In this document: positions 1 through 64,000 of the stretch, piece by piece | Numbering within the stretch: position 1 is the first letter of the stretch | How the letters are laid out: every line of letters starts with the position of its first letter | IMG/VR virus record: IMGVR_UViG_3300031760_003956 | Coordinates: 1 to 64,000 of that record | DNA length: 64,000 nucleotides | Strand: one strand, 5' to 3' | DNA from: a virus | Lineage: Duplodnaviria; Caudoviricetes | Program-made: the position numbers and the translations under genes | Notes under the pieces: model-generated | The model's database searches: none | What the model was told of the DNA's origin: nothing | What the model saw: only the letters and a program-made list of their open reading frames with translations

Positions 1-345
1 CATCTTTTCCGTTACAAGCGTTCATAGCTGCCTGACGTACATCACAATCGTCATCTTTAAGTCCACGCTCGATAATCTCAATCGGAACATCTTTTCCGTT
101 ACAAGCGTTCATAGCTGCCTGACGTACTCGCCAATCGTCATCTTTAAGCCAACGCTCGATAATCTCAATCGGAACATCTTTTCCGTTACAAGCGTTCATA
201 GCTGCCTGACGTACATCACAATCGTCATCTTTAAGCCAACGCTCGATAATCTCAATCGGAACATCTTTTCCGTTACAAGCGTTCATAGCTGCCTGACGTA
301 CTCGCCAATCGTCATCTTTAAGTCCACGCTCGATAATCTCAATCG
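1..345. repeat. 87-bp tandem repeat, about 4 copies
   Basis: Unit catcttttccgttacaagcg... starts at 1, 88, 175 and 262. Confidence 0.95.
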
Positions 346-385
346 TTATTTCTTCTCTATCTCCAATTTTTTTATTTACTGACAT
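1..385 (-). CDS. HEAT-like repeat protein (29-aa repeats), runs off the window start
   Basis: ATG at 385 with AAGGAG RBS. Translates MSVNKKIGDREEITIEIIERGLKDDDWRVRQAAMNACNGKDVP..., with a repeated LKDDDxxVRQAA HEAT-like motif. Not in the ORF track. Confidence 0.75.
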   Translation of the reverse strand, partial: MSVNKKIGDREEITIEIIERGLKDDDWRVRQAAMNACNGKDVPIEIIERWLKDDDCDVRQAAMNACNGKDVPIEIIERWLKDDDWRVRQAAMNACNGKDVPIEIIERGLKDDDCDVRQAAMNACNGKD

Positions 386-413
386 ATTAAAATTCTCCTT
401 TTATTAAAATCTA

Positions 414-563
414 TTAAGCTTCAAAAATATGAAATAAACTGCAACCGTGTTTCTCTGCTATCTCTTGACAAGTCCAATAATCAGGCTCGTCCTCAGCGTA
501 TATATCCTCTGAATAATCAACCATATTTCCGTCTTTACTGCATACTAAATTATACTTTTTCAT
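414..563 (-). CDS. small hypothetical protein (49 aa)
   Basis: AGGAGG RBS; MKKYNLVCSKDG...HIFEA*; co-oriented with neighbours. Confidence 0.6.
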   Translation of the reverse strand: MKKYNLVCSKDGNMVDYSEDIYAEDEPDYWTCQEIAEKHGCSLFHIFEA

Positions 564-581
564 AGTTTTATCCTCCTGTTA

Positions 582-878
582 TTAAAAATCAAATGAATAA
601 ATTTCTGCACAATCATCTGCTCCTGTGTCCTTTAAACATTTTTTAGCAAACTCATCAAGTCGATATACGCACCTATCATCACTTTCAAGTACATCATCAT
701 AAAGCATAATCAGCTTATAAATTTCCTCCGCAAAAAGTAAACGACTTCTGTTATTTCCATTCTCGTCCGTCCATTGAACGTGTAAACCTCTATCCAACAA
801 ATCAAGTTTTAGCTCTGTTATCTTCTCCATATAGTTTTCTGACGCTCTGTTGCTTTCGTAAATATCAAATTTTTTCAT
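582..878 (-). CDS. hypothetical protein
   Basis: ORF track; AGGAGG RBS. Confidence 0.75.
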   Translation of the reverse strand: MKKFDIYESNRASENYMEKITELKLDLLDRGLHVQWTDENGNNRSRLLFAEEIYKLIMLYDDVLESDDRCVYRLDEFAKKCLKDTGADDCAEIYSFDF

Positions 879-893
879 TGTTAAACCTCCTGT

Positions 894-1079
894 CTAAGCA
901 CATAAACAATTTTCTAAAGCATATTTAATAGCTATACTACAATCTTTTTTTGTCCTATACTTCCCAAAACAAAGCAAGGGAGAATACTTTTTCTTTATAG
1001 TGTCATACACTACCCACCACGTTTTTCCGTCCATAGCTGTCCTCTGAATAGGTATAAATCTATTTTTAATATCGTACAT
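894..1079 (-). CDS. hypothetical protein
   Basis: ORF track; GGAGG RBS overlaps the end of the upstream gene. Confidence 0.7.
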   Translation of the reverse strand: MYDIKNRFIPIQRTAMDGKTWWVVYDTIKKKYSPLLCFGKYRTKKDCSIAIKYALENCLCA

Positions 1080-1081
1080 TG

Positions 1082-1618
1082 TTAAACCTCCTCATCGTGC
1101 CACTTTAAACCACGCTTTTTATAAAGTGGAATCCAATGCTCATCGTAAAAACTATATCCGGCTCCGTCTATACCAAAGAAATATCCGTATTTGTATGAAT
1201 TATACACTCTAAATCCACACTCAGACATAATTCTTATTCCGTCCTGTTCTTCTAACCACCAATCGTCACAACTATCTCGAAAACTCCACATAACGCCCCA
1301 CATAGGGAGTAAATCATCTCGCTCGACCTCAAATTCATTCGCTTCCTCGGCTCGTATAATCTCTCCGTTATCAAGTGTAATTTCATAATAATAACACTCA
1401 TCGCCATTATCGTCCGTATAGTCTACGATATTAGTAACCTCGCCTGTTTCTCCGCTATCATAATGATATACTCTATCACATACTCTCGGAGTTGTAACCT
1501 CCGTCCAATCATCTATATCAACCGACATAAGAGTAGATATAATATCCTGTTGAATAGCGTCCATCTCTCTTACCCATTCTTCCGCTGCTTCACGGATTGT
1601 TTTTGTTTCTCTTGTCAT
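1082..1618 (-). CDS. acidic phage hypothetical protein (PMWG...GIDGAGY motifs)
   Basis: ORF track; AGGAGG RBS; W/G-rich motifs that look conserved. Confidence 0.8.
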   Translation of the reverse strand: MTRETKTIREAAEEWVREMDAIQQDIISTLMSVDIDDWTEVTTPRVCDRVYHYDSGETGEVTNIVDYTDDNGDECYYYEITLDNGEIIRAEEANEFEVERDDLLPMWGVMWSFRDSCDDWWLEEQDGIRIMSECGFRVYNSYKYGYFFGIDGAGYSFYDEHWIPLYKKRGLKWHDEEV

Positions 1619-1663
1619 TTTGTCCGACCTCCTTGAAATATGTATTTTAAATATTTTTCCACT

Positions 1664-2368
1664 TTAGGCTGTGGCTGCCGTGTTTGCTCTGCTCAACAAT
1701 TTATCCGTGTCAATCTCGACCTCAACAGAAATTCCGTCCTCATCCTCGTTGACAATCTCGTCCTCAGAAAAGATAAAATAGTTTCCGTCCTCGTCAAAAT
1801 ACCACCCGTTAGCTTCGCAACAGTCCTCAATCTCCTCATCGTCCGGCTCGTAAAACCATTTGTAACCGTCCTGTTCAAGCTGACCGCATAACTCCGACAT
1901 ATAGTCTTGTATTAAACCCTCGAATCGCTCTATTAAGTCATAAGGAATATTCCTATAATAATTATTTTCACATTCCCATACAACATCCTCTAAATAATAG
2001 TGTCTATCGCATATGCAATAGTGATACCAGTCATTCGCCGGCATAGTGTATTCATCCGCTATCTCTCTGAATACCCAGTTAAAAAACCTCAACTCTTTTT
2101 CCGTAAAATTGTCCTTGATATGCTCCATAACATCATCAAGCCTTAAATCTCCGTAAATGTTCAGTCCGTCACCTTGACAGTAATTTAGCGAATATTCGAC
2201 CTTTAAATCACTATTAGGGAATAAACTCTCTAAATAATACTGGCAATCCTCGGTAAAAATATCCGTCCTCGTCCAGTCCTCTAAATACCATTGACGTACT
2301 TTGTCTTTTGCTTCTTCCGATAACTCAGAAAAGCTAAATACCTTATACATTCTCTGTACTGTAAACAT
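1664..2368 (-). CDS. very acidic hypothetical protein (FSELSEEAKDKVRQWY motif)
   Basis: ATG 2368 follows AAGGAG; D/E-rich; the motif resembles a family I recall from mobile elements. Confidence 0.75.
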   Translation of the reverse strand: MFTVQRMYKVFSFSELSEEAKDKVRQWYLEDWTRTDIFTEDCQYYLESLFPNSDLKVEYSLNYCQGDGLNIYGDLRLDDVMEHIKDNFTEKELRFFNWVFREIADEYTMPANDWYHYCICDRHYYLEDVVWECENNYYRNIPYDLIERFEGLIQDYMSELCGQLEQDGYKWFYEPDDEEIEDCCEANGWYFDEDGNYFIFSEDEIVNEDEDGISVEVEIDTDKLLSRANTAATA

Positions 2369-2467
2369 TGTCTGCTCCTTCCTCCGCAATCAGCGGAAAA
2401 TAAAATCCTTTAATACGCTCAATAATAACCTCGTTTCCGTTCTTCCTGTTCCTCAGCTTCTTTTCTG

Positions 2468-2860
2468 TTAGTTCGTCCGTTTTGTTTTATCCTCCTTAAC
2501 TCTAATCTTTTTCGCCCTCAATTCCTCCGGCTGCACATAGTTCTCTGAATCCAGCTTATAAACAAAATTTTCCGCAAGGTTAAAACCGCATACTCGTTCG
2601 GCTCGTTCCGCTGTTCTGCTTATAATTCCGTTCGTGTTATATAAATTCAAATATCCACGCTCCCAGAGTTTTACACAAGATTTTCTAATGTTCGGCAAAG
2701 TTCCGCTACTGTTACGACCTCGACCGAGTTTATCCGCTAAATCAGAATAACCGCCGACCGTGTAACCGTTTTGTAACAAATAACAAATAATCTCAGCTTC
2801 GATATTTGTAAAAACTTTGTAAAATTTAAGGCATAGTTGCAAATCGTTTATCCTCTGCAT
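2468..2860 (-). CDS. putative winged-HTH DNA-binding protein
   Basis: YSDLADKLGR...NIRKSCVKLWERGYL pattern; AGGAGG RBS. Confidence 0.55.
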   Translation of the reverse strand: MQRINDLQLCLKFYKVFTNIEAEIICYLLQNGYTVGGYSDLADKLGRGRNSSGTLPNIRKSCVKLWERGYLNLYNTNGIISRTAERAERVCGFNLAENFVYKLDSENYVQPEELRAKKIRVKEDKTKRTN

Positions 2861-2873
2861 AGTCCGTCCTCCT

Positions 2874-3116
2874 TTATCGCTTTATAAAGTCCACATCATC
2901 ATAAGATTTATTGATTTTTGAATTGTAAAAATCGCCCTTATGATTATTGTAAAAAATCCGCAAAAAAGCGTTTTTATCATCCACAATATGAAAAGTCGCT
3001 TTTTTACTTTTGATTAAAAACTCCGTTGCATTACCGTTAAAATCATCACCGACAAAACCGTCAATAAATAACTGTTCGGCTGCTCCGTATGGCGAATATC
3101 CTTTGTATTCGTACAT
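2874..3116 (-). CDS. hypothetical protein
   Basis: ATG 3116 after GGAGG, in frame with the track ORF. Confidence 0.7.
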   Translation of the reverse strand: MYEYKGYSPYGAAEQLFIDGFVGDDFNGNATEFLIKSKKATFHIVDDKNAFLRIFYNNHKGDFYNSKINKSYDDVDFIKR

Positions 3117-3129
3117 AGTTTGTCCTCCC

Positions 3130-3303
3130 TTAATCGTTATAAAATGCTTTTTTAGCATTAGTTTTATAAGCGTAAACTATCTCATTTAAAAAATTTGTCC
3201 TTGAATCCTTTAAACGCTGTTTGACGCTATTTTCCGCTTGCCTTTTGCTCATACCGAAATACCACATCATAGCTGTGATATACTCTGATTTACTATAACC
3301 CAT
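3130..3303 (-). CDS. small hypothetical protein (57 aa)
   Basis: AAGGAGG RBS; MGYSKSEYITAMMWYFG...AFYND*. Confidence 0.6.
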   Translation of the reverse strand: MGYSKSEYITAMMWYFGMSKRQAENSVKQRLKDSRTNFLNEIVYAYKTNAKKAFYND

Positions 3304-3404
3304 AATTTGTCCTCCTTTAAATTAGTAATAAGATTAATTACTTAGCCATTAAAGCGGAAAAATATCCGCTTTAACGGCTCAATAATCAATCCTCCTTGAA
3401 ATAG

Positions 3405-3731
3405 TTATTTTAATATTCTGAATCCCTTATGATTTGGATTTTCTTGTCTTATAAAACCGTGTGCTTTTTCGGTTATAAGTCCGTCTATTTCCTCATAACT
3501 TGCCAATATAGCACAATTTTCTTCATACCATTGATACAAATAATCAAAATTTTCTTCTGAATAGTCCATAACAATATAGTCTACAGAGCCAAGCAAAACA
3601 CAATCTAACTCGATATACTTTTCAAGTGTATCAATATTAGTTTTACTTGAAATCTCCGCATAATAACCGGATAATTCGCCGTTGCTTCTGATTAATTCTC
3701 TACGGTTTTTTGTTATAGAATTAGTAAACAT
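3405..3731 (-). CDS. hypothetical protein
   Basis: ORF track; AAGGAGG RBS. Confidence 0.75.
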   Translation of the reverse strand: MFTNSITKNRRELIRSNGELSGYYAEISSKTNIDTLEKYIELDCVLLGSVDYIVMDYSEENFDYLYQWYEENCAILASYEEIDGLITEKAHGFIRQENPNHKGFRILK

Positions 3732-3751
3732 TTTATCCTCCTTTAATTCCT

Positions 3752-3883
3752 TTATAATTCGCCCAGAATAGCCCTTATGACGTTTTTATGACGTTTGCCA
3801 ATATACCGCAATCCTACCCATAAAACGCAGCCCAGAGCTACCCAGAGAGCCAAAAATGTGACTACTTTTAAAATAATTTCCAT
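3752..3883 (-). CDS. 43-aa single-pass membrane peptide
   Basis: GGAGG RBS; MEIILKVVTFLALWVALGCVLWVGLRYIGKRHKNVIRAILGEL*, a hydrophobic helix plus a basic tail. Confidence 0.6.
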   Translation of the reverse strand: MEIILKVVTFLALWVALGCVLWVGLRYIGKRHKNVIRAILGEL

Positions 3884-3921
3884 AGTAACCTCCCTCATAA
3901 GGGAGGAATTTTCCGCCTCCC

Positions 3922-5229
3922 TTATGTTAATAATTTCGCCCGTGTAATGGTCGTTTGCTTTTGTCCGTTAAATTCGCCGTGCTCTTTTACTGTGAAATTC
4001 ATACCCTTGCAATTTTCAAAATCCTCGTTGTTATAAGAGGTTGATGTTTTCCAAATAAACACATATTTTCCGCTGACTAATCGCCATACCGTTACCCATT
4101 GTCCATAGCCGTATGAGCTCTCCCAACTTGAGATAATTCGCGCATCGTCTATATGGTCAACGGTCGCTCGGTCGCCAATTTTGCCGAAGTGTTCAAAAGT
4201 CAAATTTTCCGCTTGCCTCTTTTCAATTTCGATTTTCTTGTCAATCGCTTTAAAGTAACAGTTTGGTAAGCACGCTATAAAACCGATGTTGTTTTCTTTT
4301 ACGTAGCCAGCGCGAAGCATAACTTGAATATTGTTTATAAAGTCCGTTGTCGCCTCTTGCGCTTGATAATAGTTGATTATCGCGTCAATTTCCGAGTCGG
4401 CAAAGTTGAAATAATCTTCAAATTTTCCGTCGAATATATCCGCTTTTAACCAACGATTAAGGCGGTCGAGCCGCTGCTGTTCTGACTCCTCGTCACACAG
4501 CATTTTAACAATGTTCTTTGTCGGTAAATCCGCTTTTGAATTGTAATATCCAATTTTCCGCGTAACGCCGAGCGCGTAACACAAAACTTCTCTAATATCA
4601 AAATAGATACGTTTTCCGCCAAATTCAGAATAGCTAAAGCCATATTCTTGCGCCTCGTCCATATACACGAGCATTTCGGAAAGTGTCTCAACTAATTTTG
4701 CTATTTTTTCCGCCGAGATTCCCCAGCCGTAATATTTCATACAATTAGAGCCGACCTGCTTATAATCGCCGTTGTTTTTGTCTTGGATTATAAACAGATT
4801 TTTCCGCCAGCGATTTGTTTTACAATAGTCGCAATAACATTCGGTCGTCCTGTACTTTTTAGGAACTTCCGCGCCGTCGTGCAAAGTATGAATTATATTG
4901 CCGTTGTCCGTATATTCAACCATAGCCAGAATATCAAAATTTCCGTCGAGCTTCGCGGTCACGTCCTCAACCTCATAAACGTAAACTTTATAAGGGTAAA
5001 GCGATTCGCCGCTCGCCTCGGCTTCTTTGATTTTTTCCGTCTCGTTAGCGTCGAGAATAATCGTGCCCCAGCCGCTCCCGTCCCAGCGTTGTTTGTAATA
5101 AACAAGTTTGAACTCTTCGCGGAGTAAGCTATATTCAAAGGGCAAATTGAACTTTTTACACTTGCGCGCAAAACTTTCCATTCGCTTTTCAAATTCGTTT
5201 TTATAGCTCTCGTAAATTTTTACTTCCAT
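3922..5229 (-). CDS. phage protein with CxxC...GxxC zinc motif and C-terminal OB-fold-like domain
   Basis: CDYCKTNRWRK...QVGSNC and C-terminal GKIGDR...TVKEHGEFNGQKQTTITR; GGAGG RBS. Confidence 0.75.
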   Translation of the reverse strand: MEVKIYESYKNEFEKRMESFARKCKKFNLPFEYSLLREEFKLVYYKQRWDGSGWGTIILDANETEKIKEAEASGESLYPYKVYVYEVEDVTAKLDGNFDILAMVEYTDNGNIIHTLHDGAEVPKKYRTTECYCDYCKTNRWRKNLFIIQDKNNGDYKQVGSNCMKYYGWGISAEKIAKLVETLSEMLVYMDEAQEYGFSYSEFGGKRIYFDIREVLCYALGVTRKIGYYNSKADLPTKNIVKMLCDEESEQQRLDRLNRWLKADIFDGKFEDYFNFADSEIDAIINYYQAQEATTDFINNIQVMLRAGYVKENNIGFIACLPNCYFKAIDKKIEIEKRQAENLTFEHFGKIGDRATVDHIDDARIISSWESSYGYGQWVTVWRLVSGKYVFIWKTSTSYNNEDFENCKGMNFTVKEHGEFNGQKQTTITRAKLLT

Positions 5230-5500
5230 ACTTAAAGCCTCCCTAAATCCTTAAAATTCTGTGCTCTGTGTTTATACGGGCTTGCAACCGTTATACAAAG
5301 TATAGCCACATTTCAGAAAGGGCACAGCCTTGCGCCGCGCCCTTGAATTTACACTAACATATAGCACAGAGAGCCAAAAAAGTAATCACCTTTAAAAAAA
5401 TCATTCCTATTTGTCCTACCTTCTTAAAAAAATTCTTTTGCTTATTAAAAAAGGGGATATTGACCGGAGCCGGAGCCGCCGACCAATACCGAACACAAAA

Positions 5501-5680
5501 CTATTTCTCAATATGAATTTTAGTTCCGTATTCTAAATCATCCGCTTGTTTTTTCAATTCGTCAAAATGCTGATACATTTCTTTCGGAACATCTAACAGA
5601 ATTTTGCTAATATGTAGCCCACCTGTTTCAAATTCCAAAATATACAGATTTTCACGACATTCTGAAAAGTCAACAAACAT
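5501..5680 (-). CDS. small hypothetical protein (59 aa)
   Basis: AAGGGGG RBS-like sequence; MFVDFSECREN...IHIEK*. Confidence 0.5.
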   Translation of the reverse strand: MFVDFSECRENLYILEFETGGLHISKILLDVPKEMYQHFDELKKQADDLEYGTKIHIEK

Positions 5681-5871
5681 CAGATTTACCCCCTTTCAAA
5701 TTCTCTGTAGTTATTAGTTTACTTATCTGAATAAGCGTAAGCCCTCCCACCATCGCCAAGGTTACTACATCGGGAAGGTACAAGGGAATTTTTTATTCCC
5801 TTGCTAAAATAATTAAATAGATAATCAGCAACACCCCACCCACTTATGAAAAGCGGGCAGCGGTTAAAGGT

Positions 5872-6291
5872 TTAAGCATTTTTTATTATCTGATTAAGAT
5901 AATCAGCAAGCCAATTTTCGACTACATCGGCAATTACCTCACCGAGAATATAACAGCGGATTGTAACATCGAAATATTCCCAATCACCATTGATAAAATG
6001 TTCTGTTATCGTTTCCGGCTCAACGCAAAACTCACGGAGAGCGTCTTGTAATAAGTCCTCATTATCAATAACAGCCATTTTAGCTTTGTAGCTGTTGCAG
6101 TAATAGCTACCGCTTGCATTACCTGTTACACCGTCATCAATCCATAACTCATCGTGTAACATCTCTGTAATACCCTCAAAGTCGATTTCGCCATTATCGA
6201 CAAATTCAAGTAATTTTTCGTCATAGTAACCGTCTTGAATTGTGTCTTTGATGTCATCGAACATTGCTACATAATAATCATAATTTGTCAT
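5872..6291 (-). CDS. acidic hypothetical protein (DxVTGNASGSY / DVTIRCY motifs), first gene of the leftward arm
   Basis: ATG at 6291 after AAGGTGG; strongly acidic. Confidence 0.75.
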   Translation of the reverse strand: MTNYDYYVAMFDDIKDTIQDGYYDEKLLEFVDNGEIDFEGITEMLHDELWIDDGVTGNASGSYYCNSYKAKMAVIDNEDLLQDALREFCVEPETITEHFINGDWEYFDVTIRCYILGEVIADVVENWLADYLNQIIKNA

Positions 6292-6364
6292 AATTAAAAC
6301 CACCTTTTAAAAAATTCATTTTTTGGTATGTATTCACACCGTCAAAAGCTGAATATATCAGCCC

Positions 6365-6393
6365 TTGACGGTATGACCGATAAATGATATAAT
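6365..6393 (+). promoter_or_regulatory. sigma-A-type promoter, rightward and antisense to the leftward leader
   Basis: TTGACG-17 nt-TATAAT with a TG extension. Confidence 0.55.
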
Positions 6394-6785
6394 ATCTGTT
6401 ATCGGTATACCGTAGAATTTAAAGGGATTTTTTGACGTTTGACATTATATTAACGCTCCGGCTATTCTTTTCAATATACCGGATTTTTTCGCCTTGCCGT
6501 CTTAAAGTTAAACCGATAAATCATAGGTAATGAAATTACATTGACACTTTAATAATAAAGCCGTTTTAAACTTAATTTATAGGTTCATAGCTGTTATAAT
6601 TACATAGTCACAAGTTTTGATAATCTCCGAGCCGAAGGACAAGCACAATAAAATGTGCGATTACGTCAATGCTCAGTAGATTAAAAGCGATTAATATAAA
6701 CCGTTCATTCAATTTTCAAGGTTCAAAGGCTCAAAAGGTTTTTAATACCCTTTGAAAAGGTTTTTGATTTCTTTATCTTGACTAT

Positions 6786-6813
6786 ATTATATCAGAATAT
6801 CAGAAAAATACAA
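6786..6813 (-). promoter_or_regulatory. sigma-A-type promoter for the leftward arm
   Basis: Minus strand TTGTAT-16 nt-TATAAT with a TG extension. Confidence 0.55.
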
Positions 6814-6893
6814 TAGACGAATTACACAAACGTACAATAGACGAATTGTATATAATTGTGCATATTGTACAAATATATTACAATAGACGAATT
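6809..6893. promoter_or_regulatory. three 15-bp direct repeats TACAATAGACGAATT (putative operator)
   Basis: Exact copies at 6809, 6833 and 6879 between divergent promoters. Confidence 0.7.
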
Positions 6894-6906
6894 ACAGAAT
6901 TTTGAC

Positions 6907-6953
6907 ATACTATATATAGTGGTATAGAAATATATAAACACAATATATAGTGT
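6907..6953. promoter_or_regulatory. tandem NrdR-box-like palindromes
   Basis: ATACTATATATAGTGG (6907) and ACACAATATATAGTGT (6938), 31 bp apart, matching acaCwAtATaTwGtgt. They abut TTGACA at 6902 and overlap TGtTATAAT at 6951. Confidence 0.6.
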
Positions 6954-6999
6954 TATAATAGTTTTTGTGCAATATGTAAAAAGAATAGGAGGTTTTTTT

Positions 7000-7263
7000 G
7001 TGTATTATGACAAAAAAGAAACAGAGAAGCGGAAGAACTCAGCGGCAAGGATAAGAGCAAACAACAAGTATACAAAGGCACATTATAAAAACGTTAGTAT
7101 TAAGATAAAGCCGGAGGAAGCGGAAGCAATCAGAGCAAAAGCGAAAGCATACAATATCAGTATTGCACAGCTTATTATTAGAGCCGTTGACGAGTACAAG
7201 CCGGAGAACATCAGCACCACAGAGGAAACCACAGAACAGACCGCCGAAACCGCCGAGCCGTAA
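7000..7263 (+). CDS. ribbon-helix-helix (Arc/CopG-like) DNA-binding protein
   Basis: AGGAGG then GTG at 7000; RANNKY...YKNVSIKIKPEEAEAIRAKAK...SIAQLIIRAVDE RHH pattern. Confidence 0.7.
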   Translation: MYYDKKETEKRKNSAARIRANNKYTKAHYKNVSIKIKPEEAEAIRAKAKAYNISIAQLIIRAVDEYKPENISTTEETTEQTAETAEP

Positions 7264-7269
7264 CCGCAT

Positions 7270-10040
7270 ACCAATAAATCAGAATAAGGACAGACAAGCC
7301 CACAGAATAAGCAATACAAGCTACAGGAGAGCCACAGACGAACGAAACCGCCGAGGGAATGAAAGTATATTATTTTTATTTTCGTTTGTTATACGGCAAT
7401 ATAAAAGGAAACGAGCGACACACGGCAGCAGAGAAGAACAACAGAGCAACAACAGGATAATAACAACAGATAGACAGACAGAGCAGTAATATATAATTAC
7501 TACTCTGTTTTTTTATATAGTCTTATTTTGCTTTTATTTGACTTGTAAGCGATTTTTGTATCAGTAATATAAATTTCATTAATGCGATATAAAAACGTCA
7601 TACAGAGGACGAGAAAGCAAAAGAAAGCTATTGTATAGCGTTTTTTGTAGTTGTATTGTATTATTATATGGTAGTATGATTTATAGGAGAGCGACCGAGG
7701 AACGACCGCCGAGAAGATAAACCGAGGACAAACAGAACATCATCAGCGGAACATCAGAACCGAGAACCGAGGAACAGAAAACCTCCCACGGCTCCAACGG
7801 AAACGGAATCAGACTATCATATATTACTACTGTTATATATCTAAATGTTTATATATTGATAGACGGACGGAGAGAACGACAGAGCAACAGAGGAGAGGAG
7901 CAGAGGACGGAGGACGAGAGGACAGGAGGAGCAACAGAGGAGGAGAACAGCGAGGAGCGATAGCGAGAACAGAGAGCGGAGAGGATAAAGGCTCACGGCC
8001 GTCGGAGCAGTAAGACGAGGACAGGACGGAGGGCAAAGGCTCAGAATAAGACGGACAGACGAGGACAGCGGAGAGGATAGAAAAAGGGTTGAAACCTTAA
8101 CAAAGCCGATAATATAAGGGAATTTTTGAGATTTTAAGGGAATTTTTGAGAATTTTTGAGAGTATAAGACAGAAAAAAAGTAAATCAGAAGAATAATAAC
8201 GAGAAGGACGGAGAGGAGAGGAGGAAGGAGAGGAGAGAAAAAGCGGAAAGAGGATAATAATTTTTGTTAGTTTATGTTATGTTTAGTTGTTTGGTAAATT
8301 TGTATAGTTATGAGGGGAGTTTTTTTAACTGTTTTTGTGTAATTTTGATATATAAAATTTTTCATAAATGCTCACATCACCGAGAAAATGCGAAAAAATG
8401 AAAAGTTCGCATTTAATTTTTGCATTTAATTATTCAGCTTTTAAATGAGATATTCTCAATAGTTCGCATTTATTACCGATTTTCACAGCTTTTTTGATTA
8501 TTACCGCCGTAAAAATCAGCTTGTAAACCTCAAAATAAATGAGAACTTTTTATATAAGTTCGCATTTTTCAGTAAATCTCAAAAAATCGCTTGAAATCTA
8601 CATAAAACCGCCCCCATTTTACAAATCTAAACCGAAAAATAATCGAAAAAGTGAGGTAACCTACTCCCTCTACACACTCCCAAAAAACTCTCTCTCCCAA
8701 ACCTCTCACAATACCTCCCTCAATTCCCTTCTCACCCCTCAATTCCCCTATCCAAAATAACACCTCTCCCAACTCAACAAACCCTCATTTTACCCCTCAA
8801 ATCGCCCTCTATCACCACCCTAAAACCATTCCATACCACTCCAAACCCGAATATCCAAAAACCCATATAATCTCATATCTCTCATATCTAACGTCCTTAC
8901 TTATACTCACCCTCTTTATAAACCTATCCTTCTCCATCTAAATCCCTCAAAACTCCCATAAACACTACATTTTTACTATATAACAATACAAATATCTCTA
9001 AATCCTACAAACCTGTATTCTTAACACTAATCTAATTCGATAACCCACTATATAAGCTAAATTCTAATATCTTACGTCCTTAGTAAACTAATAACCATTA
9101 GTATATTTCACTTCTTTAATTACAAGTCTTTTTGGTACAAAAAAACCAAAATACATCAAAATAGAACTCTACTAAATTACGAGTTTTAAGGAATAACGTG
9201 TATTAGTAAAGATAGTTTTAGAGAACTTAAACTTTTAAAAAAGAGAAATCGGTTGAGTGAACGAGCGTAGCGAAGTGAATGTAAACCGTAATAGTTTCTG
9301 TTCTTTGATAGTTGTAGTTCTTCGTTAGTAATCTACTCATTTATATTTTGGTAAACTATGATTTTGTTCTTTCTAAATCTATTTGATTTAGTTTTCTTAC
9401 TCTCTCTAATTTAATCATCATATAATTCATCTTAGTCATAATCTAAACTAATGAATAAATTGAAAATATACTTTTACTCCTTTAAAAGTTAAACTCTATC
9501 TTAGAATCATAGCTTTATGTGTATATTCCGAAATTAAAATACACCTGTATGTTAGTTTTGGTTCTTAATTATATAAACACAAACTTGTGTTTTACGAAGA
9601 TGTGTATTTTACGAATTACCGTATTTCTCAAATTTGTAAAATAGAATACCTCAAATTTATAAAGTAAATTTGTTATATCTCAAATTTATAAAGTAAATTT
9701 GTCATACTTCAAATCTGTAAATCGAATATATCTTCCGAATTTATTATTTCAAAAAACTCGTATTTGCTGAAATACTATATTCTTAAAATCCTATATTTTT
9801 TAAATTGATAGTCCTTTAAATACGCAACTACGAAAAATTCTTTTTACGAACAATAATAAAAAAACACGCTGCAAGCGTGGTAAGTATTCTTTTAGATATT
9901 ATTATTAGTATATCGTTAAGTTTAACTACCTCCTAAGACACTACTGTTTTTTGAAGTTATGAAAATAAACCTATGTTTCTATGTAGTAGTTAGGGAGAAC
10001 ATAAACTTTTTTGCTTTATTTTGCTTAAAAAGAATAAAAA
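7270..10040. other. long non-coding, strongly strand-asymmetric region (candidate origin or packaging/terminus region)
   Basis: No credible ORFs; A/G-rich tracts at about 7860-8260 and C/A-rich, nearly G-free tracts at about 8660-8980; several repeat clusters. Confidence 0.55.
9627..9721. repeat. iteron-like direct repeats (C/T)TCAAATYTRTAAA x4
   Basis: Copies at 9627, 9650, 9679 and 9708 (last three 29 bp apart), upstream of a Rep-like gene. Confidence 0.6.
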
Positions 10041-10044
10041 GGTA

Positions 10045-10073
10045 TTTACATTTTTTGAATTTCTAACTATAAT
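10045..10073 (+). promoter_or_regulatory. sigma-A-type promoter
   Basis: TTTACA-17 nt-TATAAT upstream of 10115. Confidence 0.6.
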
Positions 10074-10114
10074 ATAAGTAGACGAGAATGTTTAAATATT
10101 AAAGAAAGAGGTTT

Positions 10115-11026
10115 GTGATGAAAAAGAAAATCAAAAATAGCGTGTATGAATATGATAATGCAATAAAGATTTACGACCCAAGTGAGTTTGCGTATAATAT
10201 CTTTCCTATTCCCTCGGATATAGCATATGAGAATAAAAACACTATAAAACTCGTTGAAGTATTTTTGGTTATTTGCGTTTATAAGAATATGCTTAATGAA
10301 ACGGATTTATCTGTTTATGATATTATAGAGTTCTTGGGTTATCCGAGCAACTATTCAACTATTAGTCAATCTACTACTCCGCAGAAAATGGTTGAGGCTA
10401 TAGAGAAGCTAAAAGAGATGGGATATATTGGTTGTGAACTTGACAAGGTTACATATAAGAAAAAAATACATATCAGATTCAACGCTAAACTTCATTATGA
10501 GAGAACCATCGCAAATAAACACAGGTATGTATTGTTGTATGGAGATGAGTTATTAAAAATCATCGAATATAACAGGAATCGTAAGAAAGGCGAAAACAAA
10601 CCCACTCTGAGCAAGATTTTGATTTGCTTATTATTTATACGAGATTATATTCCTCGAAGACCATCTCAAATGATAACAATGTACACAGATAGTATTGATG
10701 ATTATAAGAAGAATTACCCCGAGTGTTATAATTCATCTTTTGATAGTTTAAGCGAAGACCTACCATTTACAAGACAAACAGTATCACGGTGTTGTAAAGA
10801 ACTTGAAGACCTTGAAATATTGCATACTGAGAGATTCAATAAGAATGTAAGATATACAATCAGGAACAGAGTTTACGATAAAAAAGTAGTAACAACATTA
10901 TTTACTAATTATAAGAAACGTGAAAAAGAAAAGGTTTATGCTATCGGAGAAGACTATTATAAGACTGAGGTAAACAATAAAATAGATATTATACTAAAGG
11001 CGGTGATGAAAAATAGGGAGATATGA
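10115..11026 (+). CDS. winged-HTH protein, possible replication initiator
   Basis: SFDSLSEDLPFTRQTVSRCCKELEDLEIL HTH pattern; follows an AT-rich repeat region. Confidence 0.55.
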   Translation: MMKKKIKNSVYEYDNAIKIYDPSEFAYNIFPIPSDIAYENKNTIKLVEVFLVICVYKNMLNETDLSVYDIIEFLGYPSNYSTISQSTTPQKMVEAIEKLKEMGYIGCELDKVTYKKKIHIRFNAKLHYERTIANKHRYVLLYGDELLKIIEYNRNRKKGENKPTLSKILICLLFIRDYIPRRPSQMITMYTDSIDDYKKNYPECYNSSFDSLSEDLPFTRQTVSRCCKELEDLEILHTERFNKNVRYTIRNRVYDKKVVTTLFTNYKKREKEKVYAIGEDYYKTEVNNKIDIILKAVMKNREI

Positions 11027-11203
11027 ATTAACGGAACAAGACTTTTATCCCCCGTCTGATGATAGAGTATTAGAATCGGGGGTTGACGATATAGACGAAG
11101 AAAATAATTTTGAGTCTTATTGTCGGGAGTTCTTTAAATATTTAGAAGAAAATGAAGTTTATTAGCTTTATTATTTAAACAATGCGAATAATAACGAAAG
11201 TAG

Positions 11204-14200
11204 GTGATTATCTCGCTTGATACACAAGTAGATATTTATGCTGTTGATACAGGTGACTTTTACTCAAACCGAGAATTACGACTACATAATCAACATCATA
11301 AACTGAAAGCTGAACGGAAGTTTTTGAAAAACAAAGTTAAGCTGCTTAAAAAAGAATTTGCTAAATACAAGATTGAGGACTTATCTGCATTTGATAAGTG
11401 TGATAATGTATCGGAACTTTATGAATTATGCGGAATAATAAATCCAAATATTGCAGAATACAAGGAAATCTTTGTTGATTTGATTGAGGATTACTTAAAA
11501 ACAATCTCTTTGATTGCTCATAAACGAGAATTAATTAAGTCTACAAAAGAGGAATTATTGAGTTTACTTCATAATAAAGTTGAAACTAACATTTTACATA
11601 ACGGTACTCACCATAAACGAATTTTACGACCTGAGAGCGTTAAGAGAATATCAGATGACAAGGAAACTAATAATGATAAGAATATTATTTCTGTGTTTAT
11701 GTCAACTCTTATACGGACTATCGGAATCGAAGAAAATGAGTTGACTGATAATTTTATGGTAGTGCAGATATACTTCTTTGATATTCTCAAAGACTTGATT
11801 TATTTTGGATTTGAGTTTAATGGTGAGAAATATGTTTACTATACTTCCTCAGCCGGACAGATACGAACTAAGAAATGTGTTTTTATCAAGGAATGTATAT
11901 TGAAAGCACACGAGAAGACACTTATGTGTGGTCTTACTACAGATATTATCAATCAAAAGGGTGGTAATATCCCGAATAAACATTTATCTTATACCGCACT
12001 TACGAATAGTGCTACAGATATTTGGAAGGAATTTGACGTTGATAAAACAATCGTAATAGACGACTTTGAAACCAATGTACTTGCTACATATGATTTTGTT
12101 AATGATGAAACATATGAAGTCGAACGTAAAACTGATTTAATACCAATAACTCATACGGACGGTGCTGGTATGATGTTACCAAATGCTTTCGGTGTTAAAC
12201 AGAAAAATATGATGGTGCGTTTGCCGTGGGTCAAGGGTTTGATTACTCCTTTTGATTTCAAGAAGTTTATTGAAGTAAATAATGCTTCTCCTGTGATTGT
12301 TGATATTTACGGTGTTGAACACGATATTATAAAAGAAGATATACAGGTTATCTTCACAAAAAGTCAATTCAAGATGGGAAAGTATTATTTGAATTGGAAA
12401 GAGTACCGAGATAACTTCAAAAAATATAAATGTCAAGCTGGGTATACCAATCCCGAAGAAGATTGTATTAAAGACGCTTCCATTAATTATCAAATGCTAC
12501 AGACTTTAATTGACGCTACTGATGACGAGATAACTGAGATAGCAAAATCGTCTTTAAAAGACCTTAATAGTATGACAAATACTGTGGGTGGTATGCAGAA
12601 CGCTTTGGGTATTACGCCATATAATCACGATATGACTTATTTTCAGAGGTCGGTTGAAATGTATCCCGAACTTTTGAATGATGAGTATGTTAAGAATCTA
12701 TTAAGAGAAATCAAAACAAGTATGGTGAAACGCTTTAAAGCCGGAAAATTAAAAGTTAAGGGTAAATATACTTTTATTTTACCTGACTTCTACGCAGCTT
12801 GCGAATATTGGTTTTTGAATAATAGTAATCCGAACGGTTTACTTGATGACGGAGAAGTATTCTGTTGGTTATTTAGAAAAGCTGATAAGGTTGATTGTTT
12901 ACGGTCGCCACATCTATTTTTTGAACACGCTATTAGAAAGAACATAGCGGTCACTAAAGAAGATAATTTAGAGCGACAAGAAAAAATTAGAGAGTGGTTT
13001 GATACTGACGCTGTTTATACAAGTTGTAAAGATTGTATAAGTAAGATACTCCAATTCGATGACCTTTAATGTCGAACTTTGCGGAAACGTAGAGATATAA
13101 AACTCGGTGAACTCGTAATTACGAGGTGTACGGCTTACGTTGAGGAATTATAGGAAATGATAATTAGAAGTCGTGCTAACAGGGGTAGAATCCTGTGCTA
13201 AGTTTAAAAAGTGCAACGACTATCGAAAGGGTATTTGTAGACCGTATGGGTTTACAAAGAGTAACCAAGTAGAGTACATACAAGGCGAAATTCCTTGTGT
13301 GGAAGTGCCGAGAGCCTAAGTCAGAAATGATATGGCTATGATATAGTCTAACTTGTCATATGACAAGTTGGTTGATGGAGATAAATCGCTCGTATTAACA
13401 GATAAAACGATAATTAATATAGCAGAACGAGTGCAGAAAAAATATGATATAGTACCTCTTTATTACAATATGCGTAAAGCAGAGCCTATCTTTATAACTA
13501 CGGAAAGTATATTTGAGGGCTTAATCGCAGCTTTCACAGGTGGAAATATTGGAATCTACAGTAACAATATTTCAAAGATATGGAACTCAAATACGATGTT
13601 GCACGGTACTAATGAAGAAAGACAGGACGCAATTAATATAATTAAGTTGCTTTGTATGGAGAATAATTTTGTAATTGATTACGCTAAAACTCTATATAAG
13701 CCTGAACGTCCGAAAAAGGTTCACGATAAAATATGTGAACTGACAAATGTACCACTTCCTCATTTCTTTAAATACGCAAAAGATAAAGAGGATTGGCAAG
13801 TAGATGATAAAACCGATTCTCTTGTAAATAAATTTGACGATTTGTTTATCAATCCTCGTTTTGAGTTTCGGAAGTTGAAGTTAGAAAAACCTGATTATAG
13901 ATACCTTATGAGCAATATAGGGCAAACTTGTAATGTATCTTTCTTACCAAACGGTAAAGTTGATAAAAACAATACTGACCCGATGATAGTGAAATTTAAT
14001 GAACTTAATAAGAAGTTTTATTTTAAACTCAACAAAAATATGATAAACGTCTATAGGGTTATGACTACGAAAGCGAATGTTCGTCAAGATGTTATTTATC
14101 GCCGTATAGTTAAACAGGTAAAATCTGAATTATCTAAGTTTGGATATTCAAATAAAGAAATCGCAGATATTTTGGTTTTGTATTTGTATAAACTCCGAGA

Positions 14201-14429
14201 TAGTAGACACAAGGTTTTGCTGTGGGTGTGCTATGGAGATATACTTTATAAGAACTTAACAAAGTATTTTAAACAGAAAAGAAAGTCGGTACAATGCGTT
14301 GATTGTGGTAATTGGTTTTATGCTGGTATTAAATCTACTACCATAAAAAGATGTGAAAAATGTGCAAAAAATATCAAAAAATCAGCCAATTTACACGACC
14401 ACACTATAATCCAAAAAAACAAAGAATAA
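11204..14429 (+). CDS. YonO-like single-subunit (two-barrel) phage RNA polymerase; spliced join(11204..13060,13371..14429), about 971 aa
   Basis: Motifs SAGQIRTKK, HTDGAGM, RLPWVKG and CLRSPHL. Splicing restores the catalytic QFDVDGDK. Lies upstream of HU and terminase as in SPbeta. Confidence 0.88.
13061..13370 (+). ncRNA. group I intron in the RNA polymerase gene (310 nt, ORF-less)
   Basis: P1 ttcgaT/Gtcgaa with U.G pair; R-like gcaacgactatc and S-like gatatagtct (P7 gacta/tagtc); terminal G13370; removal restores frame and DxDGD. Confidence 0.92.
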
Positions 14430-14549
14430 TGGTAATATCGTCATAGACCGTTTTTGAGGTGTACCGAAAATAATGGTACACGCATATACCCGAAATATCT
14501 ATTTAAGGGAAAGAGAAAGAACGGTTTTAATAGAATGGAGGAATTTTTA

Positions 14550-14918
14550 TTGACTGATAAAAATGAAAATGTTTTACCCGAAGGTGCGAAATTTCGTACT
14601 ATTATAAATAAGAAAGATTTAATTAAAGCCGTTGCAAGAGAATCAAGGGTAAAAATCCCACAGGTTAAATTAGTTTTTGACGCAGTAGAAACTATAATTG
14701 CGAGAGAGATTTCGCAGAGAGTTGACGCTAATAACGAACTTGATATTAACTTGTTCACAGGCTTAAAACTTATATGTAGATACAAAAAGCCGAAATATAA
14801 GAAAACTGGTATTTCTAAGACCGGCGGTATCTATGTACCCGAAAGGATTGCAATTAAAGCAAATGTGTCAAGACGATTTAAAGAAGGAATAAATGATATT
14901 TCTATTGTGGGTGGATAA
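14550..14918 (+). CDS. HU/IHF-family DNA-binding protein
   Basis: NKKDLIKAVARES...VFDAVETII N-terminal HU pattern; GGAGG then TTG at 14550. Confidence 0.7.
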   Translation: MTDKNENVLPEGAKFRTIINKKDLIKAVARESRVKIPQVKLVFDAVETIIAREISQRVDANNELDINLFTGLKLICRYKKPKYKKTGISKTGGIYVPERIAIKANVSRRFKEGINDISIVGG

Positions 14919-15098
14919 AAATGTATAATATCGGGGAAACTCGATTTTATAAAAAGTCGCACATTTCCAGTAGGGAGTGTGCGATAAAAGCATAAACAAT
15001 GTGCTATGTGTTTCTTTTTTTTATTTTTTCTATTCTGTACTCATACTTGCCTGTTGAAATCCGATATATTAATCGGATTTTAACAGTCGGGTACATAT

Positions 15099-15175
15099 TG
15101 AGGTGTCGCCAAGAGGTTAAGGCACAGGACTTTGACTCCTGCATTTCGTGGGTTCAAATCCCACCATCTCAGCCA
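15099..15175 (+). tRNA. tRNA-Gln (TTG)
   Basis: Acceptor TGAGGTG/CATCTCA, anticodon loop CTTTGAC, GGTTCAAATCC T-arm, encoded CCA. Confidence 0.95.
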
Positions 15176-15211
15176 AATATACATACTTCGTTAGAGAAAG
15201 GGGTGATAAGT

Positions 15212-16198
15212 ATGGATATAACATATCGGGAAGTCAAAGAGTTAGTTTATAACAAATTGATTTCCAAGACTGAGGAAAGACCTTACGAAGAATTAAGCGA
15301 ATATCTTTTTGGAGAGGGTAACTGTTTTAATGAATCAGAAGTACGGAAACGTATGTATGGTATGAAACGGTTAATTGAGATTATAGAAGCTGAGAAAACA
15401 AACGGAGTTGCTTTGACGATTCTTTCTATATCGGATTTACATATCCCCTTTCAGCTTAATTACGAACTGTTAAAAGATTATAGAAATAAGATTGATATTT
15501 TACAGTTAAACGGTGATATAGTTGATTGTCAAGCATTATCAAAATTCAGTAAACAATATCGTATATCTCCAATGGAAGAAATAATACAGGGCAGACAATA
15601 TTTAATTGAGTTGATTAATTATTTAAGACCTACTAAAGTAGTATGTAATTACGGAAACCACGATAAGAGGTTCGCTAATTACTTCTCAAAGAATTTAGAT
15701 TCAGATGTATTAGAACTTTTGCCCGACACTTCTTTAGAGTTGATTTTTGTAGATGGCTTTAAGCATTACGATAAAAGGTGTGGTGCTAAGATTAGTTATG
15801 AGCCACTTAAAGATATATTTGAAGATATAGAAATAGAATATGTAGACGATTGGAAGTGCCGTATCGGAAAGACGTTTTTCGTTCATCCGCTTGCATATCG
15901 TTCAGGTATGCTTGCCACGGCTGATAAAGCAAAAGATTATTTGCAAGATACCTATAGAGAATCTTTTGATTGTGTTGTTATGGCACATACTCACAAGGTT
16001 GGTGATAGTTCAAAAGGTTATATTAGGTTGTTTGAGCAAGGTGCTTTTGCAGATGTAAAGAAAATGAATTATGTGGACGGTAGATTATTACCACCGCAGA
16101 AATCGGGATTTGCTATTATCTGTCAGGATGATGACGGTAACTTGATTCAAGACAAATCCAAAGTTATAACAATTAATACAGAAGACAAAAATGCGTAA
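15212..16198 (+). CDS. calcineurin-like metallophosphoesterase
   Basis: SDLH, GDIVD, GNHD and AHTH motifs. True start is ATG 15212 because the track start overlaps the tRNA. Confidence 0.88.
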   Translation: MDITYREVKELVYNKLISKTEERPYEELSEYLFGEGNCFNESEVRKRMYGMKRLIEIIEAEKTNGVALTILSISDLHIPFQLNYELLKDYRNKIDILQLNGDIVDCQALSKFSKQYRISPMEEIIQGRQYLIELINYLRPTKVVCNYGNHDKRFANYFSKNLDSDVLELLPDTSLELIFVDGFKHYDKRCGAKISYEPLKDIFEDIEIEYVDDWKCRIGKTFFVHPLAYRSGMLATADKAKDYLQDTYRESFDCVVMAHTHKVGDSSKGYIRLFEQGAFADVKKMNYVDGRLLPPQKSGFAIICQDDDGNLIQDKSKVITINTEDKNA

Positions 16199-16431
16199 AT
16201 ACGCAAAAATAATAAATAACAATACTCTTGCGAGTCTTATAACCAAATAATACGCAATTCTTGCGTGTTTTTACAAAAATACTTATGCAATTTAGTTGCA
16301 GCGATATATATTTTCGCAGAATAGATTGAGAAAACGGGCTGATTATATCAGTCCGTGTTTCATTTTTTACATTTTTATGAGCGAACTTTTAAGGGTTCGC
16401 TACACTTTTATGAGGGAAAGGTTGTGAAATA

Positions 16432-17499
16432 TTGCCTATTAAGAAAGATTTAAGAAAAACTACCTGTGTTAATTGTGGTGCTGAGATGAAGTTAAAAGCC
16501 CCAGCGTCAACCAACAATTTACTTTGGGGGCATTATGATGGCAATATCCCTATGTGTACTGAGTGCATTAAACAATTATATGAGTATTATTTAAGGTTTT
16601 ACGAGGATGATAATTGTCGTTATGCACAGTATAAAAATGAAAGACCTGAGAAATTAGCGATAAGAAAAATATGTAGTATTTTTAACATTTATTATAGTGA
16701 TGGTGTTTTTGATTCTGCTGAAACTTCTTGGTATAAGAAGAAAATGGCTGGTAGTCAAAGTGCTACTCTTATCGTTCAATATTTATTTGTTAGCCGAAGT
16801 AGAGCCAACAAAAACAAAACATTTGACGATACGTTAGAAGAAGAATCTGCTCGGAAAATGGGAGATGACAGCCTAACTACAATCGGAAAAAAGGTTATTG
16901 TTGATGGTGATAATAAAGTAGTCGGCTCTGTTGCTGATAGAGTTACGGGCGTAGATGATAAGACGAGAGCGTTCTTCGGTGAAGGATTTTCTAAAGGCGA
17001 GTATCAATTCTTACAACGTCAGTACGATGATTGGACTTCAAGACACGAATGTCAAACGAAAGCACAAGAGGAAATTTTCAAGAGAATTGCTTTTAATCAG
17101 CTTGAACATTATAAAGCTGAGAAAGATGGCAGAGATACGAAAGAAATTGATAAGACTTTTCAATCTTTGCTTAATTCGGGCAACCTCCAACCTAAACAAA
17201 CTAAAGCGAGTACACTTTCAAGTGGTAAATCGCTTGGTGAGTTAATTGATGTATGGGAAGAAAACAGACCTGTGCCGGAAGTTGACGAGGCTCTTAAAGA
17301 CGTAGACGGTATCGGACTTATGATTGATGTATTTTATAAAGGTCATACCGCTAAGAATCTTGATGTTGAGAAAGCCACTTCTCATTTATATGACGATTAT
17401 ATGAAACAATATACTGTTGATAAACCCGAATACGAAACAGCAGAGAGTTCAGAAGCGTTATTTGATTCTATTTTCGGTAAACAATTAGAAAACGAGTAG
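16432..17499 (+). CDS. zinc-finger protein upstream of terminase (putative small terminase subunit)
   Basis: CVNC...CTEC motifs; lies immediately before the large terminase. Confidence 0.55.
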
Positions 17500-17507
17500 G
17501 TGATTTT

Positions 17508-19622
17508 ATGTCAGAACAATTACTTGCTTGTACAAAAACAGTACCATTATCAAAAATGGTATCCGACAATAATTTGAGTGAAAATGAGTTATTATCCCGT
17601 AAATCAGAAAGACTTATGGAAGGAATAGCTTATTGGACTTCATTTTATAGACAGAATCCTCAAAGATTTGTAAAAGATTTTTTAAATGTAACTTTAAAGG
17701 ATTTTCAGCAGATACTTTTATATGAGTTTATGCACAATAATTATAATATGTACCTTGCCAGTCGAGGTTAATTATGGCTTCGCTATATAGAAATATATAG
17801 AAAACAAGAGAAGAAAATCGGTAAAAACTAAGTTATTTAATATGTCAATACCGAGGTAAACAATTAGATTACGAAAGGTTAATTGTCACCGTAACGCATA
17901 GAGGTTGAATAAATAAAATACCTCCACGAGTCTTCTCCCCTTAACGTAAAGTCGAAGGTGAAAATATATGCTAAACTGGGTTAGAATTAACTAACCGATG
18001 AAAATAAAGGAAACTTTCAGAGCGTAAGATAAAAAACTTACGGATAATAACTATTGCAAGGCAAGACCTATCTTGTTGCGTTATTGTGTTTAGTCAAAAT
18101 GATTTTATATCCGAAAACTAAGATTATTATAGCTTCGGGTACAAAAGGTCAGGCTATGGAAGTTCTGACAAAGATTACAACAGATTTTATGAAAAACTAT
18201 GGCTGGGGTTCTGAGAATCTTAGATATGAGATTGAAGATTGGTCTACGGCTATAAACAATCCTCATATTAACCTAAAAAATGGCTCTTGGTTAAAAATCA
18301 TAACAGCCAATGATAATGCTCGACACGAGAGAGCAAATATTATTGTTGTTGATGAGTTTAGAATGGTGCCGCTTGAAATCGTGCAGACGGTACTTAAAAA
18401 GTTCTTAACAGCACCAAGACAGCCGAATTACTTAAATAAACCTGAATACGCACATCTTATCGAAAGAAACCAAGAATTTTATATGTCATCTGCGTGGTAC
18501 ACGAGTCATTGGTCTTATCAATTGGCTCGTTCTTATTATGCAAATATGTTGAAGTTAAATTCGGGATTCTTTATGTGTGCGTTGCCTTATCAAATAGCTA
18601 TTAAATCACATTTATTAGACCGAGAGCAAGTTAAAGATGAAATGTCAGAAGCTACATTTAACGAAATGTCATTTGCTATGGAAATGGGTTGTATGTGGCA
18701 AGGTGACAAAGCTGGTGCATTCTTTAAATATGATGAAATCATACCGAACAGAAAACTCAAAGAAGTTTTATATCCAGCTACTTGCGGTGTGTCAAGTAAA
18801 TATAAGAAAGTACCTGAGTTATTACCGAACGAAAGAAGAATTATTAGCTTAGATATAGCCCTTATGGGTTCTAAAAAGCATAATAATGACGCAAGTTCGA
18901 TTATTCTTAATAGTGCGATTCCTACTTCAAGTAACAAATATATCGGAAATGTTGTCTATATGGAAAATATAGAGGATATTCGTGGCGATGATTTAGCGTT
19001 GAAAGTTAGACGTTATTATGAATATTTTAAGTGTACCGATATGGTAATAGACGCAAATGGTCTTGGATTACCTATATATGAACTTATTGCTGATGATATG
19101 TTTGATAAGGAATCGGGTGTTTTCTACCCAGCGTTAAACTGTAGGAATAATAAATTATTAGCCGAAAAGTGTAAAGTGCCGGACGCTCCGAAAACTATTT
19201 GGGCTGTTAAGGCTAACGCTGAATTTAATAGTAATATATATAACTTGTTGAGAAGTGCTTTCCAACAAGGAAAAATAAATCTACCTATATCCGAACAAGA
19301 AGCTGAGAGATATTGGGAAGAAAAATTCAAAGAGTTTAAGTCGATGGAGAAATTCGAGAAATATGAATATTTACATTCTTATCTCGAATCTACGTTCTTA
19401 ATATACGAGTTAATTGCATTACAATCAGAACAAAAAGGTACTAATACGAGAGTATGGGAAAGGTCTGGTATGCGAAAAGACCGTGTTAGTTCGATGGCTT
19501 ATAACTACTGGGTTCAAAATGAACTTGAAAAAGAATTAGCTAAAAACAATAGATTATCATTCAACCCGAATGACTATGCTAAAAGTTTGGGTAAATTGAA
19601 TCATAAACCAATTTTTTATTAA
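17508..19622 (+). CDS. terL: terminase large subunit; spliced join(17508..17768,18057..19622), 608 aa
   Basis: Splicing restores Walker A ASRGQGKT; Walker B IIVVDEF; nuclease motifs SLDIA, IDANG and RKDRVS. Confidence 0.92.
17769..18056 (+). ncRNA. group I intron in the terminase gene (288 nt, ORF-less)
   Basis: P1 cgaggT/Gcttcg; P4 tcggta/taccga; P7 gcata/tatgc; terminal G18056; in-frame rejoining. Confidence 0.88.
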
Positions 19623-19635
19623 GGAGGTGGAATTA

Positions 19636-21171
19636 TTGAGTAATAAAGAAATTGAGATACCTATTTATACATATACAGATTATAAAGCTGATAGTAAGTC
19701 TTTTGAGTCTGATTTAAAAAATGGTAAAGGTATTGATATTAATAGGTTCAAAAGACTTATGATTAGAGATGTATTAAATAGTGGTATTCTCGAAACAAAA
19801 TCACCTAAGATTGGTGGACGTTCTCTAACGAGAATTAGAGAGATACTTGATAACCCATCTGCTAATTGGAAAGAGATTATTAAAATATCTAATAGTTTAA
19901 TGAGGATTTCACCTCATTACTATAGAATAAATCATACATTAAGCAATATGATGTTGTTTAATTTCGGCGTTGATTTGGCTGTTGGCAATAATTCATTTAA
20001 AGCTGATACCATAAGAGCGAAATATGGAAAAATCATTATGCAACTTGAAAAGATGAATTTAAAACACGAATTTAAGAAAATTGCGAAGTTTTTGCCGTAT
20101 CAAGATGTTTATTGTGGTCTTGTGGCAGAAAATAACAATACATTCTTTATTCAGCGAGTTAAATTTAATCATTGGAAGTTACATAAGATAGAAGACGGAT
20201 TATATAGTTTTATTATCAATCTGCAAGCTATTTCGCCTAAAGAAATCAATGCTTATCCTGATTATGTTCGTAAAGAGTGGAATGAATATCATAAGGCTAT
20301 GGAGAACAAACAAAATTATAGTTCTTGGTATGAGCCTGATTATGATAAACAGATTTGCGTTAAACTTAATCACGATATTAGTTATCCATATCCGTGGCTA
20401 ATAGGCTTACTTCAAGATATTTTGGATTTAGATACCTATAAGAAATTGAAGTTGCAATCAGCGAGAACGGATAATTATAAAGCTATTTTAATTAAAGTAC
20501 CTATTGATTCATCTGCTGTTGATAAGCCTTTATTGACGTTAGAAACATTGGCTGCTTTTGCTGAGATAAATAAGAGTAGTATGAGTGATGACATTGGAAT
20601 GATACATACGTTGGGTTCTGATGGTGAAGCTATTAGTTTCCAAAACAATAATAATACTCGTAATAACGTATCTGACGCAATAGATGAAATTCATAACGCT
20701 TCGGGTGAAACCAAAGAGTTGTTTAATGGTTCATCAAGTGGTACGGCGGTTACAATGTCAATAGAAAATCTAAGTGGATTTGCTTATGACTTATATAGAC
20801 AATATGAGCGTTGGGTTAATAGATATATCAAAACTTATAATACGCAGTCATATATGTTTAGGTTTTATTTACTTGATATGACTATATTTAATAAGAAAGA
20901 TATTTCTAATAAATATAAAGACGCTTGTACTTTAGGTGCTACTGTAATAGATAAATGGATGGCTTCTATGGATATGACTCCGGCGACAATTATGGGGTCA
21001 TTTGTTTTACATAAAAGTATTTACGACTTTTCAAATAATTTTACACCTCTATCTTCTTCTTATAATTCAACGGCGAATAATGTGGGTAGACCTACCAATG
21101 AGTCGAAAGGTGAATTGTTAGATGAAAGCGGAGAAATAACCGCTGACGCAGATAGTAATATTGATAGATAG
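19636..21171 (+). CDS. portal protein
   Basis: About 510 aa directly after terL; YPYPWL and C-terminal PLSSSY...GRP motifs; AAGGAGG then TTG. Confidence 0.8.
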   Translation: MSNKEIEIPIYTYTDYKADSKSFESDLKNGKGIDINRFKRLMIRDVLNSGILETKSPKIGGRSLTRIREILDNPSANWKEIIKISNSLMRISPHYYRINHTLSNMMLFNFGVDLAVGNNSFKADTIRAKYGKIIMQLEKMNLKHEFKKIAKFLPYQDVYCGLVAENNNTFFIQRVKFNHWKLHKIEDGLYSFIINLQAISPKEINAYPDYVRKEWNEYHKAMENKQNYSSWYEPDYDKQICVKLNHDISYPYPWLIGLLQDILDLDTYKKLKLQSARTDNYKAILIKVPIDSSAVDKPLLTLETLAAFAEINKSSMSDDIGMIHTLGSDGEAISFQNNNNTRNNVSDAIDEIHNASGETKELFNGSSSGTAVTMSIENLSGFAYDLYRQYERWVNRYIKTYNTQSYMFRFYLLDMTIFNKKDISNKYKDACTLGATVIDKWMASMDMTPATIMGSFVLHKSIYDFSNNFTPLSSSYNSTANNVGRPTNESKGELLDESGEITADADSNIDR

Positions 21172-21184
21172 GAGGTAAAAGAAA

Positions 21185-22750
21185 ATGGAAGTTAGTAAAA
21201 ATTATATAAATAAATTTATGAAGTTCCCTGTGCGATTTGAGAAGATTGAAAGTATTGATTCAAATGATACAAGATTTACTAAAGTAAAAATTTTCTTAAT
21301 GCACTTGGGGCAAAATTACAATGGTAGTGTATTTGAAAAAGAGGTTGTTCAAACTGCTATACCTACTTTGCAGTACATACCGATTGTAGGTTTTATTGAG
21401 GAAAATCAATTTGGAGAAAAAGATTTTTCAGACCATCGTTATGTAATTATAAGTAATAGTAAGGGAGATTACGAGGAAAAATATCTCGGTGTTCCCTACG
21501 GCGTTATTGTATCTAATGGAGATAATAATGCACATTTTGAAACTGTAATGTGTGACGATGGTTATGAGCGAGAATTTCTTGTCGTTGAGGGTCTTCTGTG
21601 GAATATGTTTAAAGACAGTAAGATGATAATGGAGAGAGATTTTCGTAAAGGTCATTCAATGGAATTGTGGAATCCCGAAGATAGTGAATTTTCAGGAGAA
21701 GAAACCAATCCTGTTGATGGCTATATTAATGAAAATGGATTGTTTGTATTCACTAAGTTTTCTTTTCGTGCGGCTTGTATCTTGGGCGACCAATATGAGC
21801 CAGCTATGATAAATTCTTCCGTAGTGATTAATAATACGAAGTTCACAATGGCAGATTTCTTAAAGGAAATGCAAAGTGAAATAAATGATAAATTTACTAA
21901 GTTTGCAAAACTTAAAGAAAATCTTGAAAAAGGAGGAATGGAAATGGCTGACGTTGAAAACAAGAAACCGAAGGTAGACAAAGAAGATGTCACTGAGATT
22001 GTTGTTGAGGAAGTTGTGACCGAGGAAAGCGGTACACAGACTGAAACCGACAACACGGGTAGCGACAACACCAATACTCAGACTGAGAATACTGGTGATG
22101 ACAATACTGGTTCAGATTCTAATGATTCTACCGAGGTTCAGACTGGTGATAATACTGGCGATGGTAATGACACTACCAATACTGAAACCAATGGTAATGG
22201 CGACACTACAGGTAGCGATGATACAAATGGTGATACTAATGGTGGCGACACTACTAATACCGAAACTGAAACCACCGACACCACCAAAACAGGCGATAAT
22301 ACTGGAAATGGTGGCGATGGCGATGGTGACGGCAGTACCGATTATCAGGTTCAGTATTCAGATTTAAAGATTAAATATGATGAACTTGAATCTAAATATC
22401 AGTCTATTGTAAATGAACTTGGTGAAATTAAACCTAAATACGAGCAGTATGTAGCCGATGAACAGAAACGTAGTGAAGTTGAATTAGAGGCGGCTAAGGA
22501 CGCAGTATTTACAAAGTTCGTCAATATAATTGGCGAAAATCCCGATTTCATTGAGTTGCAGAGAAACAAGGCTAATCTCTCTCTTGATGAGATTAAAAAT
22601 CGTTGTAATAGTATTTACACGGACGCTACATTATCTAAGAATTTCGGTAAGAAGTCACAGACTAATTCTCTCGGAATCAACGATGATGAAGATTGCACCG
22701 ACAGTAAATATGTTTATAGCGAAAGATATGGTGTAATTCACAAGCACTAA
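21185..22750 (+). CDS. prohead protease-scaffold fusion
   Basis: HLGQNYNGS, HSMEL and CILG...EPAM protease motifs; T/D/G/N linker and coiled-coil C-terminus; lies after the portal. Confidence 0.75.
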   Translation: MEVSKNYINKFMKFPVRFEKIESIDSNDTRFTKVKIFLMHLGQNYNGSVFEKEVVQTAIPTLQYIPIVGFIEENQFGEKDFSDHRYVIISNSKGDYEEKYLGVPYGVIVSNGDNNAHFETVMCDDGYEREFLVVEGLLWNMFKDSKMIMERDFRKGHSMELWNPEDSEFSGEETNPVDGYINENGLFVFTKFSFRAACILGDQYEPAMINSSVVINNTKFTMADFLKEMQSEINDKFTKFAKLKENLEKGGMEMADVENKKPKVDKEDVTEIVVEEVVTEESGTQTETDNTGSDNTNTQTENTGDDNTGSDSNDSTEVQTGDNTGDGNDTTNTETNGNGDTTGSDDTNGDTNGGDTTNTETETTDTTKTGDNTGNGGDGDGDGSTDYQVQYSDLKIKYDELESKYQSIVNELGEIKPKYEQYVADEQKRSEVELEAAKDAVFTKFVNIIGENPDFIELQRNKANLSLDEIKNRCNSIYTDATLSKNFGKKSQTNSLGINDDEDCTDSKYVYSERYGVIHKH

Positions 22751-22827
22751 TTGAAACAAAAACGGATACGACATAGCAATCACCCTTAACTAAGGGTGGT
22801 TATTTTATTTATAAGGAGGAAAACAAT

Positions 22828-23370
22828 ATGGCATATGCAGTTTTTGAGTCAACAAATATGAAAAGCACATTTCATAGTGACATTATCAGCGTAGTAGCTG
22901 CTACAGATATTGAGAATGGTACTTTTGGATATGCTGACGGTCTTGCTACTGGCGAAACCGAGGTATATAACTTTGTTAAGGGTACATCTGCTGGCAAACA
23001 GGTAATCGTTGCCGATAATCCGGCTTGGGACGCTGATACTTCTAAGATTACAAATCAGAGAAAAGATAAGTATATTATTCCTGCTGGTACAGTATTTAGA
23101 GCGAGAATCGTTAATTTTGGCGATAAGTTCTCTATTTCTGCTGACGGCTTCACCGCAGCTACAAAGGCTGACGCAGCTAAGGATAAGTTTGTAACTATTG
23201 ACAGCACTACAGGTAAGCTCGTTGTAGCGGCTACCGCTTCAAATTCTTCGCCCGTTATGGAGGGTGTAATTGAGTCAACGAGAATCGCTGGTGCGACACT
23301 TGTAACCACAGCTAATAACTATGGTTATTCTCGTACTATGTACAAAGTAAGAGTAACTACTCTTGCGTAA
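22828..23370 (+). CDS. putative head decoration / minor capsid protein
   Basis: 180 aa, A/T/V-rich, between scaffold and capsid. Confidence 0.6.
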   Translation: MAYAVFESTNMKSTFHSDIISVVAATDIENGTFGYADGLATGETEVYNFVKGTSAGKQVIVADNPAWDADTSKITNQRKDKYIIPAGTVFRARIVNFGDKFSISADGFTAATKADAAKDKFVTIDSTTGKLVVAATASNSSPVMEGVIESTRIAGATLVTTANNYGYSRTMYKVRVTTLA

Positions 23371-23393
23371 TAGACTATAAGGAGGTAAAGATT

Positions 23394-24431
23394 ATGTATA
23401 ATTTTAGTGTAAAATCTGCTGACGCTCAGGAGAAGGTTCAGCAGTGCTTCAATCTTGCACTTGACCTTGCAAGACTCGACTATACACTTGAAGATGGTGT
23501 AACAGTTAAAGACCTTGAAACCGACCTTAGACAGAAGATTAAGGACGATATTCTTGGTGGACGTACTTTCTATCAGGCAATCAGAGCAAATGAGATTCTT
23601 ATTTACGAGATTACTGAGCAGATTGTTAATGTTGCGATTTCCGAGAATGTATTTGACTCTCCTTTCTGTGACGCATTTGTAGACGTTAAGTATCGTAATC
23701 TCGGTGACGAGAGTGCTTGGTATGCTGAGGGTGGACTTCTCTCAACAGCTAAGTTCTCAGGTAACTATTGGGATACAGACCGTGAGAGCCTTGACATTGG
23801 CGAGGAAATCAAACTCCCGAAAGAGTGGATTAAGATTCACGTTTATGAGGAAATTGAGCGTTTCTACACAGGCGTAGCACATCTTGATAAGGTAATGGAT
23901 AAGATTTATAAGTCCGTTAATAAGGCACTTCAAGACAGAATCTATGCTCAGTTTAGCAACGTAACAAACGCTGTTCCTTCTGATTTCACAGCTACTTGTA
24001 ACGATTCTGAGGGCGTACTTGCTATGGCTGATAAGGTAATGGCTGCTGGTGGCTATTCTAACCTTATTATTGCTGGTACAAGAATTGCTCTTAACAAGCT
24101 GGCTGGTAAGATTCCTACTCATATGTTTGCTAATTCTCAGAAAGAAGCAAAGGCTATGACTGGTTCTGTTGGTAACTGGGAGGGCTTTGACCTTATGCTT
24201 ATCCCTCAGACTTTACAGTCTGGCACATTTACACCGGCTCTTGACAACACTAAGATTTTCATTCTTGGTGGTGACACTAAGCCGATTAAGGTTGATTTCT
24301 ATGGAGATACACGTTCTAAGATGAAGGATGAGTTTGAGAATAACGACCAAACAGTTGATATTCAGCTTCAAACTCTGTTTGGAATGGCATTAGTCCTTCC
24401 CAGCTACTTTGCGTGTGTAACTCTCCAGTAA
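23394..24431 (+). CDS. major capsid protein
   Basis: 345 aa; position in the head module; biased codon use typical of high expression. Confidence 0.8.
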   Translation: MYNFSVKSADAQEKVQQCFNLALDLARLDYTLEDGVTVKDLETDLRQKIKDDILGGRTFYQAIRANEILIYEITEQIVNVAISENVFDSPFCDAFVDVKYRNLGDESAWYAEGGLLSTAKFSGNYWDTDRESLDIGEEIKLPKEWIKIHVYEEIERFYTGVAHLDKVMDKIYKSVNKALQDRIYAQFSNVTNAVPSDFTATCNDSEGVLAMADKVMAAGGYSNLIIAGTRIALNKLAGKIPTHMFANSQKEAKAMTGSVGNWEGFDLMLIPQTLQSGTFTPALDNTKIFILGGDTKPIKVDFYGDTRSKMKDEFENNDQTVDIQLQTLFGMALVLPSYFACVTLQ

Positions 24432-24471
24432 TATAAAACTAATATTTTAAAATAGAAAGGATGATTTAGAG

Positions 24472-25032
24472 ATGGCAAGAACTTCTACTAAATCTACTAC
24501 AAAGAAAACAACTAAAAAGACCGTGGCTACGGAGAAATCCGTAGCCACTTCTGATAAAGTGGTAGAAACAAAAAAGACAAAGGTTGTTGAAATCGACAAA
24601 GACGAGCTTATTGATGTTGTGGCTCTTGTTCCGAATGTGTCTTATTATGATAAGAAGACAGACGAAAGATATGAGTGGACGGAAGTAGGCGAAGTTACTG
24701 CTGTTCCTTATGAGGTAATTGAGAATATTTGGAAACAGTATAAGGATTACTTTAGAGGACTTGTTATTAAACCTATGGACGAAAGAGTTATTGAGAAACT
24801 TAAACTTGGTAATATCTTTGAGAAGTATGAGATTTTCACTAATCCCGATAATTACACAAAAGGTAATATTGGAGAAGTTATTGAGAATCTTAAAAAGGCA
24901 AGTCCGAGAGTTAAGACTTCTGTTTATACAATCATCAAGACATTTATTGCTGACGGAAGAATTACTGACGTACAAAGCATTATGAAACTTGATAAGGAAT
25001 TTGACTTAAATCTTATTGGTCTTGTAGGCTAA
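24472..25032 (+). CDS. hypothetical protein (head module)
   Basis: ORF track; K/T-rich N-terminus; synteny. Confidence 0.7.
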   Translation: MARTSTKSTTKKTTKKTVATEKSVATSDKVVETKKTKVVEIDKDELIDVVALVPNVSYYDKKTDERYEWTEVGEVTAVPYEVIENIWKQYKDYFRGLVIKPMDERVIEKLKLGNIFEKYEIFTNPDNYTKGNIGEVIENLKKASPRVKTSVYTIIKTFIADGRITDVQSIMKLDKEFDLNLIGLVG

Positions 25033-25057
25033 ACAATCTTTAGGAGGTTGAATTTCA

Positions 25058-25504
25058 ATGACAAATTATTCAAAAATCTATGCTTTGGCATTGAGAAAAC
25101 TTAAAGATTATGACCTCCCTCAAATGACACAGAAAGATGTAGAGGATTATCTGTTTGATTTGCTGACGATTGCAATACCGAGATTTCATATCTGCGATAA
25201 ATTATCGGAAAGAAATGATAATGAGGGGTATTTTGAAGCAGATTTAACAGATAAGGAAATGGATATTTTAAGTAATTATATGTTACTTCAATATATTGAT
25301 TCTGAATACTTAATTACCCCTACATTACTTAGTGTTGGTTTTAGTTCCTCAGATGTAAACGCTTTTAGTAATGCTAATCATTTAGATAAAATGACAGCTT
25401 TACACGATACTTTGCGTAGAGATACAGAAACACTTGTATCAAGATACTCTTATGAGAGCAAAGACAGGGCTGTAGACTTATTAGGCAGAGAAATTAAGAA
25501 ATAG
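25058..25504 (+). CDS. putative head-tail connector/adaptor
   Basis: Size and position after the capsid genes. Confidence 0.55.
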   Translation: MTNYSKIYALALRKLKDYDLPQMTQKDVEDYLFDLLTIAIPRFHICDKLSERNDNEGYFEADLTDKEMDILSNYMLLQYIDSEYLITPTLLSVGFSSSDVNAFSNANHLDKMTALHDTLRRDTETLVSRYSYESKDRAVDLLGREIKK

Positions 25505-25515
25505 GCGGTGGTATA

Positions 25516-26601
25516 ATGAGTAACTTAGAAACCGACTATTTTGATAGGTTTAAAAAGCGTATTGAACAAAGTGGAAACGATTTAAGGAGTGCTTATATTA
25601 AAAATAGCCGTGATAATTTAAAACAGGTATTTGGTAATGACCCATCTTTTAAAATGGGAATTTATCGTTGGGTACACGGTAATGAATCCGCTGATTATGA
25701 GAGCGAAAGCACTCTTGCTATAAGAATGTATAATCATAAATTTTCATCGGCTAACGGCAATACTGTTAATTTTATGACACAGGTTGATACGCCTGTTTAT
25801 GCTGGTGACATTTTTTATGATAGTGAGAATGATACTTATTGGATTTGTACCGAAGCGTACTTAAAGTCCGATATTAATTACGAAGGTACATTAACTCTTT
25901 GCACTTGGATTCTGCGTTGGCAGAATGACAAGGGTGATATTTTTAATTATCCTTGTTTTGTTACAAATGCTACTCAATATAATTCAGGTGAACAGCAAAG
26001 AAAGCAAATAGTTGTCGGTTCTGCTCAATTTCACGTTAAATTACCTTATGACGAAAATACAGTATGTATTAAGAGTTCTAAAAGGTTTTATATAGATAGA
26101 AATTCTGAATCTCCCGTAGTATATAAAACTACGGATAATGATACCATTTCTTTTGCTAATGGTAGTCGGGGTCTTGTTAAATTAACCGTTGAAGAAGATG
26201 AAGAAAATCTTGCAACTGATAGAGTTGATTTAGGCATATGTGATTATATAGACCCTGATGTGATTCAAAATACGCAGTCTACAAATACCGAGAATCCCGA
26301 CAATACGCAAACTATAATTCGTTCAGAGATAACATATAAAACAAATGTTATTAAGTCGGGCGGTAAGGCTCAGACATTTGAGGGTAAATTTTATCAAGAC
26401 AATGAAGTGCTTGATACGGTAGGTGATTGGGAAATCATCTCAAATTTCGCTAATGATTTACAAGTTACCAAAAACGGAAATAAAATAACAATTAAGGTTG
26501 ACAATGATGATTTAATTGACGAGGAATTTAAACTTGTTTTCAAAGACGAGAACGATGAAAATGAATCTTCGGTAATTATCAAAATTGTATCTTTAATATA
26601 G
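25516..26601 (+). CDS. putative head-closure / neck protein
   Basis: Beta-rich; synteny. Confidence 0.5.
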   Translation: MSNLETDYFDRFKKRIEQSGNDLRSAYIKNSRDNLKQVFGNDPSFKMGIYRWVHGNESADYESESTLAIRMYNHKFSSANGNTVNFMTQVDTPVYAGDIFYDSENDTYWICTEAYLKSDINYEGTLTLCTWILRWQNDKGDIFNYPCFVTNATQYNSGEQQRKQIVVGSAQFHVKLPYDENTVCIKSSKRFYIDRNSESPVVYKTTDNDTISFANGSRGLVKLTVEEDEENLATDRVDLGICDYIDPDVIQNTQSTNTENPDNTQTIIRSEITYKTNVIKSGGKAQTFEGKFYQDNEVLDTVGDWEIISNFANDLQVTKNGNKITIKVDNDDLIDEEFKLVFKDENDENESSVIIKIVSLI

Positions 26602-26614
26602 AAAGGGTGAGATT

Positions 26615-27115
26615 ATGGGTGACGGTTCAATCATCGGAGATATTAAACACGAAGTTATAAAACAAATTATAAATGACGAAGCGATTGTAAAAGCAATCGA
26701 CAGTCAACAAGTGTCGGATAAAGAAGATATAGACGAATTAATTGGTGTCAACATATTTGACTATAATCAAGACCCAAATACATTGGATAAAGCCGACACA
26801 ATTATTACTGTACAGGCTCATATTAATGAGGGCTATGATGTGAATGATACTTTTCTTGAAGCGGAATTGCAGATTATTATTATCTCACATTATAAGCATA
26901 TGAGGGTAAATAACGTACCCAAAATACGAGAAAATAGAAATGATTATATAGCGAGGCTTATTAAACGTAAGTTTAATGACAATAGACACCTTGCTATCGG
27001 TCATTTAAAACTTGTAAAAGACCACGAAGGAGCATATGTCAGAGATTATTTATATCGTGAGATTAAATTCACAGGATTAGATTTGAACGCAAATCTGTGT
27101 GATGACGATGAATAA
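26615..27115 (+). CDS. putative tail terminator / neck protein
   Basis: Size and synteny. Confidence 0.5.
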   Translation: MGDGSIIGDIKHEVIKQIINDEAIVKAIDSQQVSDKEDIDELIGVNIFDYNQDPNTLDKADTIITVQAHINEGYDVNDTFLEAELQIIIISHYKHMRVNNVPKIRENRNDYIARLIKRKFNDNRHLAIGHLKLVKDHEGAYVRDYLYREIKFTGLDLNANLCDDDE

Positions 27116-27944
27116 TTTTGACGAATTAAAAGCCTATTATGGTTATGACATAAAGGTTGCTCCTAAAATTTCAATTCATCAGCCGACATTAAAACAGATA
27201 ATGGATTTCGGAGAAGAAAAGTATTTCTCGGCTATTAAGAGTTTTACTTCGGTTGGTGCTGACCTAAAGGCTCAGTTATGGATTTTGGGTATTGATTATA
27301 CGCAAATAAACGATTACGATTTATTTTTAAAACTTGTTTCGCAATTAGTTTCAAGCAAAAAGAAATTATACTATAAAATGAGCAAAGATGACCCTGAAAA
27401 GTTTTTAAAACTTTCTAATGAAGAAAAAGAGGGTATGCTAATCAATCCAATGCAATTAATTTTGATTAATCCCGAAACAAGTGACAGTATAGATTTAGCG
27501 GATTTTGACTTGTATGAACACAAAGACACCAAAGATATTTATTTATACAATGTCAAAGACGATATTATGATAGATAGAGTCGTGTATACTATGGCTTGTG
27601 AAACTATAAGAAAGTTACACGGACTTGAAAGGAATAACCAAATCCCAGCTAACGAACAAACCAAAATGGATTTAATAGAGGACGCAATGGATGAGTTAGA
27701 AATGGCTCAAATGCAAGGGAGTCAGTTTAAGAGTATTATTAAACCACTTCATTCTTCTCTTGCTGTTCATTGTGGTTTGTGCGGTGATGAGGGATTATGG
27801 CATATCCCTATTGGTAGAGCGATAGAAAATTTAAAACGAATTACTAAAGAGAAAGATTCGGATATGTTACTACAAGGTGCGTATTCGGGTTTTGGTAGTT
27901 TAAAAGGTATTGATAAAAACCGTCTATCGTGGACTACTGACTAA
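27108..27944 (+). CDS. hypothetical protein (tail module)
   Basis: ORF track; overlaps the previous stop codon. Confidence 0.7.
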   Translation: MNNFDELKAYYGYDIKVAPKISIHQPTLKQIMDFGEEKYFSAIKSFTSVGADLKAQLWILGIDYTQINDYDLFLKLVSQLVSSKKKLYYKMSKDDPEKFLKLSNEEKEGMLINPMQLILINPETSDSIDLADFDLYEHKDTKDIYLYNVKDDIMIDRVVYTMACETIRKLHGLERNNQIPANEQTKMDLIEDAMDELEMAQMQGSQFKSIIKPLHSSLAVHCGLCGDEGLWHIPIGRAIENLKRITKEKDSDMLLQGAYSGFGSLKGIDKNRLSWTTD

Positions 27945-27947
27945 TCT

Positions 27948-27976
27948 CCCCTGTTTTATAGGGGTTTATTTTTTTT
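27948..27976 (+). terminator. intrinsic terminator
   Basis: cccctg...tagggg hairpin followed by a T-run. Confidence 0.6.
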
Positions 27977-28009
27977 GTATATTTTTAACCTATCAAGGAG
28001 GATACTATT

Positions 28010-28807
28010 ATGTTTAATAAAAATGAACTTATTTTAGACAAGGTGCGTAGAGCAAGTGCATTTGATATTGAAACAGCAAAGCAGATTATGACAATTAAGT
28101 CAATCGAAGACCCCTCACTTAACTGTACTGCTGAGGGCGAGGAAGTTGTTGACGCTTTTGGTTCTACTATTGATACAATTTATCGTGCTAAAAAGGGTGA
28201 GTTCACAGGTTCAAACTCTCTTATTAGTTTTGACCTTCTCGCTGCTCAGTATGGTACTGAAAAGGTTGTAGCGGCTCAGAACGATACTATTTCTGTACCT
28301 ACATATGAGATTCTTGAAATACCCACAACTGGTGGTAACGCTGGTAAGGTAACTCTTAAATATACACCTGACAAGGATATTAAGTATATCTATGCTTATA
28401 CTGCTGGTGATGTTGGTACTGCTTTCGCTAAGGGTACAGAAGTTTCTGCTACTGCGTTTGTTATTGCCGATAAGGAGATTACTGTTCCTACGGGTCTTAC
28501 GGGCAAGGTATTTGTTGAGTATTCTTATGCTTCTACTGAGGCTCTTAAAGTCGTTAATAAGGCTGAGAACTTCCCCGCAGAAGTTATGCTCAAAATCTAT
28601 GCTTACTTTAAGGACGTATGTAACAGCAATAAAATTTACTCTGGTGCTATTATTGCTCCTAAAGCAAAACTTAATCCTGAAAGTATTGAACTCGCTCTTA
28701 CTTCTACAGGTAAGCACCCCTTCACCTTTACAATTGCTAAGGATTATTGTGATGACGAGGGTGAACTGTTCACAGTTATTGTTGCGAATGGTGACGGTGC
28801 TGAGTAA
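28010..28807 (+). CDS. major tail tube protein
   Basis: 265 aa, beta-rich, strong RBS, biased codon use; position in the tail module. Confidence 0.7.
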   Translation: MFNKNELILDKVRRASAFDIETAKQIMTIKSIEDPSLNCTAEGEEVVDAFGSTIDTIYRAKKGEFTGSNSLISFDLLAAQYGTEKVVAAQNDTISVPTYEILEIPTTGGNAGKVTLKYTPDKDIKYIYAYTAGDVGTAFAKGTEVSATAFVIADKEITVPTGLTGKVFVEYSYASTEALKVVNKAENFPAEVMLKIYAYFKDVCNSNKIYSGAIIAPKAKLNPESIELALTSTGKHPFTFTIAKDYCDDEGELFTVIVANGDGAE

Positions 28808-28852
28808 TTAGCTTTTTTATTTTAAGTATAAACTGTACTTATTTATCACTTA

Positions 28853-28887
28853 CCACCGCAAGTTTCGGCTTGCGGTGGACTTTTTTT
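28853..28887 (+). terminator. intrinsic terminator
   Basis: ccaccgcaag-tttcgg-cttgcggtgg plus a T-run. Confidence 0.7.
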
Positions 28888-28901
28888 AAGAGGTGAAAAT
28901 T

Positions 28902-29279
28902 ATGGGAAAGATTAACGCTTATTGTGGCGTATGTGGTAAAGGTTATTATATGTGTTTGGCTTGTAAAGACGTAATGCAATCTGAGCCGTGGAAAACCTAT
29001 ACTGATACATCGGAGCATTATAAGATTTTCCAAATTCTTTATGGTAACTCCACGGGAGTATATACCGATATTGAAGCAAGAGATAGATTACTTAATGTTG
29101 ATTTATCAGATAAGGATACATTCTTAGATAATGTTCAAAGACATATTGATAGACTTTTATCTATCGAAGATGAGGAAAAGAAAATAGAAATAGAAAACGT
29201 AAAAGAAGATGAATACACTCCTATTGCCGAAAATACTGTTATTAAAACAAGACATTCAAAATTCGGTAAAAGGCGATAA
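28902..29279 (+). CDS. CxxC zinc-finger hypothetical protein
   Basis: CGVCG...CLAC; GAGGTG RBS before ATG 28902. Confidence 0.7.
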   Translation: MGKINAYCGVCGKGYYMCLACKDVMQSEPWKTYTDTSEHYKIFQILYGNSTGVYTDIEARDRLLNVDLSDKDTFLDNVQRHIDRLLSIEDEEKKIEIENVKEDEYTPIAENTVIKTRHSKFGKRR

Positions 29280-29466
29280 TTTTGTTCGGTAAAATGAAAT
29301 AATATTTTTAAACACAACACTAAGCTGAATGATTGTATTTATTGAATAGATGATAATTGGAGATTTAAAGTAGTGAGATTGAATAAGTCAATGTTGGTTT
29401 AAGGATATTATGTTTGCCGTAATATCCTTTTTTTTACGTTTCCAAATAATAGAAAGGACGAAAGAA

Positions 29467-29673
29467 ATGATAGTAACAAGTGATTTAACAGGAAAACAAT
29501 ATGATGATAACGAGGTTTTTTATTTTAGAAATCCAAAACAATGTGCATTTTATATTTCAAAATATGCTATACCCGTAGATATTTATACGGATAGGTCTAT
29601 GCAACTTGTTTTTGCGTTTAAGAAAGAAGACCATTTTAGACTTAGAGATGAATGGAATAACAGACCTCATTAG
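29467..29673 (+). CDS. small hypothetical protein
   Basis: AAGGA then ATG 29467. Confidence 0.65.
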   Translation: MIVTSDLTGKQYDDNEVFYFRNPKQCAFYISKYAIPVDIYTDRSMQLVFAFKKEDHFRLRDEWNNRPH

Positions 29674-29685
29674 AGGGGTGATTTT

Positions 29686-30216
29686 ATCAAAAATGTAGGA
29701 AAAAAATTTGAAGAACAGTTTGTAAAATCTATTCCCGATTATTGTTATGTTTACAGATTAAAAGATTCTGCTCAGTCTTTTGTGAATAGCGGTTTTAGCA
29801 AATTCTCTTGGGAGAATCCTTGTGATTTTTTTGTATTTGACGGTAATCAAAAACTGTTTTGTGGTTTTGAATTGAAGTCAACTAAAGGTAAAGCGGTTAG
29901 TTTTCAACGTGATAAAGACGATAAAAACCAAAGAATGATTAAATATCATCAAATCAAAGGATTGAGTAAAATAGCAAAGTACGAGGGTACGATTGCTGGG
30001 TTTATTATGAATTTTAGAGATGAGCAACGTGATATGGAGAGAAGTTATTTTCTTCGTATTGAAGATTTTAACAACTTTCGTCATACAACTACGAAAAACA
30101 GTATAAATGAAATTGAAATTATAAAACACGGTGCTATAAAAATCGAAGGTAAGAAACTTCGGAAATATTACATATGGGATATAGATAAATTATTAAAAGA
30201 AATAACTAAAATATAG
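29686..30216 (+). CDS. recU: RecU-like Holliday junction resolvase (PD-(D/E)xK), probable ATC start
   Basis: GKKFEEQF...PCDFFV...FELKSTKG...HQIKGL motifs; the reading frame extends upstream of the track start to ATC 29686. Confidence 0.7.
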   Translation: MKNVGKKFEEQFVKSIPDYCYVYRLKDSAQSFVNSGFSKFSWENPCDFFVFDGNQKLFCGFELKSTKGKAVSFQRDKDDKNQRMIKYHQIKGLSKIAKYEGTIAGFIMNFRDEQRDMERSYFLRIEDFNNFRHTTTKNSINEIEIIKHGAIKIEGKKLRKYYIWDIDKLLKEITKI

Positions 30217-30226
30217 GAGGAACACT

Positions 30227-30853
30227 ATGCAGAAGAAAGGTTATTATACAGATTTTACACAGGGAGAAGATAGCGAGAAGATTGAATTTGACTTTAGCAC
30301 GAATATCAGTATGCTCGGAAAAATGAATTTAGTTAAGAAAACGGTTGAGCGTTGTATTATTGATGAACATTTCTTTTCTAATCTTTTACCTGTGATATTC
30401 GACTATCATATTATTATGTATTTTGCAGCGATTGATTTATCAGATATTGAAGAAGCTGAAATCAATGGTATTGATAAGATGTGTGATTTTGTTCAAAACA
30501 CAAATATTGCTGAAATTATAAGAGAAAATATGGACGATGGCGTGCTTGATGAATTAGTTAAGGCTGTGGACGCTGATGTTGAGTTTAAGACGGGTATTCA
30601 TCCGAATCCTCTTAACGAAGTGCTTTCAAGACTTTTGGAAACATTTGAGAAGAAGATTGAGAACATTGATGTTGAAACTCTTATGGAATCGGCTACTAAG
30701 GTTGCCGGAATTAAAGAACAGTTGACACCTACGGGTCTTATTAATGCTTATAATGACAGCGAAGTATTTAATAAGAAATTCAAAGACTTAGAAGAACACA
30801 ACAGAGAAATCAATAAAATTGTCGGAGAAATAAAGAGTAAAGACGAAAAGTAG
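30227..30853 (+). CDS. hypothetical protein (possible tail assembly chaperone)
   Basis: ORF track; AGGAGG RBS; lies upstream of the tape measure. Confidence 0.65.
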   Translation: MQKKGYYTDFTQGEDSEKIEFDFSTNISMLGKMNLVKKTVERCIIDEHFFSNLLPVIFDYHIIMYFAAIDLSDIEEAEINGIDKMCDFVQNTNIAEIIRENMDDGVLDELVKAVDADVEFKTGIHPNPLNEVLSRLLETFEKKIENIDVETLMESATKVAGIKEQLTPTGLINAYNDSEVFNKKFKDLEEHNREINKIVGEIKSKDEK

Positions 30854-30862
30854 GGTGATTAT

Positions 30863-31351
30863 ATGGCAATTACCAATATGTCACAATTACAAAATGCTTT
30901 GATGAAGAAGTGTTATGAATTAGTAAATGAGGAAAAACGATATGCTTTGACCGTATTTAGAAATTATATAAATAAATTTTATTCGGGTTATAGACCGTTA
31001 TTATACGAAAGAACGTATCAACTTATGAACTCTTTGGCAAGTACGGGAGTTAGTCGGACTACCAACGGATATAAGGCTGATATTTATTATAAGGTATCTG
31101 CATTGAGGTATTATGAAAAAATAATTTTTGATTATACGTTGGTTTATACAAGACCACATTCATCTTCTATGAATAGAGAGATATTTGAATATGCTGCTTA
31201 TGGTATGTATTACGGATATAATCCCCACGGTAATTATAAGGGTGCTGATGATGATACAACAATTTGGAAAGACCCTGTTACCGATATTCAAATTCAAATG
31301 CGTCCTCAGTTAAAACGCTATCTGCAATCGAAAGGCATTAAAGTAAAATAA
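30863..31351 (+). CDS. putative tail-completion (HK97 gp10-like) protein
   Basis: YxPxxYERTYQLMNS motif; C-terminal LQSKGIKVK. Confidence 0.5.
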   Translation: MAITNMSQLQNALMKKCYELVNEEKRYALTVFRNYINKFYSGYRPLLYERTYQLMNSLASTGVSRTTNGYKADIYYKVSALRYYEKIIFDYTLVYTRPHSSSMNREIFEYAAYGMYYGYNPHGNYKGADDDTTIWKDPVTDIQIQMRPQLKRYLQSKGIKVK

Positions 31352-31363
31352 GGAGGTGATTGA

Positions 31364-32398
31364 ATGGGAAGAAAAACATTCAGGAAGATAATCACTTCTC
31401 CTGAATTAATAGAACAAATAAATCCTGAGAATAAAAAGTTAATGGAAAGATTTTTAAAGAACTATTCTACGAAAAAATCACCGAAAACGATTATAAATTA
31501 CAGGAGCAATCTAAATATATTCTTTTGTTGGAATATATTAGAGGACGGAAACACATTTTACATAGATTTAAAGAGAATGGATTTTATGGACTTCTTTGAC
31601 TATGCAAGTATAGAGTTACAATGGAGTCCGAATAGATTTCATCAATGTCATTCTTGTTTATCTGCTTTTAGCACTTGGATAGAAAAGGTTATGGGTGAAC
31701 AATATCCTAATTTCCGAAATCTATTACCGTTTATTGATAAACCTGATAAAGAAGCTGTTAGAAAGAAATCTGTTTTTACACAAGAAGAAATAAACGAGTT
31801 AATGAGTATGCTTGATGAAAAAGGCAAAACTCAGCAAAAATGCTTGTTATCGTTAATGACAAGTTCGGGAGCGAGAGCAAGTGAACTTGTTAGATTTAGG
31901 ACGGATATTATTGACGAAAATAATACGGCTTATGAGGGTTTATTCTTAGAAACGACAGAGGAAATTAGAATCAAAGGTCGTGGAGTTAATGGTAAATCTG
32001 CGTTAAGATATATTCTAAAAGATACATTCTTACCTAATTATCATAAATGGCTGGTCGAGAGAGAAAAGATTATGAAAGAGAATAATCAAGACCACACTTA
32101 TATATTCATCAAATCAAATGGTGAACCGGCAGAATTAACAACTATTAAGAGTTGGTTTGTGAAATGGGATATATTTACTACAAAAAGGTTTTCTAAAACC
32201 TTTTATCCTCATTCCCTTAGACATATGTTAGTCACAAAACTCCTATCTATCGGAGTAGAAAAAGAGTTGATTCAAAGTCTATTATCGTGGACTACGGCTG
32301 AAATGGTTGATATTTATTCTGACCTTAAACCGAGTGAAAGAAAATGGAAAAGTTTGGGTAAACTTAAATCTGCTTTAGAGCAAGATAATATTTTATAA
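31364..32398 (+). CDS. tyrosine recombinase (XerC/D-like)
   Basis: SGARASEL, KGRG, YPHSLRH and LSW...MVDIY catalytic R-K-HxxR-W-Y set. Confidence 0.9.
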   Translation: MGRKTFRKIITSPELIEQINPENKKLMERFLKNYSTKKSPKTIINYRSNLNIFFCWNILEDGNTFYIDLKRMDFMDFFDYASIELQWSPNRFHQCHSCLSAFSTWIEKVMGEQYPNFRNLLPFIDKPDKEAVRKKSVFTQEEINELMSMLDEKGKTQQKCLLSLMTSSGARASELVRFRTDIIDENNTAYEGLFLETTEEIRIKGRGVNGKSALRYILKDTFLPNYHKWLVEREKIMKENNQDHTYIFIKSNGEPAELTTIKSWFVKWDIFTTKRFSKTFYPHSLRHMLVTKLLSIGVEKELIQSLLSWTTAEMVDIYSDLKPSERKWKSLGKLKSALEQDNIL

Positions 32399-32407
32399 TC
32401 ATAACTA

Positions 32408-32430
32408 TACACCCATTGGGTGTATTTTTT
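32408..32430 (+). terminator. intrinsic terminator
   Basis: tacaccca-t-tgggtgta plus a T-run. Confidence 0.55.
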
Positions 32431-32454
32431 ATGCTCAAAAGGAAGTGATGAATT

Positions 32455-35400
32455 ATGGCAGATGAAGATTTCAGACTACAACTATCAGCGGAAATAGGTA
32501 GTGACTCTATAAGTAGGGTTAAATCTCAACTTGACGAAATACAAAAGTCAGCTAAACCGATAACCTTAACAGGTGATATAGGGGCGTTGACTAAAGAAAT
32601 TGGAGAGTTGAGGTCACAGCTTAAATCTGTTAGTGCTGTTAAAATAGACGCTAATATTAAAACGGCTACAAACTCTTATAAAGAATTAGTTAATGTTGCT
32701 AAACAAATTGGTAATAAACAAATCAAGATTGCTAAACTTGATACACGGACAAATACTAATGAAATTAAAGCGTTACAGGCTGAGATAGATACTTTAACGG
32801 CTAAGGGTAAGGCTTTAATGGGTTCTTTCAATGGTAAGTTGTCGGCTGAACAGTTTAAGCAATTAGAGAATACAATAAAGGAAATTCAAACTACGACTCA
32901 GCAGACTATAGATGTTATCAATGCTAAGATGAAAGATAAGTCTGCGGTTGAGTTTCAAAAACAGGCTTTTGAAGATTTAAAAGCTAAAATAAAAGAAGAA
33001 GAACGGGCTGTCAGCGAATATAATAAAGTTCTTGAACAAATGAAGCGTTTGCAGTCTACTACTGAAAATGCTGGATATAGGGATTCAGTAGGTACTGCGA
33101 CTATTGAGGGATACAAAACAAAACTTGAAGAACTTAAAGCTAAAGAGGTAGAGGTTCGTGAGAAATTTGCTGATTTAATCCCACAGGAAAGTATAACTAA
33201 GGCTGAAACTGGTTTTGCCAATATAACTGCAAATATCGACAATATTGTTAGTAAAGCAGAACAGGCAAAAGAAAAACTCGTAGAGGCTATTCAGGGTACT
33301 CTTGCTAATGGTAATGCTTCAAATTATGATGTGGCAATATCAAAAGTTAGTCTTGATATGAGCAAACTTTCTGCGGTTAGTGATGAAACACGGGAGAAAG
33401 TTCAGTTACTTAGAGATACTTTAGTTGAAATGCGTACTGCGTCTGAAAGTGGTGATGTTGAAACTCTTATTGCTAAAGAAAAAGAATTTTCAGATACTTT
33501 AAAGCAAGTACAAAATGAGTTAAAAATCACGGCAGACAGAGAAGAAGAATTAGCACAAGCGGAGAAATTACTTAATGATAGAGCGATTCTATCTAATCAA
33601 ATGGGCGTGTGGTTGAAAGAAAATACTGCCGCTACAAAACAATTTGGTAATCAAATTAAAATACTTCAAACCGAGGTTAAGTCTTGTGATAATGTAAGGC
33701 TCGGTCAAATAAGACAAGAGTTTAGAATGATTACACAAGAAGCTAAAATGGCTGGTAAAACAGGTTTGGCTTTTACTGATAGACTCGGTTATCAAATAAA
33801 GAAGTTGTCAACGTATTTTAGTGGTCTTTATATTATTATGAGTACCTATAGAACTCTTAAAACAGGTGTTGAAACTGTTATTGAGTTGGATACGGCACTC
33901 GTTGATTTGAAGAAGACTACTGACGGTACTACTGAGCAACTTAATGAATTTTACGAGAGTGCGTCTGAGATTGGTAAGCAGTTGGGAGTTACGGCGAAAG
34001 ATGTAATTCAAGCAAGTGCTGACTGGTCACGTCTTGGTTGGCTTCGGCTCGACCCTATATATAGAAATATATATAAGTAAATTCAGCTTTTATCGGGAAA
34101 TCTCCTGAGAAGGACAATTCCGAGGGCAAGATAGAATGTTTAGTATATTCTAAACCCGTAACGAGTAAGTTTTACATACAGTAATGTATGTTTGCACGCT
34201 GAACACCTAAATACGAAAGTACAAGGTGATGATGTACTCTGCTCTGCAACTATAATCAAAATATAATATGAAATTGCAGAGGTAGGCAGAAATGACCTAC
34301 CCCTTTCTTTTTGGAAAGAGTAACAAAAGGACTCAATTAAAGACGCTATTGAAATGGCTAAAACGTCATCTATTTTTGAAGCTATCTCACCGGATTTGGA
34401 TATGAATGAATCGACCGATGGGTTGGTTTCGGCTATGAAGGCAAAACGAAAGTTTATGCCCTGTTGTATAGTAATATGCAACTTGTATACATTTAACTAC
34501 AGGTAATCTCTAAAGCCTTGCACCACAATAACGGAGAAATCACGTTATGATGGCACGAAAGTAGAAACAACGTAAGGATGATATAAGGTCAAAAGCCTAA
34601 GTATTGTGATAATGAGTGTTCTGTAGCCAAGTACCCTAACGTATTCCGTAGACCATACGGTATTAGTCGAGGGTAAAGGTTCAACGACTATTCTCAGTAG
34701 AGTTATGGACTTGTGAATAAGGGTGGAAATCCCGAATATCCATAACAATAGAAGTACGGCACAATCGCAAAGGTGTGAGTGAAAACCTCTTAAATGGAAA
34801 AGGTGTACCCCTATTAAATAGGGTGAAGAAATAGTCTATTCTTATATGAAAATATAAGTACAAAAGATTTAAAATTGAAGCAGATGACGCTTTAGATGGA
34901 ATTGCGAGTAAGATTAATGCTATAGGTAATTCACAAGCAGTCAGTAACGGAAATATCGTTGACTTCCTTACTCGTTCATCTTCTGCTATGGCAGAAGCTA
35001 ACAATACTTTAGATGAAACTATTGCGTTAGGAACGGCAGCAACAGAAATTACGAGGGACGCAGCTTCCGTAGGTAATGCTATGAAGACAAAACATTGTCT
35101 TTATATACAGAAATGTATATATAGAACACATTTAATTGCAGGTAATACCTAAAGCCTTGCACCACAATAGCGAGGAAACTACGCTATGATGGTTTGAAAA
35201 CGTAAGGATATTACAATGGTTGTTCTGCAACGAAGCACCTAAGTTAGTAATAATATGGTGAACGCTCAACGACCACTCCCTTGTCGGGTTGTAGGTTTAC
35301 GAATAAGGGTAAAATCCCGAATAACTACAGCAACAGAGGTACGGCACAAGCTAATGGTGTGGGTGAAATCCCCTTAAATGGAAAAGGTGTGGTTGCTATT

Positions 35401-38400
35401 CTGTTTAATACAGAATGTGATTAAGAAATGGTCTACTCTTGCGTGAAAGCGTAAGTTATCAATTGTGATAAGGTGTATGTTGCGAGTACACTTAATATTT
35501 GGAATAAGTATGAGAATTAGAGGCTATGATGAAAGCACCAATGAATTTATTGGTGGCGTAGAAGTTCTCGATGGTAAAATAGCAAATCTTACGAAGACTG
35601 CTAAAAACGGATTTGGTGGCGTTTCTTTATTTGCTGACGAAGCAAAAACAACATTTAAAAGTACAACACAAATTTTAAGAGATATATCTGAGGTTTGGGA
35701 TGACCTTACCGACAAAAATCAGGCAAAATTACTCGAAGCTCTTGCCGGTTATCATACGTTAGCCGGATTGTGTAGTAATACACAAAATAGTACATATTTA
35801 ATTGCGTTGGTTGCCTAAAGCCTTATACTACAATAATCGAGAAATCAGATTATGAGAGTTTAACAACATAAGGATATTACAATGGCTAATTCGCAGCGAA
35901 GTACCCTAACATTATTCTTAAAACAAAAGAACAGTTAAGCTGAGGGTACACGTTCAACGACCATTCCCGATAGGGTTGTAATAATAGAATAAAGGTGGGA
36001 ATCCTGAATAGTTACAACAACAGAAGTACGGCTCAAATATATGGAGTGAGTGAAAACCTCTTAAATGGAAAAGGTATGCCCCTATTTTAAATAGGGTGAA
36101 GAAATGGTCTAAACTTATACGAGAGTATAAGAATGGTTATATATAAAAAATATGAGATATACTTATACGAATGATGATATTGATTTTTTAAGAAAATATT
36201 ATCCAAACGGGGATTGGGAGAAAATTGAACAAAGATTCCCGTTTTTATCAAAAACAGCAATATATAGAAAATGTCAAAAATTAAATATTGCTTCAAATAA
36301 TACGCATAGAAAAGATTTTGACAATACTAAAAATAGACGTAAGTGGACGGAAAAGGAAACTAAAATATTAATGCAAAATTATAGTTATATTCCTTTTGAC
36401 GATTTAATGAAATTATTACCAAATCGCACTAAAGATATGATTAATAATAAAGCAAAAAGATGTAATTTATTATCTTATCAAAAAATTACATCAAAATGGA
36501 AAGACTGGGAAGTTGAATATATACAAACTAATTGGTTTTTAATTCCCGATGTGATTATTGCGAAAAACATAGGAAGAACACAAAGGGCGGTCAAATGGAA
36601 ACGAGAGCAAATGGGATTGTATAGACAAAATTTTGAAAGTTTTTCTTATCCAACGATTTCAAAATATTTACGAGGTCAAAATCAACAATGGAAAAAAGAG
36701 TCTATGGAGAATTGTAATTATAAGTGTGTATTAACCGACAGTAAAAGTTTTGAGATACATCATTTATATGGTGTGAGCAATATTATAAATGATATTTTTG
36801 ATTTATACCCTAAATACAAAGATAAATCTTTTAAAGACTACTCTGAAAAAGATTTATCTTTTTTATTAACTGAATTTTTAAGAATACAGAGTTTATATCC
36901 GCTTGGTGTATGTGTGGATAAAAAATTACACGTTTTGTTTCACAGTATGTACGGTCAATACTTTAATACACCTGAACAATGGTATAGATTTTGTGAAGAT
37001 TATAAGAAAGGAGTGTATGAAGAATATATATAACCATTAACAGAAGTTGTGACTCTGTTTAATAAAATTGAAACGTCAAGGTCAAGTTGTTGCAGCTATG
37101 CTCAACAACTTCCAAACAGTAGAAGATTCTCTTAATACAATGCAGAATAGTGCTGGTAACGCTATGCAAGAAATGTCAATTATTCAAGACAGTATTGAGT
37201 ATAAAATGAACGCATTTTCTCAAACTGCAACAGGAATATGGCAAAACCTTTTCAAGCGTGGCGATATTGGTGCTGTTATTGATTTATTTACAAATTTCTT
37301 ATCAATAATAGATAAGATTACAGACCACTTTGGTCTACTCGGCACAGCCGTAGGTATAACCGCTGGTATATTATCAGCAAAATTTGGCGTGGGTGAACTA
37401 ATTAAACAGTTCTGTTTACTTATGACACTAAGGAACGAATACGCTCACGAAACCTTTAACTAATAGTAATATAAACGAGATTGTGTTTGCTCGTATAACG
37501 GTTTATCGTTACACAATCAAGAGGGGTTTAGAAAAATAGGATAAACTGATATAAGTTAAAATTCTTATATCAATAGACTAAGACGTTTTATATGTTAAGC
37601 TACATAATACATATAAAACTATTAGCAGCCATTACCTTACGAGAGGTAGGTTCAGAGGACATAAACCTACACGGTGAGAATCGTGAATGAATGTTGCAAA
37701 CTGTACCCGACAGTAGTTATGAGTTGGGGTAAAAATTTAACCATTGGCTAAATGGTGTGTCAAAAATAGTGGGATACTTCTTCCCTGTTACCTGAGCAAA
37801 AGAAGTTAAAATAGAAATTTTATGTATCATAATGCACAAATAACACTTGAAAAACGTGCGAAAAGTGTAGTGAAGTAGGTTGAAAAAAGTGCGAAAAGTG
37901 TGTTTTGACGTATTTTGTTCACTTTGTATTTGTGCAATATGACGAATAAATAGCAACCAAAAAAGGTTGCATATAGAAAACGCAACCAAAAACGGTTGCG
38001 TTTGTTATTATACTGAAAGGGTATAATTTGATTTTTACGATTCGGATTATACCTTAACGGGATATTTCCCATTTCGGCAATTTTTTCGGATTTGGGGAAT
38101 AGATTGCCGATTTAAAAAGAAAGGATTGGTAAAATGATATTTTCGGTTGATAGGTTTATTGAATTATCAAAATCAAAAATAAAAAAGAAATTTAAAAAAG
38201 TATATCTTTATGATGAATATAATAATGCAACTGGTAGAAACAAAGAAAGGCGTTATTATTATAATAAAGAAATTATGTTATTTTTAAAAGAATGGGAGAT
38301 TGAATTAACATATAAAACATTGATTCATAAGGGTGTTTTTACGGAGAAAGAATTGTCTTTTGAACAATTTATAAAACTATTTTATATAAAAATATTTGAG

Positions 38401-41400
38401 AATCGGTATTTATGTAGATTTATAGATATAAAACCGATGATAGATTTTATTAATAGAGTTCGGCAAAATAATGATTAATCATTCTCCATAGGTTATTGCA
38501 GAGGTATAATTTTTGCCTTAATTGTTGTTTCTTTGTTTCATTAAATTCATTCTTGACTTCATTAGAAAGAATATTATTACGCTCTTTCAAACAAAGGACA
38601 ACAAAAGGTGCGTAGAATATTGCGTCTGATATATTTATAAATGTATTATTATTCATTTTATTTATTATATCTTGGCGATAAGAAAATTCTTGCATAATAA
38701 ATATACCGTCTATTTCTACGGATTCTTTGATTAGCTTAAATTCTTCTTCTGTTAATTTTCTATCTACAAAATCACTCATATTCTTCCCTACCTTAAAACT
38801 TATAACCACAATTCCGGCAAACAAATTGACTTCTTGCGGTTTAATTAGTAACTAATCTACTTTATATTCATATAAACTTGCTTTCCAAGTACCATTTTCA
38901 CGGCGTTGACAACTAACACTTTTTATTTGAGGTTTACCGTTAATAGTCATATTGAAATCAAGATAAACGGTATCTTCATCTATTATATTGTAATCTCCTG
39001 TATAGACCACACTACTTACTTCTCGATATATGCTCATAACTCTACTACAGTATGACATAGCTGCTCTTTCTGCTTTTTTGAGATAGTATGTACTCATTTG
39101 AGGTTTTGTATATTCTTGTTCGTAGTCGGTGTCGGAATAAGAATTTGTATTAGTCGGGTTATCGGTTGTATTGCTTTTCTTACAAGTAGTAAGAGATATA
39201 ACTATTCCAATTACTACGATTATTATTATTACTATTATTGAAACAAAAAATACGATTGAATTTTTCTCGGATTTATCTTTATTTTGTAGCATAATATAGC
39301 CTCCTTTGGTATTTAAACCAATTATATATTATCTTTATACACAATTCAAGTAATTTTGATAAATTCAGGTTACGTCTTTATATTCAGTTTGATATTCAAA
39401 ACCGTTGAAGACGAATCGAAATTTGCTGGAATTAGAATAAAGAATAACTTATTAAGTGGTATAAAAGCAATAGCGAGTGAAGCCCCGAAGATTGATTTGG
39501 GTAAGAATTTTTCTGCTAATTTAGATAAGCAAACAGAGTATTTTACTTCATTTAGAAATGCAGTAAATGAAGGTATGGCGGTTGATGAGGCTAAAACACA
39601 GTATTTATCAAGTGCTATGCAAGCAACTCGTGATTATGTAAATGCGACAAACTTAGCAGAACAAAGCGAAGAAGGACTAAGAACCGCCGTTACTCAAAGT
39701 CAAGTGGCTTTAGTGGCACAAGGTAATAGTCTTAGTAATACAAGGTCGTTGATTGCCGAGTATAACTCTGGTTTAAACACTACAGGTAATGTATGTAAAG
39801 AAACGGGATTAAATCAAACACAATTTGCACAAGCGGTAGCACAATCACGAACTGGTTTAGGTAATTATTTAAACAATTTAGACGGTGCGAAGGCTTCTAT
39901 GGGTGGTTATATCGCTCAACTTGTAGGTGCTAAAATTGCTACGTTTGCTTTAAACGCTGTAACAACATTACTTAATGCTACTATTAGTATGGGTATTGGG
40001 CTTATTGCGTCAATGCTTGTAAGTGGAGTAGTTAGTTGGATTGATGATATAATTCATCATACTGAGAAACTTATTGAAGCCGGTGAAGAAGCTGAAAATA
40101 AAGTTAAGGAAATTAGCGAAACTTTTGAAAAACAAAAGTCTGTTATAAGTGAATCAACAACGCAATTTGCTGAATTGGCTCAGGGTGTTGATATGGTTAC
40201 TGGTAAAAACAAATCATTGTCAACGTCTGAATATGAGGCGTTTTTATCAATTAGTAAAGACTTGGCAGAACAATTTACCGACCTTCCTGTTATTTACGAT
40301 GAAAATGGCAATGCTATTGTTCAACTTAACGGTAATGTCAATGATGTTACAAATTCTTTAAAGGAACTATTAGAGGTTGAAAGAGAAATAGCCAATCAAA
40401 AAATTGCAGATGAATTACCAAAGATTTTTGATAAAACTAAGGCACAAAATGAAGTTTTAGAAGACGAATTATACGATATACAATCTAATTTATGGTATAA
40501 CAAGTTAGATAAAGCTGGTGAAAAGCGACTTTCGATAGATGTAAATGGTTTAGATTTAGATGAAGTAACGAAGATACGAGAAAAATACGAGGCTTTATTT
40601 AAAAAATATAATATCCCAGCTTTATTTAATAAAGGACAACAGGTTTGGAAAGATGATAAACTTGTATTTGATACTTTGTATTTTGATTTAAACGGAACTG
40701 TAAATGTTACTGATAAATTGAAAAAAGAATTAGAAAAAGGTACTTACGAAATTCAAAAAGAATTTGAAAGTAAATTAAGTGGAAATACTTTTCAAACACT
40801 TGTTAATAATGTTAATAAAAAATCTGCTGATAAACAAAACGAAATAAAGCAGAATTGGAGCAATTTAACTTCTAATATAAATAAATGGCTACCTACCCAA
40901 ACCGACTATTCTGCTCTTTCGGAAGAAAGACAAAACCTTATCCAACGGTCTATTAACTCGTTGGATTATACTGCATTAAATTTTGATAAATGGGAAGACG
41001 CTGAAAAATATATTAAAGACCATTTATTAAAGGTATTAGGTAAAGATGAAAACGGTAAATTTAATTTTGATATTGAAAAATATACAGATTTATCGGAAGC
41101 CTTTGACTCATTTAAAAAAAATAAAATATCTCTAAAAAAATATCAAGAGTATTATAATACTGTTAAGACAAATCTTGAAGGTATTAAGGGCATTACAAAG
41201 GAAACCAAAAATGCTATATTAAATGATTTTAATACTATTGGTTCATCGGGAGAAACTTTAGATAATGCTTATGAAAGAATTTTTAAACTTTCTAAAGGCG
41301 TAATATCGGTAAAAGACGCTGAAAAAGAGTTAAAAAATTGGAAGTACGATGATATTTCAGCTTTATTTAAAATTGACGCTAAAACTATAAAATCTTGGGA

Positions 41401-44400
41401 TGATTTAAAAAACAAGATTAAAGAGTTTAAAGAAACCGATACAAGCAATTTTGATGAAAATGCTTTTATTGATGATGTTAAAAGGAGAGCAGACGCTTAT
41501 TCTGATTTTCTTAAACAGTCAGCACAACAAGGCGGTATTAATTATAAAACTGAAACTGATGAAAAGGGTAATGTAAAATCTCTTGGTGTAGACGCTCTTG
41601 CTTCTTATTATAGTCAAATTAAAGGTTATGATGAGGACAAACTTATTAAACGTACTGCACAAGGTATTAAACTTAATACACAAGAACTTACAAGATTAAA
41701 TAATGAGGTTGCTAAACAAGAAAAGAGCAAAGTTGATGAAAGGATTGAAAAGTTACAAAAGAAACTTGGAAATCTAAATGAAAAGATTAATTCTTGTACG
41801 GACGCAGAAGAAAGATTAAACCTTGAAAATGAACGTAGTGGTATTCTTGATGATATTGAAAACACCGAACTACTTGCAGCCAATTATGAAGCACTAACTT
41901 CTAAGTATCAGGCTTGGCAAGACGCTTTGAGTAATGGAGAAGAAGGAGATTCTTATGACGCTATAAGAGATAAACTCAAAGATATTAAAGAACTATACGA
42001 CAAGGGTTTGGTTGGTACAAATGAGTTTAGAACTTATGTTGATTTACTGACGTTTAAGGATTTATCAACGGCTAATGTTGATGATATTGTTAAGGCTTAT
42101 GAGAATCTTGACAATAATATTAAGAATACAAGTTATAGCGTAAAAGACTTCCTCAAAGAAGATGAACAGGGTGTAAATAACTTCTTGTCTGCTATGAAAG
42201 AATTAGGTTACTATACACAAGGTAAAGATGGTGAATGGACTCTTAAAATTGCAGATAAAGAAAGTCTTGCAAAACAGCTTGGTATTAGTACGGAATTTCT
42301 TGAAAACATTGTACAGAAGTTAGATGACTACGATTTCACCGTAGATATTGATATTGGTGGAATGTCAGATAATGACTTACAAAATGCTTTTGATGATGTT
42401 CGTAAGAAATTAAAGAAAGCAAAACTCACCGATATGACATTTTCGTTCGATGAGAATACTACTGAATCACAGGTTGACGACCAACTTAAAGAGATTCGTA
42501 GGATTATTCATAAGAAGTGGACTACCGTAAATGGTGAAGGTCAAGAGGTTATTAAGTTTGACATTGATGATGAAAATGCTAAAGCTGCTCAAATTATTCT
42601 TGCTAATCTTTTAAAGAAAAAGCAAGAATTTCAAGATAGCGGAGCGTTGGCGTTAAAGGTTGATGTTGACAAAGACTTAAAAGACCCGAAATCTGACGCT
42701 GGTAAGGCTATTAATAACATTCAATCCTTTAATAAAGGTATGAATAAGTATCAAGTTGATATTCAAACAGGTACGGATACGAAAAAATCGACTAAGAAAA
42801 TTACTAAGGCTGTTGATGGTCTTAATAGTATTAAAGACAAAAAAGTTCGTGCTGAACTTGGACTTGATGATAAGAAATTTAAGAAGGCTGTTAAGAATAT
42901 TAAGGCTAAAGTTAAAGCTGGTGCTGATTTAGACCAAAAAGATATTGACATTGTTAAATCCAAAATCAAAGGTATTGACGCTAAAGCACTCGTACATCTT
43001 GGAGTTGATAACAAGGACGTAGCTGAGGAAAAGAAACGTCAAGAAGGCGAAGTTATCAATAAAAAAGTTCAATTTAGCGTTGAAAAAAGTGAAGTTCTTA
43101 AATTTGAGAAAGAAGACCACGATGTAAAGGCTATTCTTAAATATGCTCCACAGATTGATGAAGACGCATTTACCCGATTAGTTAATCAGGCTAAAACGAG
43201 ATTACAAAATCAGTTAAAAAATGTTAATCCTACGCCAAAGTCAAAGAAAAAGAAGAAAGCTAAAGTCAATGGTACTGCATTTGCAAGGGGTAATTGGGGT
43301 GCTAAAGACTCCGGTAGGGCTTTAGGTGGAGAACTTAAACCTGAAATTCACGTTTTTGCTAATAGTGGACGTTGGGAACTTATTGGCGAACGCTCTCCTG
43401 AGTTCTTTAATTATCGTAAAGGCGATATTATTTTCAACGGAGAACAGACCGAACAGTTACTTAAATATGGTAAGATTAATTACGGTAGTAAACGTGGTAA
43501 TTCATTCTTAGGTGGTACTGCGTTTGCTGGTTCTTCTGCTCGTGGTGGTATTAATCTTAATAGTCAAGGATTAATACCTAAATCTAAATCTACGAAGAAA
43601 TCTTCATCGAGTTCTAAATCATCTTCTTCATCTTCTAAAAGTAAGAGTAGTTCTGATAGTAAGAGTGATAAGGACACACCACTTGATAAGTTTAAAGATT
43701 GGTTTAGTAAACTGTTTGATTGGATTGAGGTTAAACTTGAACGACAAACTGATAAAATTAGTGACTATATTACTAAGGCTGAACGTGCAACAGAGCGTGG
43801 TAGTTATGACGCTTCTGTTAAGAATTATCGTAAAGCTATAAACACAACAAGTGGGCTTGTTGAAACCGAGGGTAAAGCAAGTAGGCGGTATAAGAAACAA
43901 GCTAATAAAACATTGGACGTTGCTGTTAGCAAAGGCGTTATTAGCAAAAAGAGAGCAAATTCGATAAAGAAACTTGTTAAGTCGGGTAAAATTGATATTA
44001 GTAAGTATAGCGAAAGTGTTAGAGAAGTTATAGGTGATTATCAACAATGGTATGACAAAGCCAAAGAAGCTAAAAAATCTATCGGTGAACTTCATAATAA
44101 TATTCGCACTTATATCAAAGACCTCAAAGATGTTCGTGACGCTCAACGTCAAGCAAAACTCGATAAACAGAGTACATTCACGGGTATTGGTACAAGTGGT
44201 TTTGCTTATACTTCTGCGTTTAAGAATAGTCAACTTAATTATCAAAACTCACAGCTTAATGCTCAAAATTCTGCTTATAAAACTGAAACTGATAAAGTTG
44301 TAAGTGATTCTAAGAAAATTGGTAGTAGTGCTACTTCTGCTCTTGGTAAGTTAAAGCCGAAGAAGAATCAGAAGAAATATAAGCAAGCTATTAAAAATGC

Positions 44401-46984
44401 TAAAAATGCAATTAAAGCTAAAAAGAAAGTTAAAGACGCTGACTTAAAAACTATTAAAAAGCATAGTGTCAAGACATATGAGAAATTATATGCTTATAAT
44501 CTTTCTTTGGATAATGTTGAAACGGCTAAACTTGAACAAGCGGCTAATTATGCTGAAACGAGTAATCAAAAATTTGCTAATCAAGAAGCTAAATATGAGA
44601 ACGACAGGCAAAAGAGCGAAGACAATATTAGTCTATTCCGTCAAAGAGCCGATAATGCTACTTCTGCAAGTGGTAAGAATACTCAGTTAGATAAAGTTGT
44701 TGCTCAGTACAATAAACAACAAACAGATAGACAAGCTGAGATTAATGATTTTGCGAATCAAGCAACGGCTTTTGGTAAAACTATTTCTAAACAATCTACT
44801 AAGGGTAGCGGTGATTATAGTCAATATATTACTCAGGCAAAGAATAACGTAACTGCTGGTACTACAATTAGTGCTTCTGTTCTCGCTAAACTTGCTGAGG
44901 GTTATAGTAAAGGTAAGATTACCGCTGGATTCTATCAGGCTTGTGTTGATTATAATAACGCACTTCAATACAAGAAACAAGCGGAAGACCAACAAGAGAT
45001 TGAAAACGAAACAATTATAGCCGAAAAACGTGCTATTGGTGAAGAGAAGATAAGCAATATTCAGAAAGATTATCAAAATAAACTTTATAATAATAGAGTA
45101 AATGGTTTGACCTCTGAACAGTTAGGTGCTATGCGTGATATTAAGACCGCAAAAGGATTATCGCTTGACGCTAATGACTATCAACAGCAGATTCAGCTAA
45201 GTCAACAACAGAGAAATATTTTGATAGCAGAACAACAAGATTTAATAAATCAAATGAATCAAAATATTGCTGATGGTTTGTGGACTTATGATTCTCAGGA
45301 ATACATAGACGCTTCAAAAGCACTTGATGAAATCGGTGTTTCGATTGCCGGTTGTACAAAGAATGAAATTGAATGGAATAATGCGATTATAAACTTACCA
45401 TTTGAGAAATATGAGAAAGCACTTCAAATCATCGACAAAGTTAAAGGTGCTTGGAGTGCATACGCAAGTATGATGAAGACGATTGGTAAGGATTTAGATA
45501 AGAGTGTTGAAACTGCTTATCTCCAACAGATAGCACAAGAAACCGAACATTATCAAACCACAGTAAAGCAAACTGCGGAGGCTTGGGCTAATTATCAAAA
45601 GGCGTTAGCTGATTCTGAGGGTGTTTATGGTGGTAAGACTGCTGAGGAATGGTTTGGTGAGTATAACGATTTTGCGGCGGCTCAATATTCTTCTTATGAG
45701 AATATTAAGAAAATTAAAGATGAACTTCGTGATGAGTTCTATCTTAAACCTTTTGAAAAAGCTATTGAAAAAGCCGAGAAACTTAATGGTTTGTTGGAGG
45801 GTATCGCTGAATTTATTGACGAGAGTATGTACTATGATAAAGACGGTAAGATAACCGAATATGGTATTGCACAGGTTGGTCTTTTGACTGCTGGTTACGA
45901 AAAAGCAAGAGAGCAAGTTGGCAATTATCAAGCAGAACTTGATGAAGTCAACAGACTGTATGCAGAGGGTTATTATACTGCCGATGAGTATGCTGATAAG
46001 GTTAATGAAGTACAAACTAATATGCTTAACTCAGCTAAAGATATGAAGTCTTCTATGAATAGCATAGTTAATATGTATAAAGATATGGCTAAAGCTGAGT
46101 TAGATAGTTTGTTTAAGTTAATCGAAACTCGCCGTGAGGCTATTTCAGCGAAAAAATCTTACTATGACTTAGACAAAACGCTCCGTGATAAAAACTCAGA
46201 AATTCAAAATCTTGAAGCACAGATAGCAGCACTTGAAACTATGGACGATTTAGAGTCTAAGGCTCAACGTGCAAGATTACAGGCTGACTTAAAAGAGAAA
46301 CAGGATGACCTTAACGAAACTGTAAACGACCACTTAATTGAGATTAGTCAGAACGCTCTTGATGACTTGAAAGACAGTTTACAAGACGCTTTTGATGATA
46401 AGTGGGAGCATATATTTACTGATTTAAGTCAAGTAACACAGCTTATGAGTGCTGCTAACGCACTTACTAAGGGTTCGACTTTAACTATTAATAATGCTCT
46501 TAATAAGTTACTTGGTTATTATGGTATTGACCCGAACAAAGCACAATTAAGTGATGTTGTATCTACGGCTTCTGCCGGATACGCAAGTGGTACAAGGTCT
46601 GTATCTCAAAGTGGGTTAGCTTGGACTCAGGAAGGACGTAAACCTGAGTTTATTGTTAGAAAATCTGATGGTGCTATTCTAACTCCTTTAAGCAGAGGTG
46701 ACGGTGTAATTCCTAACGACCTAACTGATAACCTGTTTGCTTGGGGTAAGATTACACCCGAAGAATTTATCGGTAAGACGGGTGCTGATTATAACACACC
46801 TGAAACCAATGTCAACAATAATGTTTACAATAATTACGATAGTTTGATTAGAGTAGACGGTAATGTTGACAGTACAGTAATTACAGATTTAAAGGCGTTT
46901 GGCAAACAATTTTACGAGGACTCTTATCAATACACACACAGACGTATTGTAAGTGATTTGAAGAAAATTGGTGTTAAACGATAA
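32455..46984 (+). CDS. tail tape measure protein; spliced join(32455..34039,34331..34442,34867..35088,35503..35749,37071..37394,39392..46984) = 10083 nt, 3360 aa
   Basis: Junctions restore TP901-type TMP motifs: WSRLG|YSIKDA, VSAMKA|FKIEAD, VGNAMKT|ISMRIRG, LEALAG|KRQGQVV and FGVG|IFKTV. Long coiled coil; followed by Dit. Confidence 0.85.
34040..34330 (+). ncRNA. group I intron TMP-1 (291 nt)
   Basis: P1 ggtT/Gacc; P4 tcggga/ttccga; P7 gagta/tactc; terminal G34330. Confidence 0.87.
34443..34866 (+). ncRNA. group I intron TMP-2 (424 nt)
   Basis: R ggttcaacgactatt and S gaagaaatagtct; P1 ggC/Gcc; terminal G34866. Confidence 0.85.
35089..35502 (+). ncRNA. group I intron TMP-3 (414 nt)
   Basis: R ctcaacgacca and S agaaatggtct; P1 aagaC/Gtctt; terminal G35502; strong sequence similarity to TMP-2 and TMP-4. 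Confidence 0.85.
35750..37070 (+). mobile_element. group I intron TMP-4 (1321 nt) carrying a homing endonuclease
   Basis: P1 ccggT/Gccgg; R gttcaacgacca and S gaagaaatggtct; ORF inserted after P7; terminal G37070. Confidence 0.9.
36152..37033 (+). CDS. intron-encoded HNH-type homing endonuclease with N-terminal Myb/SANT-like repeats
   Basis: Three W/YTxxExxxL repeats; C-terminal YKCVLT...EIHHLY...GVCV...HVLFHSMYG. Confidence 0.75.
   Translation: MRYTYTNDDIDFLRKYYPNGDWEKIEQRFPFLSKTAIYRKCQKLNIASNNTHRKDFDNTKNRRKWTEKETKILMQNYSYIPFDDLMKLLPNRTKDMINNKAKRCNLLSYQKITSKWKDWEVEYIQTNWFLIPDVIIAKNIGRTQRAVKWKREQMGLYRQNFESFSYPTISKYLRGQNQQWKKESMENCNYKCVLTDSKSFEIHHLYGVSNIINDIFDLYPKYKDKSFKDYSEKDLSFLLTEFLRIQSLYPLGVCVDKKLHVLFHSMYGQYFNTPEQWYRFCEDYKKGVYEEYI
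38134..38478 (+). CDS. intron passenger, hypothetical basic protein
   Basis: ORF track; AAGGA RBS; very AT-rich. Confidence 0.6.
   Translation: MIFSVDRFIELSKSKIKKKFKKVYLYDEYNNATGRNKERRYYYNKEIMLFLKEWEIELTYKTLIHKGVFTEKELSFEQFIKLFYIKIFENRYLCRFIDIKPMIDFINRVRQNND
38450..38779 (-). CDS. intron passenger, hypothetical protein (antisense)
   Basis: ATG 38779 after AGGGA; converges on and overlaps the + strand ORF by 29 bp. Confidence 0.6.
   Translation of the reverse strand: MSDFVDRKLTEEEFKLIKESVEIDGIFIMQEFSYRQDIINKMNNNTFINISDAIFYAPFVVLCLKERNNILSNEVKNEFNETKKQQLRQKLYLCNNLWRMINHYFAELY
38852..39292 (-). CDS. intron passenger, membrane-anchored protein (antisense; superinfection-exclusion-like layout)
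   Basis: AAGGAGG RBS; N-terminal I/V-rich TM helix, T/N/S linker and soluble C-terminal domain. Confidence 0.75.
   Translation of the reverse strand: MLQNKDKSEKNSIVFFVSIIVIIIIVVIGIVISLTTCKKSNTTDNPTNTNSYSDTDYEQEYTKPQMSTYYLKKAERAAMSYCSRVMSIYREVSSVVYTGDYNIIDEDTVYLDFNMTINGKPQIKSVSCQRRENGTWKASLYEYKVD
39321..39349 (-). promoter_or_regulatory. sigma-A-type promoter for the antisense passenger genes
   Basis: Minus strand TTGAAT-17 nt-TATAAT, about 30 nt upstream of ATG 39292. Confidence 0.7.
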
Positions 46985-47039
46985 TTGGTGGGGAGTTTTC
47001 TCCCCACCTCTATTATTATAAGAGAGGTGAGAAAAATAA

Positions 47040-47906
47040 ATGGTTGGTTTAGATTTTACTTATAATGGAAAGAAACTAAGTGACTTTGGTATGATTATGG
47101 CTAAACCGAGTGATACAACTAATATGGGTTTAAATAAAGAAATACTTAAAGGCACTACGACAATAAATAAAAAGCGACCGATTCATTATGGAGTAAAGTA
47201 CACCGATACTCTTGTTGAGCCGTTTTTTATTATTAAAAATCCAATTTTAAAAAATAAATCTCACACCGAACAATATCATAGAATTAGCGAAGGACATTTG
47301 CGAAAACTCTCTGCGTGGCTGACTTCACCCTCTACAATGCGTAAACTTGAAGTATTGTATGACAATCAAAACAAGATAAAAATGAACGGCGTATTTAATA
47401 ATATCACGCCGTATTATGTTAATGGATTAAATGGATTGAATTTAACTTTTACTTCTGATTCACCATTTGCTTATAAAGAAAAACAGGTTAAGGTTTCGGC
47501 ACAATTATATACTCCTATTACCAAAATTATTAATTGTGATTCTGACGAATTAGAAGATTTAATATATCCCAAGATTATTGTTAGACCACATAATGTAAGT
47601 ACAACAGGTAATTATTATGTAAAGAATAAGACTACGAACAAACTAATGGAGTTTAGTTTACCTTCTTGTACCGAAGCTGTTATTGATACACAGTTAAAAC
47701 GTGTTACTGCTGACGGATTCCCCGTGACAATGGAAGATTTAGGTTGGAATATAAACGAGATATATAATTTTAATGGAGTGGGTACAGGTACTTATGAGAT
47801 ATATTGGTTTTCCCTACTTCCGAAAATGAACGAAATTGTATTTGCTGGAAATGCTGATTTTATAGTTGATATTAGTATTCCGATTAAGGTAGGTGGCTTG
47901 CCGTAA
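47040..47906 (+). CDS. distal tail protein (Dit-like)
   Basis: DFTYNGKKLSDFG N-terminus and FTSDSPFAY motif; directly after the TMP. Confidence 0.8.
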   Translation: MVGLDFTYNGKKLSDFGMIMAKPSDTTNMGLNKEILKGTTTINKKRPIHYGVKYTDTLVEPFFIIKNPILKNKSHTEQYHRISEGHLRKLSAWLTSPSTMRKLEVLYDNQNKIKMNGVFNNITPYYVNGLNGLNLTFTSDSPFAYKEKQVKVSAQLYTPITKIINCDSDELEDLIYPKIIVRPHNVSTTGNYYVKNKTTNKLMEFSLPSCTEAVIDTQLKRVTADGFPVTMEDLGWNINEIYNFNGVGTGTYEIYWFSLLPKMNEIVFAGNADFIVDISIPIKVGGLP

Positions 47907-50900
47907 TGTTTGATTTTAATTTATACGATAACCCGAAGCCTTTGAAGATATTTCTTTGTAGACCTGATACGCATAAAGCAATATGTGAATTGAACGGAAT
48001 TGTCGAGGATACTTGTAGATTGAAATTGGCTGGTAATAATCAATATGAATTAAATTTCGATTATTATAGGTATATGGATATAAATGGTGAGCGAATAGAA
48101 ACTAACGGGTATGATAAGTTGTTGATTGATACCGAGTTGTTTGTAGAGAAATTTGGATACTTCAAGTTAAAATATCCTCCTTATACAGATGATGGCGATA
48201 AGGAAATGAAAAGTATCACAGCACATTCTATTGATTGTGAATTGGAAAACAAAGAACTTGTTAATTTTAAAGTGAATACAGGTGAAAAGGATTCTGCGGA
48301 ATATCTTGTTACCTATGATGATGGAGAAACCGAAAGTCTATTAAACGAATACACAGGACTTCCTTACGATTATATTGTATTTTATAATACTTTCCCTGAA
48401 CAGCTTACTGCTTTTAAAAGTTTTGTATTAGGTGGCGGTGCTATAGATGACGCAACCCGAAATGTTACTGACGCTACGAGAATTGCGAAATTTATGGAAA
48501 TGATAAAACTCATTCCTCGTCTTTTTAGCAAAGTTGTTTATGATTCAACTAACGATGAACATTCATTAATTGAATATATGAAAATTTTTTATAAGCAAGA
48601 CGGTGTTACGGTTGACAAAATACAATATAAACGAAGTGTACTTTGTGCGAGAATTGATGAACTATTTACCTTTTATACTAAATATCGTAATCAGCTTAGT
48701 CTTTTGACTTTGGCTATTGAAAAATGTAATTGTAATTGGTCTGTAGGTGATATAGATAGCAGTTTAGTGAATAAGAGATTTCAATTTAACGTGAGTGAAA
48801 ATATATATGCTTTCTTAACGAATGATTTAGCGTCAAAGACTAAGGCAATCGTTGATTTCGATAGAATCAATAGAAAGATTAATGTTGTGTTGATTGAAAA
48901 TTTAGGGAACGATTCGGGTGTATTTTTATCAAAAAATTCCCTAATTAATTCTGTCAATATAACTTGTAACGAAGAAAAGTTATGTACACGATACAATGTT
49001 ACCGGCGGTAACGATATTGATTTAAGGTATGTTAATTTCGGTCATTCACGAATTGACAATATTGATTATTATTTAAGCGTTCGTGATGATAGTGGCAACT
49101 TAGTTTATGTATCAGAAGAATTAGCGGAGAAATACAGGCAGTATAAGACAGATATAGAAATAGCAAGAGAGAAATACATTGAATATACAAAACAATACAA
49201 TCAACTCAATCAAGATATTCGGGCGTTTAAATATCGTTTGCCAAATGATGAAGTTAAGAATGACTGGGATACATATAGACTTGACGAGTTAGAGGGTCTT
49301 GTAACGGTTTATAACAATCTTCTTTGTACTCTGAAAACTTTATATAACGAAGACTACGGCGATAGGGGTTATACCAATGGTGAGATAAACGAAAACTTTA
49401 TGCGTACTACTGAATATTGGTATGATTATTACGCATATAAACAAGTTTTAGACCAATTAGACGAGGCTAAAAATTGTAAATTGAATGATGAACGATATAG
49501 TGAAATAGATAATGAGCAAATTATAGCAAAGATTAAAGCCTTTGAAACTGAGTGGAGTTTGTATGGAACGGTAGAATTAGAAAACAAAATTAAGTCATAT
49601 ATCGAACGAATGAATGTAATGATTGATGGTGGTTCTATCATTATTCAAGCGAATACTGATTATACTCCTAAAACTTGGTCTAATTTAAGCGTTGAGGAAA
49701 AGAAAAATTATAATAGTTTAGAGATAAACTATTATTATACCGAGTATTATAAGATTTACTCTGAGTATGTTAGTTGTAAAACTTATCTTGATAGCTTATA
49801 TCCTCAATTAACGCAAATGGAAAGCGACCTTGCTGACGTTACTGAGGATAGAAACAACCTTTTAAAATATGTAACTTTAGAGGGTTATGATAGAGATGAA
49901 TTAGCTGATTTGGTTGATTTGGATACTATAACAAGCGAAATACAATATAGTTTTACTGCGACCGAGATAGGTATTATTACGTCACTATATATTGATAGTA
50001 ATTACAGTAATGAGAATATTTTAACTACTTCTCTTGACGATACCGTTAGTACCGTTGATGTTGAAAAAGAGTTGTTAGAGGACGCTGAGGAAGAATTATC
50101 AAAAGTAAGTCAACCTCAGCTAACGATAACTACGAGTATTGATAATCTTCTCGCTATTCCTGAGTTCAAAGGTTATAATTTTGATATTTATAACTATGTA
50201 ATGCTTGAATATTATAAAGATTACTATGTTAAACTGAGGTTGTATGAGATAGAATTTAACCCTGTTATGCCCGAAGATGAAATTAGTGTTGTGTTTACTA
50301 ACTATATTAATTCTGCTTCTGAGCGTAGTGATTTATCATATATTCTACAACAATCCTCTGGTGGCGGTAGTAGTTCGGGTGGTTCTGGCGGTGGTTCTGA
50401 TGGTAACTTTGGCGAGTCTGATGATATTGATGTAACCATAAGTAATACTATGTTGGCTAAACTATTGAATACAGAAATGTTTGGTTCAAGGGTTACTGAC
50501 GTTGTATTGGATACTATTAATATTAAAACATTAACTGCAAGGACAGCTACATTTAAGGATTTAGCAAACGGCACTACAACTATTGATGGTGGCTGTATTA
50601 CTACGGGAGTAATAAAATCTGATAATTATAACGGTACGAGTACCACGAATAGTAACGGATTGAAAAGTTATGATATTGATAATACGACAGGTAGTATTAT
50701 TATTCTAAAAGACCCGAGCAATAATAATGTGTCACGAAACGGCACATTCAATTTCGGTGGAGGCAAATTGAAGTGGGATGGTTCAAATCTAACGGCACAA
50801 GGTAGGATTACCGCACATACGTTATCAACTGGTTCAAAAACTGGATATTATGACGCTCACGATGGTTTGTTTATTGATAAGGACGGTAATATAGCTGTCG

Positions 50901-52600
50901 GTAGTGCTAATACTGTTGAAATTAATAAAGACGGTACATTTAATTTTGGTAACGGACAGATAATTTGGAATGGTACTGCATTGTCTATAGGTGGATATAA
51001 TACAGATAATTCGTATAGTGGATATGTAGTTGATACTACTGGATATGATAATATTATAAATTTATATGGTTATGGTACTCCTACTAATGTAGGCTATTCA
51101 GCAAGTGAACATAATGGAAAAGTATATCTTAATACAAGTAGTGGATATTTATATCAATCCAATGGTAATAGTTGGGTATTCTATCGACCACAGGGGGCTG
51201 AAACCAATATTGTATTGCCTATGATTTCTAAAGGAGCAAAGTTAATAAAACAAATCAATCTAACTGCGGAGAATTTATCTATTAACGCAAACAAGATAGA
51301 TTTAACTGGTTATGTAACAATTTCAAGTCTTGGAGCTAATGGTACGACTACGATTGATGGTGGACGTATTCAGACAGGTGTAATTAAATCAAGAAATTAC
51401 GGCAATCTAAGTAATGCTAACGACCCATTATCAAATACCACGGGCAGTATTTTGGTGTTAGATGATGGTACGTTTAGTTTTGGTGGCGGTAAACTGAAAT
51501 GGGATAATACCAAACTTTCAATAGCTGGTGAGTTAAGTGCTGGCGGTAAAGATAGCCAAACATCAACCGTAGAAGGAACTTTTATTGATACAAATGGTAA
51601 TATTTTTGTAGGTGGTTATGATACAAATTATAGTGATGTTCAAACCAATGGCTGTGCAATTAAGATTTCTAACTCAGGAACAATTTACACACAAAATTAT
51701 ATAATGGACAGTAATAGTAATGTGTTATATACTCAACAGTCACAATTAACTGGCGGTACTTTGACTTTTTATCGTAATGGTATTAGACACGGAAGAATAA
51801 ACGCTGGTATTATGGGTACGACAAAAACACTTGGCTTAGTAACAGACAACAATGCTATTTTGGGTATAGGTGGTTTTAAATCTAATGGTGATGTTGGTCT
51901 GCATACTCTAATTAGTTCAACTACAAATTCTAATGGTGATTTAGTTGGTAAAGTAGAAACAGATAATGTTTATGCGGATAATATATATACGGATTACATT
52001 TATTCTCAAACTTCGGGAGTAGCTTTAGATTTCAAGTCAACTTTACATATTGGATATTACGATATACAAGCTTTTAATTACACAACATTTGTTAAGGTTG
52101 AAGCAAATCCTGATAAATTATATTTGGGAACACATAAAGATAATGATATTCCAACATATATTAGAGGTTCAAAAATATATTTAGATGGCGATTCAGGTGT
52201 TTACTTGGCTACAGGCGGTGCAGCCACTACGGTTTCTGATGAAAACGTAAAAACTTTATATGAAATTACTTCTAAATATGAAAACTTTTTTAAACGATTA
52301 AATCCCACGCTATACAAGTATAATCAAGGCGGTCATAGATTGCATATGGGATTTGGTGCAAGAGCCGTTGAACAAGCATTATTATCATCTGGTCTTACTA
52401 CGGAAGAATTTGCCGGTGTTGTAATTGAGCGAGAACATACTATTCCATCCGAGGTTTCATATTCGGGCGAGGATGAATATTATGAAGCGTTATATTCTTT
52501 GCGTTATGAGGAATTTACTGCTCTCAACACTTATATGATACAGAAACTTATGACAAAAATTCAAGAATTAGAAACAGAAATAGAACAATTAAAAGATTAA
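47906..52600 (+). CDS. large tail/baseplate (Tal-like) protein with C-terminal intramolecular chaperone (peptidase S74-like)
   Basis: Follows Dit; duplicated TTTIDGGxIxTGVIKS...GTFxFGGGKLKWD segments; C-terminal SDENVK...HMGFGA...YSLRYEEF plus coiled coil. Confidence 0.78.
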   Translation: MFDFNLYDNPKPLKIFLCRPDTHKAICELNGIVEDTCRLKLAGNNQYELNFDYYRYMDINGERIETNGYDKLLIDTELFVEKFGYFKLKYPPYTDDGDKEMKSITAHSIDCELENKELVNFKVNTGEKDSAEYLVTYDDGETESLLNEYTGLPYDYIVFYNTFPEQLTAFKSFVLGGGAIDDATRNVTDATRIAKFMEMIKLIPRLFSKVVYDSTNDEHSLIEYMKIFYKQDGVTVDKIQYKRSVLCARIDELFTFYTKYRNQLSLLTLAIEKCNCNWSVGDIDSSLVNKRFQFNVSENIYAFLTNDLASKTKAIVDFDRINRKINVVLIENLGNDSGVFLSKNSLINSVNITCNEEKLCTRYNVTGGNDIDLRYVNFGHSRIDNIDYYLSVRDDSGNLVYVSEELAEKYRQYKTDIEIAREKYIEYTKQYNQLNQDIRAFKYRLPNDEVKNDWDTYRLDELEGLVTVYNNLLCTLKTLYNEDYGDRGYTNGEINENFMRTTEYWYDYYAYKQVLDQLDEAKNCKLNDERYSEIDNEQIIAKIKAFETEWSLYGTVELENKIKSYIERMNVMIDGGSIIIQANTDYTPKTWSNLSVEEKKNYNSLEINYYYTEYYKIYSEYVSCKTYLDSLYPQLTQMESDLADVTEDRNNLLKYVTLEGYDRDELADLVDLDTITSEIQYSFTATEIGIITSLYIDSNYSNENILTTSLDDTVSTVDVEKELLEDAEEELSKVSQPQLTITTSIDNLLAIPEFKGYNFDIYNYVMLEYYKDYYVKLRLYEIEFNPVMPEDEISVVFTNYINSASERSDLSYILQQSSGGGSSSGGSGGGSDGNFGESDDIDVTISNTMLAKLLNTEMFGSRVTDVVLDTINIKTLTARTATFKDLANGTTTIDGGCITTGVIKSDNYNGTSTTNSNGLKSYDIDNTTGSIIILKDPSNNNVSRNGTFNFGGGKLKWDGSNLTAQGRITAHTLSTGSKTGYYDAHDGLFIDKDGNIAVGSANTVEINKDGTFNFGNGQIIWNGTALSIGGYNTDNSYSGYVVDTTGYDNIINLYGYGTPTNVGYSASEHNGKVYLNTSSGYLYQSNGNSWVFYRPQGAETNIVLPMISKGAKLIKQINLTAENLSINANKIDLTGYVTISSLGANGTTTIDGGRIQTGVIKSRNYGNLSNANDPLSNTTGSILVLDDGTFSFGGGKLKWDNTKLSIAGELSAGGKDSQTSTVEGTFIDTNGNIFVGGYDTNYSDVQTNGCAIKISNSGTIYTQNYIMDSNSNVLYTQQSQLTGGTLTFYRNGIRHGRINAGIMGTTKTLGLVTDNNAILGIGGFKSNGDVGLHTLISSTTNSNGDLVGKVETDNVYADNIYTDYIYSQTSGVALDFKSTLHIGYYDIQAFNYTTFVKVEANPDKLYLGTHKDNDIPTYIRGSKIYLDGDSGVYLATGGAATTVSDENVKTLYEITSKYENFFKRLNPTLYKYNQGGHRLHMGFGARAVEQALLSSGLTTEEFAGVVIEREHTIPSEVSYSGEDEYYEALYSLRYEEFTALNTYMIQKLMTKIQELETEIEQLKD

Positions 52601-52619
52601 ATGAAAGAAGGAAAATAAT

Positions 52620-52856
52620 ATGCAAAAACCCATAAGTATGGTAATAGATGAATTTGAGAAAAACCTTGCTAACTGTATAAATCAGGCTATGAATCAGTCA
52701 GGTTTACACGTTAGTATTGTAAAGTCGATACTTGGCAATTTCTATAATGAAGTTTGTTCTGCTTCGGAGCAAGTAACTAAAAATGATATTGCTATGTATA
52801 ATCAAAAAATAAAAGAAGAAACAAAAAAATCTGAAACAGAAAAATCTAAGGAGTGA
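52620..52856 (+). CDS. small hypothetical protein
   Basis: ORF track; RBS present. Confidence 0.65.
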   Translation: MQKPISMVIDEFEKNLANCINQAMNQSGLHVSIVKSILGNFYNEVCSASEQVTKNDIAMYNQKIKEETKKSETEKSKE

Positions 52857-52861
52857 TTTAT

Positions 52862-53251
52862 ATGAAATCTATTATGAATCTTGCAAAGTTTTTATATGAA
52901 AACTGGACTGTTATTTTAATTTTGGTATCTCTTGTAATAGGAATTGTGAAGAAGACGATTGATTTCAAGAGTCAACCGAGAGAGAAACAGGTTAAGGCTA
53001 TTAAGACAATACTTAAAAACACAATGCTTGATTATGTAACAAATGCAGAGGTTGAATATTCAGAATGGCGTAAGTCTGGTGACATTAAGCGTTCTCAGGT
53101 AATTAAGAAGATTTATGAGGATTATCCTGTTTTGTCAAAAGTAGTAGACCAAAAAGGGTTAGAGGAATGGATAGATGATACTATTGATGAATCTCTTGAT
53201 AGTCTTAGAGATATAATTGAGGAAATTGATAACAAAACAGATGTTGAGTAA
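52862..53251 (+). CDS. holin-like membrane protein
   Basis: N-terminal TM helix; VTNAE...SGDIKRSQV motif. Confidence 0.55.
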   Translation: MKSIMNLAKFLYENWTVILILVSLVIGIVKKTIDFKSQPREKQVKAIKTILKNTMLDYVTNAEVEYSEWRKSGDIKRSQVIKKIYEDYPVLSKVVDQKGLEEWIDDTIDESLDSLRDIIEEIDNKTDVE

Positions 53252-53339
53252 TTAGAAAGAAATAAAAAGAAACCTTGTCGTATGCAATAGCATACGGTTT
53301 TTTGTTTATGCAAGAAATAATTTATGGAGGAATCTTAAA

Positions 53340-53681
53340 ATGAACTTTTATCAAATTATTAGTCTTGCGTTAAGTCTTGTGGGTTTCCCTACATTATTCT
53401 CAATATTTATAACCTATCGTAACAAGAACAGAAGTGAAAGAGAAAAAGACAGAGAGAGAGCTGAGGCTACAGAAATGGGTATTAAGGCTTTACTTCGTGC
53501 TGAGATGATTAAAGATTATAACAAATGGCACGAAGATAGGGGCTTTGCTCCGATATGGGTTAAAGATAATTTTGAAAATGTATGGAAACAATATGAATCT
53601 TTGGTTGGTGAAAATGGTGTGATGGAAGATATACACGATAAATTTATGGCACTTCCTACTATACCACCGAAAAAGAAATGA
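53340..53681 (+). CDS. holin-like membrane protein
   Basis: N-terminal TM helix; GIKALLR...YESL..ENGVM...MALP motif. Confidence 0.55.
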   Translation: MNFYQIISLALSLVGFPTLFSIFITYRNKNRSEREKDRERAEATEMGIKALLRAEMIKDYNKWHEDRGFAPIWVKDNFENVWKQYESLVGENGVMEDIHDKFMALPTIPPKKK

Positions 53682-53708
53682 TTTTTTATTTTGTAAAGGA
53701 GTGATAGA

Positions 53709-56700
53709 ATGATAGATTTAATATTCTATGACGGGAACGAACAAGAAATACCGAGTCTAACACAATGGGATTTAGGTAGAGTCTTGTATATTCGTAATAC
53801 AGAGAATTTAGTTCAAACACCTGTTTTCCATTTTTACAACAGGTCTGTTGATGAATCGACTCCTGTATTATCAGAATTTGTAACTATCAATTCTCATAGC
53901 TATATCAAGGTTGATGTGCCAAATGAAATTTTGCAGAAATCGCTTGCTATACACGTTCATATGGGCGTGGCTAATAATGCTAACGAACTTGAAACTATTG
54001 GCACAGGCGTGATTACTGTTATTCAAAAGGCTAAACCTTCATACTATGAGTATGTTCAAAATATAGCTGATATTTTTGATGAAACTATTAGCCGTAAATT
54101 AGAAGAAGAATTAGAGGGTGGTAGTCCGAAGGGCGTATTTGCGACAAAAAGTGATTTAACAAATGAAAATAGTGGTTTATATGTATGTATGACCGCTAAT
54201 GATGATACGTCTGCTACGCCGCCTATTAAGAGTGGTTATTTGTATTACTGGGATAGTGAAACCAATACTTTAAGTTATCTTGGTATTCAATATCAATCTA
54301 CGGGTATTCCCGATGGTAGTATTACAGAAGATATGCTTTCTACTGCATTAAAGAAACTCGTTATTGAGGATTTAAGAAAATTTGAGTCTACTGCTGATTT
54401 AACTACTTATATGGAATCAGAAGACGCAGAAGCCGGTCAGCTTGTAAGAGTAAAAGAAACCGTTAATGGCGAAGACATATATCAGGTTTATATTCTTCAA
54501 AACGGTACTAATAATACTCTTATTAAGAAGAAGATAAATTCTAACGAAGAAGCGTTGAGAGCGTTAGAAAATACTGTATCTGCGTTGAGTGAAGATTTAG
54601 ATAATTTAGAAAATGATAACGATACTACACATACGGATATTATCAATAGGTTTAATAATAATGCTGCTGGTGGTCTTGTTTACAACAGTAGTACAAAGGC
54701 ACTTCAATTAGTAAGTATTGGTGATGATACCGAGAACAGTAGTCAGGCTATCGGTAGTCCAGTTATTATTGACACGGGTATTACTGGTGTTCAACTTGCC
54801 GTAGAGCCTGATAAGAATGATAATACCAAAAACTATTTATTCTTGCGTGATAGTGGCGGTACTGATTTGGCTTATGTAGAGTTGCCAGCAACAGGTACAG
54901 GAAACGCTGGTTATGTAGTAATGAGATTAAAGAATTTGTTATCTTCTACTACATTTACTGTACCGTATAATGAAGTTAATGGTTGTGAATGTTTGCTTGT
55001 TTATAACTTTACGTCTATAGATACTGGTGATAATAATAGTCCTACTGGTAATGGTACTGCTTATTATTACGTTAATAATACTTTGGTATTAACTACGCAA
55101 AATTTAGTACAAGGCAATCATACGGTGGATATTGGAAGTTATCTCACACCTAATTCAACTAATAATATAAGAGTGATGGTAGTTGATAGCGAGGGTAATA
55201 GAAAAACACTCTCTTATACTATTACGGTTGCTTACAATTATCTTACTTCTGATTTTGACGCTCTTAGTGTTCAAAATGGTGCGTTTTCGATTCCTTATAC
55301 ACCTAATGGTAGCGGAGATAAGATTATTTATTGTGTAATAGATGGTGATACCGCACATAAATTAAGTTATCAGACAAACAAGTCTGCTCAAACATTTTAT
55401 TTTGATATATCAGGATTATCTCACGGCGGTCATTTTATAGAGATTTATATGAGTACGTTATTAGAAGGACAAAGTGAACGTGTAACAAGTAATGTTTTGA
55501 CATTTGGTGTTGTTATGATTAGTTCTAATACACCTGTTTTATATGCTAAACCGTCGAATACAACGATTCAACAATATTCATATAATAATTTGGATTTTAT
55601 TGCACACAGTTCAAATCAGCAAAATACCGTATCTGCTGTCGTAGACGAATGGGTTGAAACACAGATACCCGTTTCGACAATCGAAATAGACGGTGATGAC
55701 GTTGATTGTATTACCGTTGCTGACGCTACAACTTATGAAATTACCGTTGATGAAAATGCTGAAACAATAACAAGTAGCGGTGTATCATATTACAAATTAA
55801 GCGATACTAATGTTATAATAAACGGCACAAAGAAATATATAACAACAAGAGAATATGCAACGTCATTGACAGCAACTACAGATGAAGTAACCTCATTCCC
55901 ATATAGATTTGTTGATTCGGGAATTTTTGGGGTTACTCTTACTTTTGGAGAATTATCACAGACTGTTGTTTATACAGTAGAATCTATAGATGTTGCCGAA
56001 GCTGAAACAAATGGATTGAAATATTTGTTTGACCCGTCTAATAGAAGTAATAAAGAAGATATTTCAACAAGAGGTACACATAGTTATACTAACGGCGATA
56101 ACGAAACATACAATACAATATTTAGCGGTATTGATTTTGAAATTTATGGTTGGACTGGTACAAGTTTAAAGATACCTCACGGTGGTAGTATGACAATTCC
56201 GTATAAGCCGTTTTTGACCGATACTAATACTACAAAGGGTAAAACCATTGAATTTAGTTTCAAAATTAAAAATGTTTATGACTATGCTCAAAATATTATT
56301 TCTTGTATTGCTAATAATATGGGTATTAATATTCTCGCTAACAAGGGTAACTTTACAATGGGTTCGTCAAGTGCTGTTGAAGTACAGTATGTTGAAGATG
56401 AAGAAATAAGACTGAGTTTTGTAATCGCTAAAAGAAACTCTGCGAATGATTACAGAAGTCAGCTTGTTTATGTTTTCGTTAATTCTATTTTATCAGGCGT
56501 ATTTCAATACGGACAAGCCGATAGTTTTGTTCAAAATCCGGCTGCTGGTATTACCATAGGTTCTAACTATGCGGAGATAGAATTATACAAGGTTAGATGT
56601 TATGATATTGAATTATTCAATGTTCAGCAAGGAAACACAAGCAGAAGTTACAAGATACTTAATAACTTTATAGCAGATTCACCTGATGTTAATGATATGA

Positions 56701-59700
56701 TTGAACGTAATGCTCGTAATGATGTATTTGATGAAAGCAATTCAATCGACAATTCTTTACTTCCCGATGATTGCCCGTATATGGTAATTGAGAGTGACGC
56801 TTTGCCGTCTGCTCGTACCGATGAATTTGTTATTAGTGGTTATTTCGTTGATAAAGCAGATTCAAGTAAAGCGTTTGTTTTCTCTAATGCAAAGATAAAA
56901 ACACAGGGTACGTCTTCGCTTGACTACTTCATTAAAAATTTCAAAATTACATTTAAAAATGGAGTTTTATTTGAAATTGGTGCTAATATTGTACCCGTTG
57001 AAGTAAATGGCGAGAATGTTGATTGTGTTCTTAGTGACGATATTACCACATATGGAATTACATTATCAAATAATGCAGAAGTCATAGAAGTAGTTGATGA
57101 GGGTACGACAAAAACATATTATAGAATTTCAGATACTAATATCGTTGTTGATGGTGGAATTAACTATATTCGTGTAGGTAAATATCAGTTATTCTCTGAT
57201 AGTATTCCAACTAATAAATTCTGTCTTAAAGCCGATGTAGCTTCTTCTGAGGGTGCTAATAATACCGTTCTTATGAAGATATGGGATGATATTACAAGAG
57301 CATTATATAGAGATGGTTATGATACTTTAACACCACCTCAGATTGAAGACGAAAGAGTAAGACAGAGTATTGATAGCAGACCGATGGTTCTCTATTGGAG
57401 AGATATTTCTAACCCGAATAATCCTGTTTTGAAGTTTTGGGGTAAATATAATTTCAATAATGATAAGGGTACTCACGAAGTATATGGGTTTAATGAAACG
57501 AAGTACCCTGAATGTCAATGTTGGGAATTTAGGGATAACGGTAAAGCATTATCTCAGTTTAAATCAACTGATTTTGATACACTTGTACCATTTACCGATA
57601 AAAAGACACAAGATACTTTTGACGCACCTCGATGGTATGATACTTTTGAACCTCGTTTTCCTGAAATAGATGATGAGCTTCCAAATCCATACACACAGGT
57701 AAGCGTAGCAAAATTGAATAAACTTAAAAGAGTTATTAGTTGGGTATGCTCTACAGATACGACTCAGGCTGACGATTCTGTAACTTTAGCGAACTCTGTG
57801 GAATATGATGGCGTTACATACACGACTGATAGTGTTGAATATAGATTGGCTAAATTCAAAAATGAGTTTACTGATTATTTCAAAAAGGATTTGACATTAT
57901 TATACTATATCTTTACAGACGTATTTCTTATAGCCGATAACAGAGAAAAAAATCAGATGATTACTACATTCGATGGTATCCATTGGTTCTTTATACCTTA
58001 TGATGGTGATACTGCTTTGGGTATTAATAACTCTGGTAAGTATGGTTTTGAATACTGGCTTGAAGGAGATAGTGTATATAACGGTGCTAATGTATATAAC
58101 GGTAGACCGTCTGTACTATGGAATAACGTAGCCACAGTATTTGCACACGATATTCAGCTTTTGTGTACTGCTTTATTGAGTGCAAGGATAACTAATAGAG
58201 ATAGTGATATTGTATCCCACTTTGGGTTTGAGTATGTACGAGATAGATTCAACAAGTATCAATCTGCTTGGTCTGAGGCTATTTTCTGTGCTGACGCTGA
58301 ACATAAATATATTGTGCCTTATATTGAACTAAATGACGCTCGTTATCTTTCTATGGCACAAGGTTCTAAACGCTTGCAGAGGGAATATTGGTTAAGAAAT
58401 AGATTCAAATATTGGTGTTCAAAATACAAAATTGGTGACGCAACTGATGTTAAAAATGGTATTAATATCCGTATGACTACGCCGGAAGGAATGAGTGATG
58501 AAAGATATGTAGAAGTCTACAATCCTTGCGGTAATCCGTCAACTTCATATTATTATGAAAAGACTGGTAATACCTATTTTGCTTCGACCGATACTTCGGT
58601 TGATAGTGAGAAAACCTATTATGTTAAATGGAATACACTAATTGTAACTTCATTGACTAATACTTATGTTTTAGTAGGATTCGGTCAAAACCTAATTCCT
58701 TACAGATGTAATGCTAATGAAAGTATAGCTGCTAAGGGTAATTTGGATAGTAATGGTGATAGTCCGTTGAATTTCTATAATGCAAGTGAAATTAAAAATG
58801 TTGGTGATTTGTCGCAGAGTTATGTTAGTAACTTTACGATTGGTAGTAATGTTAAGAATCTTGAAAGTATTGTAATTGGTAATGAAGATAACAGTTACGA
58901 AAATACCGCAATTACACAGTTATCTACAAGTAGTTGCGAGAAACTTAAAGTCCTTAATGTATCTAATTGTAAGAATTTGGGCACTGGTAATGTTAAATAC
59001 ATAGATATTTCTAAATGTTTTAATATTCGAGAAGTATTGGCTAAAGGCACAAAGATTACTGCGGTCAACCTTGCAAGCGGTAGTCAGATTAGAACATTAA
59101 AACTTCCTAATACAATAATGAATCTTGAATTGATTAATCAAACTCAACTTTCGACTTTTGAGATGGAGGGTTATTCTAATCTTCTGACTTTAAAAGTTCA
59201 GAATACACCTATTGATGTTCTTGATATTGTACAGAACGCTACAGGTCTTACCAATATCAACTTAATAGATATTAATTGGACTTTTGAAGATACTGAATTA
59301 CTTGATACTCTTGTAAAAAAGAATAAATTAGATACTTGTACGGTTCAGCTTACGGGTAGGGTTTATGTACCCGAATTAACTTCCAAACAATTATCTGATT
59401 ATACTGCGGCTTGGGGTAATGGTCTGTTAGTTGATTATAGTAGATTGATAGTTCAATATCCCGTTACATTTAAGAATTATGACGGAACGGTTCTTAAAAA
59501 TGACGACAATGAATCAGCTATTCTTTATGTAAATGAGGGCGAAACTCCTTATGACGCAATCGTAATTGACTCTAATGGTGATTATTACACCAAAGACGAG
59601 TTAGGAAATGCTGATGAGTTGTTATTCAGAAAACCGACTAAACCTTATGCTTGGGATGAAACTTATGAGTTTGATTCTTGGGATAATAACCTATCTTCAA

Positions 59701-61256
59701 GAATTAGAGAAGCGGTTGATTATACTGCACAGTATACAACGACTGCAAGACAATATGAGGTTCAATTTAAATTTACTGTTGCAGGACAAGCGGTACAGAC
59801 CACTACTGTTACTGCCGGTGATACAGTTACTTATGATAGTTCAAACGGTCAGCCGAGTAAAGCAAGTGACGGAAATAACTGGTATCTCTGTCGTGGTTGG
59901 ACTGATACAGGACAGGAATATATTATTTCTACTACTGATGAGAGTAGAATTTATGGCTTGTTTGCGACTATTACATTAAATGAGGCGTTGTTAGCTGATT
60001 TTGCAGCTACAGTACCCACAGTATTAAAACCAACATTGGTATTCAATACTATTTACAATGAGTGTAGTCTGCCTACAAGCGGTATTCCTCGTAATCCGAC
60101 TAAGACCGATATTAAGAATTACCTTGATAACTACAGATATGTTTATACTAACGACCCCGAATTGCAAGAACAGAGTGCTTATACTTTGGGTGAGTTATAT
60201 GCTATTTCTATGTCAGAAAAATATAGCCTGTATCTCCCTCTTGGTTCAAGAGCAAGAATCATTTGTGATACCGATACTTATATTGGCGGTGATACGGCTG
60301 GTGATGGTAAGGGTAAATTTGAAATAGAAGTTATGGGATATAACGTATATGAACGTGCTGACTCAGGATTTGCTGGTGTTGGTGATTGTGGCGGTGCTAC
60401 AAACGCTATGATAAGTGGCGATTATCAAGGACAGAAAATCAAGGGTATGATTAGTAGTCCTACGGCTATGAGTGAACTTAGTGGTAAATCTGCTGGTCTG
60501 TATATCTGCAATACACAAGGTTATCAATGTGATACTGACGGATTTGTATGTGATACTTCTACTGGTAATCTTTATGATAGTGATGGTTGTGTTTATTATT
60601 ATAATGGCGAAACCTCGCCTACTAAAGTAGGAGCATACTTCTCTCACGTTGTTTGGTCTTGGGTATTCTCAGATTCTACTGGTGCTGGCGGTCAGTATAT
60701 GGACGCTACATATTGTATGAACAATACTGCTCCTAACCCACATACAATTAACGGTTGGGGTAATGACGAAGCAGAAGATTATAAGAAATGTGTAATGAAT
60801 AATTGGCTTAACGGTACTGTATTCGGTTACTTACCTTCTGAATTACAAGGTGTTATTACGCCTGTTAAGGTAGTTTCGGGTAGAGGTAGAGCAAGTGCAA
60901 GTGATAATACATTTAAGATAACTCCTGTTAGTAGTGTATCGAGATTGTTCTTACTGTCTGCTGGTGAAGTATTTGGTAGAAATGATACTCCGTATGTTAA
61001 TGAAATTAGTAAATGGTCTTCTCTTGCTGTTCGTAATGCAAATGATGAGATTAGTTCTATTTCGAGATATTGGAGATTAACTTCAAATAATGTAAGGCTA
61101 AAACACCCATACTACGGTACGGGAAGTAGCAACTGGTACTGGTTGCGTTCGCCGTATTCCACTTCCTACTTCGTCAATGTGAACGGCACTGGCAACTTCA
61201 ACAACGGATATGCTAACGGTACTAGTGGCGTTTCGCCGGCTTTCTGTACGGGGTAA
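53709..61256 (+). CDS. DGR target: 2515-aa tail/adhesin protein with CotH-kinase-like and LRR-like regions and a C-terminal C-type-lectin-fold variable domain
   Basis: N-terminal LTQWD baseplate-attachment-like motif; QGTSS, LKAD, GKYNFNNDK, DNREKN and PYDGDTALG motifs; C-terminal LFLLSAGEV...WYWLRSP...GVSPAFC containing the VR. Confidence 0.85.
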   Translation: MIDLIFYDGNEQEIPSLTQWDLGRVLYIRNTENLVQTPVFHFYNRSVDESTPVLSEFVTINSHSYIKVDVPNEILQKSLAIHVHMGVANNANELETIGTGVITVIQKAKPSYYEYVQNIADIFDETISRKLEEELEGGSPKGVFATKSDLTNENSGLYVCMTANDDTSATPPIKSGYLYYWDSETNTLSYLGIQYQSTGIPDGSITEDMLSTALKKLVIEDLRKFESTADLTTYMESEDAEAGQLVRVKETVNGEDIYQVYILQNGTNNTLIKKKINSNEEALRALENTVSALSEDLDNLENDNDTTHTDIINRFNNNAAGGLVYNSSTKALQLVSIGDDTENSSQAIGSPVIIDTGITGVQLAVEPDKNDNTKNYLFLRDSGGTDLAYVELPATGTGNAGYVVMRLKNLLSSTTFTVPYNEVNGCECLLVYNFTSIDTGDNNSPTGNGTAYYYVNNTLVLTTQNLVQGNHTVDIGSYLTPNSTNNIRVMVVDSEGNRKTLSYTITVAYNYLTSDFDALSVQNGAFSIPYTPNGSGDKIIYCVIDGDTAHKLSYQTNKSAQTFYFDISGLSHGGHFIEIYMSTLLEGQSERVTSNVLTFGVVMISSNTPVLYAKPSNTTIQQYSYNNLDFIAHSSNQQNTVSAVVDEWVETQIPVSTIEIDGDDVDCITVADATTYEITVDENAETITSSGVSYYKLSDTNVIINGTKKYITTREYATSLTATTDEVTSFPYRFVDSGIFGVTLTFGELSQTVVYTVESIDVAEAETNGLKYLFDPSNRSNKEDISTRGTHSYTNGDNETYNTIFSGIDFEIYGWTGTSLKIPHGGSMTIPYKPFLTDTNTTKGKTIEFSFKIKNVYDYAQNIISCIANNMGINILANKGNFTMGSSSAVEVQYVEDEEIRLSFVIAKRNSANDYRSQLVYVFVNSILSGVFQYGQADSFVQNPAAGITIGSNYAEIELYKVRCYDIELFNVQQGNTSRSYKILNNFIADSPDVNDMIERNARNDVFDESNSIDNSLLPDDCPYMVIESDALPSARTDEFVISGYFVDKADSSKAFVFSNAKIKTQGTSSLDYFIKNFKITFKNGVLFEIGANIVPVEVNGENVDCVLSDDITTYGITLSNNAEVIEVVDEGTTKTYYRISDTNIVVDGGINYIRVGKYQLFSDSIPTNKFCLKADVASSEGANNTVLMKIWDDITRALYRDGYDTLTPPQIEDERVRQSIDSRPMVLYWRDISNPNNPVLKFWGKYNFNNDKGTHEVYGFNETKYPECQCWEFRDNGKALSQFKSTDFDTLVPFTDKKTQDTFDAPRWYDTFEPRFPEIDDELPNPYTQVSVAKLNKLKRVISWVCSTDTTQADDSVTLANSVEYDGVTYTTDSVEYRLAKFKNEFTDYFKKDLTLLYYIFTDVFLIADNREKNQMITTFDGIHWFFIPYDGDTALGINNSGKYGFEYWLEGDSVYNGANVYNGRPSVLWNNVATVFAHDIQLLCTALLSARITNRDSDIVSHFGFEYVRDRFNKYQSAWSEAIFCADAEHKYIVPYIELNDARYLSMAQGSKRLQREYWLRNRFKYWCSKYKIGDATDVKNGINIRMTTPEGMSDERYVEVYNPCGNPSTSYYYEKTGNTYFASTDTSVDSEKTYYVKWNTLIVTSLTNTYVLVGFGQNLIPYRCNANESIAAKGNLDSNGDSPLNFYNASEIKNVGDLSQSYVSNFTIGSNVKNLESIVIGNEDNSYENTAITQLSTSSCEKLKVLNVSNCKNLGTGNVKYIDISKCFNIREVLAKGTKITAVNLASGSQIRTLKLPNTIMNLELINQTQLSTFEMEGYSNLLTLKVQNTPIDVLDIVQNATGLTNINLIDINWTFEDTELLDTLVKKNKLDTCTVQLTGRVYVPELTSKQLSDYTAAWGNGLLVDYSRLIVQYPVTFKNYDGTVLKNDDNESAILYVNEGETPYDAIVIDSNGDYYTKDELGNADELLFRKPTKPYAWDETYEFDSWDNNLSSRIREAVDYTAQYTTTARQYEVQFKFTVAGQAVQTTTVTAGDTVTYDSSNGQPSKASDGNNWYLCRGWTDTGQEYIISTTDESRIYGLFATITLNEALLADFAATVPTVLKPTLVFNTIYNECSLPTSGIPRNPTKTDIKNYLDNYRYVYTNDPELQEQSAYTLGELYAISMSEKYSLYLPLGSRARIICDTDTYIGGDTAGDGKGKFEIEVMGYNVYERADSGFAGVGDCGGATNAMISGDYQGQKIKGMISSPTAMSELSGKSAGLYICNTQGYQCDTDGFVCDTSTGNLYDSDGCVYYYNGETSPTKVGAYFSHVVWSWVFSDSTGAGGQYMDATYCMNNTAPNPHTINGWGNDEAEDYKKCVMNNWLNGTVFGYLPSELQGVITPVKVVSGRGRASASDNTFKITPVSSVSRLFLLSAGEVFGRNDTPYVNEISKWSSLAVRNANDEISSISRYWRLTSNNVRLKHPYYGTGSSNWYWLRSPYSTSYFVNVNGTGNFNNGYANGTSGVSPAFCTG
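61142..61249 (+). repeat. DGR variable repeat (VR) with IMH
   Basis: Aligns without gaps to the TR at +1141; 11 of 13 mismatches over 104 bp are at TR adenines. Confidence 0.95.
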
Positions 61257-61275
61257 TCACATAATCCTATACAAT

Positions 61276-61295
61276 CCCCACCCGTAAGGGTGGGG
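61276..61295 (+). promoter_or_regulatory. DGR cis-acting GC-rich hairpin downstream of the VR
   Basis: CCCCACCC-GTAA-GGGTGGGG, about 20 nt after the target stop codon. Confidence 0.8.
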
Positions 61296-61423
61296 TATAC
61301 AATAAGCCGTTAAATACAATTAATTAAATTTACGACCATAATGGAATCAAAAACACATTATGGTCGTAATTATTATTCTAATATAGAACTAAACTAAAAT
61401 TAAATATATCAAGGAGTGATAAT

Positions 61424-62176
61424 ATGAGTACAGTTTATTCAAGAAATAAAAAAGAAACTCAGGTTGTCTTTTTAAATAAAACACAAGAATTGGTTAAAGA
61501 TATTAATGATTATATAAAGGGTCAGAAGAACTGGGAATATGATGGAATTTTAAGAAAATTCTTAGATTTAGCCACATCTGCTTACATTGAAATGACTAAT
61601 GGTAATAACATTAAGATTCAAAGTTTATATACTTATTTTCAAAGGACAAATCATTTTATAGATAGTCAAAAAATATTAAGAACAATGAAGGATTATATTA
61701 GTGTTGTTGTCACTACTCACGAAATAAAAGATAGTAGAAGTGGTAAATGGTGTTTATTAATTGAGGCTATTATCACAAAAATAAATGCTATTAAATCTTC
61801 TGACGCTAAATTAATTAAGAAAAACACAGGAGATAGATTTACCAGAGTAGAAATTCAGCGATTTATTGATGAATGTCAATTAGATACATATGTAGAAAAA
61901 ATGGAACGATATAAGAAAATTGCGATATTAAATGCTAATAAGATATTAGAAGAAAAAATAACTGCTAATATGTTAGATGATTTTTTAAGAAAGATTAAGC
62001 ATATTTATTTTGTTATGAACGAAAAGAAAAAGCAAATAATAAGTCTAAATAAGAGTTCTGAGAAACTACATAATAATAGTAAATCTACGAGTAATAAAAA
62101 GACAACTAATAATAGCAATAAGTCTTCTAAAAAACAAGAAATTGATAATTATAATAAACTTGTTAAGAAGACATAA
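61424..62176 (+). CDS. avd: DGR accessory variability determinant (Avd-like) with C-terminal extension
   Basis: Lies between VR and TR; basic, helical N-terminal ~130 aa (SAYIEMTNGNNI...QRTNH). Confidence 0.7.
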   Translation: MSTVYSRNKKETQVVFLNKTQELVKDINDYIKGQKNWEYDGILRKFLDLATSAYIEMTNGNNIKIQSLYTYFQRTNHFIDSQKILRTMKDYISVVVTTHEIKDSRSGKWCLLIEAIITKINAIKSSDAKLIKKNTGDRFTRVEIQRFIDECQLDTYVEKMERYKKIAILNANKILEEKITANMLDDFLRKIKHIYFVMNEKKKQIISLNKSSEKLHNNSKSTSNKKTTNNSNKSSKKQEIDNYNKLVKKT

Positions 62177-62282
62177 ATTTTATGTTGAATAAATATAAAA
62201 GCTATAAATATAAAAATCATCTATGTTAGCATTATTTTTATGTTTTTTATATTTATTTTGGCTTGTTTTCTGTTTGGTTGTT

Positions 62283-62390
62283 GTTGCGTTCGCCGTATTC
62301 CACTTCCAACTTCGTCAATGTGAACAACAACGGCAACTTCAACAACAATAATGCTAACAATACTAATGGCGTTTCGCCGGATTTCTCTAC
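62283..62390 (+). ncRNA. DGR template repeat (TR) with IMH*
   Basis: Non-coding copy of the VR with 13 AAY codons, between avd and RT. Confidence 0.95.
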
Positions 62391-62662
62391 ATTGAGATTG
62401 TTTTGTTGAGATAGTGTCTTGTCTATCAAAAAGCAAATTATTATATATTTTTTATTATTGGTGTTTAGATTGAAGTAAATTCAAATAGGAATAAATGCTG
62501 AGATAAAAGTCAAGTATATTATAGTTTCAACAAGAGAAAGGAGAAAACGAGCTTTTTATCCTGTTTGGGATAAATAAATTAGTGCCATATCCCCGATTAA
62601 CGCGTGCGTTAGTATCGGATAAGGATGGCAACAGCGAATAAAGAATTTAGTGAGGTGTAGAG

Positions 62663-63994
62663 ATGAAGGGCAGAAAGATACATTTGTTAAATCATATAAC
62701 AAATAAACCAAAAAATAAGAAGTTGAATGATGAAGATAATAATGCTGCCAACAGCAGTCTTCACAAGACATATAGTTTTAAAAAAGTTTTTACAATGAAA
62801 CATTTATTAAAGTCTGCTAAATTATGCAAGAAAAATGTTGGTTGGAAATCAAGTGTTCAAAACTTTATGAGGACTGTTTTTTATAATTGTATAATAATTT
62901 TATACGAGTTAAGAAAAGGAACATTTGAGTTCAAAGAAACAAATGAATTTGATATTTTTGAAAGAGGTAAAAAACGACATATTAAAAGTATAAAGATTCG
63001 TGACAGAGTAGTTCAAAAGGTACTCTGTCAATTTTTATTATTACCTTTATTTCGTAATTCATTTATATATGATAATTGTGCGTCACTTAAAGATAAAGGT
63101 ATATCTTTTACTTTTAATAGAGTTACCGCTATGTTACAAAAATATTATCGTAAACACGGAAATAAAGGATATGTTCTTAGATATGATTTTTCTGATTACT
63201 TCGGAAGTATCGACCATCAAATTGCATTAAAGATGATGGCGAAGAAAGTTGAGGATAAGAAATTATTAAAACTAATTGGTGACGCTATGGCTGTGTATGC
63301 TGATGGTGATAAATGTGTAGGTATTGGTTTGGGTAGTGAGTTATCTCAATTTGTTGCTTTATTATATGCAAATCCTATAGACCATATGATAAAAGATAAA
63401 TATAAAGTCAAATTTTATATTCGTTATATGGACGATGGATTGATAATTTGTGAAGATAAACAGTTTCTTCACGATTTATTAAAGGAGATTGAAAAGATGT
63501 GTGATGAACTACATCTTAAATTAAATAAAAAGAAAACAAATATCTGTAAATTAGATAAAGGATTTAACTTTTTAAAGAAAAGGATTATCTTGACTGACAC
63601 AGGACGTATTATTATGAAAATATCAAGAGATAGTGTAACTCGTATGAGAAGAAAACTTAAAAAATTTAAAATAAAGGTAAAAAACGGAGAAATGTCAATA
63701 AAAGACGTTGAAAATGCTTATGTTTCTTGGCGTGGGTTTGTAAAACAATTCAATTCATATTTTACTGTTAAGAATATGGATAACATCTATAAGGAATTAT
63801 ATAATTACATACCTAAAAGTAAAAAACAAATTGCAAAAGAACATAAAATAGCAACAGAAAAAGAGAAAGAAATAATGTATAGTTTGGCAGAAGATTTCTT
63901 TACAAGTATTGACGAAAATCCGTATGTAACATATCGAGAGCAATATTACTCTCAAAAAGAAACAAATGGAGGTAATGTAGATGAATTTCTATAA
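62663..63994 (+). CDS. DGR reverse transcriptase
   Basis: RDRVVQ, DFSDYFGSIDH, GIGLGSELSQ (DGR-type GxxxSQ) and YIRYMDD motifs. Confidence 0.95.
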   Translation: MKGRKIHLLNHITNKPKNKKLNDEDNNAANSSLHKTYSFKKVFTMKHLLKSAKLCKKNVGWKSSVQNFMRTVFYNCIIILYELRKGTFEFKETNEFDIFERGKKRHIKSIKIRDRVVQKVLCQFLLLPLFRNSFIYDNCASLKDKGISFTFNRVTAMLQKYYRKHGNKGYVLRYDFSDYFGSIDHQIALKMMAKKVEDKKLLKLIGDAMAVYADGDKCVGIGLGSELSQFVALLYANPIDHMIKDKYKVKFYIRYMDDGLIICEDKQFLHDLLKEIEKMCDELHLKLNKKKTNICKLDKGFNFLKKRIILTDTGRIIMKISRDSVTRMRRKLKKFKIKVKNGEMSIKDVENAYVSWRGFVKQFNSYFTVKNMDNIYKELYNYIPKSKKQIAKEHKIATEKEKEIMYSLAEDFFTSIDENPYVTYREQYYSQKETNGGNVDEFL

Positions 63995-64000
63995 GATAAC

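Follow-up and report, generated by a model that had tools for sequence, protein, structure and literature searches.

A 14.5-kb tail tape-measure gene of an uncultured gut phage, very probably interrupted by five group I introns

Results

Anatomy of the Gene

The window analyzed here is a stretch of 64,000 nt from a metagenomic contig with an estimated completeness of 68%; the host of this uncultured gut phage probably belongs to the Clostridia. On the plus strand, six predicted exons and five predicted introns were delimited. Exon 1 (32455–34039, 1585 nt), part of an ORF at 32455–34080, ends with U34039, the first base of a codon, and exon 6 (39392–46984, 7593 nt including the stop codon) is an open frame of 2530 codons. 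Between them lie exon 2 (34331–34442), exon 3 (34867–35088), exon 4 (35503–35749) and exon 5 (37071–37394), with lengths of 112, 222, 247 and 324 nt, respectively, or 905 nt in total.

The introns occupy positions 34040–34330, 34443–34866, 35089–35502, 35750–37070 and 37395–39391, with lengths of 291, 424, 414, 1321 and 1997 nt, all five within 5.4 kb. After their removal, the six exons joined in one frame of 10083 nt, corresponding to 3360 codons and the terminal stop, with no internal stop. No ORF with a start codon (table 11) covers exon 2 or exon 3; the ATG, GTG and TTG ORFs found there are in other frames or start 3′ of the exon. A preliminary description had proposed five introns within one 3360-codon frame and an ORF track missing two exons; its coordinates proved correct to the base, its exon sizes were right, and exons 2 and 3 are the ones missed.

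Identity of the Product and Colinearity with Homologues

The Pfam profile PF10145 is split exactly by intron 2, with profile positions 3–66 upstream and 68–201 downstream; the latter part was matched on the fused exons 3 and 4 of a close relative, L001, with an E value of 1.6e-13. The spliced protein was 32% identical over 402 aa to the tape measure of phage Sundance and 28% identical over 371 aa to that of PMBT24. Exon 5 gave tblastn matches in the tape-measure genes of phages Nate, PMBT24 and Sundance, and exon 6 had 56 long homologues, many with PF10145 on the same protein. From PF10145 and the homology to annotated tape-measure proteins, the product is predicted to be a phage tail tape-measure protein.

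Colinearity with intronless homologues, on which the preliminary description had staked its reading, was found at every junction. Five of six uninterrupted tape-measure homologues aligned without gaps at all five junctions, and the sixth and closest, P0004 (53.6% identical), has one additional residue beside junction 1. The tape measures of Sundance and PMBT24 were colinear with the spliced protein across junctions 1–4; in Sundance, the matches to exons 3 and 4 and to exon 5 abut at 32714|32715. At junction 5, uninterrupted homologues run continuously through the site (...G|IFK...), and the tblastn matches to exon 6 in L001, L009 and L017 begin at the first base past the predicted splice site.

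Empty Sites and Intron Boundaries

Introns 1 and 3 are absent from L001, which has exact empty sites at junctions 1 and 3: its exon 1, 98% identical, is followed by exon 2 without interruption, and exon 3 is joined to exon 4. A second relative, L019, lacks introns 2 and 4 and has exact empty sites at junctions 2 and 4, where exon 2 is joined to exon 3 (ATGAAGGCGTTTAAA) and exon 4 to exon 5 (GCGAGT|AAACGT). Empty-site alleles are thus available for junctions 1–4, each in a close relative whose exon 2–5 protein is 95–100% identical. The empty sites and the colinearity with homologues fix the intron boundaries independently of the terminal base, which is G in all five introns (G34330, G34866, G35502, G37070 and G39391).

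Another placement of intron 2, at 34468–34858, was suggested by the Rfam alignment; it is in frame, has a U-G pair, and would add 11 residues (KRKFMPCCYKR). This placement was ruled out by the L019 sequence across the site, and also because the insertion occurs in no homologue and the 3′ site meets a stop in L001. The hairpin of intron 2 assigned by Rfam to P1 is P2.

Introns 1 to 4

A guide helix (P1) was present in all five introns, and in introns 1, 4 and 5 it has U-G at the cut. In intron 1, which is a small ORF-less group I intron, the guide helix GGUUG/CGACC, with its U-G pair at U34039, and the core pairings CGAGUA/UACUC and UUCAGC/GCUGAA were read from the sequence. A weak RF00028 match (34034–34259, 17 bits) was obtained, and a 42-nt stretch of the core was 85.7% identical to a group I intron of L013 scoring 77 bits.

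Introns 2, 3 and 4 matched RF00028 at 34458–34858 (36.3 bits, E 1.3e-6), 35079–35455 (47.8 bits, E 4.7e-10) and 35740–36131 (39.8 bits, E 1.1e-7), respectively; none of the five introns reached the gathering score of 50 bits. Introns 2–4 are assigned to one IA-type family. Introns 2 and 3 are devoid of ORFs, and intron 4 carries one 3′ of its core.

The guide helix of intron 4, CCGGUUA/UAGCCGG, has its U-G pair at U35749. Introns 2 and 3 are cut after C34442 and C35088, with a C-G pair instead of U-G; the empty-site alleles and the terminal G, taken together, permit no other placement. At the cut site of group I introns, U-G is near-universal, and C-G there slows cleavage in other ribozymes. 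A homologous intron, 70% identical to intron 3, was found at the same site in a distant and independent phage, L018, where the C-G pair recurs. The RF00028 search gave no match in L018, and since this intron was missed, the lack of such a match is weak evidence. Part of intron 3 was about 81% identical to sequences of Bacillus phages AR9 and PBS1, Vibrio phage JA-1 and S. epidermidis phages; the sequence in AR9 is presumably an intron there.

The ORF of intron 4 (36152–37033, plus strand, 293 aa) matched phrog_323, a "D5-like regulator" family, with an E value of 3.8e-13. A Myb_DNA-binding match (E 4e-4) was below the Pfam cut-off, and comparison with the PDB gave only weak Myb matches. The product is probably a homing endonuclease bearing Myb-like DNA-binding repeats. 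In its C-terminal part, an HNH-like pattern, Cys-x2-Cys ... His-His ... His-x3-His, was seen by eye; searches against Pfam, PHROGs and the PDB gave no match to an HNH motif, and given this pattern the protein may still act as an HNH endonuclease.

Occupancy and Mobility

Three relatives with exon 2–5 protein 95–100% identical hold five, three and four introns, at six or more sites overall. Since such close relatives hold different subsets, the introns appear to be still moving. Between relatives, the intron cores are conserved at least as well as the exons; the L019 copies of introns 1 and 3 are 95% and 97.6% identical, respectively.

Endonuclease genes were present, swapped or deleted among intron copies. 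Where intron 2 of the window has only 8 nt, its L001 copy encodes an HNH homing endonuclease of 451 aa (phrog_559, E 1e-58) that is unrelated to the intron 4 ORF. Two L019 introns hold unnamed ORFs of 415 and 316 aa, the latter in its copy of intron 3. Introns of one ribozyme type have been redirected to different sites.

The Ribozyme Core of Intron 5

Intron 5 consists of a group I-like core (approximately 37395–37800), a cargo region and a short 3′ tail ending in CAGUUUG. RF00028 gave no match to it or to its homologues in other loci. Among phage collection sequences, neither a close-match search with the whole region nor a distant-match search with the intron 5 core returned a useful match. 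Homologous cores occupy this tape-measure site in L001, L009, L010, L012, L014, L015, L017 and L019, which include six other phages or prophages. Eight further sequences with the core show compensatory changes, all inside open tape-measure genes.

In the proposed fold, 96.4% of alignment cells were paired, compared to 34–42% in slid controls. Covariation was observed at 44 of 98 pairs, including two of the four in the P3 pseudoknot helix, and was equalled by none of 500 shuffles. In the guide helix CGUGGGU/GCUCACG, U37394 forms a U-G pair, which RNAalifold places at 37394 independently. Beside the P1 strand, GAAUAC or GAAUAU base-pairs with the AUAUUC that opens exon 6; this P10 has 5 bp in the window, and 6 bp in both L009 and L017. 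L001, L009 and L017 share the guide pairing, the pairing with the 3′ exon and the conserved CAGUUUG end.

P7 (GACAU/AUGUU) and P3 (UAGG/CCUA) hold in all eight sequences. P7 starts with an invariant G-U at the expected guanosine-binding pair, where G-C is canonical. Another assignment, with P7 as GACAU/GUGUC and P3 as GGUUUA/UAAACC, was broken in relatives and was discarded. A helix is unusually placed between P3 and P4. A group II intron was ruled out, the insert having no GUGYG start.

Covariation and guide pairing with both exons point to a group I-like intron of a third family. The group I identity assigned to all five inserts in the preliminary description is supported by hallmarks in each, intron 5 having them without an Rfam match.

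Cargo of Intron 5

Three ORFs lie in the cargo region. The first (38134–38478, plus strand, 114 aa) is preceded by AAGGA, resembling a ribosome-binding site; it had no match in Pfam or PHROGs, and a diverged homologue lies at the same place in L001. The other two are antisense: one of 124 aa (38450–38824, minus strand), without a family match in the PHROG search, and one of 146 aa (38852–39292, minus strand), membrane-anchored, which matched phrog_8545 ("Sie-like") with an E value of 1.7e-4 and weakly resembles superinfection-exclusion proteins. At the position of the latter, L009 has an antisense lipoprotein gene.

The sign of both GC and AT skew flips over 38500–39250, and a promoter-like site with 10 of 12 matches was noted on the minus strand at 39349–39321. 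A terminator-like cluster on the sense strand (37953–38003) could end transcription early, ahead of exon 6.

These three ORFs with promoter-like and terminator-like sites, the lack of an Rfam match, and an ATG opening exon 6 in L001 would also suit a gene cassette, with the tape measure split into two proteins of about 852 and 2530 residues. This reading is very unlikely: exon 6 opens with ATA in the window, L009, L017 and L019, with no ribosome-binding site evident upstream, and uninterrupted homologues are continuous through the same residues. Moreover, the break coincides exactly with a U-G pair in a conserved helix, the opposite strand of which pairs with the start of exon 6 as well, and the covarying group I-like core begins at the break.

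Discussion

The locus is very probably one 14.5-kb tape-measure gene (32455–46984) cut by five group I introns of three unrelated families. The whole gene would be transcribed into a single precursor, in which each intron would fold, its internal guide pairing to the end of the exon before it. Each intron would then be excised by two transesterifications, its terminal G last. The resulting mRNA of 3360 codons would, at about 1.5 Å per residue, specify a tail of about 500 nm. In unspliced copies, in-frame stops 13–23 codons into each intron would halt ribosomes. The analysis shows the anatomy, exact boundaries, empty sites, colinearity, RNA covariation and guide pairings; that each intron splices, in cells or by itself, we infer.

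The introns would be mobile. Intron 4 would retain its probable homing endonuclease, while introns 2 and 3 would have lost theirs, which the relatives' copies still have. Intron 5 would be fixed in the clade, and a swappable cassette including the antisense genes would take the place of an endonuclease.

Decay of the gene was also considered, with at least one insert (most likely intron 2 or 3, or 5) dead for splicing and the tape measure a pseudogene of a defective phage. The C-G pairs at two cut sites, the non-canonical G-U in the guanosine pocket of intron 5, RF00028 scores all under the gathering score, and the incompleteness of the contig are in line with this. It is nevertheless distinctly improbable, as no stop or frameshift interrupts the 10 kb of exon sequence and the intron cores are conserved at least as well as the exons between relatives. 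The C-G feature also recurs at the same site in a distant independent phage, and the intron 5 core persists with compensatory changes in eight further open tape-measure genes.

In the preliminary description, five splicing events were held to be needed per tail, and skipping of exon 3 (222 nt) or exon 5 (324 nt) was said to keep the frame. Five events are indeed predicted for each mRNA, but not for each tail, and the frame arithmetic is correct. The further proposal, that skipping yields functional shorter tape measures and mixed tail lengths, has little probability. Exon 3 skipping is mechanistically conceivable, since GUCUUU, the guide of intron 3, can base-pair with GAAGGC at the end of exon 2, one A-U being replaced by G-U; the end of exon 4, however, pairs poorly with the intron 5 guide. 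Exons 3 and 5 form the conserved core around PF10145, aligned in all homologues, rather than the long ruler part, and removing 74 or 108 residues from the total of 3360 would change the predicted length by only 2–3%. A protein lacking either exon is probably inactive. As these exons are fused to their neighbours in L001 and L019, skipped isoforms cannot be a conserved feature.

A speculative extension of the five-intron reading would not regard the five ribozymes as equivalent parasites; it would make the weakened ones, with two C-G cuts and one G-U pocket, a throttle or timer on tail production that depends on a cofactor or condition, and would have the intron 3 guide act on the end of exon 2 to give a regulated in-frame isoform without exon 3. 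This too is considered improbable.

The T4 nrdD (sunY) intron has a 5′ catalytic core, followed by an ORF and then, far from the core, the 3′ splice site. Introns 4 and 5 share this layout, as do those relatives' copies of introns 2 and 3 that contain ORFs. In contrast to the one sense-strand endonuclease gene of the T4 intron, intron 5 has three unrelated ORFs, two of them antisense. ORF142 of phage Twort reportedly holds three group I introns in one gene, with exon skipping and demonstrated splicing. It resembles the present locus in that related introns crowd a short part of one gene and leave very short internal exons, and differs in having three introns, not five, and in that splicing was an experimental finding there and is predicted here.

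Introns in tape-measure genes are themselves known: in prophages of the Bacillus cereus group, group I introns TMP-IVS1, IVS2 and IVS3a/b were described at three sites, with at most two introns per tape-measure gene (Tourasse and Kolstø 2008, PMC2504315). Those introns likewise are IA-class, in frame and with early stops; related introns are fitted to different sites via guide helices, endonuclease genes are kept or lost by copy, and occupancy is patchy between related phages. In contrast, the present locus has five introns in one gene and at least six sites among three close relatives, two C-G cut pairs, and one Rfam-negative family with cargo other than an endonuclease.

In Bastillevirinae phages, up to three group I introns per gene were reported in DNA polymerase, terminase and nucleotide-metabolism genes, with none in the tape-measure gene, and one gene was alternatively spliced according to nanopore cDNA sequencing (Weglewska et al. 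2025, PMC11878797). Multi-intron genes and endonuclease ORFs in some introns are shared with the present case. The five predicted introns exceed three, the highest number per phage gene among the papers found here.

ORF callers fragment this gene and overlook two of its exons, so gut phage catalogues probably often mis-annotate giant tape-measure genes. The C-G cut pairs and the invariant G-U guanosine pocket represent natural variants at positions usually deemed near-invariant, offering ribozyme chemistry that can be tested at the bench, and the three relatives constitute a natural experiment on intron mobility.

Reconstruction of the Tape-Measure Gene

The window is part of a 94 kb IMG/VR record. 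On its plus strand, a long open frame starting at 32455 was broken at about 34040, and a frame of 2530 codons started at 39392; in between lay short open pieces whose translations resembled the tape-measure protein core. Joining six exons (32455-34039, 34331-34442, 34867-35088, 35503-35749, 37071-37394 and 39392-46984) yielded a tape-measure frame of 10083 nt and 3360 codons with zero internal stops. The five inserts, numbered 1 to 5, measured 291, 424, 414, 1321 and 1997 nt. The single frame of 3360 codons given in the preliminary description after removal of five introns was borne out, and its internal exon sizes (112, 222, 247 and 324 nt) matched exactly. Its observation of five introns in one structural gene is confirmed; their interpretation as group I introns, presumably spliced from one tape-measure gene, is supported.

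Boundaries of the Inserts

The insert boundaries are real by three independent lines: empty sites, colinearity and the split of a Pfam domain. Contig L001 (IMG/VR, another sample, about 97% identical to the window) lacked inserts 1 and 3, with empty sites CTTGGTT↓ACTCAATT and ATGAAAACC↓ATAAGT (arrows mark junctions). Contig L019 (ENA), with 95-100% identity to the window in the protein of exons 2-5, lacked inserts 2 and 4, with empty sites ATGAAGGCG↓TTTAAA and GCGAGT↓AAACGT. Because of these empty-site alleles, junctions 1-4 are each fixed to the base.

The alignment of the spliced protein with intronless homologues, suggested earlier as a check, was made with six uninterrupted proteins (P0004, P0007, P0013, P0018, P0021 and P0036), and five of them were gap-free at all five junctions. 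P0004, with 53.6% identity over 416 aa, had one extra residue beside junction 1. Junction 5 was read through as ...G↓IFK or ...G↓VFK in P0004, P0007 and P0018, and in phage Sundance the tblastn match of exons 3+4 directly adjoined that of exon 5, with the border between Sundance positions 32714 and 32715. The tape-measure core domain PF10145 was cleanly split: exons 1+2 covered profile positions 3-66, and exons 3+4 covered 68-201.

Introns 1 to 4

Introns 2, 3 and 4 form one family, with core identities of 70-76%. Against the Rfam group I model RF00028 they scored 36.3, 47.8 and 39.8 bits, respectively (E from 1e-6 to 5e-10), all below the 50-bit gathering score, and each carried the long insertion after P7 that is usual for the IA class. 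A stretch of intron 3 matched Bacillus phages AR9 and PBS1, Vibrio phage JA-1 and S. epidermidis phages at about 81% identity. The three introns share one layout, in which a core and an optional ORF are followed by a conserved 3' hairpin and, as last base, a G; intron 4 retains a 293-aa ORF, and introns 2 and 3 of the window are without one.

Intron 1 is small and belongs to another family. Its guide helix (GGUUG/CGACC) places a U-G pair at the cut, and the core elements CGAGUA and UACUC differ from the usual GACUA/UAGUC by compensatory changes; P3 (UUCAGC/GCUGAA) and a P8 hairpin were also recognized in the sequence, and the last base is G. The Rfam score was just 17 bits, and over 42 nt the core matched, at 85.7% identity, the corresponding segment of a group I intron that scored 77 bits and lies in a human gut phage contig.

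In introns 2 and 3 the cut follows a C paired with G, a placement to which the empty sites and the terminal G allow no alternative. Both cut sites have GCTATGAAG(G/A)C↓A in common. A distant 176-kb human gut phage, L018 (MT835469.1), whose tape measure is about 32% identical to that of the window, carried a homologous intron at the intron 3 site, with the same AAGAC↓A cut, a terminal G and 70% identity to intron 3. A second related intron probably lies nearby, after GGC↓A, a few codons upstream of site 4; the two intron stretches span approximately 1135-2779 and 3000-5095 of that locus. The RF00028 search of the L018 locus gave no match despite the 70% identity. Since the C-G pair recurs in so distant a phage, it looks, from the sequences compared, like a family trait rather than damage.

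Intron 5

Intron 5 gave no Rfam match, even when searched alone. Homologues of its first ~380 nt occupy this tape-measure site in eight further sequences, namely loci L001, L009, L010, L012 and L019 and prophage-like regions of Clostridia, Eubacteriales and Ruminococcus MAGs. RNAalifold alone predicted the helix CGUGGGU/GCUCACG, whose U-G pair falls precisely on 37394. The full group I-like model comprises P1, P2, P2.1, a P3/P7 pseudoknot, P4-P6, P8 and three P9 hairpins. When applied to eight sequences, 96.4% of its cells were paired, compared with 34-42% in slid controls, and 44 of 98 pairs covaried, a number matched by none of 500 shuffles.

The strand that adjoins the P1 guide reads GAAUAC or GAAUAU and pairs with AUAUUC, the exon 6 start. 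The intron end CAGUUUG was conserved in the window, L001, L009 and L017, and in these three relatives exon 6 homology began at the base right after it. Core motifs resembled classic group I ones (GUUCAGAGGACAU, AGCAGCC and AAUGNAUGUU), and an extra covarying hairpin lay between P3 and P4. P7 (GACAU/AUGUU) begins with an invariant G-U, whereas guanosine is normally bound by a G-C pair there.

A separate match of 24 nt to the core motif around GGTTCAGAGGACATAAACC (96% over 25 aligned positions) was noted at 5750-5773 of L016, a genome of the marine Bacteroidota Tenacibaculum sp.; it may represent an unrelated intron with the same element, or chance.

Between the ribozyme and the cargo, terminator-like hairpins cluster on both strands (37953-38003; four found, 0.6 expected), and this cluster may keep antisense cargo transcripts out of the ribozyme. 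The cargo comprises one ORF in sense (38134-38478) and two in antisense (38450-38824 and 38852-39292). The product of the second antisense ORF is membrane-anchored and weakly like superinfection-exclusion proteins, and a promoter-like site for this ORF lies on the minus strand (39349-39321) in the 3' tail of the intron. Two 22-nt direct repeats, TTGAAAAA(C/A)GTGCGAAAAGTGT, 33 nt apart within 37847-37901, were also observed before the hairpin cluster.

Occupancy of the Sites Among Relatives

Site 1 was occupied in the window and L019 and empty in L001. At site 2, the window intron is without an ORF, that of L001 holds a 451-aa HNH endonuclease (phrog_559, E 1e-58), and the site is empty in L019. 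Site 3 was occupied without an ORF in the window and with a 316-aa ORF in L019, and was empty in L001; site 4 was occupied with an ORF in the window and L001, and was empty in L019. An additional site, 2b, which separates codons 624 and 625 of the protein encoded in the window, was occupied in L019 and empty in the window and L001. In the L019 intron there (2573-4628), the core is of the intron 4 type (95.6% identity), the guide helix is new, and an ORF of 415 aa is present; an internal exon of just 48 nt (4629-4676) separates this intron from intron 3.

Site 5 was occupied in the window, L001 and L019, with different cargo in all three; among relatives, L009 carried a lipoprotein, whereas L001, L010 and L019 carried zinc-ribbon proteins. 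L012 has an unbroken frame of 1151 codons up to site 5, and L018 is unbroken at this site, with no insert. Judged from these alleles, the occupancy pattern is consistent with introns still being gained, lost and re-targeted through homing.

The first ~120 codons of exon 6 (39392-39757, compared with L001 17632-18012) showed at most about 75% DNA identity, and the remaining gene 96%. This diverged start could be a recombination or co-conversion tract adjoining intron 5.

A Probable Sixth Intron in the Window

A sixth group I intron is probable at 13070-13346, between open frames 11204-13069 and 13347-14429, which by eye look like two halves of one gene. A weak RF00028 match (20.3 bits) covered 13107-13366, and the two frames, again by eye, resemble an L013 gene that contains a pair of group I introns scoring 77 and 32 bits. 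A tRNA gene was located at 15099-15172 on the plus strand (RF00005, 58.9 bits).

Proposed Processing and Exon Skipping

A single precursor RNA would undergo five independent ribozyme excisions. At 1.5 Å of tail length per residue, the resulting protein of 3360 residues would give a tail of about 500 nm. Every intron contains an in-frame stop 13-23 codons from its start, so a translated unspliced copy would give a truncated product.

The frame arithmetic behind the earlier proposal that skipping of exon 3 or exon 5 could yield shorter tape measures held. Skipping of exon 3 is also chemically conceivable, since the intron 3 guide (GUCUUU) could accept the exon 2 end (GAAGGC) by means of one extra G-U pair. 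The intron 5 guide, however, fits the exon 4 end poorly, both exons lie within the conserved core, relatives carry them fused to their neighbours, and the length would change by just 2-3%; a functional role for such skipping is unlikely.

Comparison with Known Phage Introns

Phage Twort reportedly carries up to three introns per gene. In Bacillus cereus-group prophages, group I introns occur in tape-measure genes, and a survey recorded three insertion sites, no gene with more than two introns, classes IA1 and IA2, and adaptation of related introns to different sites (PMC2504315); in Bastillevirinae, up to three introns per gene occur (PMC11878797). In a literature search, no report of five introns in one phage gene was found. 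The present case is an extreme and unusually informative example of a known phenomenon, and three of its features are worth bench study: the intron number, the C-G pairs at the cut sites, and intron 5, which combines cargo with a variant guanosine pocket.

Follow-up and report, generated by a model that had tools for sequence, protein, structure and literature searches.

A group I intron with putatively interchangeable passenger genes in a phage tape-measure gene

The interrupted tape-measure gene

The window analysed here is a stretch of 64,000 nucleotides from a virus of the Caudoviricetes, and it contains a tape-measure protein (TMP) gene that is interrupted several times. Comparison with related loci confirms that the fifth of these interruptions is a group I intron:

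37071-37394, + strand: TMP exon 5, 108 codons; its last base is the U of the splice-site U.G pair
37395-39391, + strand: group I intron, 1997 nt, with terminal G at 39391
39392-46984, + strand: TMP exon 6, about 2530 codons, without a Shine-Dalgarno (SD)-led start

A preliminary description of the window had proposed an intron with these limits, and comparative structure, conserved ends and an in-frame junction agree with it. As described there, TMP homology breaks after the GGT codon ending at 37394 (PHROG 4211, E = 1e-11) and the frame picks up at 39392 with no SD-led start. The exon 5 protein aligns at 52% with the uninterrupted TMP of locus L009. Removal of the intron leaves no stops in the spliced junction regions of 15/15 loci, and the spliced junction of the window agrees with the intronless allele L011 (GVG-IFD). 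The intron is present in one copy in this genome, which encodes a second tyrosine integrase.

Across homologues the intron ends in an in-frame TTG, which we counted against cis-splicing; in L005 an ATG follows it. No SD was found upstream of this TTG in any locus examined. The upstream TMP frame runs 21 codons into the intron of the window before a stop, and this read-through varies from 0 to 35 codons between loci. Since TMP coding sequence upstream of the intron stays open over 739-1129 codons in L004, L019, L025, L027 and L032, a neighbouring intron is not needed.

We collected about 17 distinct homologous introns, all at the same TMP codon in phages of gut Clostridia, the relatives being proviruses. 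Exon 5 alignments were too divergent to scan for loci. Chance pattern matches (L012-L018, L021, L022, L060-L064, L066, L067 and most contig matches) were dropped after inspection or blastn, and a cultured-phage collection gave no DNA match, only distant TMPs and no match to the zinc ribbon discussed below. Between distant loci the intron cores are 64-89% identical, and the exon proteins there are mostly 22-44% and 16-40% identical. The comparison that the preliminary description had proposed returned conserved intron ends, covarying stems, differing cargo and intronless alleles (L006 and L011). On the DNA we found neither exon 6 set up as an independent protein, nor relatives encoding two separate proteins, nor unconserved long-range stems, which are those among the observations named there as speaking against an intron that DNA can address.

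The Rfam model RF00028 (Intron_gpI), run on the intron and on the whole window, gave no match for 37395-39391 up to E = 10, and the same-site introns of L019, L065, L025, L010 and L009 were also unmatched. This model covers ID and IE group I introns poorly (PMC11878797).

Ribozyme fold and guanosine-binding site

The intron folds into a ribozyme in two pieces, separated by the loop that holds the cargo:

37388-37449, + strand: P1 (37388-37394/37443-37449), 5-bp P1 extension (37395-37412) and internal guide (37437-37449)
37451-37528, + strand: P2 and P2a (P2a 37479-37486/37511-37518; two-sided changes in 7/7 counted pairs)
37537-37669, + strand: P3 (37537-37542 with 37664-37669)
37547-37572, + strand: extra 9-bp hairpin between P3 and P4 (two-sided changes in 6/9 pairs)
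37576-37651, + strand: P4 (37576-37581/37622-37626, with a bulged A), P5 (37585-37619), P6 and P6a (37628-37651)
37655-37697, + strand: P7 (37655-37661/37692-37697) and P8 (37670-37685)
37698-37795, + strand: 5' piece of the P9 region, with the P9.0 5' strand (37698-37703), P9 (37704-37731), P9.1 (37740-37756) and the 5' arm of the closing stem (37787-37795)
39365-39391, + strand: 3' ribozyme piece, with the other closing-stem arm (39365-39373), the P9.0 strand (39385-39390) and omega-G (39391)
39393-39397, + strand: 3' strand of P10, pairing with 37437-37441 (5-6 bp in 14/14 loci)

Across an alignment of 16 sequences, pairing is kept at 95.6% of helix positions, and two-sided changes occur in 43/78 pairs; 0/500 shuffles scored as high, and slid controls gave 33-40%. 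Single-sequence folding of the intron was uninformative (z = -1.4). P3, P4, P6, P7 and P8 occur in canonical order with a P3/P7 pseudoknot, and each shows two-sided changes except P6, which is invariant. P3 is 100% paired, with compensatory changes in L002, L052, L019 and L065; this covariation displaces the P3 suggested earlier (ggttta/taaacc), the 5' segment of which falls in P2. P4 is 100% paired in three covarying forms, and an alternative using 37546-37551 was ruled out, as 37578-37581 covaries on both sides. The covarying hairpin at 37547-37572 had been overlooked in the preliminary description.

The proposal that one internal guide pairs with both exons was borne out. P1 pairs at 99%, changes compensatorily in L019, L065, L026 and L032 and has a splice-site U.G in 15/15 (U37394.G37443 in the window), and guide and 3' exon covary in the P10 of L026/L032 (5 bp in the window). 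The 3' splice site has the terminal G, P9.0 and P10 expected of group I introns. Both long-range stems proposed earlier were likewise recovered, P9.0 running directly into G39391. The closing stem (8/9 pairs in the window, perfect in the close relative L077) keeps its position in several sequence versions of 6-12 bp, is weak in L026 and L023, and beats windows from its own cargo in most loci (Fisher p = 5e-7, the loci not being independent). Whole-arm duplex energies separated self from control poorly, whereas the position-restricted stem test separated both.

Some of the core is off consensus: J4/5 is not A-rich and J3/4 is interrupted by the hairpin, which we counted against our best explanation. 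P7.1 and P7.2 are absent, the 5' strand of P7 leading straight into the 3' strand of P3 (37655-37669). The intron thus differs from subgroup IA, that of the usual phage introns, in which P7.1/P7.2 are inserted between P7 and P3, and in the same P7/P3 arrangement from three upstream introns of the same TMP gene.

The preliminary description had called P7 atypical, and this can now be pinned to a detail that it missed. In register with the sister introns of L019 and L065, G37657 faces G37696 at the position of the G264-C311 pair. G264 is opposite G rather than C in 14/16 members; L019 and L065 keep G-C in an otherwise identical layout, and two P7 pairs swap compensatorily relative to them. A G-C pair is obtained in the window only if G37696 bulges and G37657 pairs with C37697; the relevant columns are invariant and fit both readings, either of which is non-canonical. 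Another P7 3' strand near 39371-39376 was dropped as not conserved. A P7-blind scan sorted all P7 helices into just two distinct types, none of them decayed. The variant looks conserved in sequence rather than decayed.

Changes at the P7 G-C pair strongly impair splicing of the Tetrahymena intron. This pair is termed universally conserved in group I introns (PMC3511172), and it binds guanosine in structures (PMC10020454); the unusual pair was therefore counted against a functional intron. Natural clade-specific variants of the P7 G-site occur in the myxomycete introns S1389 and L2449, which, according to excerpts of PMC8395846 and PMC3511172, affect the bulged nucleotide or the first base pair, whereas here the G-C pair itself is displaced or replaced.

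Passenger genes of the loop

The loop carries three ORFs and their signals:

37953-38003, both strands: terminator-like hairpins (minus strand 37987-37965 and 37970-37953; plus strand, weak, 37978-38003)
38134-38478, + strand: ORF1, 114 aa, overlapping ORF2 tail to tail
38450-38779, - strand: ORF2, 109 aa from an SD-led ATG
38852-39292, - strand: ORF3, 146 aa, with one transmembrane (TM) helix, a linker and a cystatin/NTF2-like domain
39300-39349, - strand: sigmaA-type promoter and SD of the antisense cargo unit (-35 at 39349, -10 ending at 39321, SD 39307-39300)

Three ORFs, two of them antisense and one membrane-anchored, had been described before, as had their lack of nuclease motifs: no nuclease family matched in Pfam, PHROG, NCBIfam or PADLOC, and neither the window ORFs nor the cargo proteins of relatives tested matched HNH, GIY-YIG or LAGLIDADG. 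In L005 and L082 the corresponding slot holds ORF1 homologues at ~30% identity; the AlphaFold model of ORF1 (pLDDT 51) was too unreliable for a structure search. Homologues of ORF2 lie inside a TMP intron (P0011), beside a matching intron 3' end (P0009) and in a bacterial chromosome (P0008); its similarity to Y1_Tnp is sub-threshold (E = 0.013 over 33 aa). Relatives of ORF3 carry an additional N-terminal zinc ribbon. Weak PHROG superinfection-exclusion matches to ORF3 (E = 2e-4 and 2e-3) fall mainly in the TM and low-complexity region, its fold match is generic (best natural Z 6.9), and it has no significant homology to Ltp or gp15. From their context, ORF1-3 may be of a host-interaction or exclusion type.

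The antisense promoter reported earlier is present at 39349-39321. Taken by itself it does not exceed chance (11 sites vs 13 expected), but a promoter scoring 10-12/12 occurs at the same place in 12/15 homologues, where the sense strand scores 8-10. At 39356-39384 a site resembling a sense promoter was set aside as not conserved. Antisense-oriented terminators lie near the position of the 37953-38003 hairpins in 8/15 homologues. The loops of the window, L005 and L077 contain a weak hairpin resembling a sense terminator, which was counted against cis-splicing. The antisense unit, from about 39314 to the terminators at 37987-37953, spans the loop only, which lends little weight to the earlier suggestion that its transcript suppresses TMP expression.

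Cargo differs even among the window, L005 and L077, though their cores are 94-97% identical. Intron lengths range from 0.8 to 3 kb, and at the same site an intron with another core reaches 7.7 kb; some introns of just 0.8-0.9 kb hold a single antisense gene. In nearly every case the cargo opens with an antisense gene, and a strong promoter lies immediately within the 3' splice site. The intron of L052 holds DarTG (DarT, E = 4e-32; DarG, E = 3e-94), and that of L073 holds KwaA/KwaB-like (Kiwa-like) and TenpN-like genes and an AAA ATPase. No helper ORF is conserved in the cargo across homologues. This comparison suggests that the cargo is interchangeable and that the intron serves as a hotspot for accessory genes. 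The cargo differences and the defence genes of L052 and L073 thus favour the landing site for moron-like genes proposed earlier; for the ORFs of the window, that part of the proposal draws on context.

A model for splicing and cargo exchange

Several known systems resemble this locus in part. In the hexacoral mitochondrial group I intron ND5-717 the loop also holds ordinary genes, but these are fixed, essential and mitochondrial, whereas the slot here is variable and of an accessory or defence type. In IStrons, the 3' splice site of a group I ribozyme lies past a large protein-coding insert that is silent at the RNA level, an IS200/605-type element whose transposase or TnpB moves the unit; IS200/605 or IS607 tnpA/tnpB and many insertion sites mark the class. 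The present intron likewise has its 3' splice site beyond a large coding insert, which splicing would make silent at the RNA level, but no transposase was found inside it, its site is fixed at one TMP codon, its cargo is variable and it has a single genome copy. HK97 gp15, which adjoins the TMP gene, is an example of phage morons and accessory hotspots. Like morons, the cargo has its own promoter, is bounded by terminators in the tail region, encodes membrane-anchored or lipoprotein-like products and includes defence systems exchanged between phages; unlike morons, which lie between genes, it sits inside an essential gene and requires splicing. The TP-J34 lipoprotein Ltp targets TMP (cited in PMC3952083).

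Among phage introns, those of the T4 td/nrdB/sunY, SPO1 and Twort types interrupt essential genes, with an ORF-bearing loop splitting the ribozyme. Bastillevirinae introns (lengths to 3.3 kb) share this layout, but their loop ORFs are homing nucleases, usually one or none, with no swappable non-nuclease cargo (PMC11878797); a text search of that paper returned no tape-measure intron. TMP-IVS1, IVS2 and IVS3 of Bacillus cereus-group prophages are group I introns in tape-measure genes, several per gene, inserted after U, mostly without endonuclease and with different introns adapted to one site (PMC2504315, which also names the IStrons CdISt1 and BcISt1). They are of subgroups IA1/IA2 and carry no more than a homing endonuclease or remnants of one (PMC2504315), whereas the present family lacks P7.1/P7.2 and has the P3-P4 hairpin, the altered G-site and independently promoted antisense passengers. 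A literature search, with most subscription papers beyond its reach, found no paper on this family or on cargo-carrying or G-site-altered phage introns. What appears new, judged from sequence, is a group I intron with variable passenger genes in place of the usual DNA-cutting enzyme and an altered guanosine pocket.

From the observed structure, covariation, boundaries, in-frame junction, cargo diversity and promoter position, we infer splicing, the timing of cargo expression, recombinational exchange and the function of ORF1-3. We consider it likely that the intron is functional and splices in cis, that it represents a structural subtype of group I outside existing models, and that its terminal loop, in the P9 region, has become a slot for accessory genes. 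In the late tail mRNA, the first ~400 nt of the intron would fold into the ribozyme, P9.0 and the 6-12-bp closing stem would bridge the cargo and draw in the last ~30 nt with the terminal G, and P1 and P10 would align the exons. Splicing would fuse ...FGVG to IFK... in a single TMP of some 3,400 aa. Guanosine would still bind to the altered P7, whether this has G opposite G or G-C plus a bulged G, but probably more weakly. The cargo would be transcribed separately, from the antisense promoter at the 3' edge of the intron to terminators before the core; its own promoter and terminators could allow expression independently of the late operon, as in a lysogen. The conserved intron flanks may act as recombination arms for cargo swaps, and large deletions would be limited because both intron ends are needed to make the tail.

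If an altered P7 could not support standard GTP-initiated self-splicing, a helper (a host or phage protein, or a chaperone) or unusual chemistry (another nucleophile, or a hydrolytic first step) would be called for. The guanosine-binding position, where 14/16 members have G facing G, and a core that is conserved yet off consensus in J3/4 and J4/5 point this way, as does the dependence of G-site variants of myxomycete S1389 introns on host factors (PMC8395846). We nevertheless regard this as unlikely: the Hoogsteen face of G264 is retained, the U.G, omega-G, P9.0 and P10 are all standard, the G-C sisters share the layout, and the cargo holds no conserved helper ORF. Splicing in trans, which the preliminary description had raised, would have the 5' transcript end or be cut in the loop while a second RNA brings the last ~30 nt and exon 6. 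The ribozyme is indeed physically bipartite, its halves held by two stems, loops reach 7.7 kb, the hairpin at 37978-38003 could terminate sense transcripts, and antisense RNA could turn the loop into a target for double-strand nucleases. Sense terminators, however, occur in only 6/15 loci, a search near the 3' piece found no conserved sense promoter, the stems are short and some introns are merely 0.8-0.9 kb with one antisense gene, which makes this improbable. More improbable still is a dead intron in a split gene, with exon 6 translated from the intron-end TTG and the RNA structure a relic or regulator: the abutting TTG, the altered G-site and the 21-codon read-through would suit two TMP proteins, but the TTG lacks an SD in every locus, read-through length is inconsistent, P10 covaries with the exon, no decayed P7 turned up and the frame is maintained over the junction in 15/15 loci.

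Functional cis-splicing with a cargo slot, our preferred reading, leads to a bolder and more doubtful one: phage group I introns of a widespread class would have been domesticated into islands of defence and accessory genes, protected by splicing within the essential TMP gene (to ~8 kb, with at least three unrelated cores converging on one site), and one lineage of them splices with a rebuilt guanosine site lacking G264-C311. If so, that site could tie tail production to the GTP level or reveal a different group I chemistry. With natural sister ribozymes that differ almost only in P7 (G-C vs G opposite G), the supposed universality of the G-C pair becomes directly testable in vitro. Accommodating 0.5-2.7 kb of foreign genes in a single loop, the ribozyme would also be a useful cargo scaffold. 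Such introns would offer phages a route to carry variable anti-phage or host-interaction genes within an essential virion gene. Because annotation takes these loci for tape-measure genes that are broken or split, and Rfam is blind to the intron, intact genes and islands are both overlooked. The slot may also be mined for further genes of defence or exclusion, among which the recurrent zinc-ribbon family and the pair formed by ORF1 and ORF2 are candidates.

Introns of the tape-measure gene and homologous loci

The viral record is 94 kb long, with the window as its first 64 kb, and encodes terminase, tail and replication genes, an integrase-like gene directly 5' of the tape-measure (TMP) gene and, outside the window, a second tyrosine integrase; this layout appears to resemble that of SPbeta-like temperate phages. 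Set against a related TMP that has no interruption in its 5' part, the gene is split into six exons, and four further group I introns span 34047-37070, upstream of the intron at 37395-39391 (+). Rfam RF00028 matched three of these four and nothing in 37395-39391, even with the cut-off at E 10.

Upstream group I introns of the TMP gene
~34047-34330: intron 1, without Rfam match
34458-34858: intron 2, Rfam match
35079-35455: intron 3, Rfam match
35740-36131 (Rfam-matched part): intron 4

Intron 4 carries an ORF (36152-37033, 293 aa) with Myb-like repeats and a C-terminus that is HNH-like by eye only; a search of profile libraries for HNH gave no match. Elsewhere in the window we noted a Twister-P1 ribozyme-like match (5258-5317 (-); 50 bits, E 3e-8, below gathering score) immediately 5' of ORF 3922-5229 (-), and an Rfam tRNA match (15099-15172 (+), 59 bits) within the first-start-called metallophosphoesterase ORF 14999-16198.

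Pattern scans at the DNA level, run on collections of viruses, metagenomes and genomes, together with protein-led look-ups, placed the same element in ~17 distinct loci (L numbers), whose named hosts are all Clostridia (Ruminococcus MAG, L052; Eubacteriales MAG, L045; Clostridia MAG, L037). In all loci that include the 5' end, the element follows directly on one and the same TMP glycine codon; its 3' end, in loci that have it, consists of a short conserved strand and a G, after which a long open frame begins with IF, IV, IL, MF, LF or VF. Intron length ranges from 791 to 2992 nt, and joining the exons introduced no stops in 15 of 15 loci. The intronless alleles anticipated by the preliminary description exist in L006 and L011, the latter reading GVG-IFD over the site. 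Past the L037 core lie >5 kb of mobile-element-like genes, and the locus showed no 3' end; its cargo may be disrupted or very large.

Ribozyme structure and the guanosine site

Helices were assigned by hand and pairs then counted across 16 sequences: 95.6% of helix cells were paired, and 43 of 78 pairs showed two-sided changes. None of 500 shuffles scored as high, a test inflated by kinship of the sequences, and sliding the partners, a control that retains relatedness, lowered pairing to 33-40%. P1 has U.G in all members. The 3' splice site is fixed by covariation of the guide with the 3' exon in L026/L032, and P4 is found in three covarying versions. The intron proposed earlier was thus largely confirmed, with one helix corrected: the 5' segment of its P3 (ggttta/taaacc) belongs to P2, and P3 is instead formed by 37537-37542/37664-37669, where L002, L052, L019 and L065 show compensatory changes. 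Because a covarying 9-bp hairpin is inserted between P3 and P4 and P7.1/P7.2 are absent, the intron is not of the IA type usual in phages.

The long-range stems were also borne out as conserved and covarying: the core is tied to the last 30 nt by P9.0 (6 bp) and a 6-12-bp closing stem. The latter varies in sequence while staying in place: its 5' arm lies 82-90 nt downstream of P9.0 and its 3' arm stops 13-24 nt short of the terminal G. It exceeds own-cargo control windows in most loci and is weak in L026 and L023. An additional pair between C37697 and the terminal G can lengthen P9.0 (then 37697-37703 and 39385-39391), at the expense of the first P7 pair; this is possible in both P7 types described below.

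Solved structures show the terminal G in a triple with the G264-C311 pair (PMC10020454), which PMC3511172 terms universally conserved. L019 and L065 keep this G-C pair, whereas the window (G37657 opposite G37696) and 13 other loci have G opposite G at the same positions with the same strand lengths, as well as two compensatory swaps further along P7, in keeping with the earlier remark that P7 is atypical. Alternatively, G-C could be retained if G37657 paired with C37697 and G37696 were bulged out, but this costs the 262-312 pair, and since position-for-position homology with L019/L065 points to G.G, we lean modestly towards the G.G reading. Because many loci came from P7-containing patterns, we also scanned with P7 left unspecified, which returned four G.G loci, two G-C loci and no locus intermediate between them; an unrooted, P7-masked tree requires a single change of type (99/95 support). 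Among G.G members recovered without P7 patterns, identity across lineages is 76-84%, whereas both P7 strands are identical; this speaks for retention of the altered P7 by selection rather than for decay.

Cargo of the intron loop

The window's loop holds three cargo genes:
38134..38478 (+): ORF1
38450..38779 (-): ORF2
38852..39292 (-): ORF3

An antisense gene is present in each complete member, usually preceded by a strong SD; its start lies ~60-115 nt into the intron, counted from the 3' splice site, except in L045 (255 nt). In addition, 12 of 15 loci have an antisense-facing sigmaA promoter (10-12/12) and 8 of 15 antisense-oriented terminators. The first antisense gene most commonly encodes a small zinc-ribbon protein and otherwise lipoprotein-like or membrane proteins. 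The recurrent zinc-ribbon family, an antisense cargo gene in L002, L004, L005, L010, L023, L025-L027, L029, L030, L032, L045, L052, L065, L082 and L083, has a conserved C-terminal two-CxxC domain; Pfam, PHROG and NCBIfam gave it no specific family, and nothing among cultured phages matched. ORF3 is TM-anchored with a cystatin/NTF2-like domain in the predicted structure (domain pLDDT 85-92; best natural match Z 6.9, not diagnostic), and its closest relatives, in the same slot of L077 and L080, have an added N-terminal zinc ribbon. ORF1 and ORF2 overlap tail-to-tail and are real genes, since the pair recurs in L005, L082 and L083 at ~30% identity. The AT-rich spacer 37819-38110 (22-nt direct repeat, 36-nt imperfect inverted repeat, several hairpins) is conserved in L005, and in part also in L077, even where ORF1/ORF2 are absent, and may hold a sense promoter or small RNA.

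Cargo turns over much faster than the ribozyme, because near-identical cores differ in content: L077 (96% identical) has ORF3 only, and in L005 (97%) a zinc-ribbon gene replaces ORF3 and ORF1/ORF2 are divergent. Such differing cargo between conserved ends had been predicted. The L052 intron contains DarT (PADLOC E 4e-32) and DarG (E 3e-94). Essentially the same codon also hosts cores unmatched by our structural model:

L010, ~6321-7409: further core type (1.1 kb) at or near the TMP site; zinc-ribbon cargo
L083, ~3020-5640: further core type at or near the TMP site; zinc ribbon and ORF1/ORF2 homologues
L073 (provirus in genome G001), 526-8253: 7.7-kb insert, same TMP site shifted one base; different group I-like core, defence island

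The L073 insert has a 7-bp P10, and its removal restores frame; its cargo comprises genes that are KwaA-like (E 2e-15), TenpN-like (E 8e-18, below cut-off) and, weakly, KwaB-like, with HTH and AAA-ATPase genes and, last, an antisense zinc-ribbon gene. Its kwaA-like and kwaB-like genes are convergent, not co-oriented. Together, the comparative evidence largely supports the proposed view of the intron as a cargo slot.

Expression, mobility and relation to known introns

Judging from sequence, the late transcript most likely splices in cis, and the cargo most likely has an antisense unit of its own for expression. Rival accounts are a split gene, trans-splicing, and splicing that depends on a helper or is non-standard. 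The antisense unit would begin within the 3' arm and run to terminators at 37987-37953, therefore overlapping neither exon nor core, which weakens the earlier suggestion of antisense silencing of TMP; transcription collisions or cleavage of the loop may nevertheless occur.

Window exon 5 is ~50% identical to L006, L010, L011 and L073 but only 22-35% identical to a second set of phages, those with intron cores at 75-80% identity to the window's; window exon 6 is closer to several of this second set. These differing affinities suggest that intron and 3' exon were transferred together through recombination. As first described, the intron encodes no endonuclease.

Morons are self-contained genes between tail genes, and in IStrons an IS element is hidden in an intron. 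Among phage introns, those in TMP genes of Bacillus cereus-group prophages are IA1/IA2, with an endonuclease or none (PMC2504315), unlike the non-IA intron here, and loops of Bastillevirinae introns are occupied by homing nucleases (PMC11878797) rather than variable non-nuclease cargo, including the defence genes of L052. Known natural guanosine-site variants alter the bulge and first pair (PMC8395846, PMC3511172); here the G-C pair itself is affected. Our literature search yielded no publication describing phage introns with non-nuclease or defence cargo that varies, nor any in which the group I guanosine site has lost its G-C pair.
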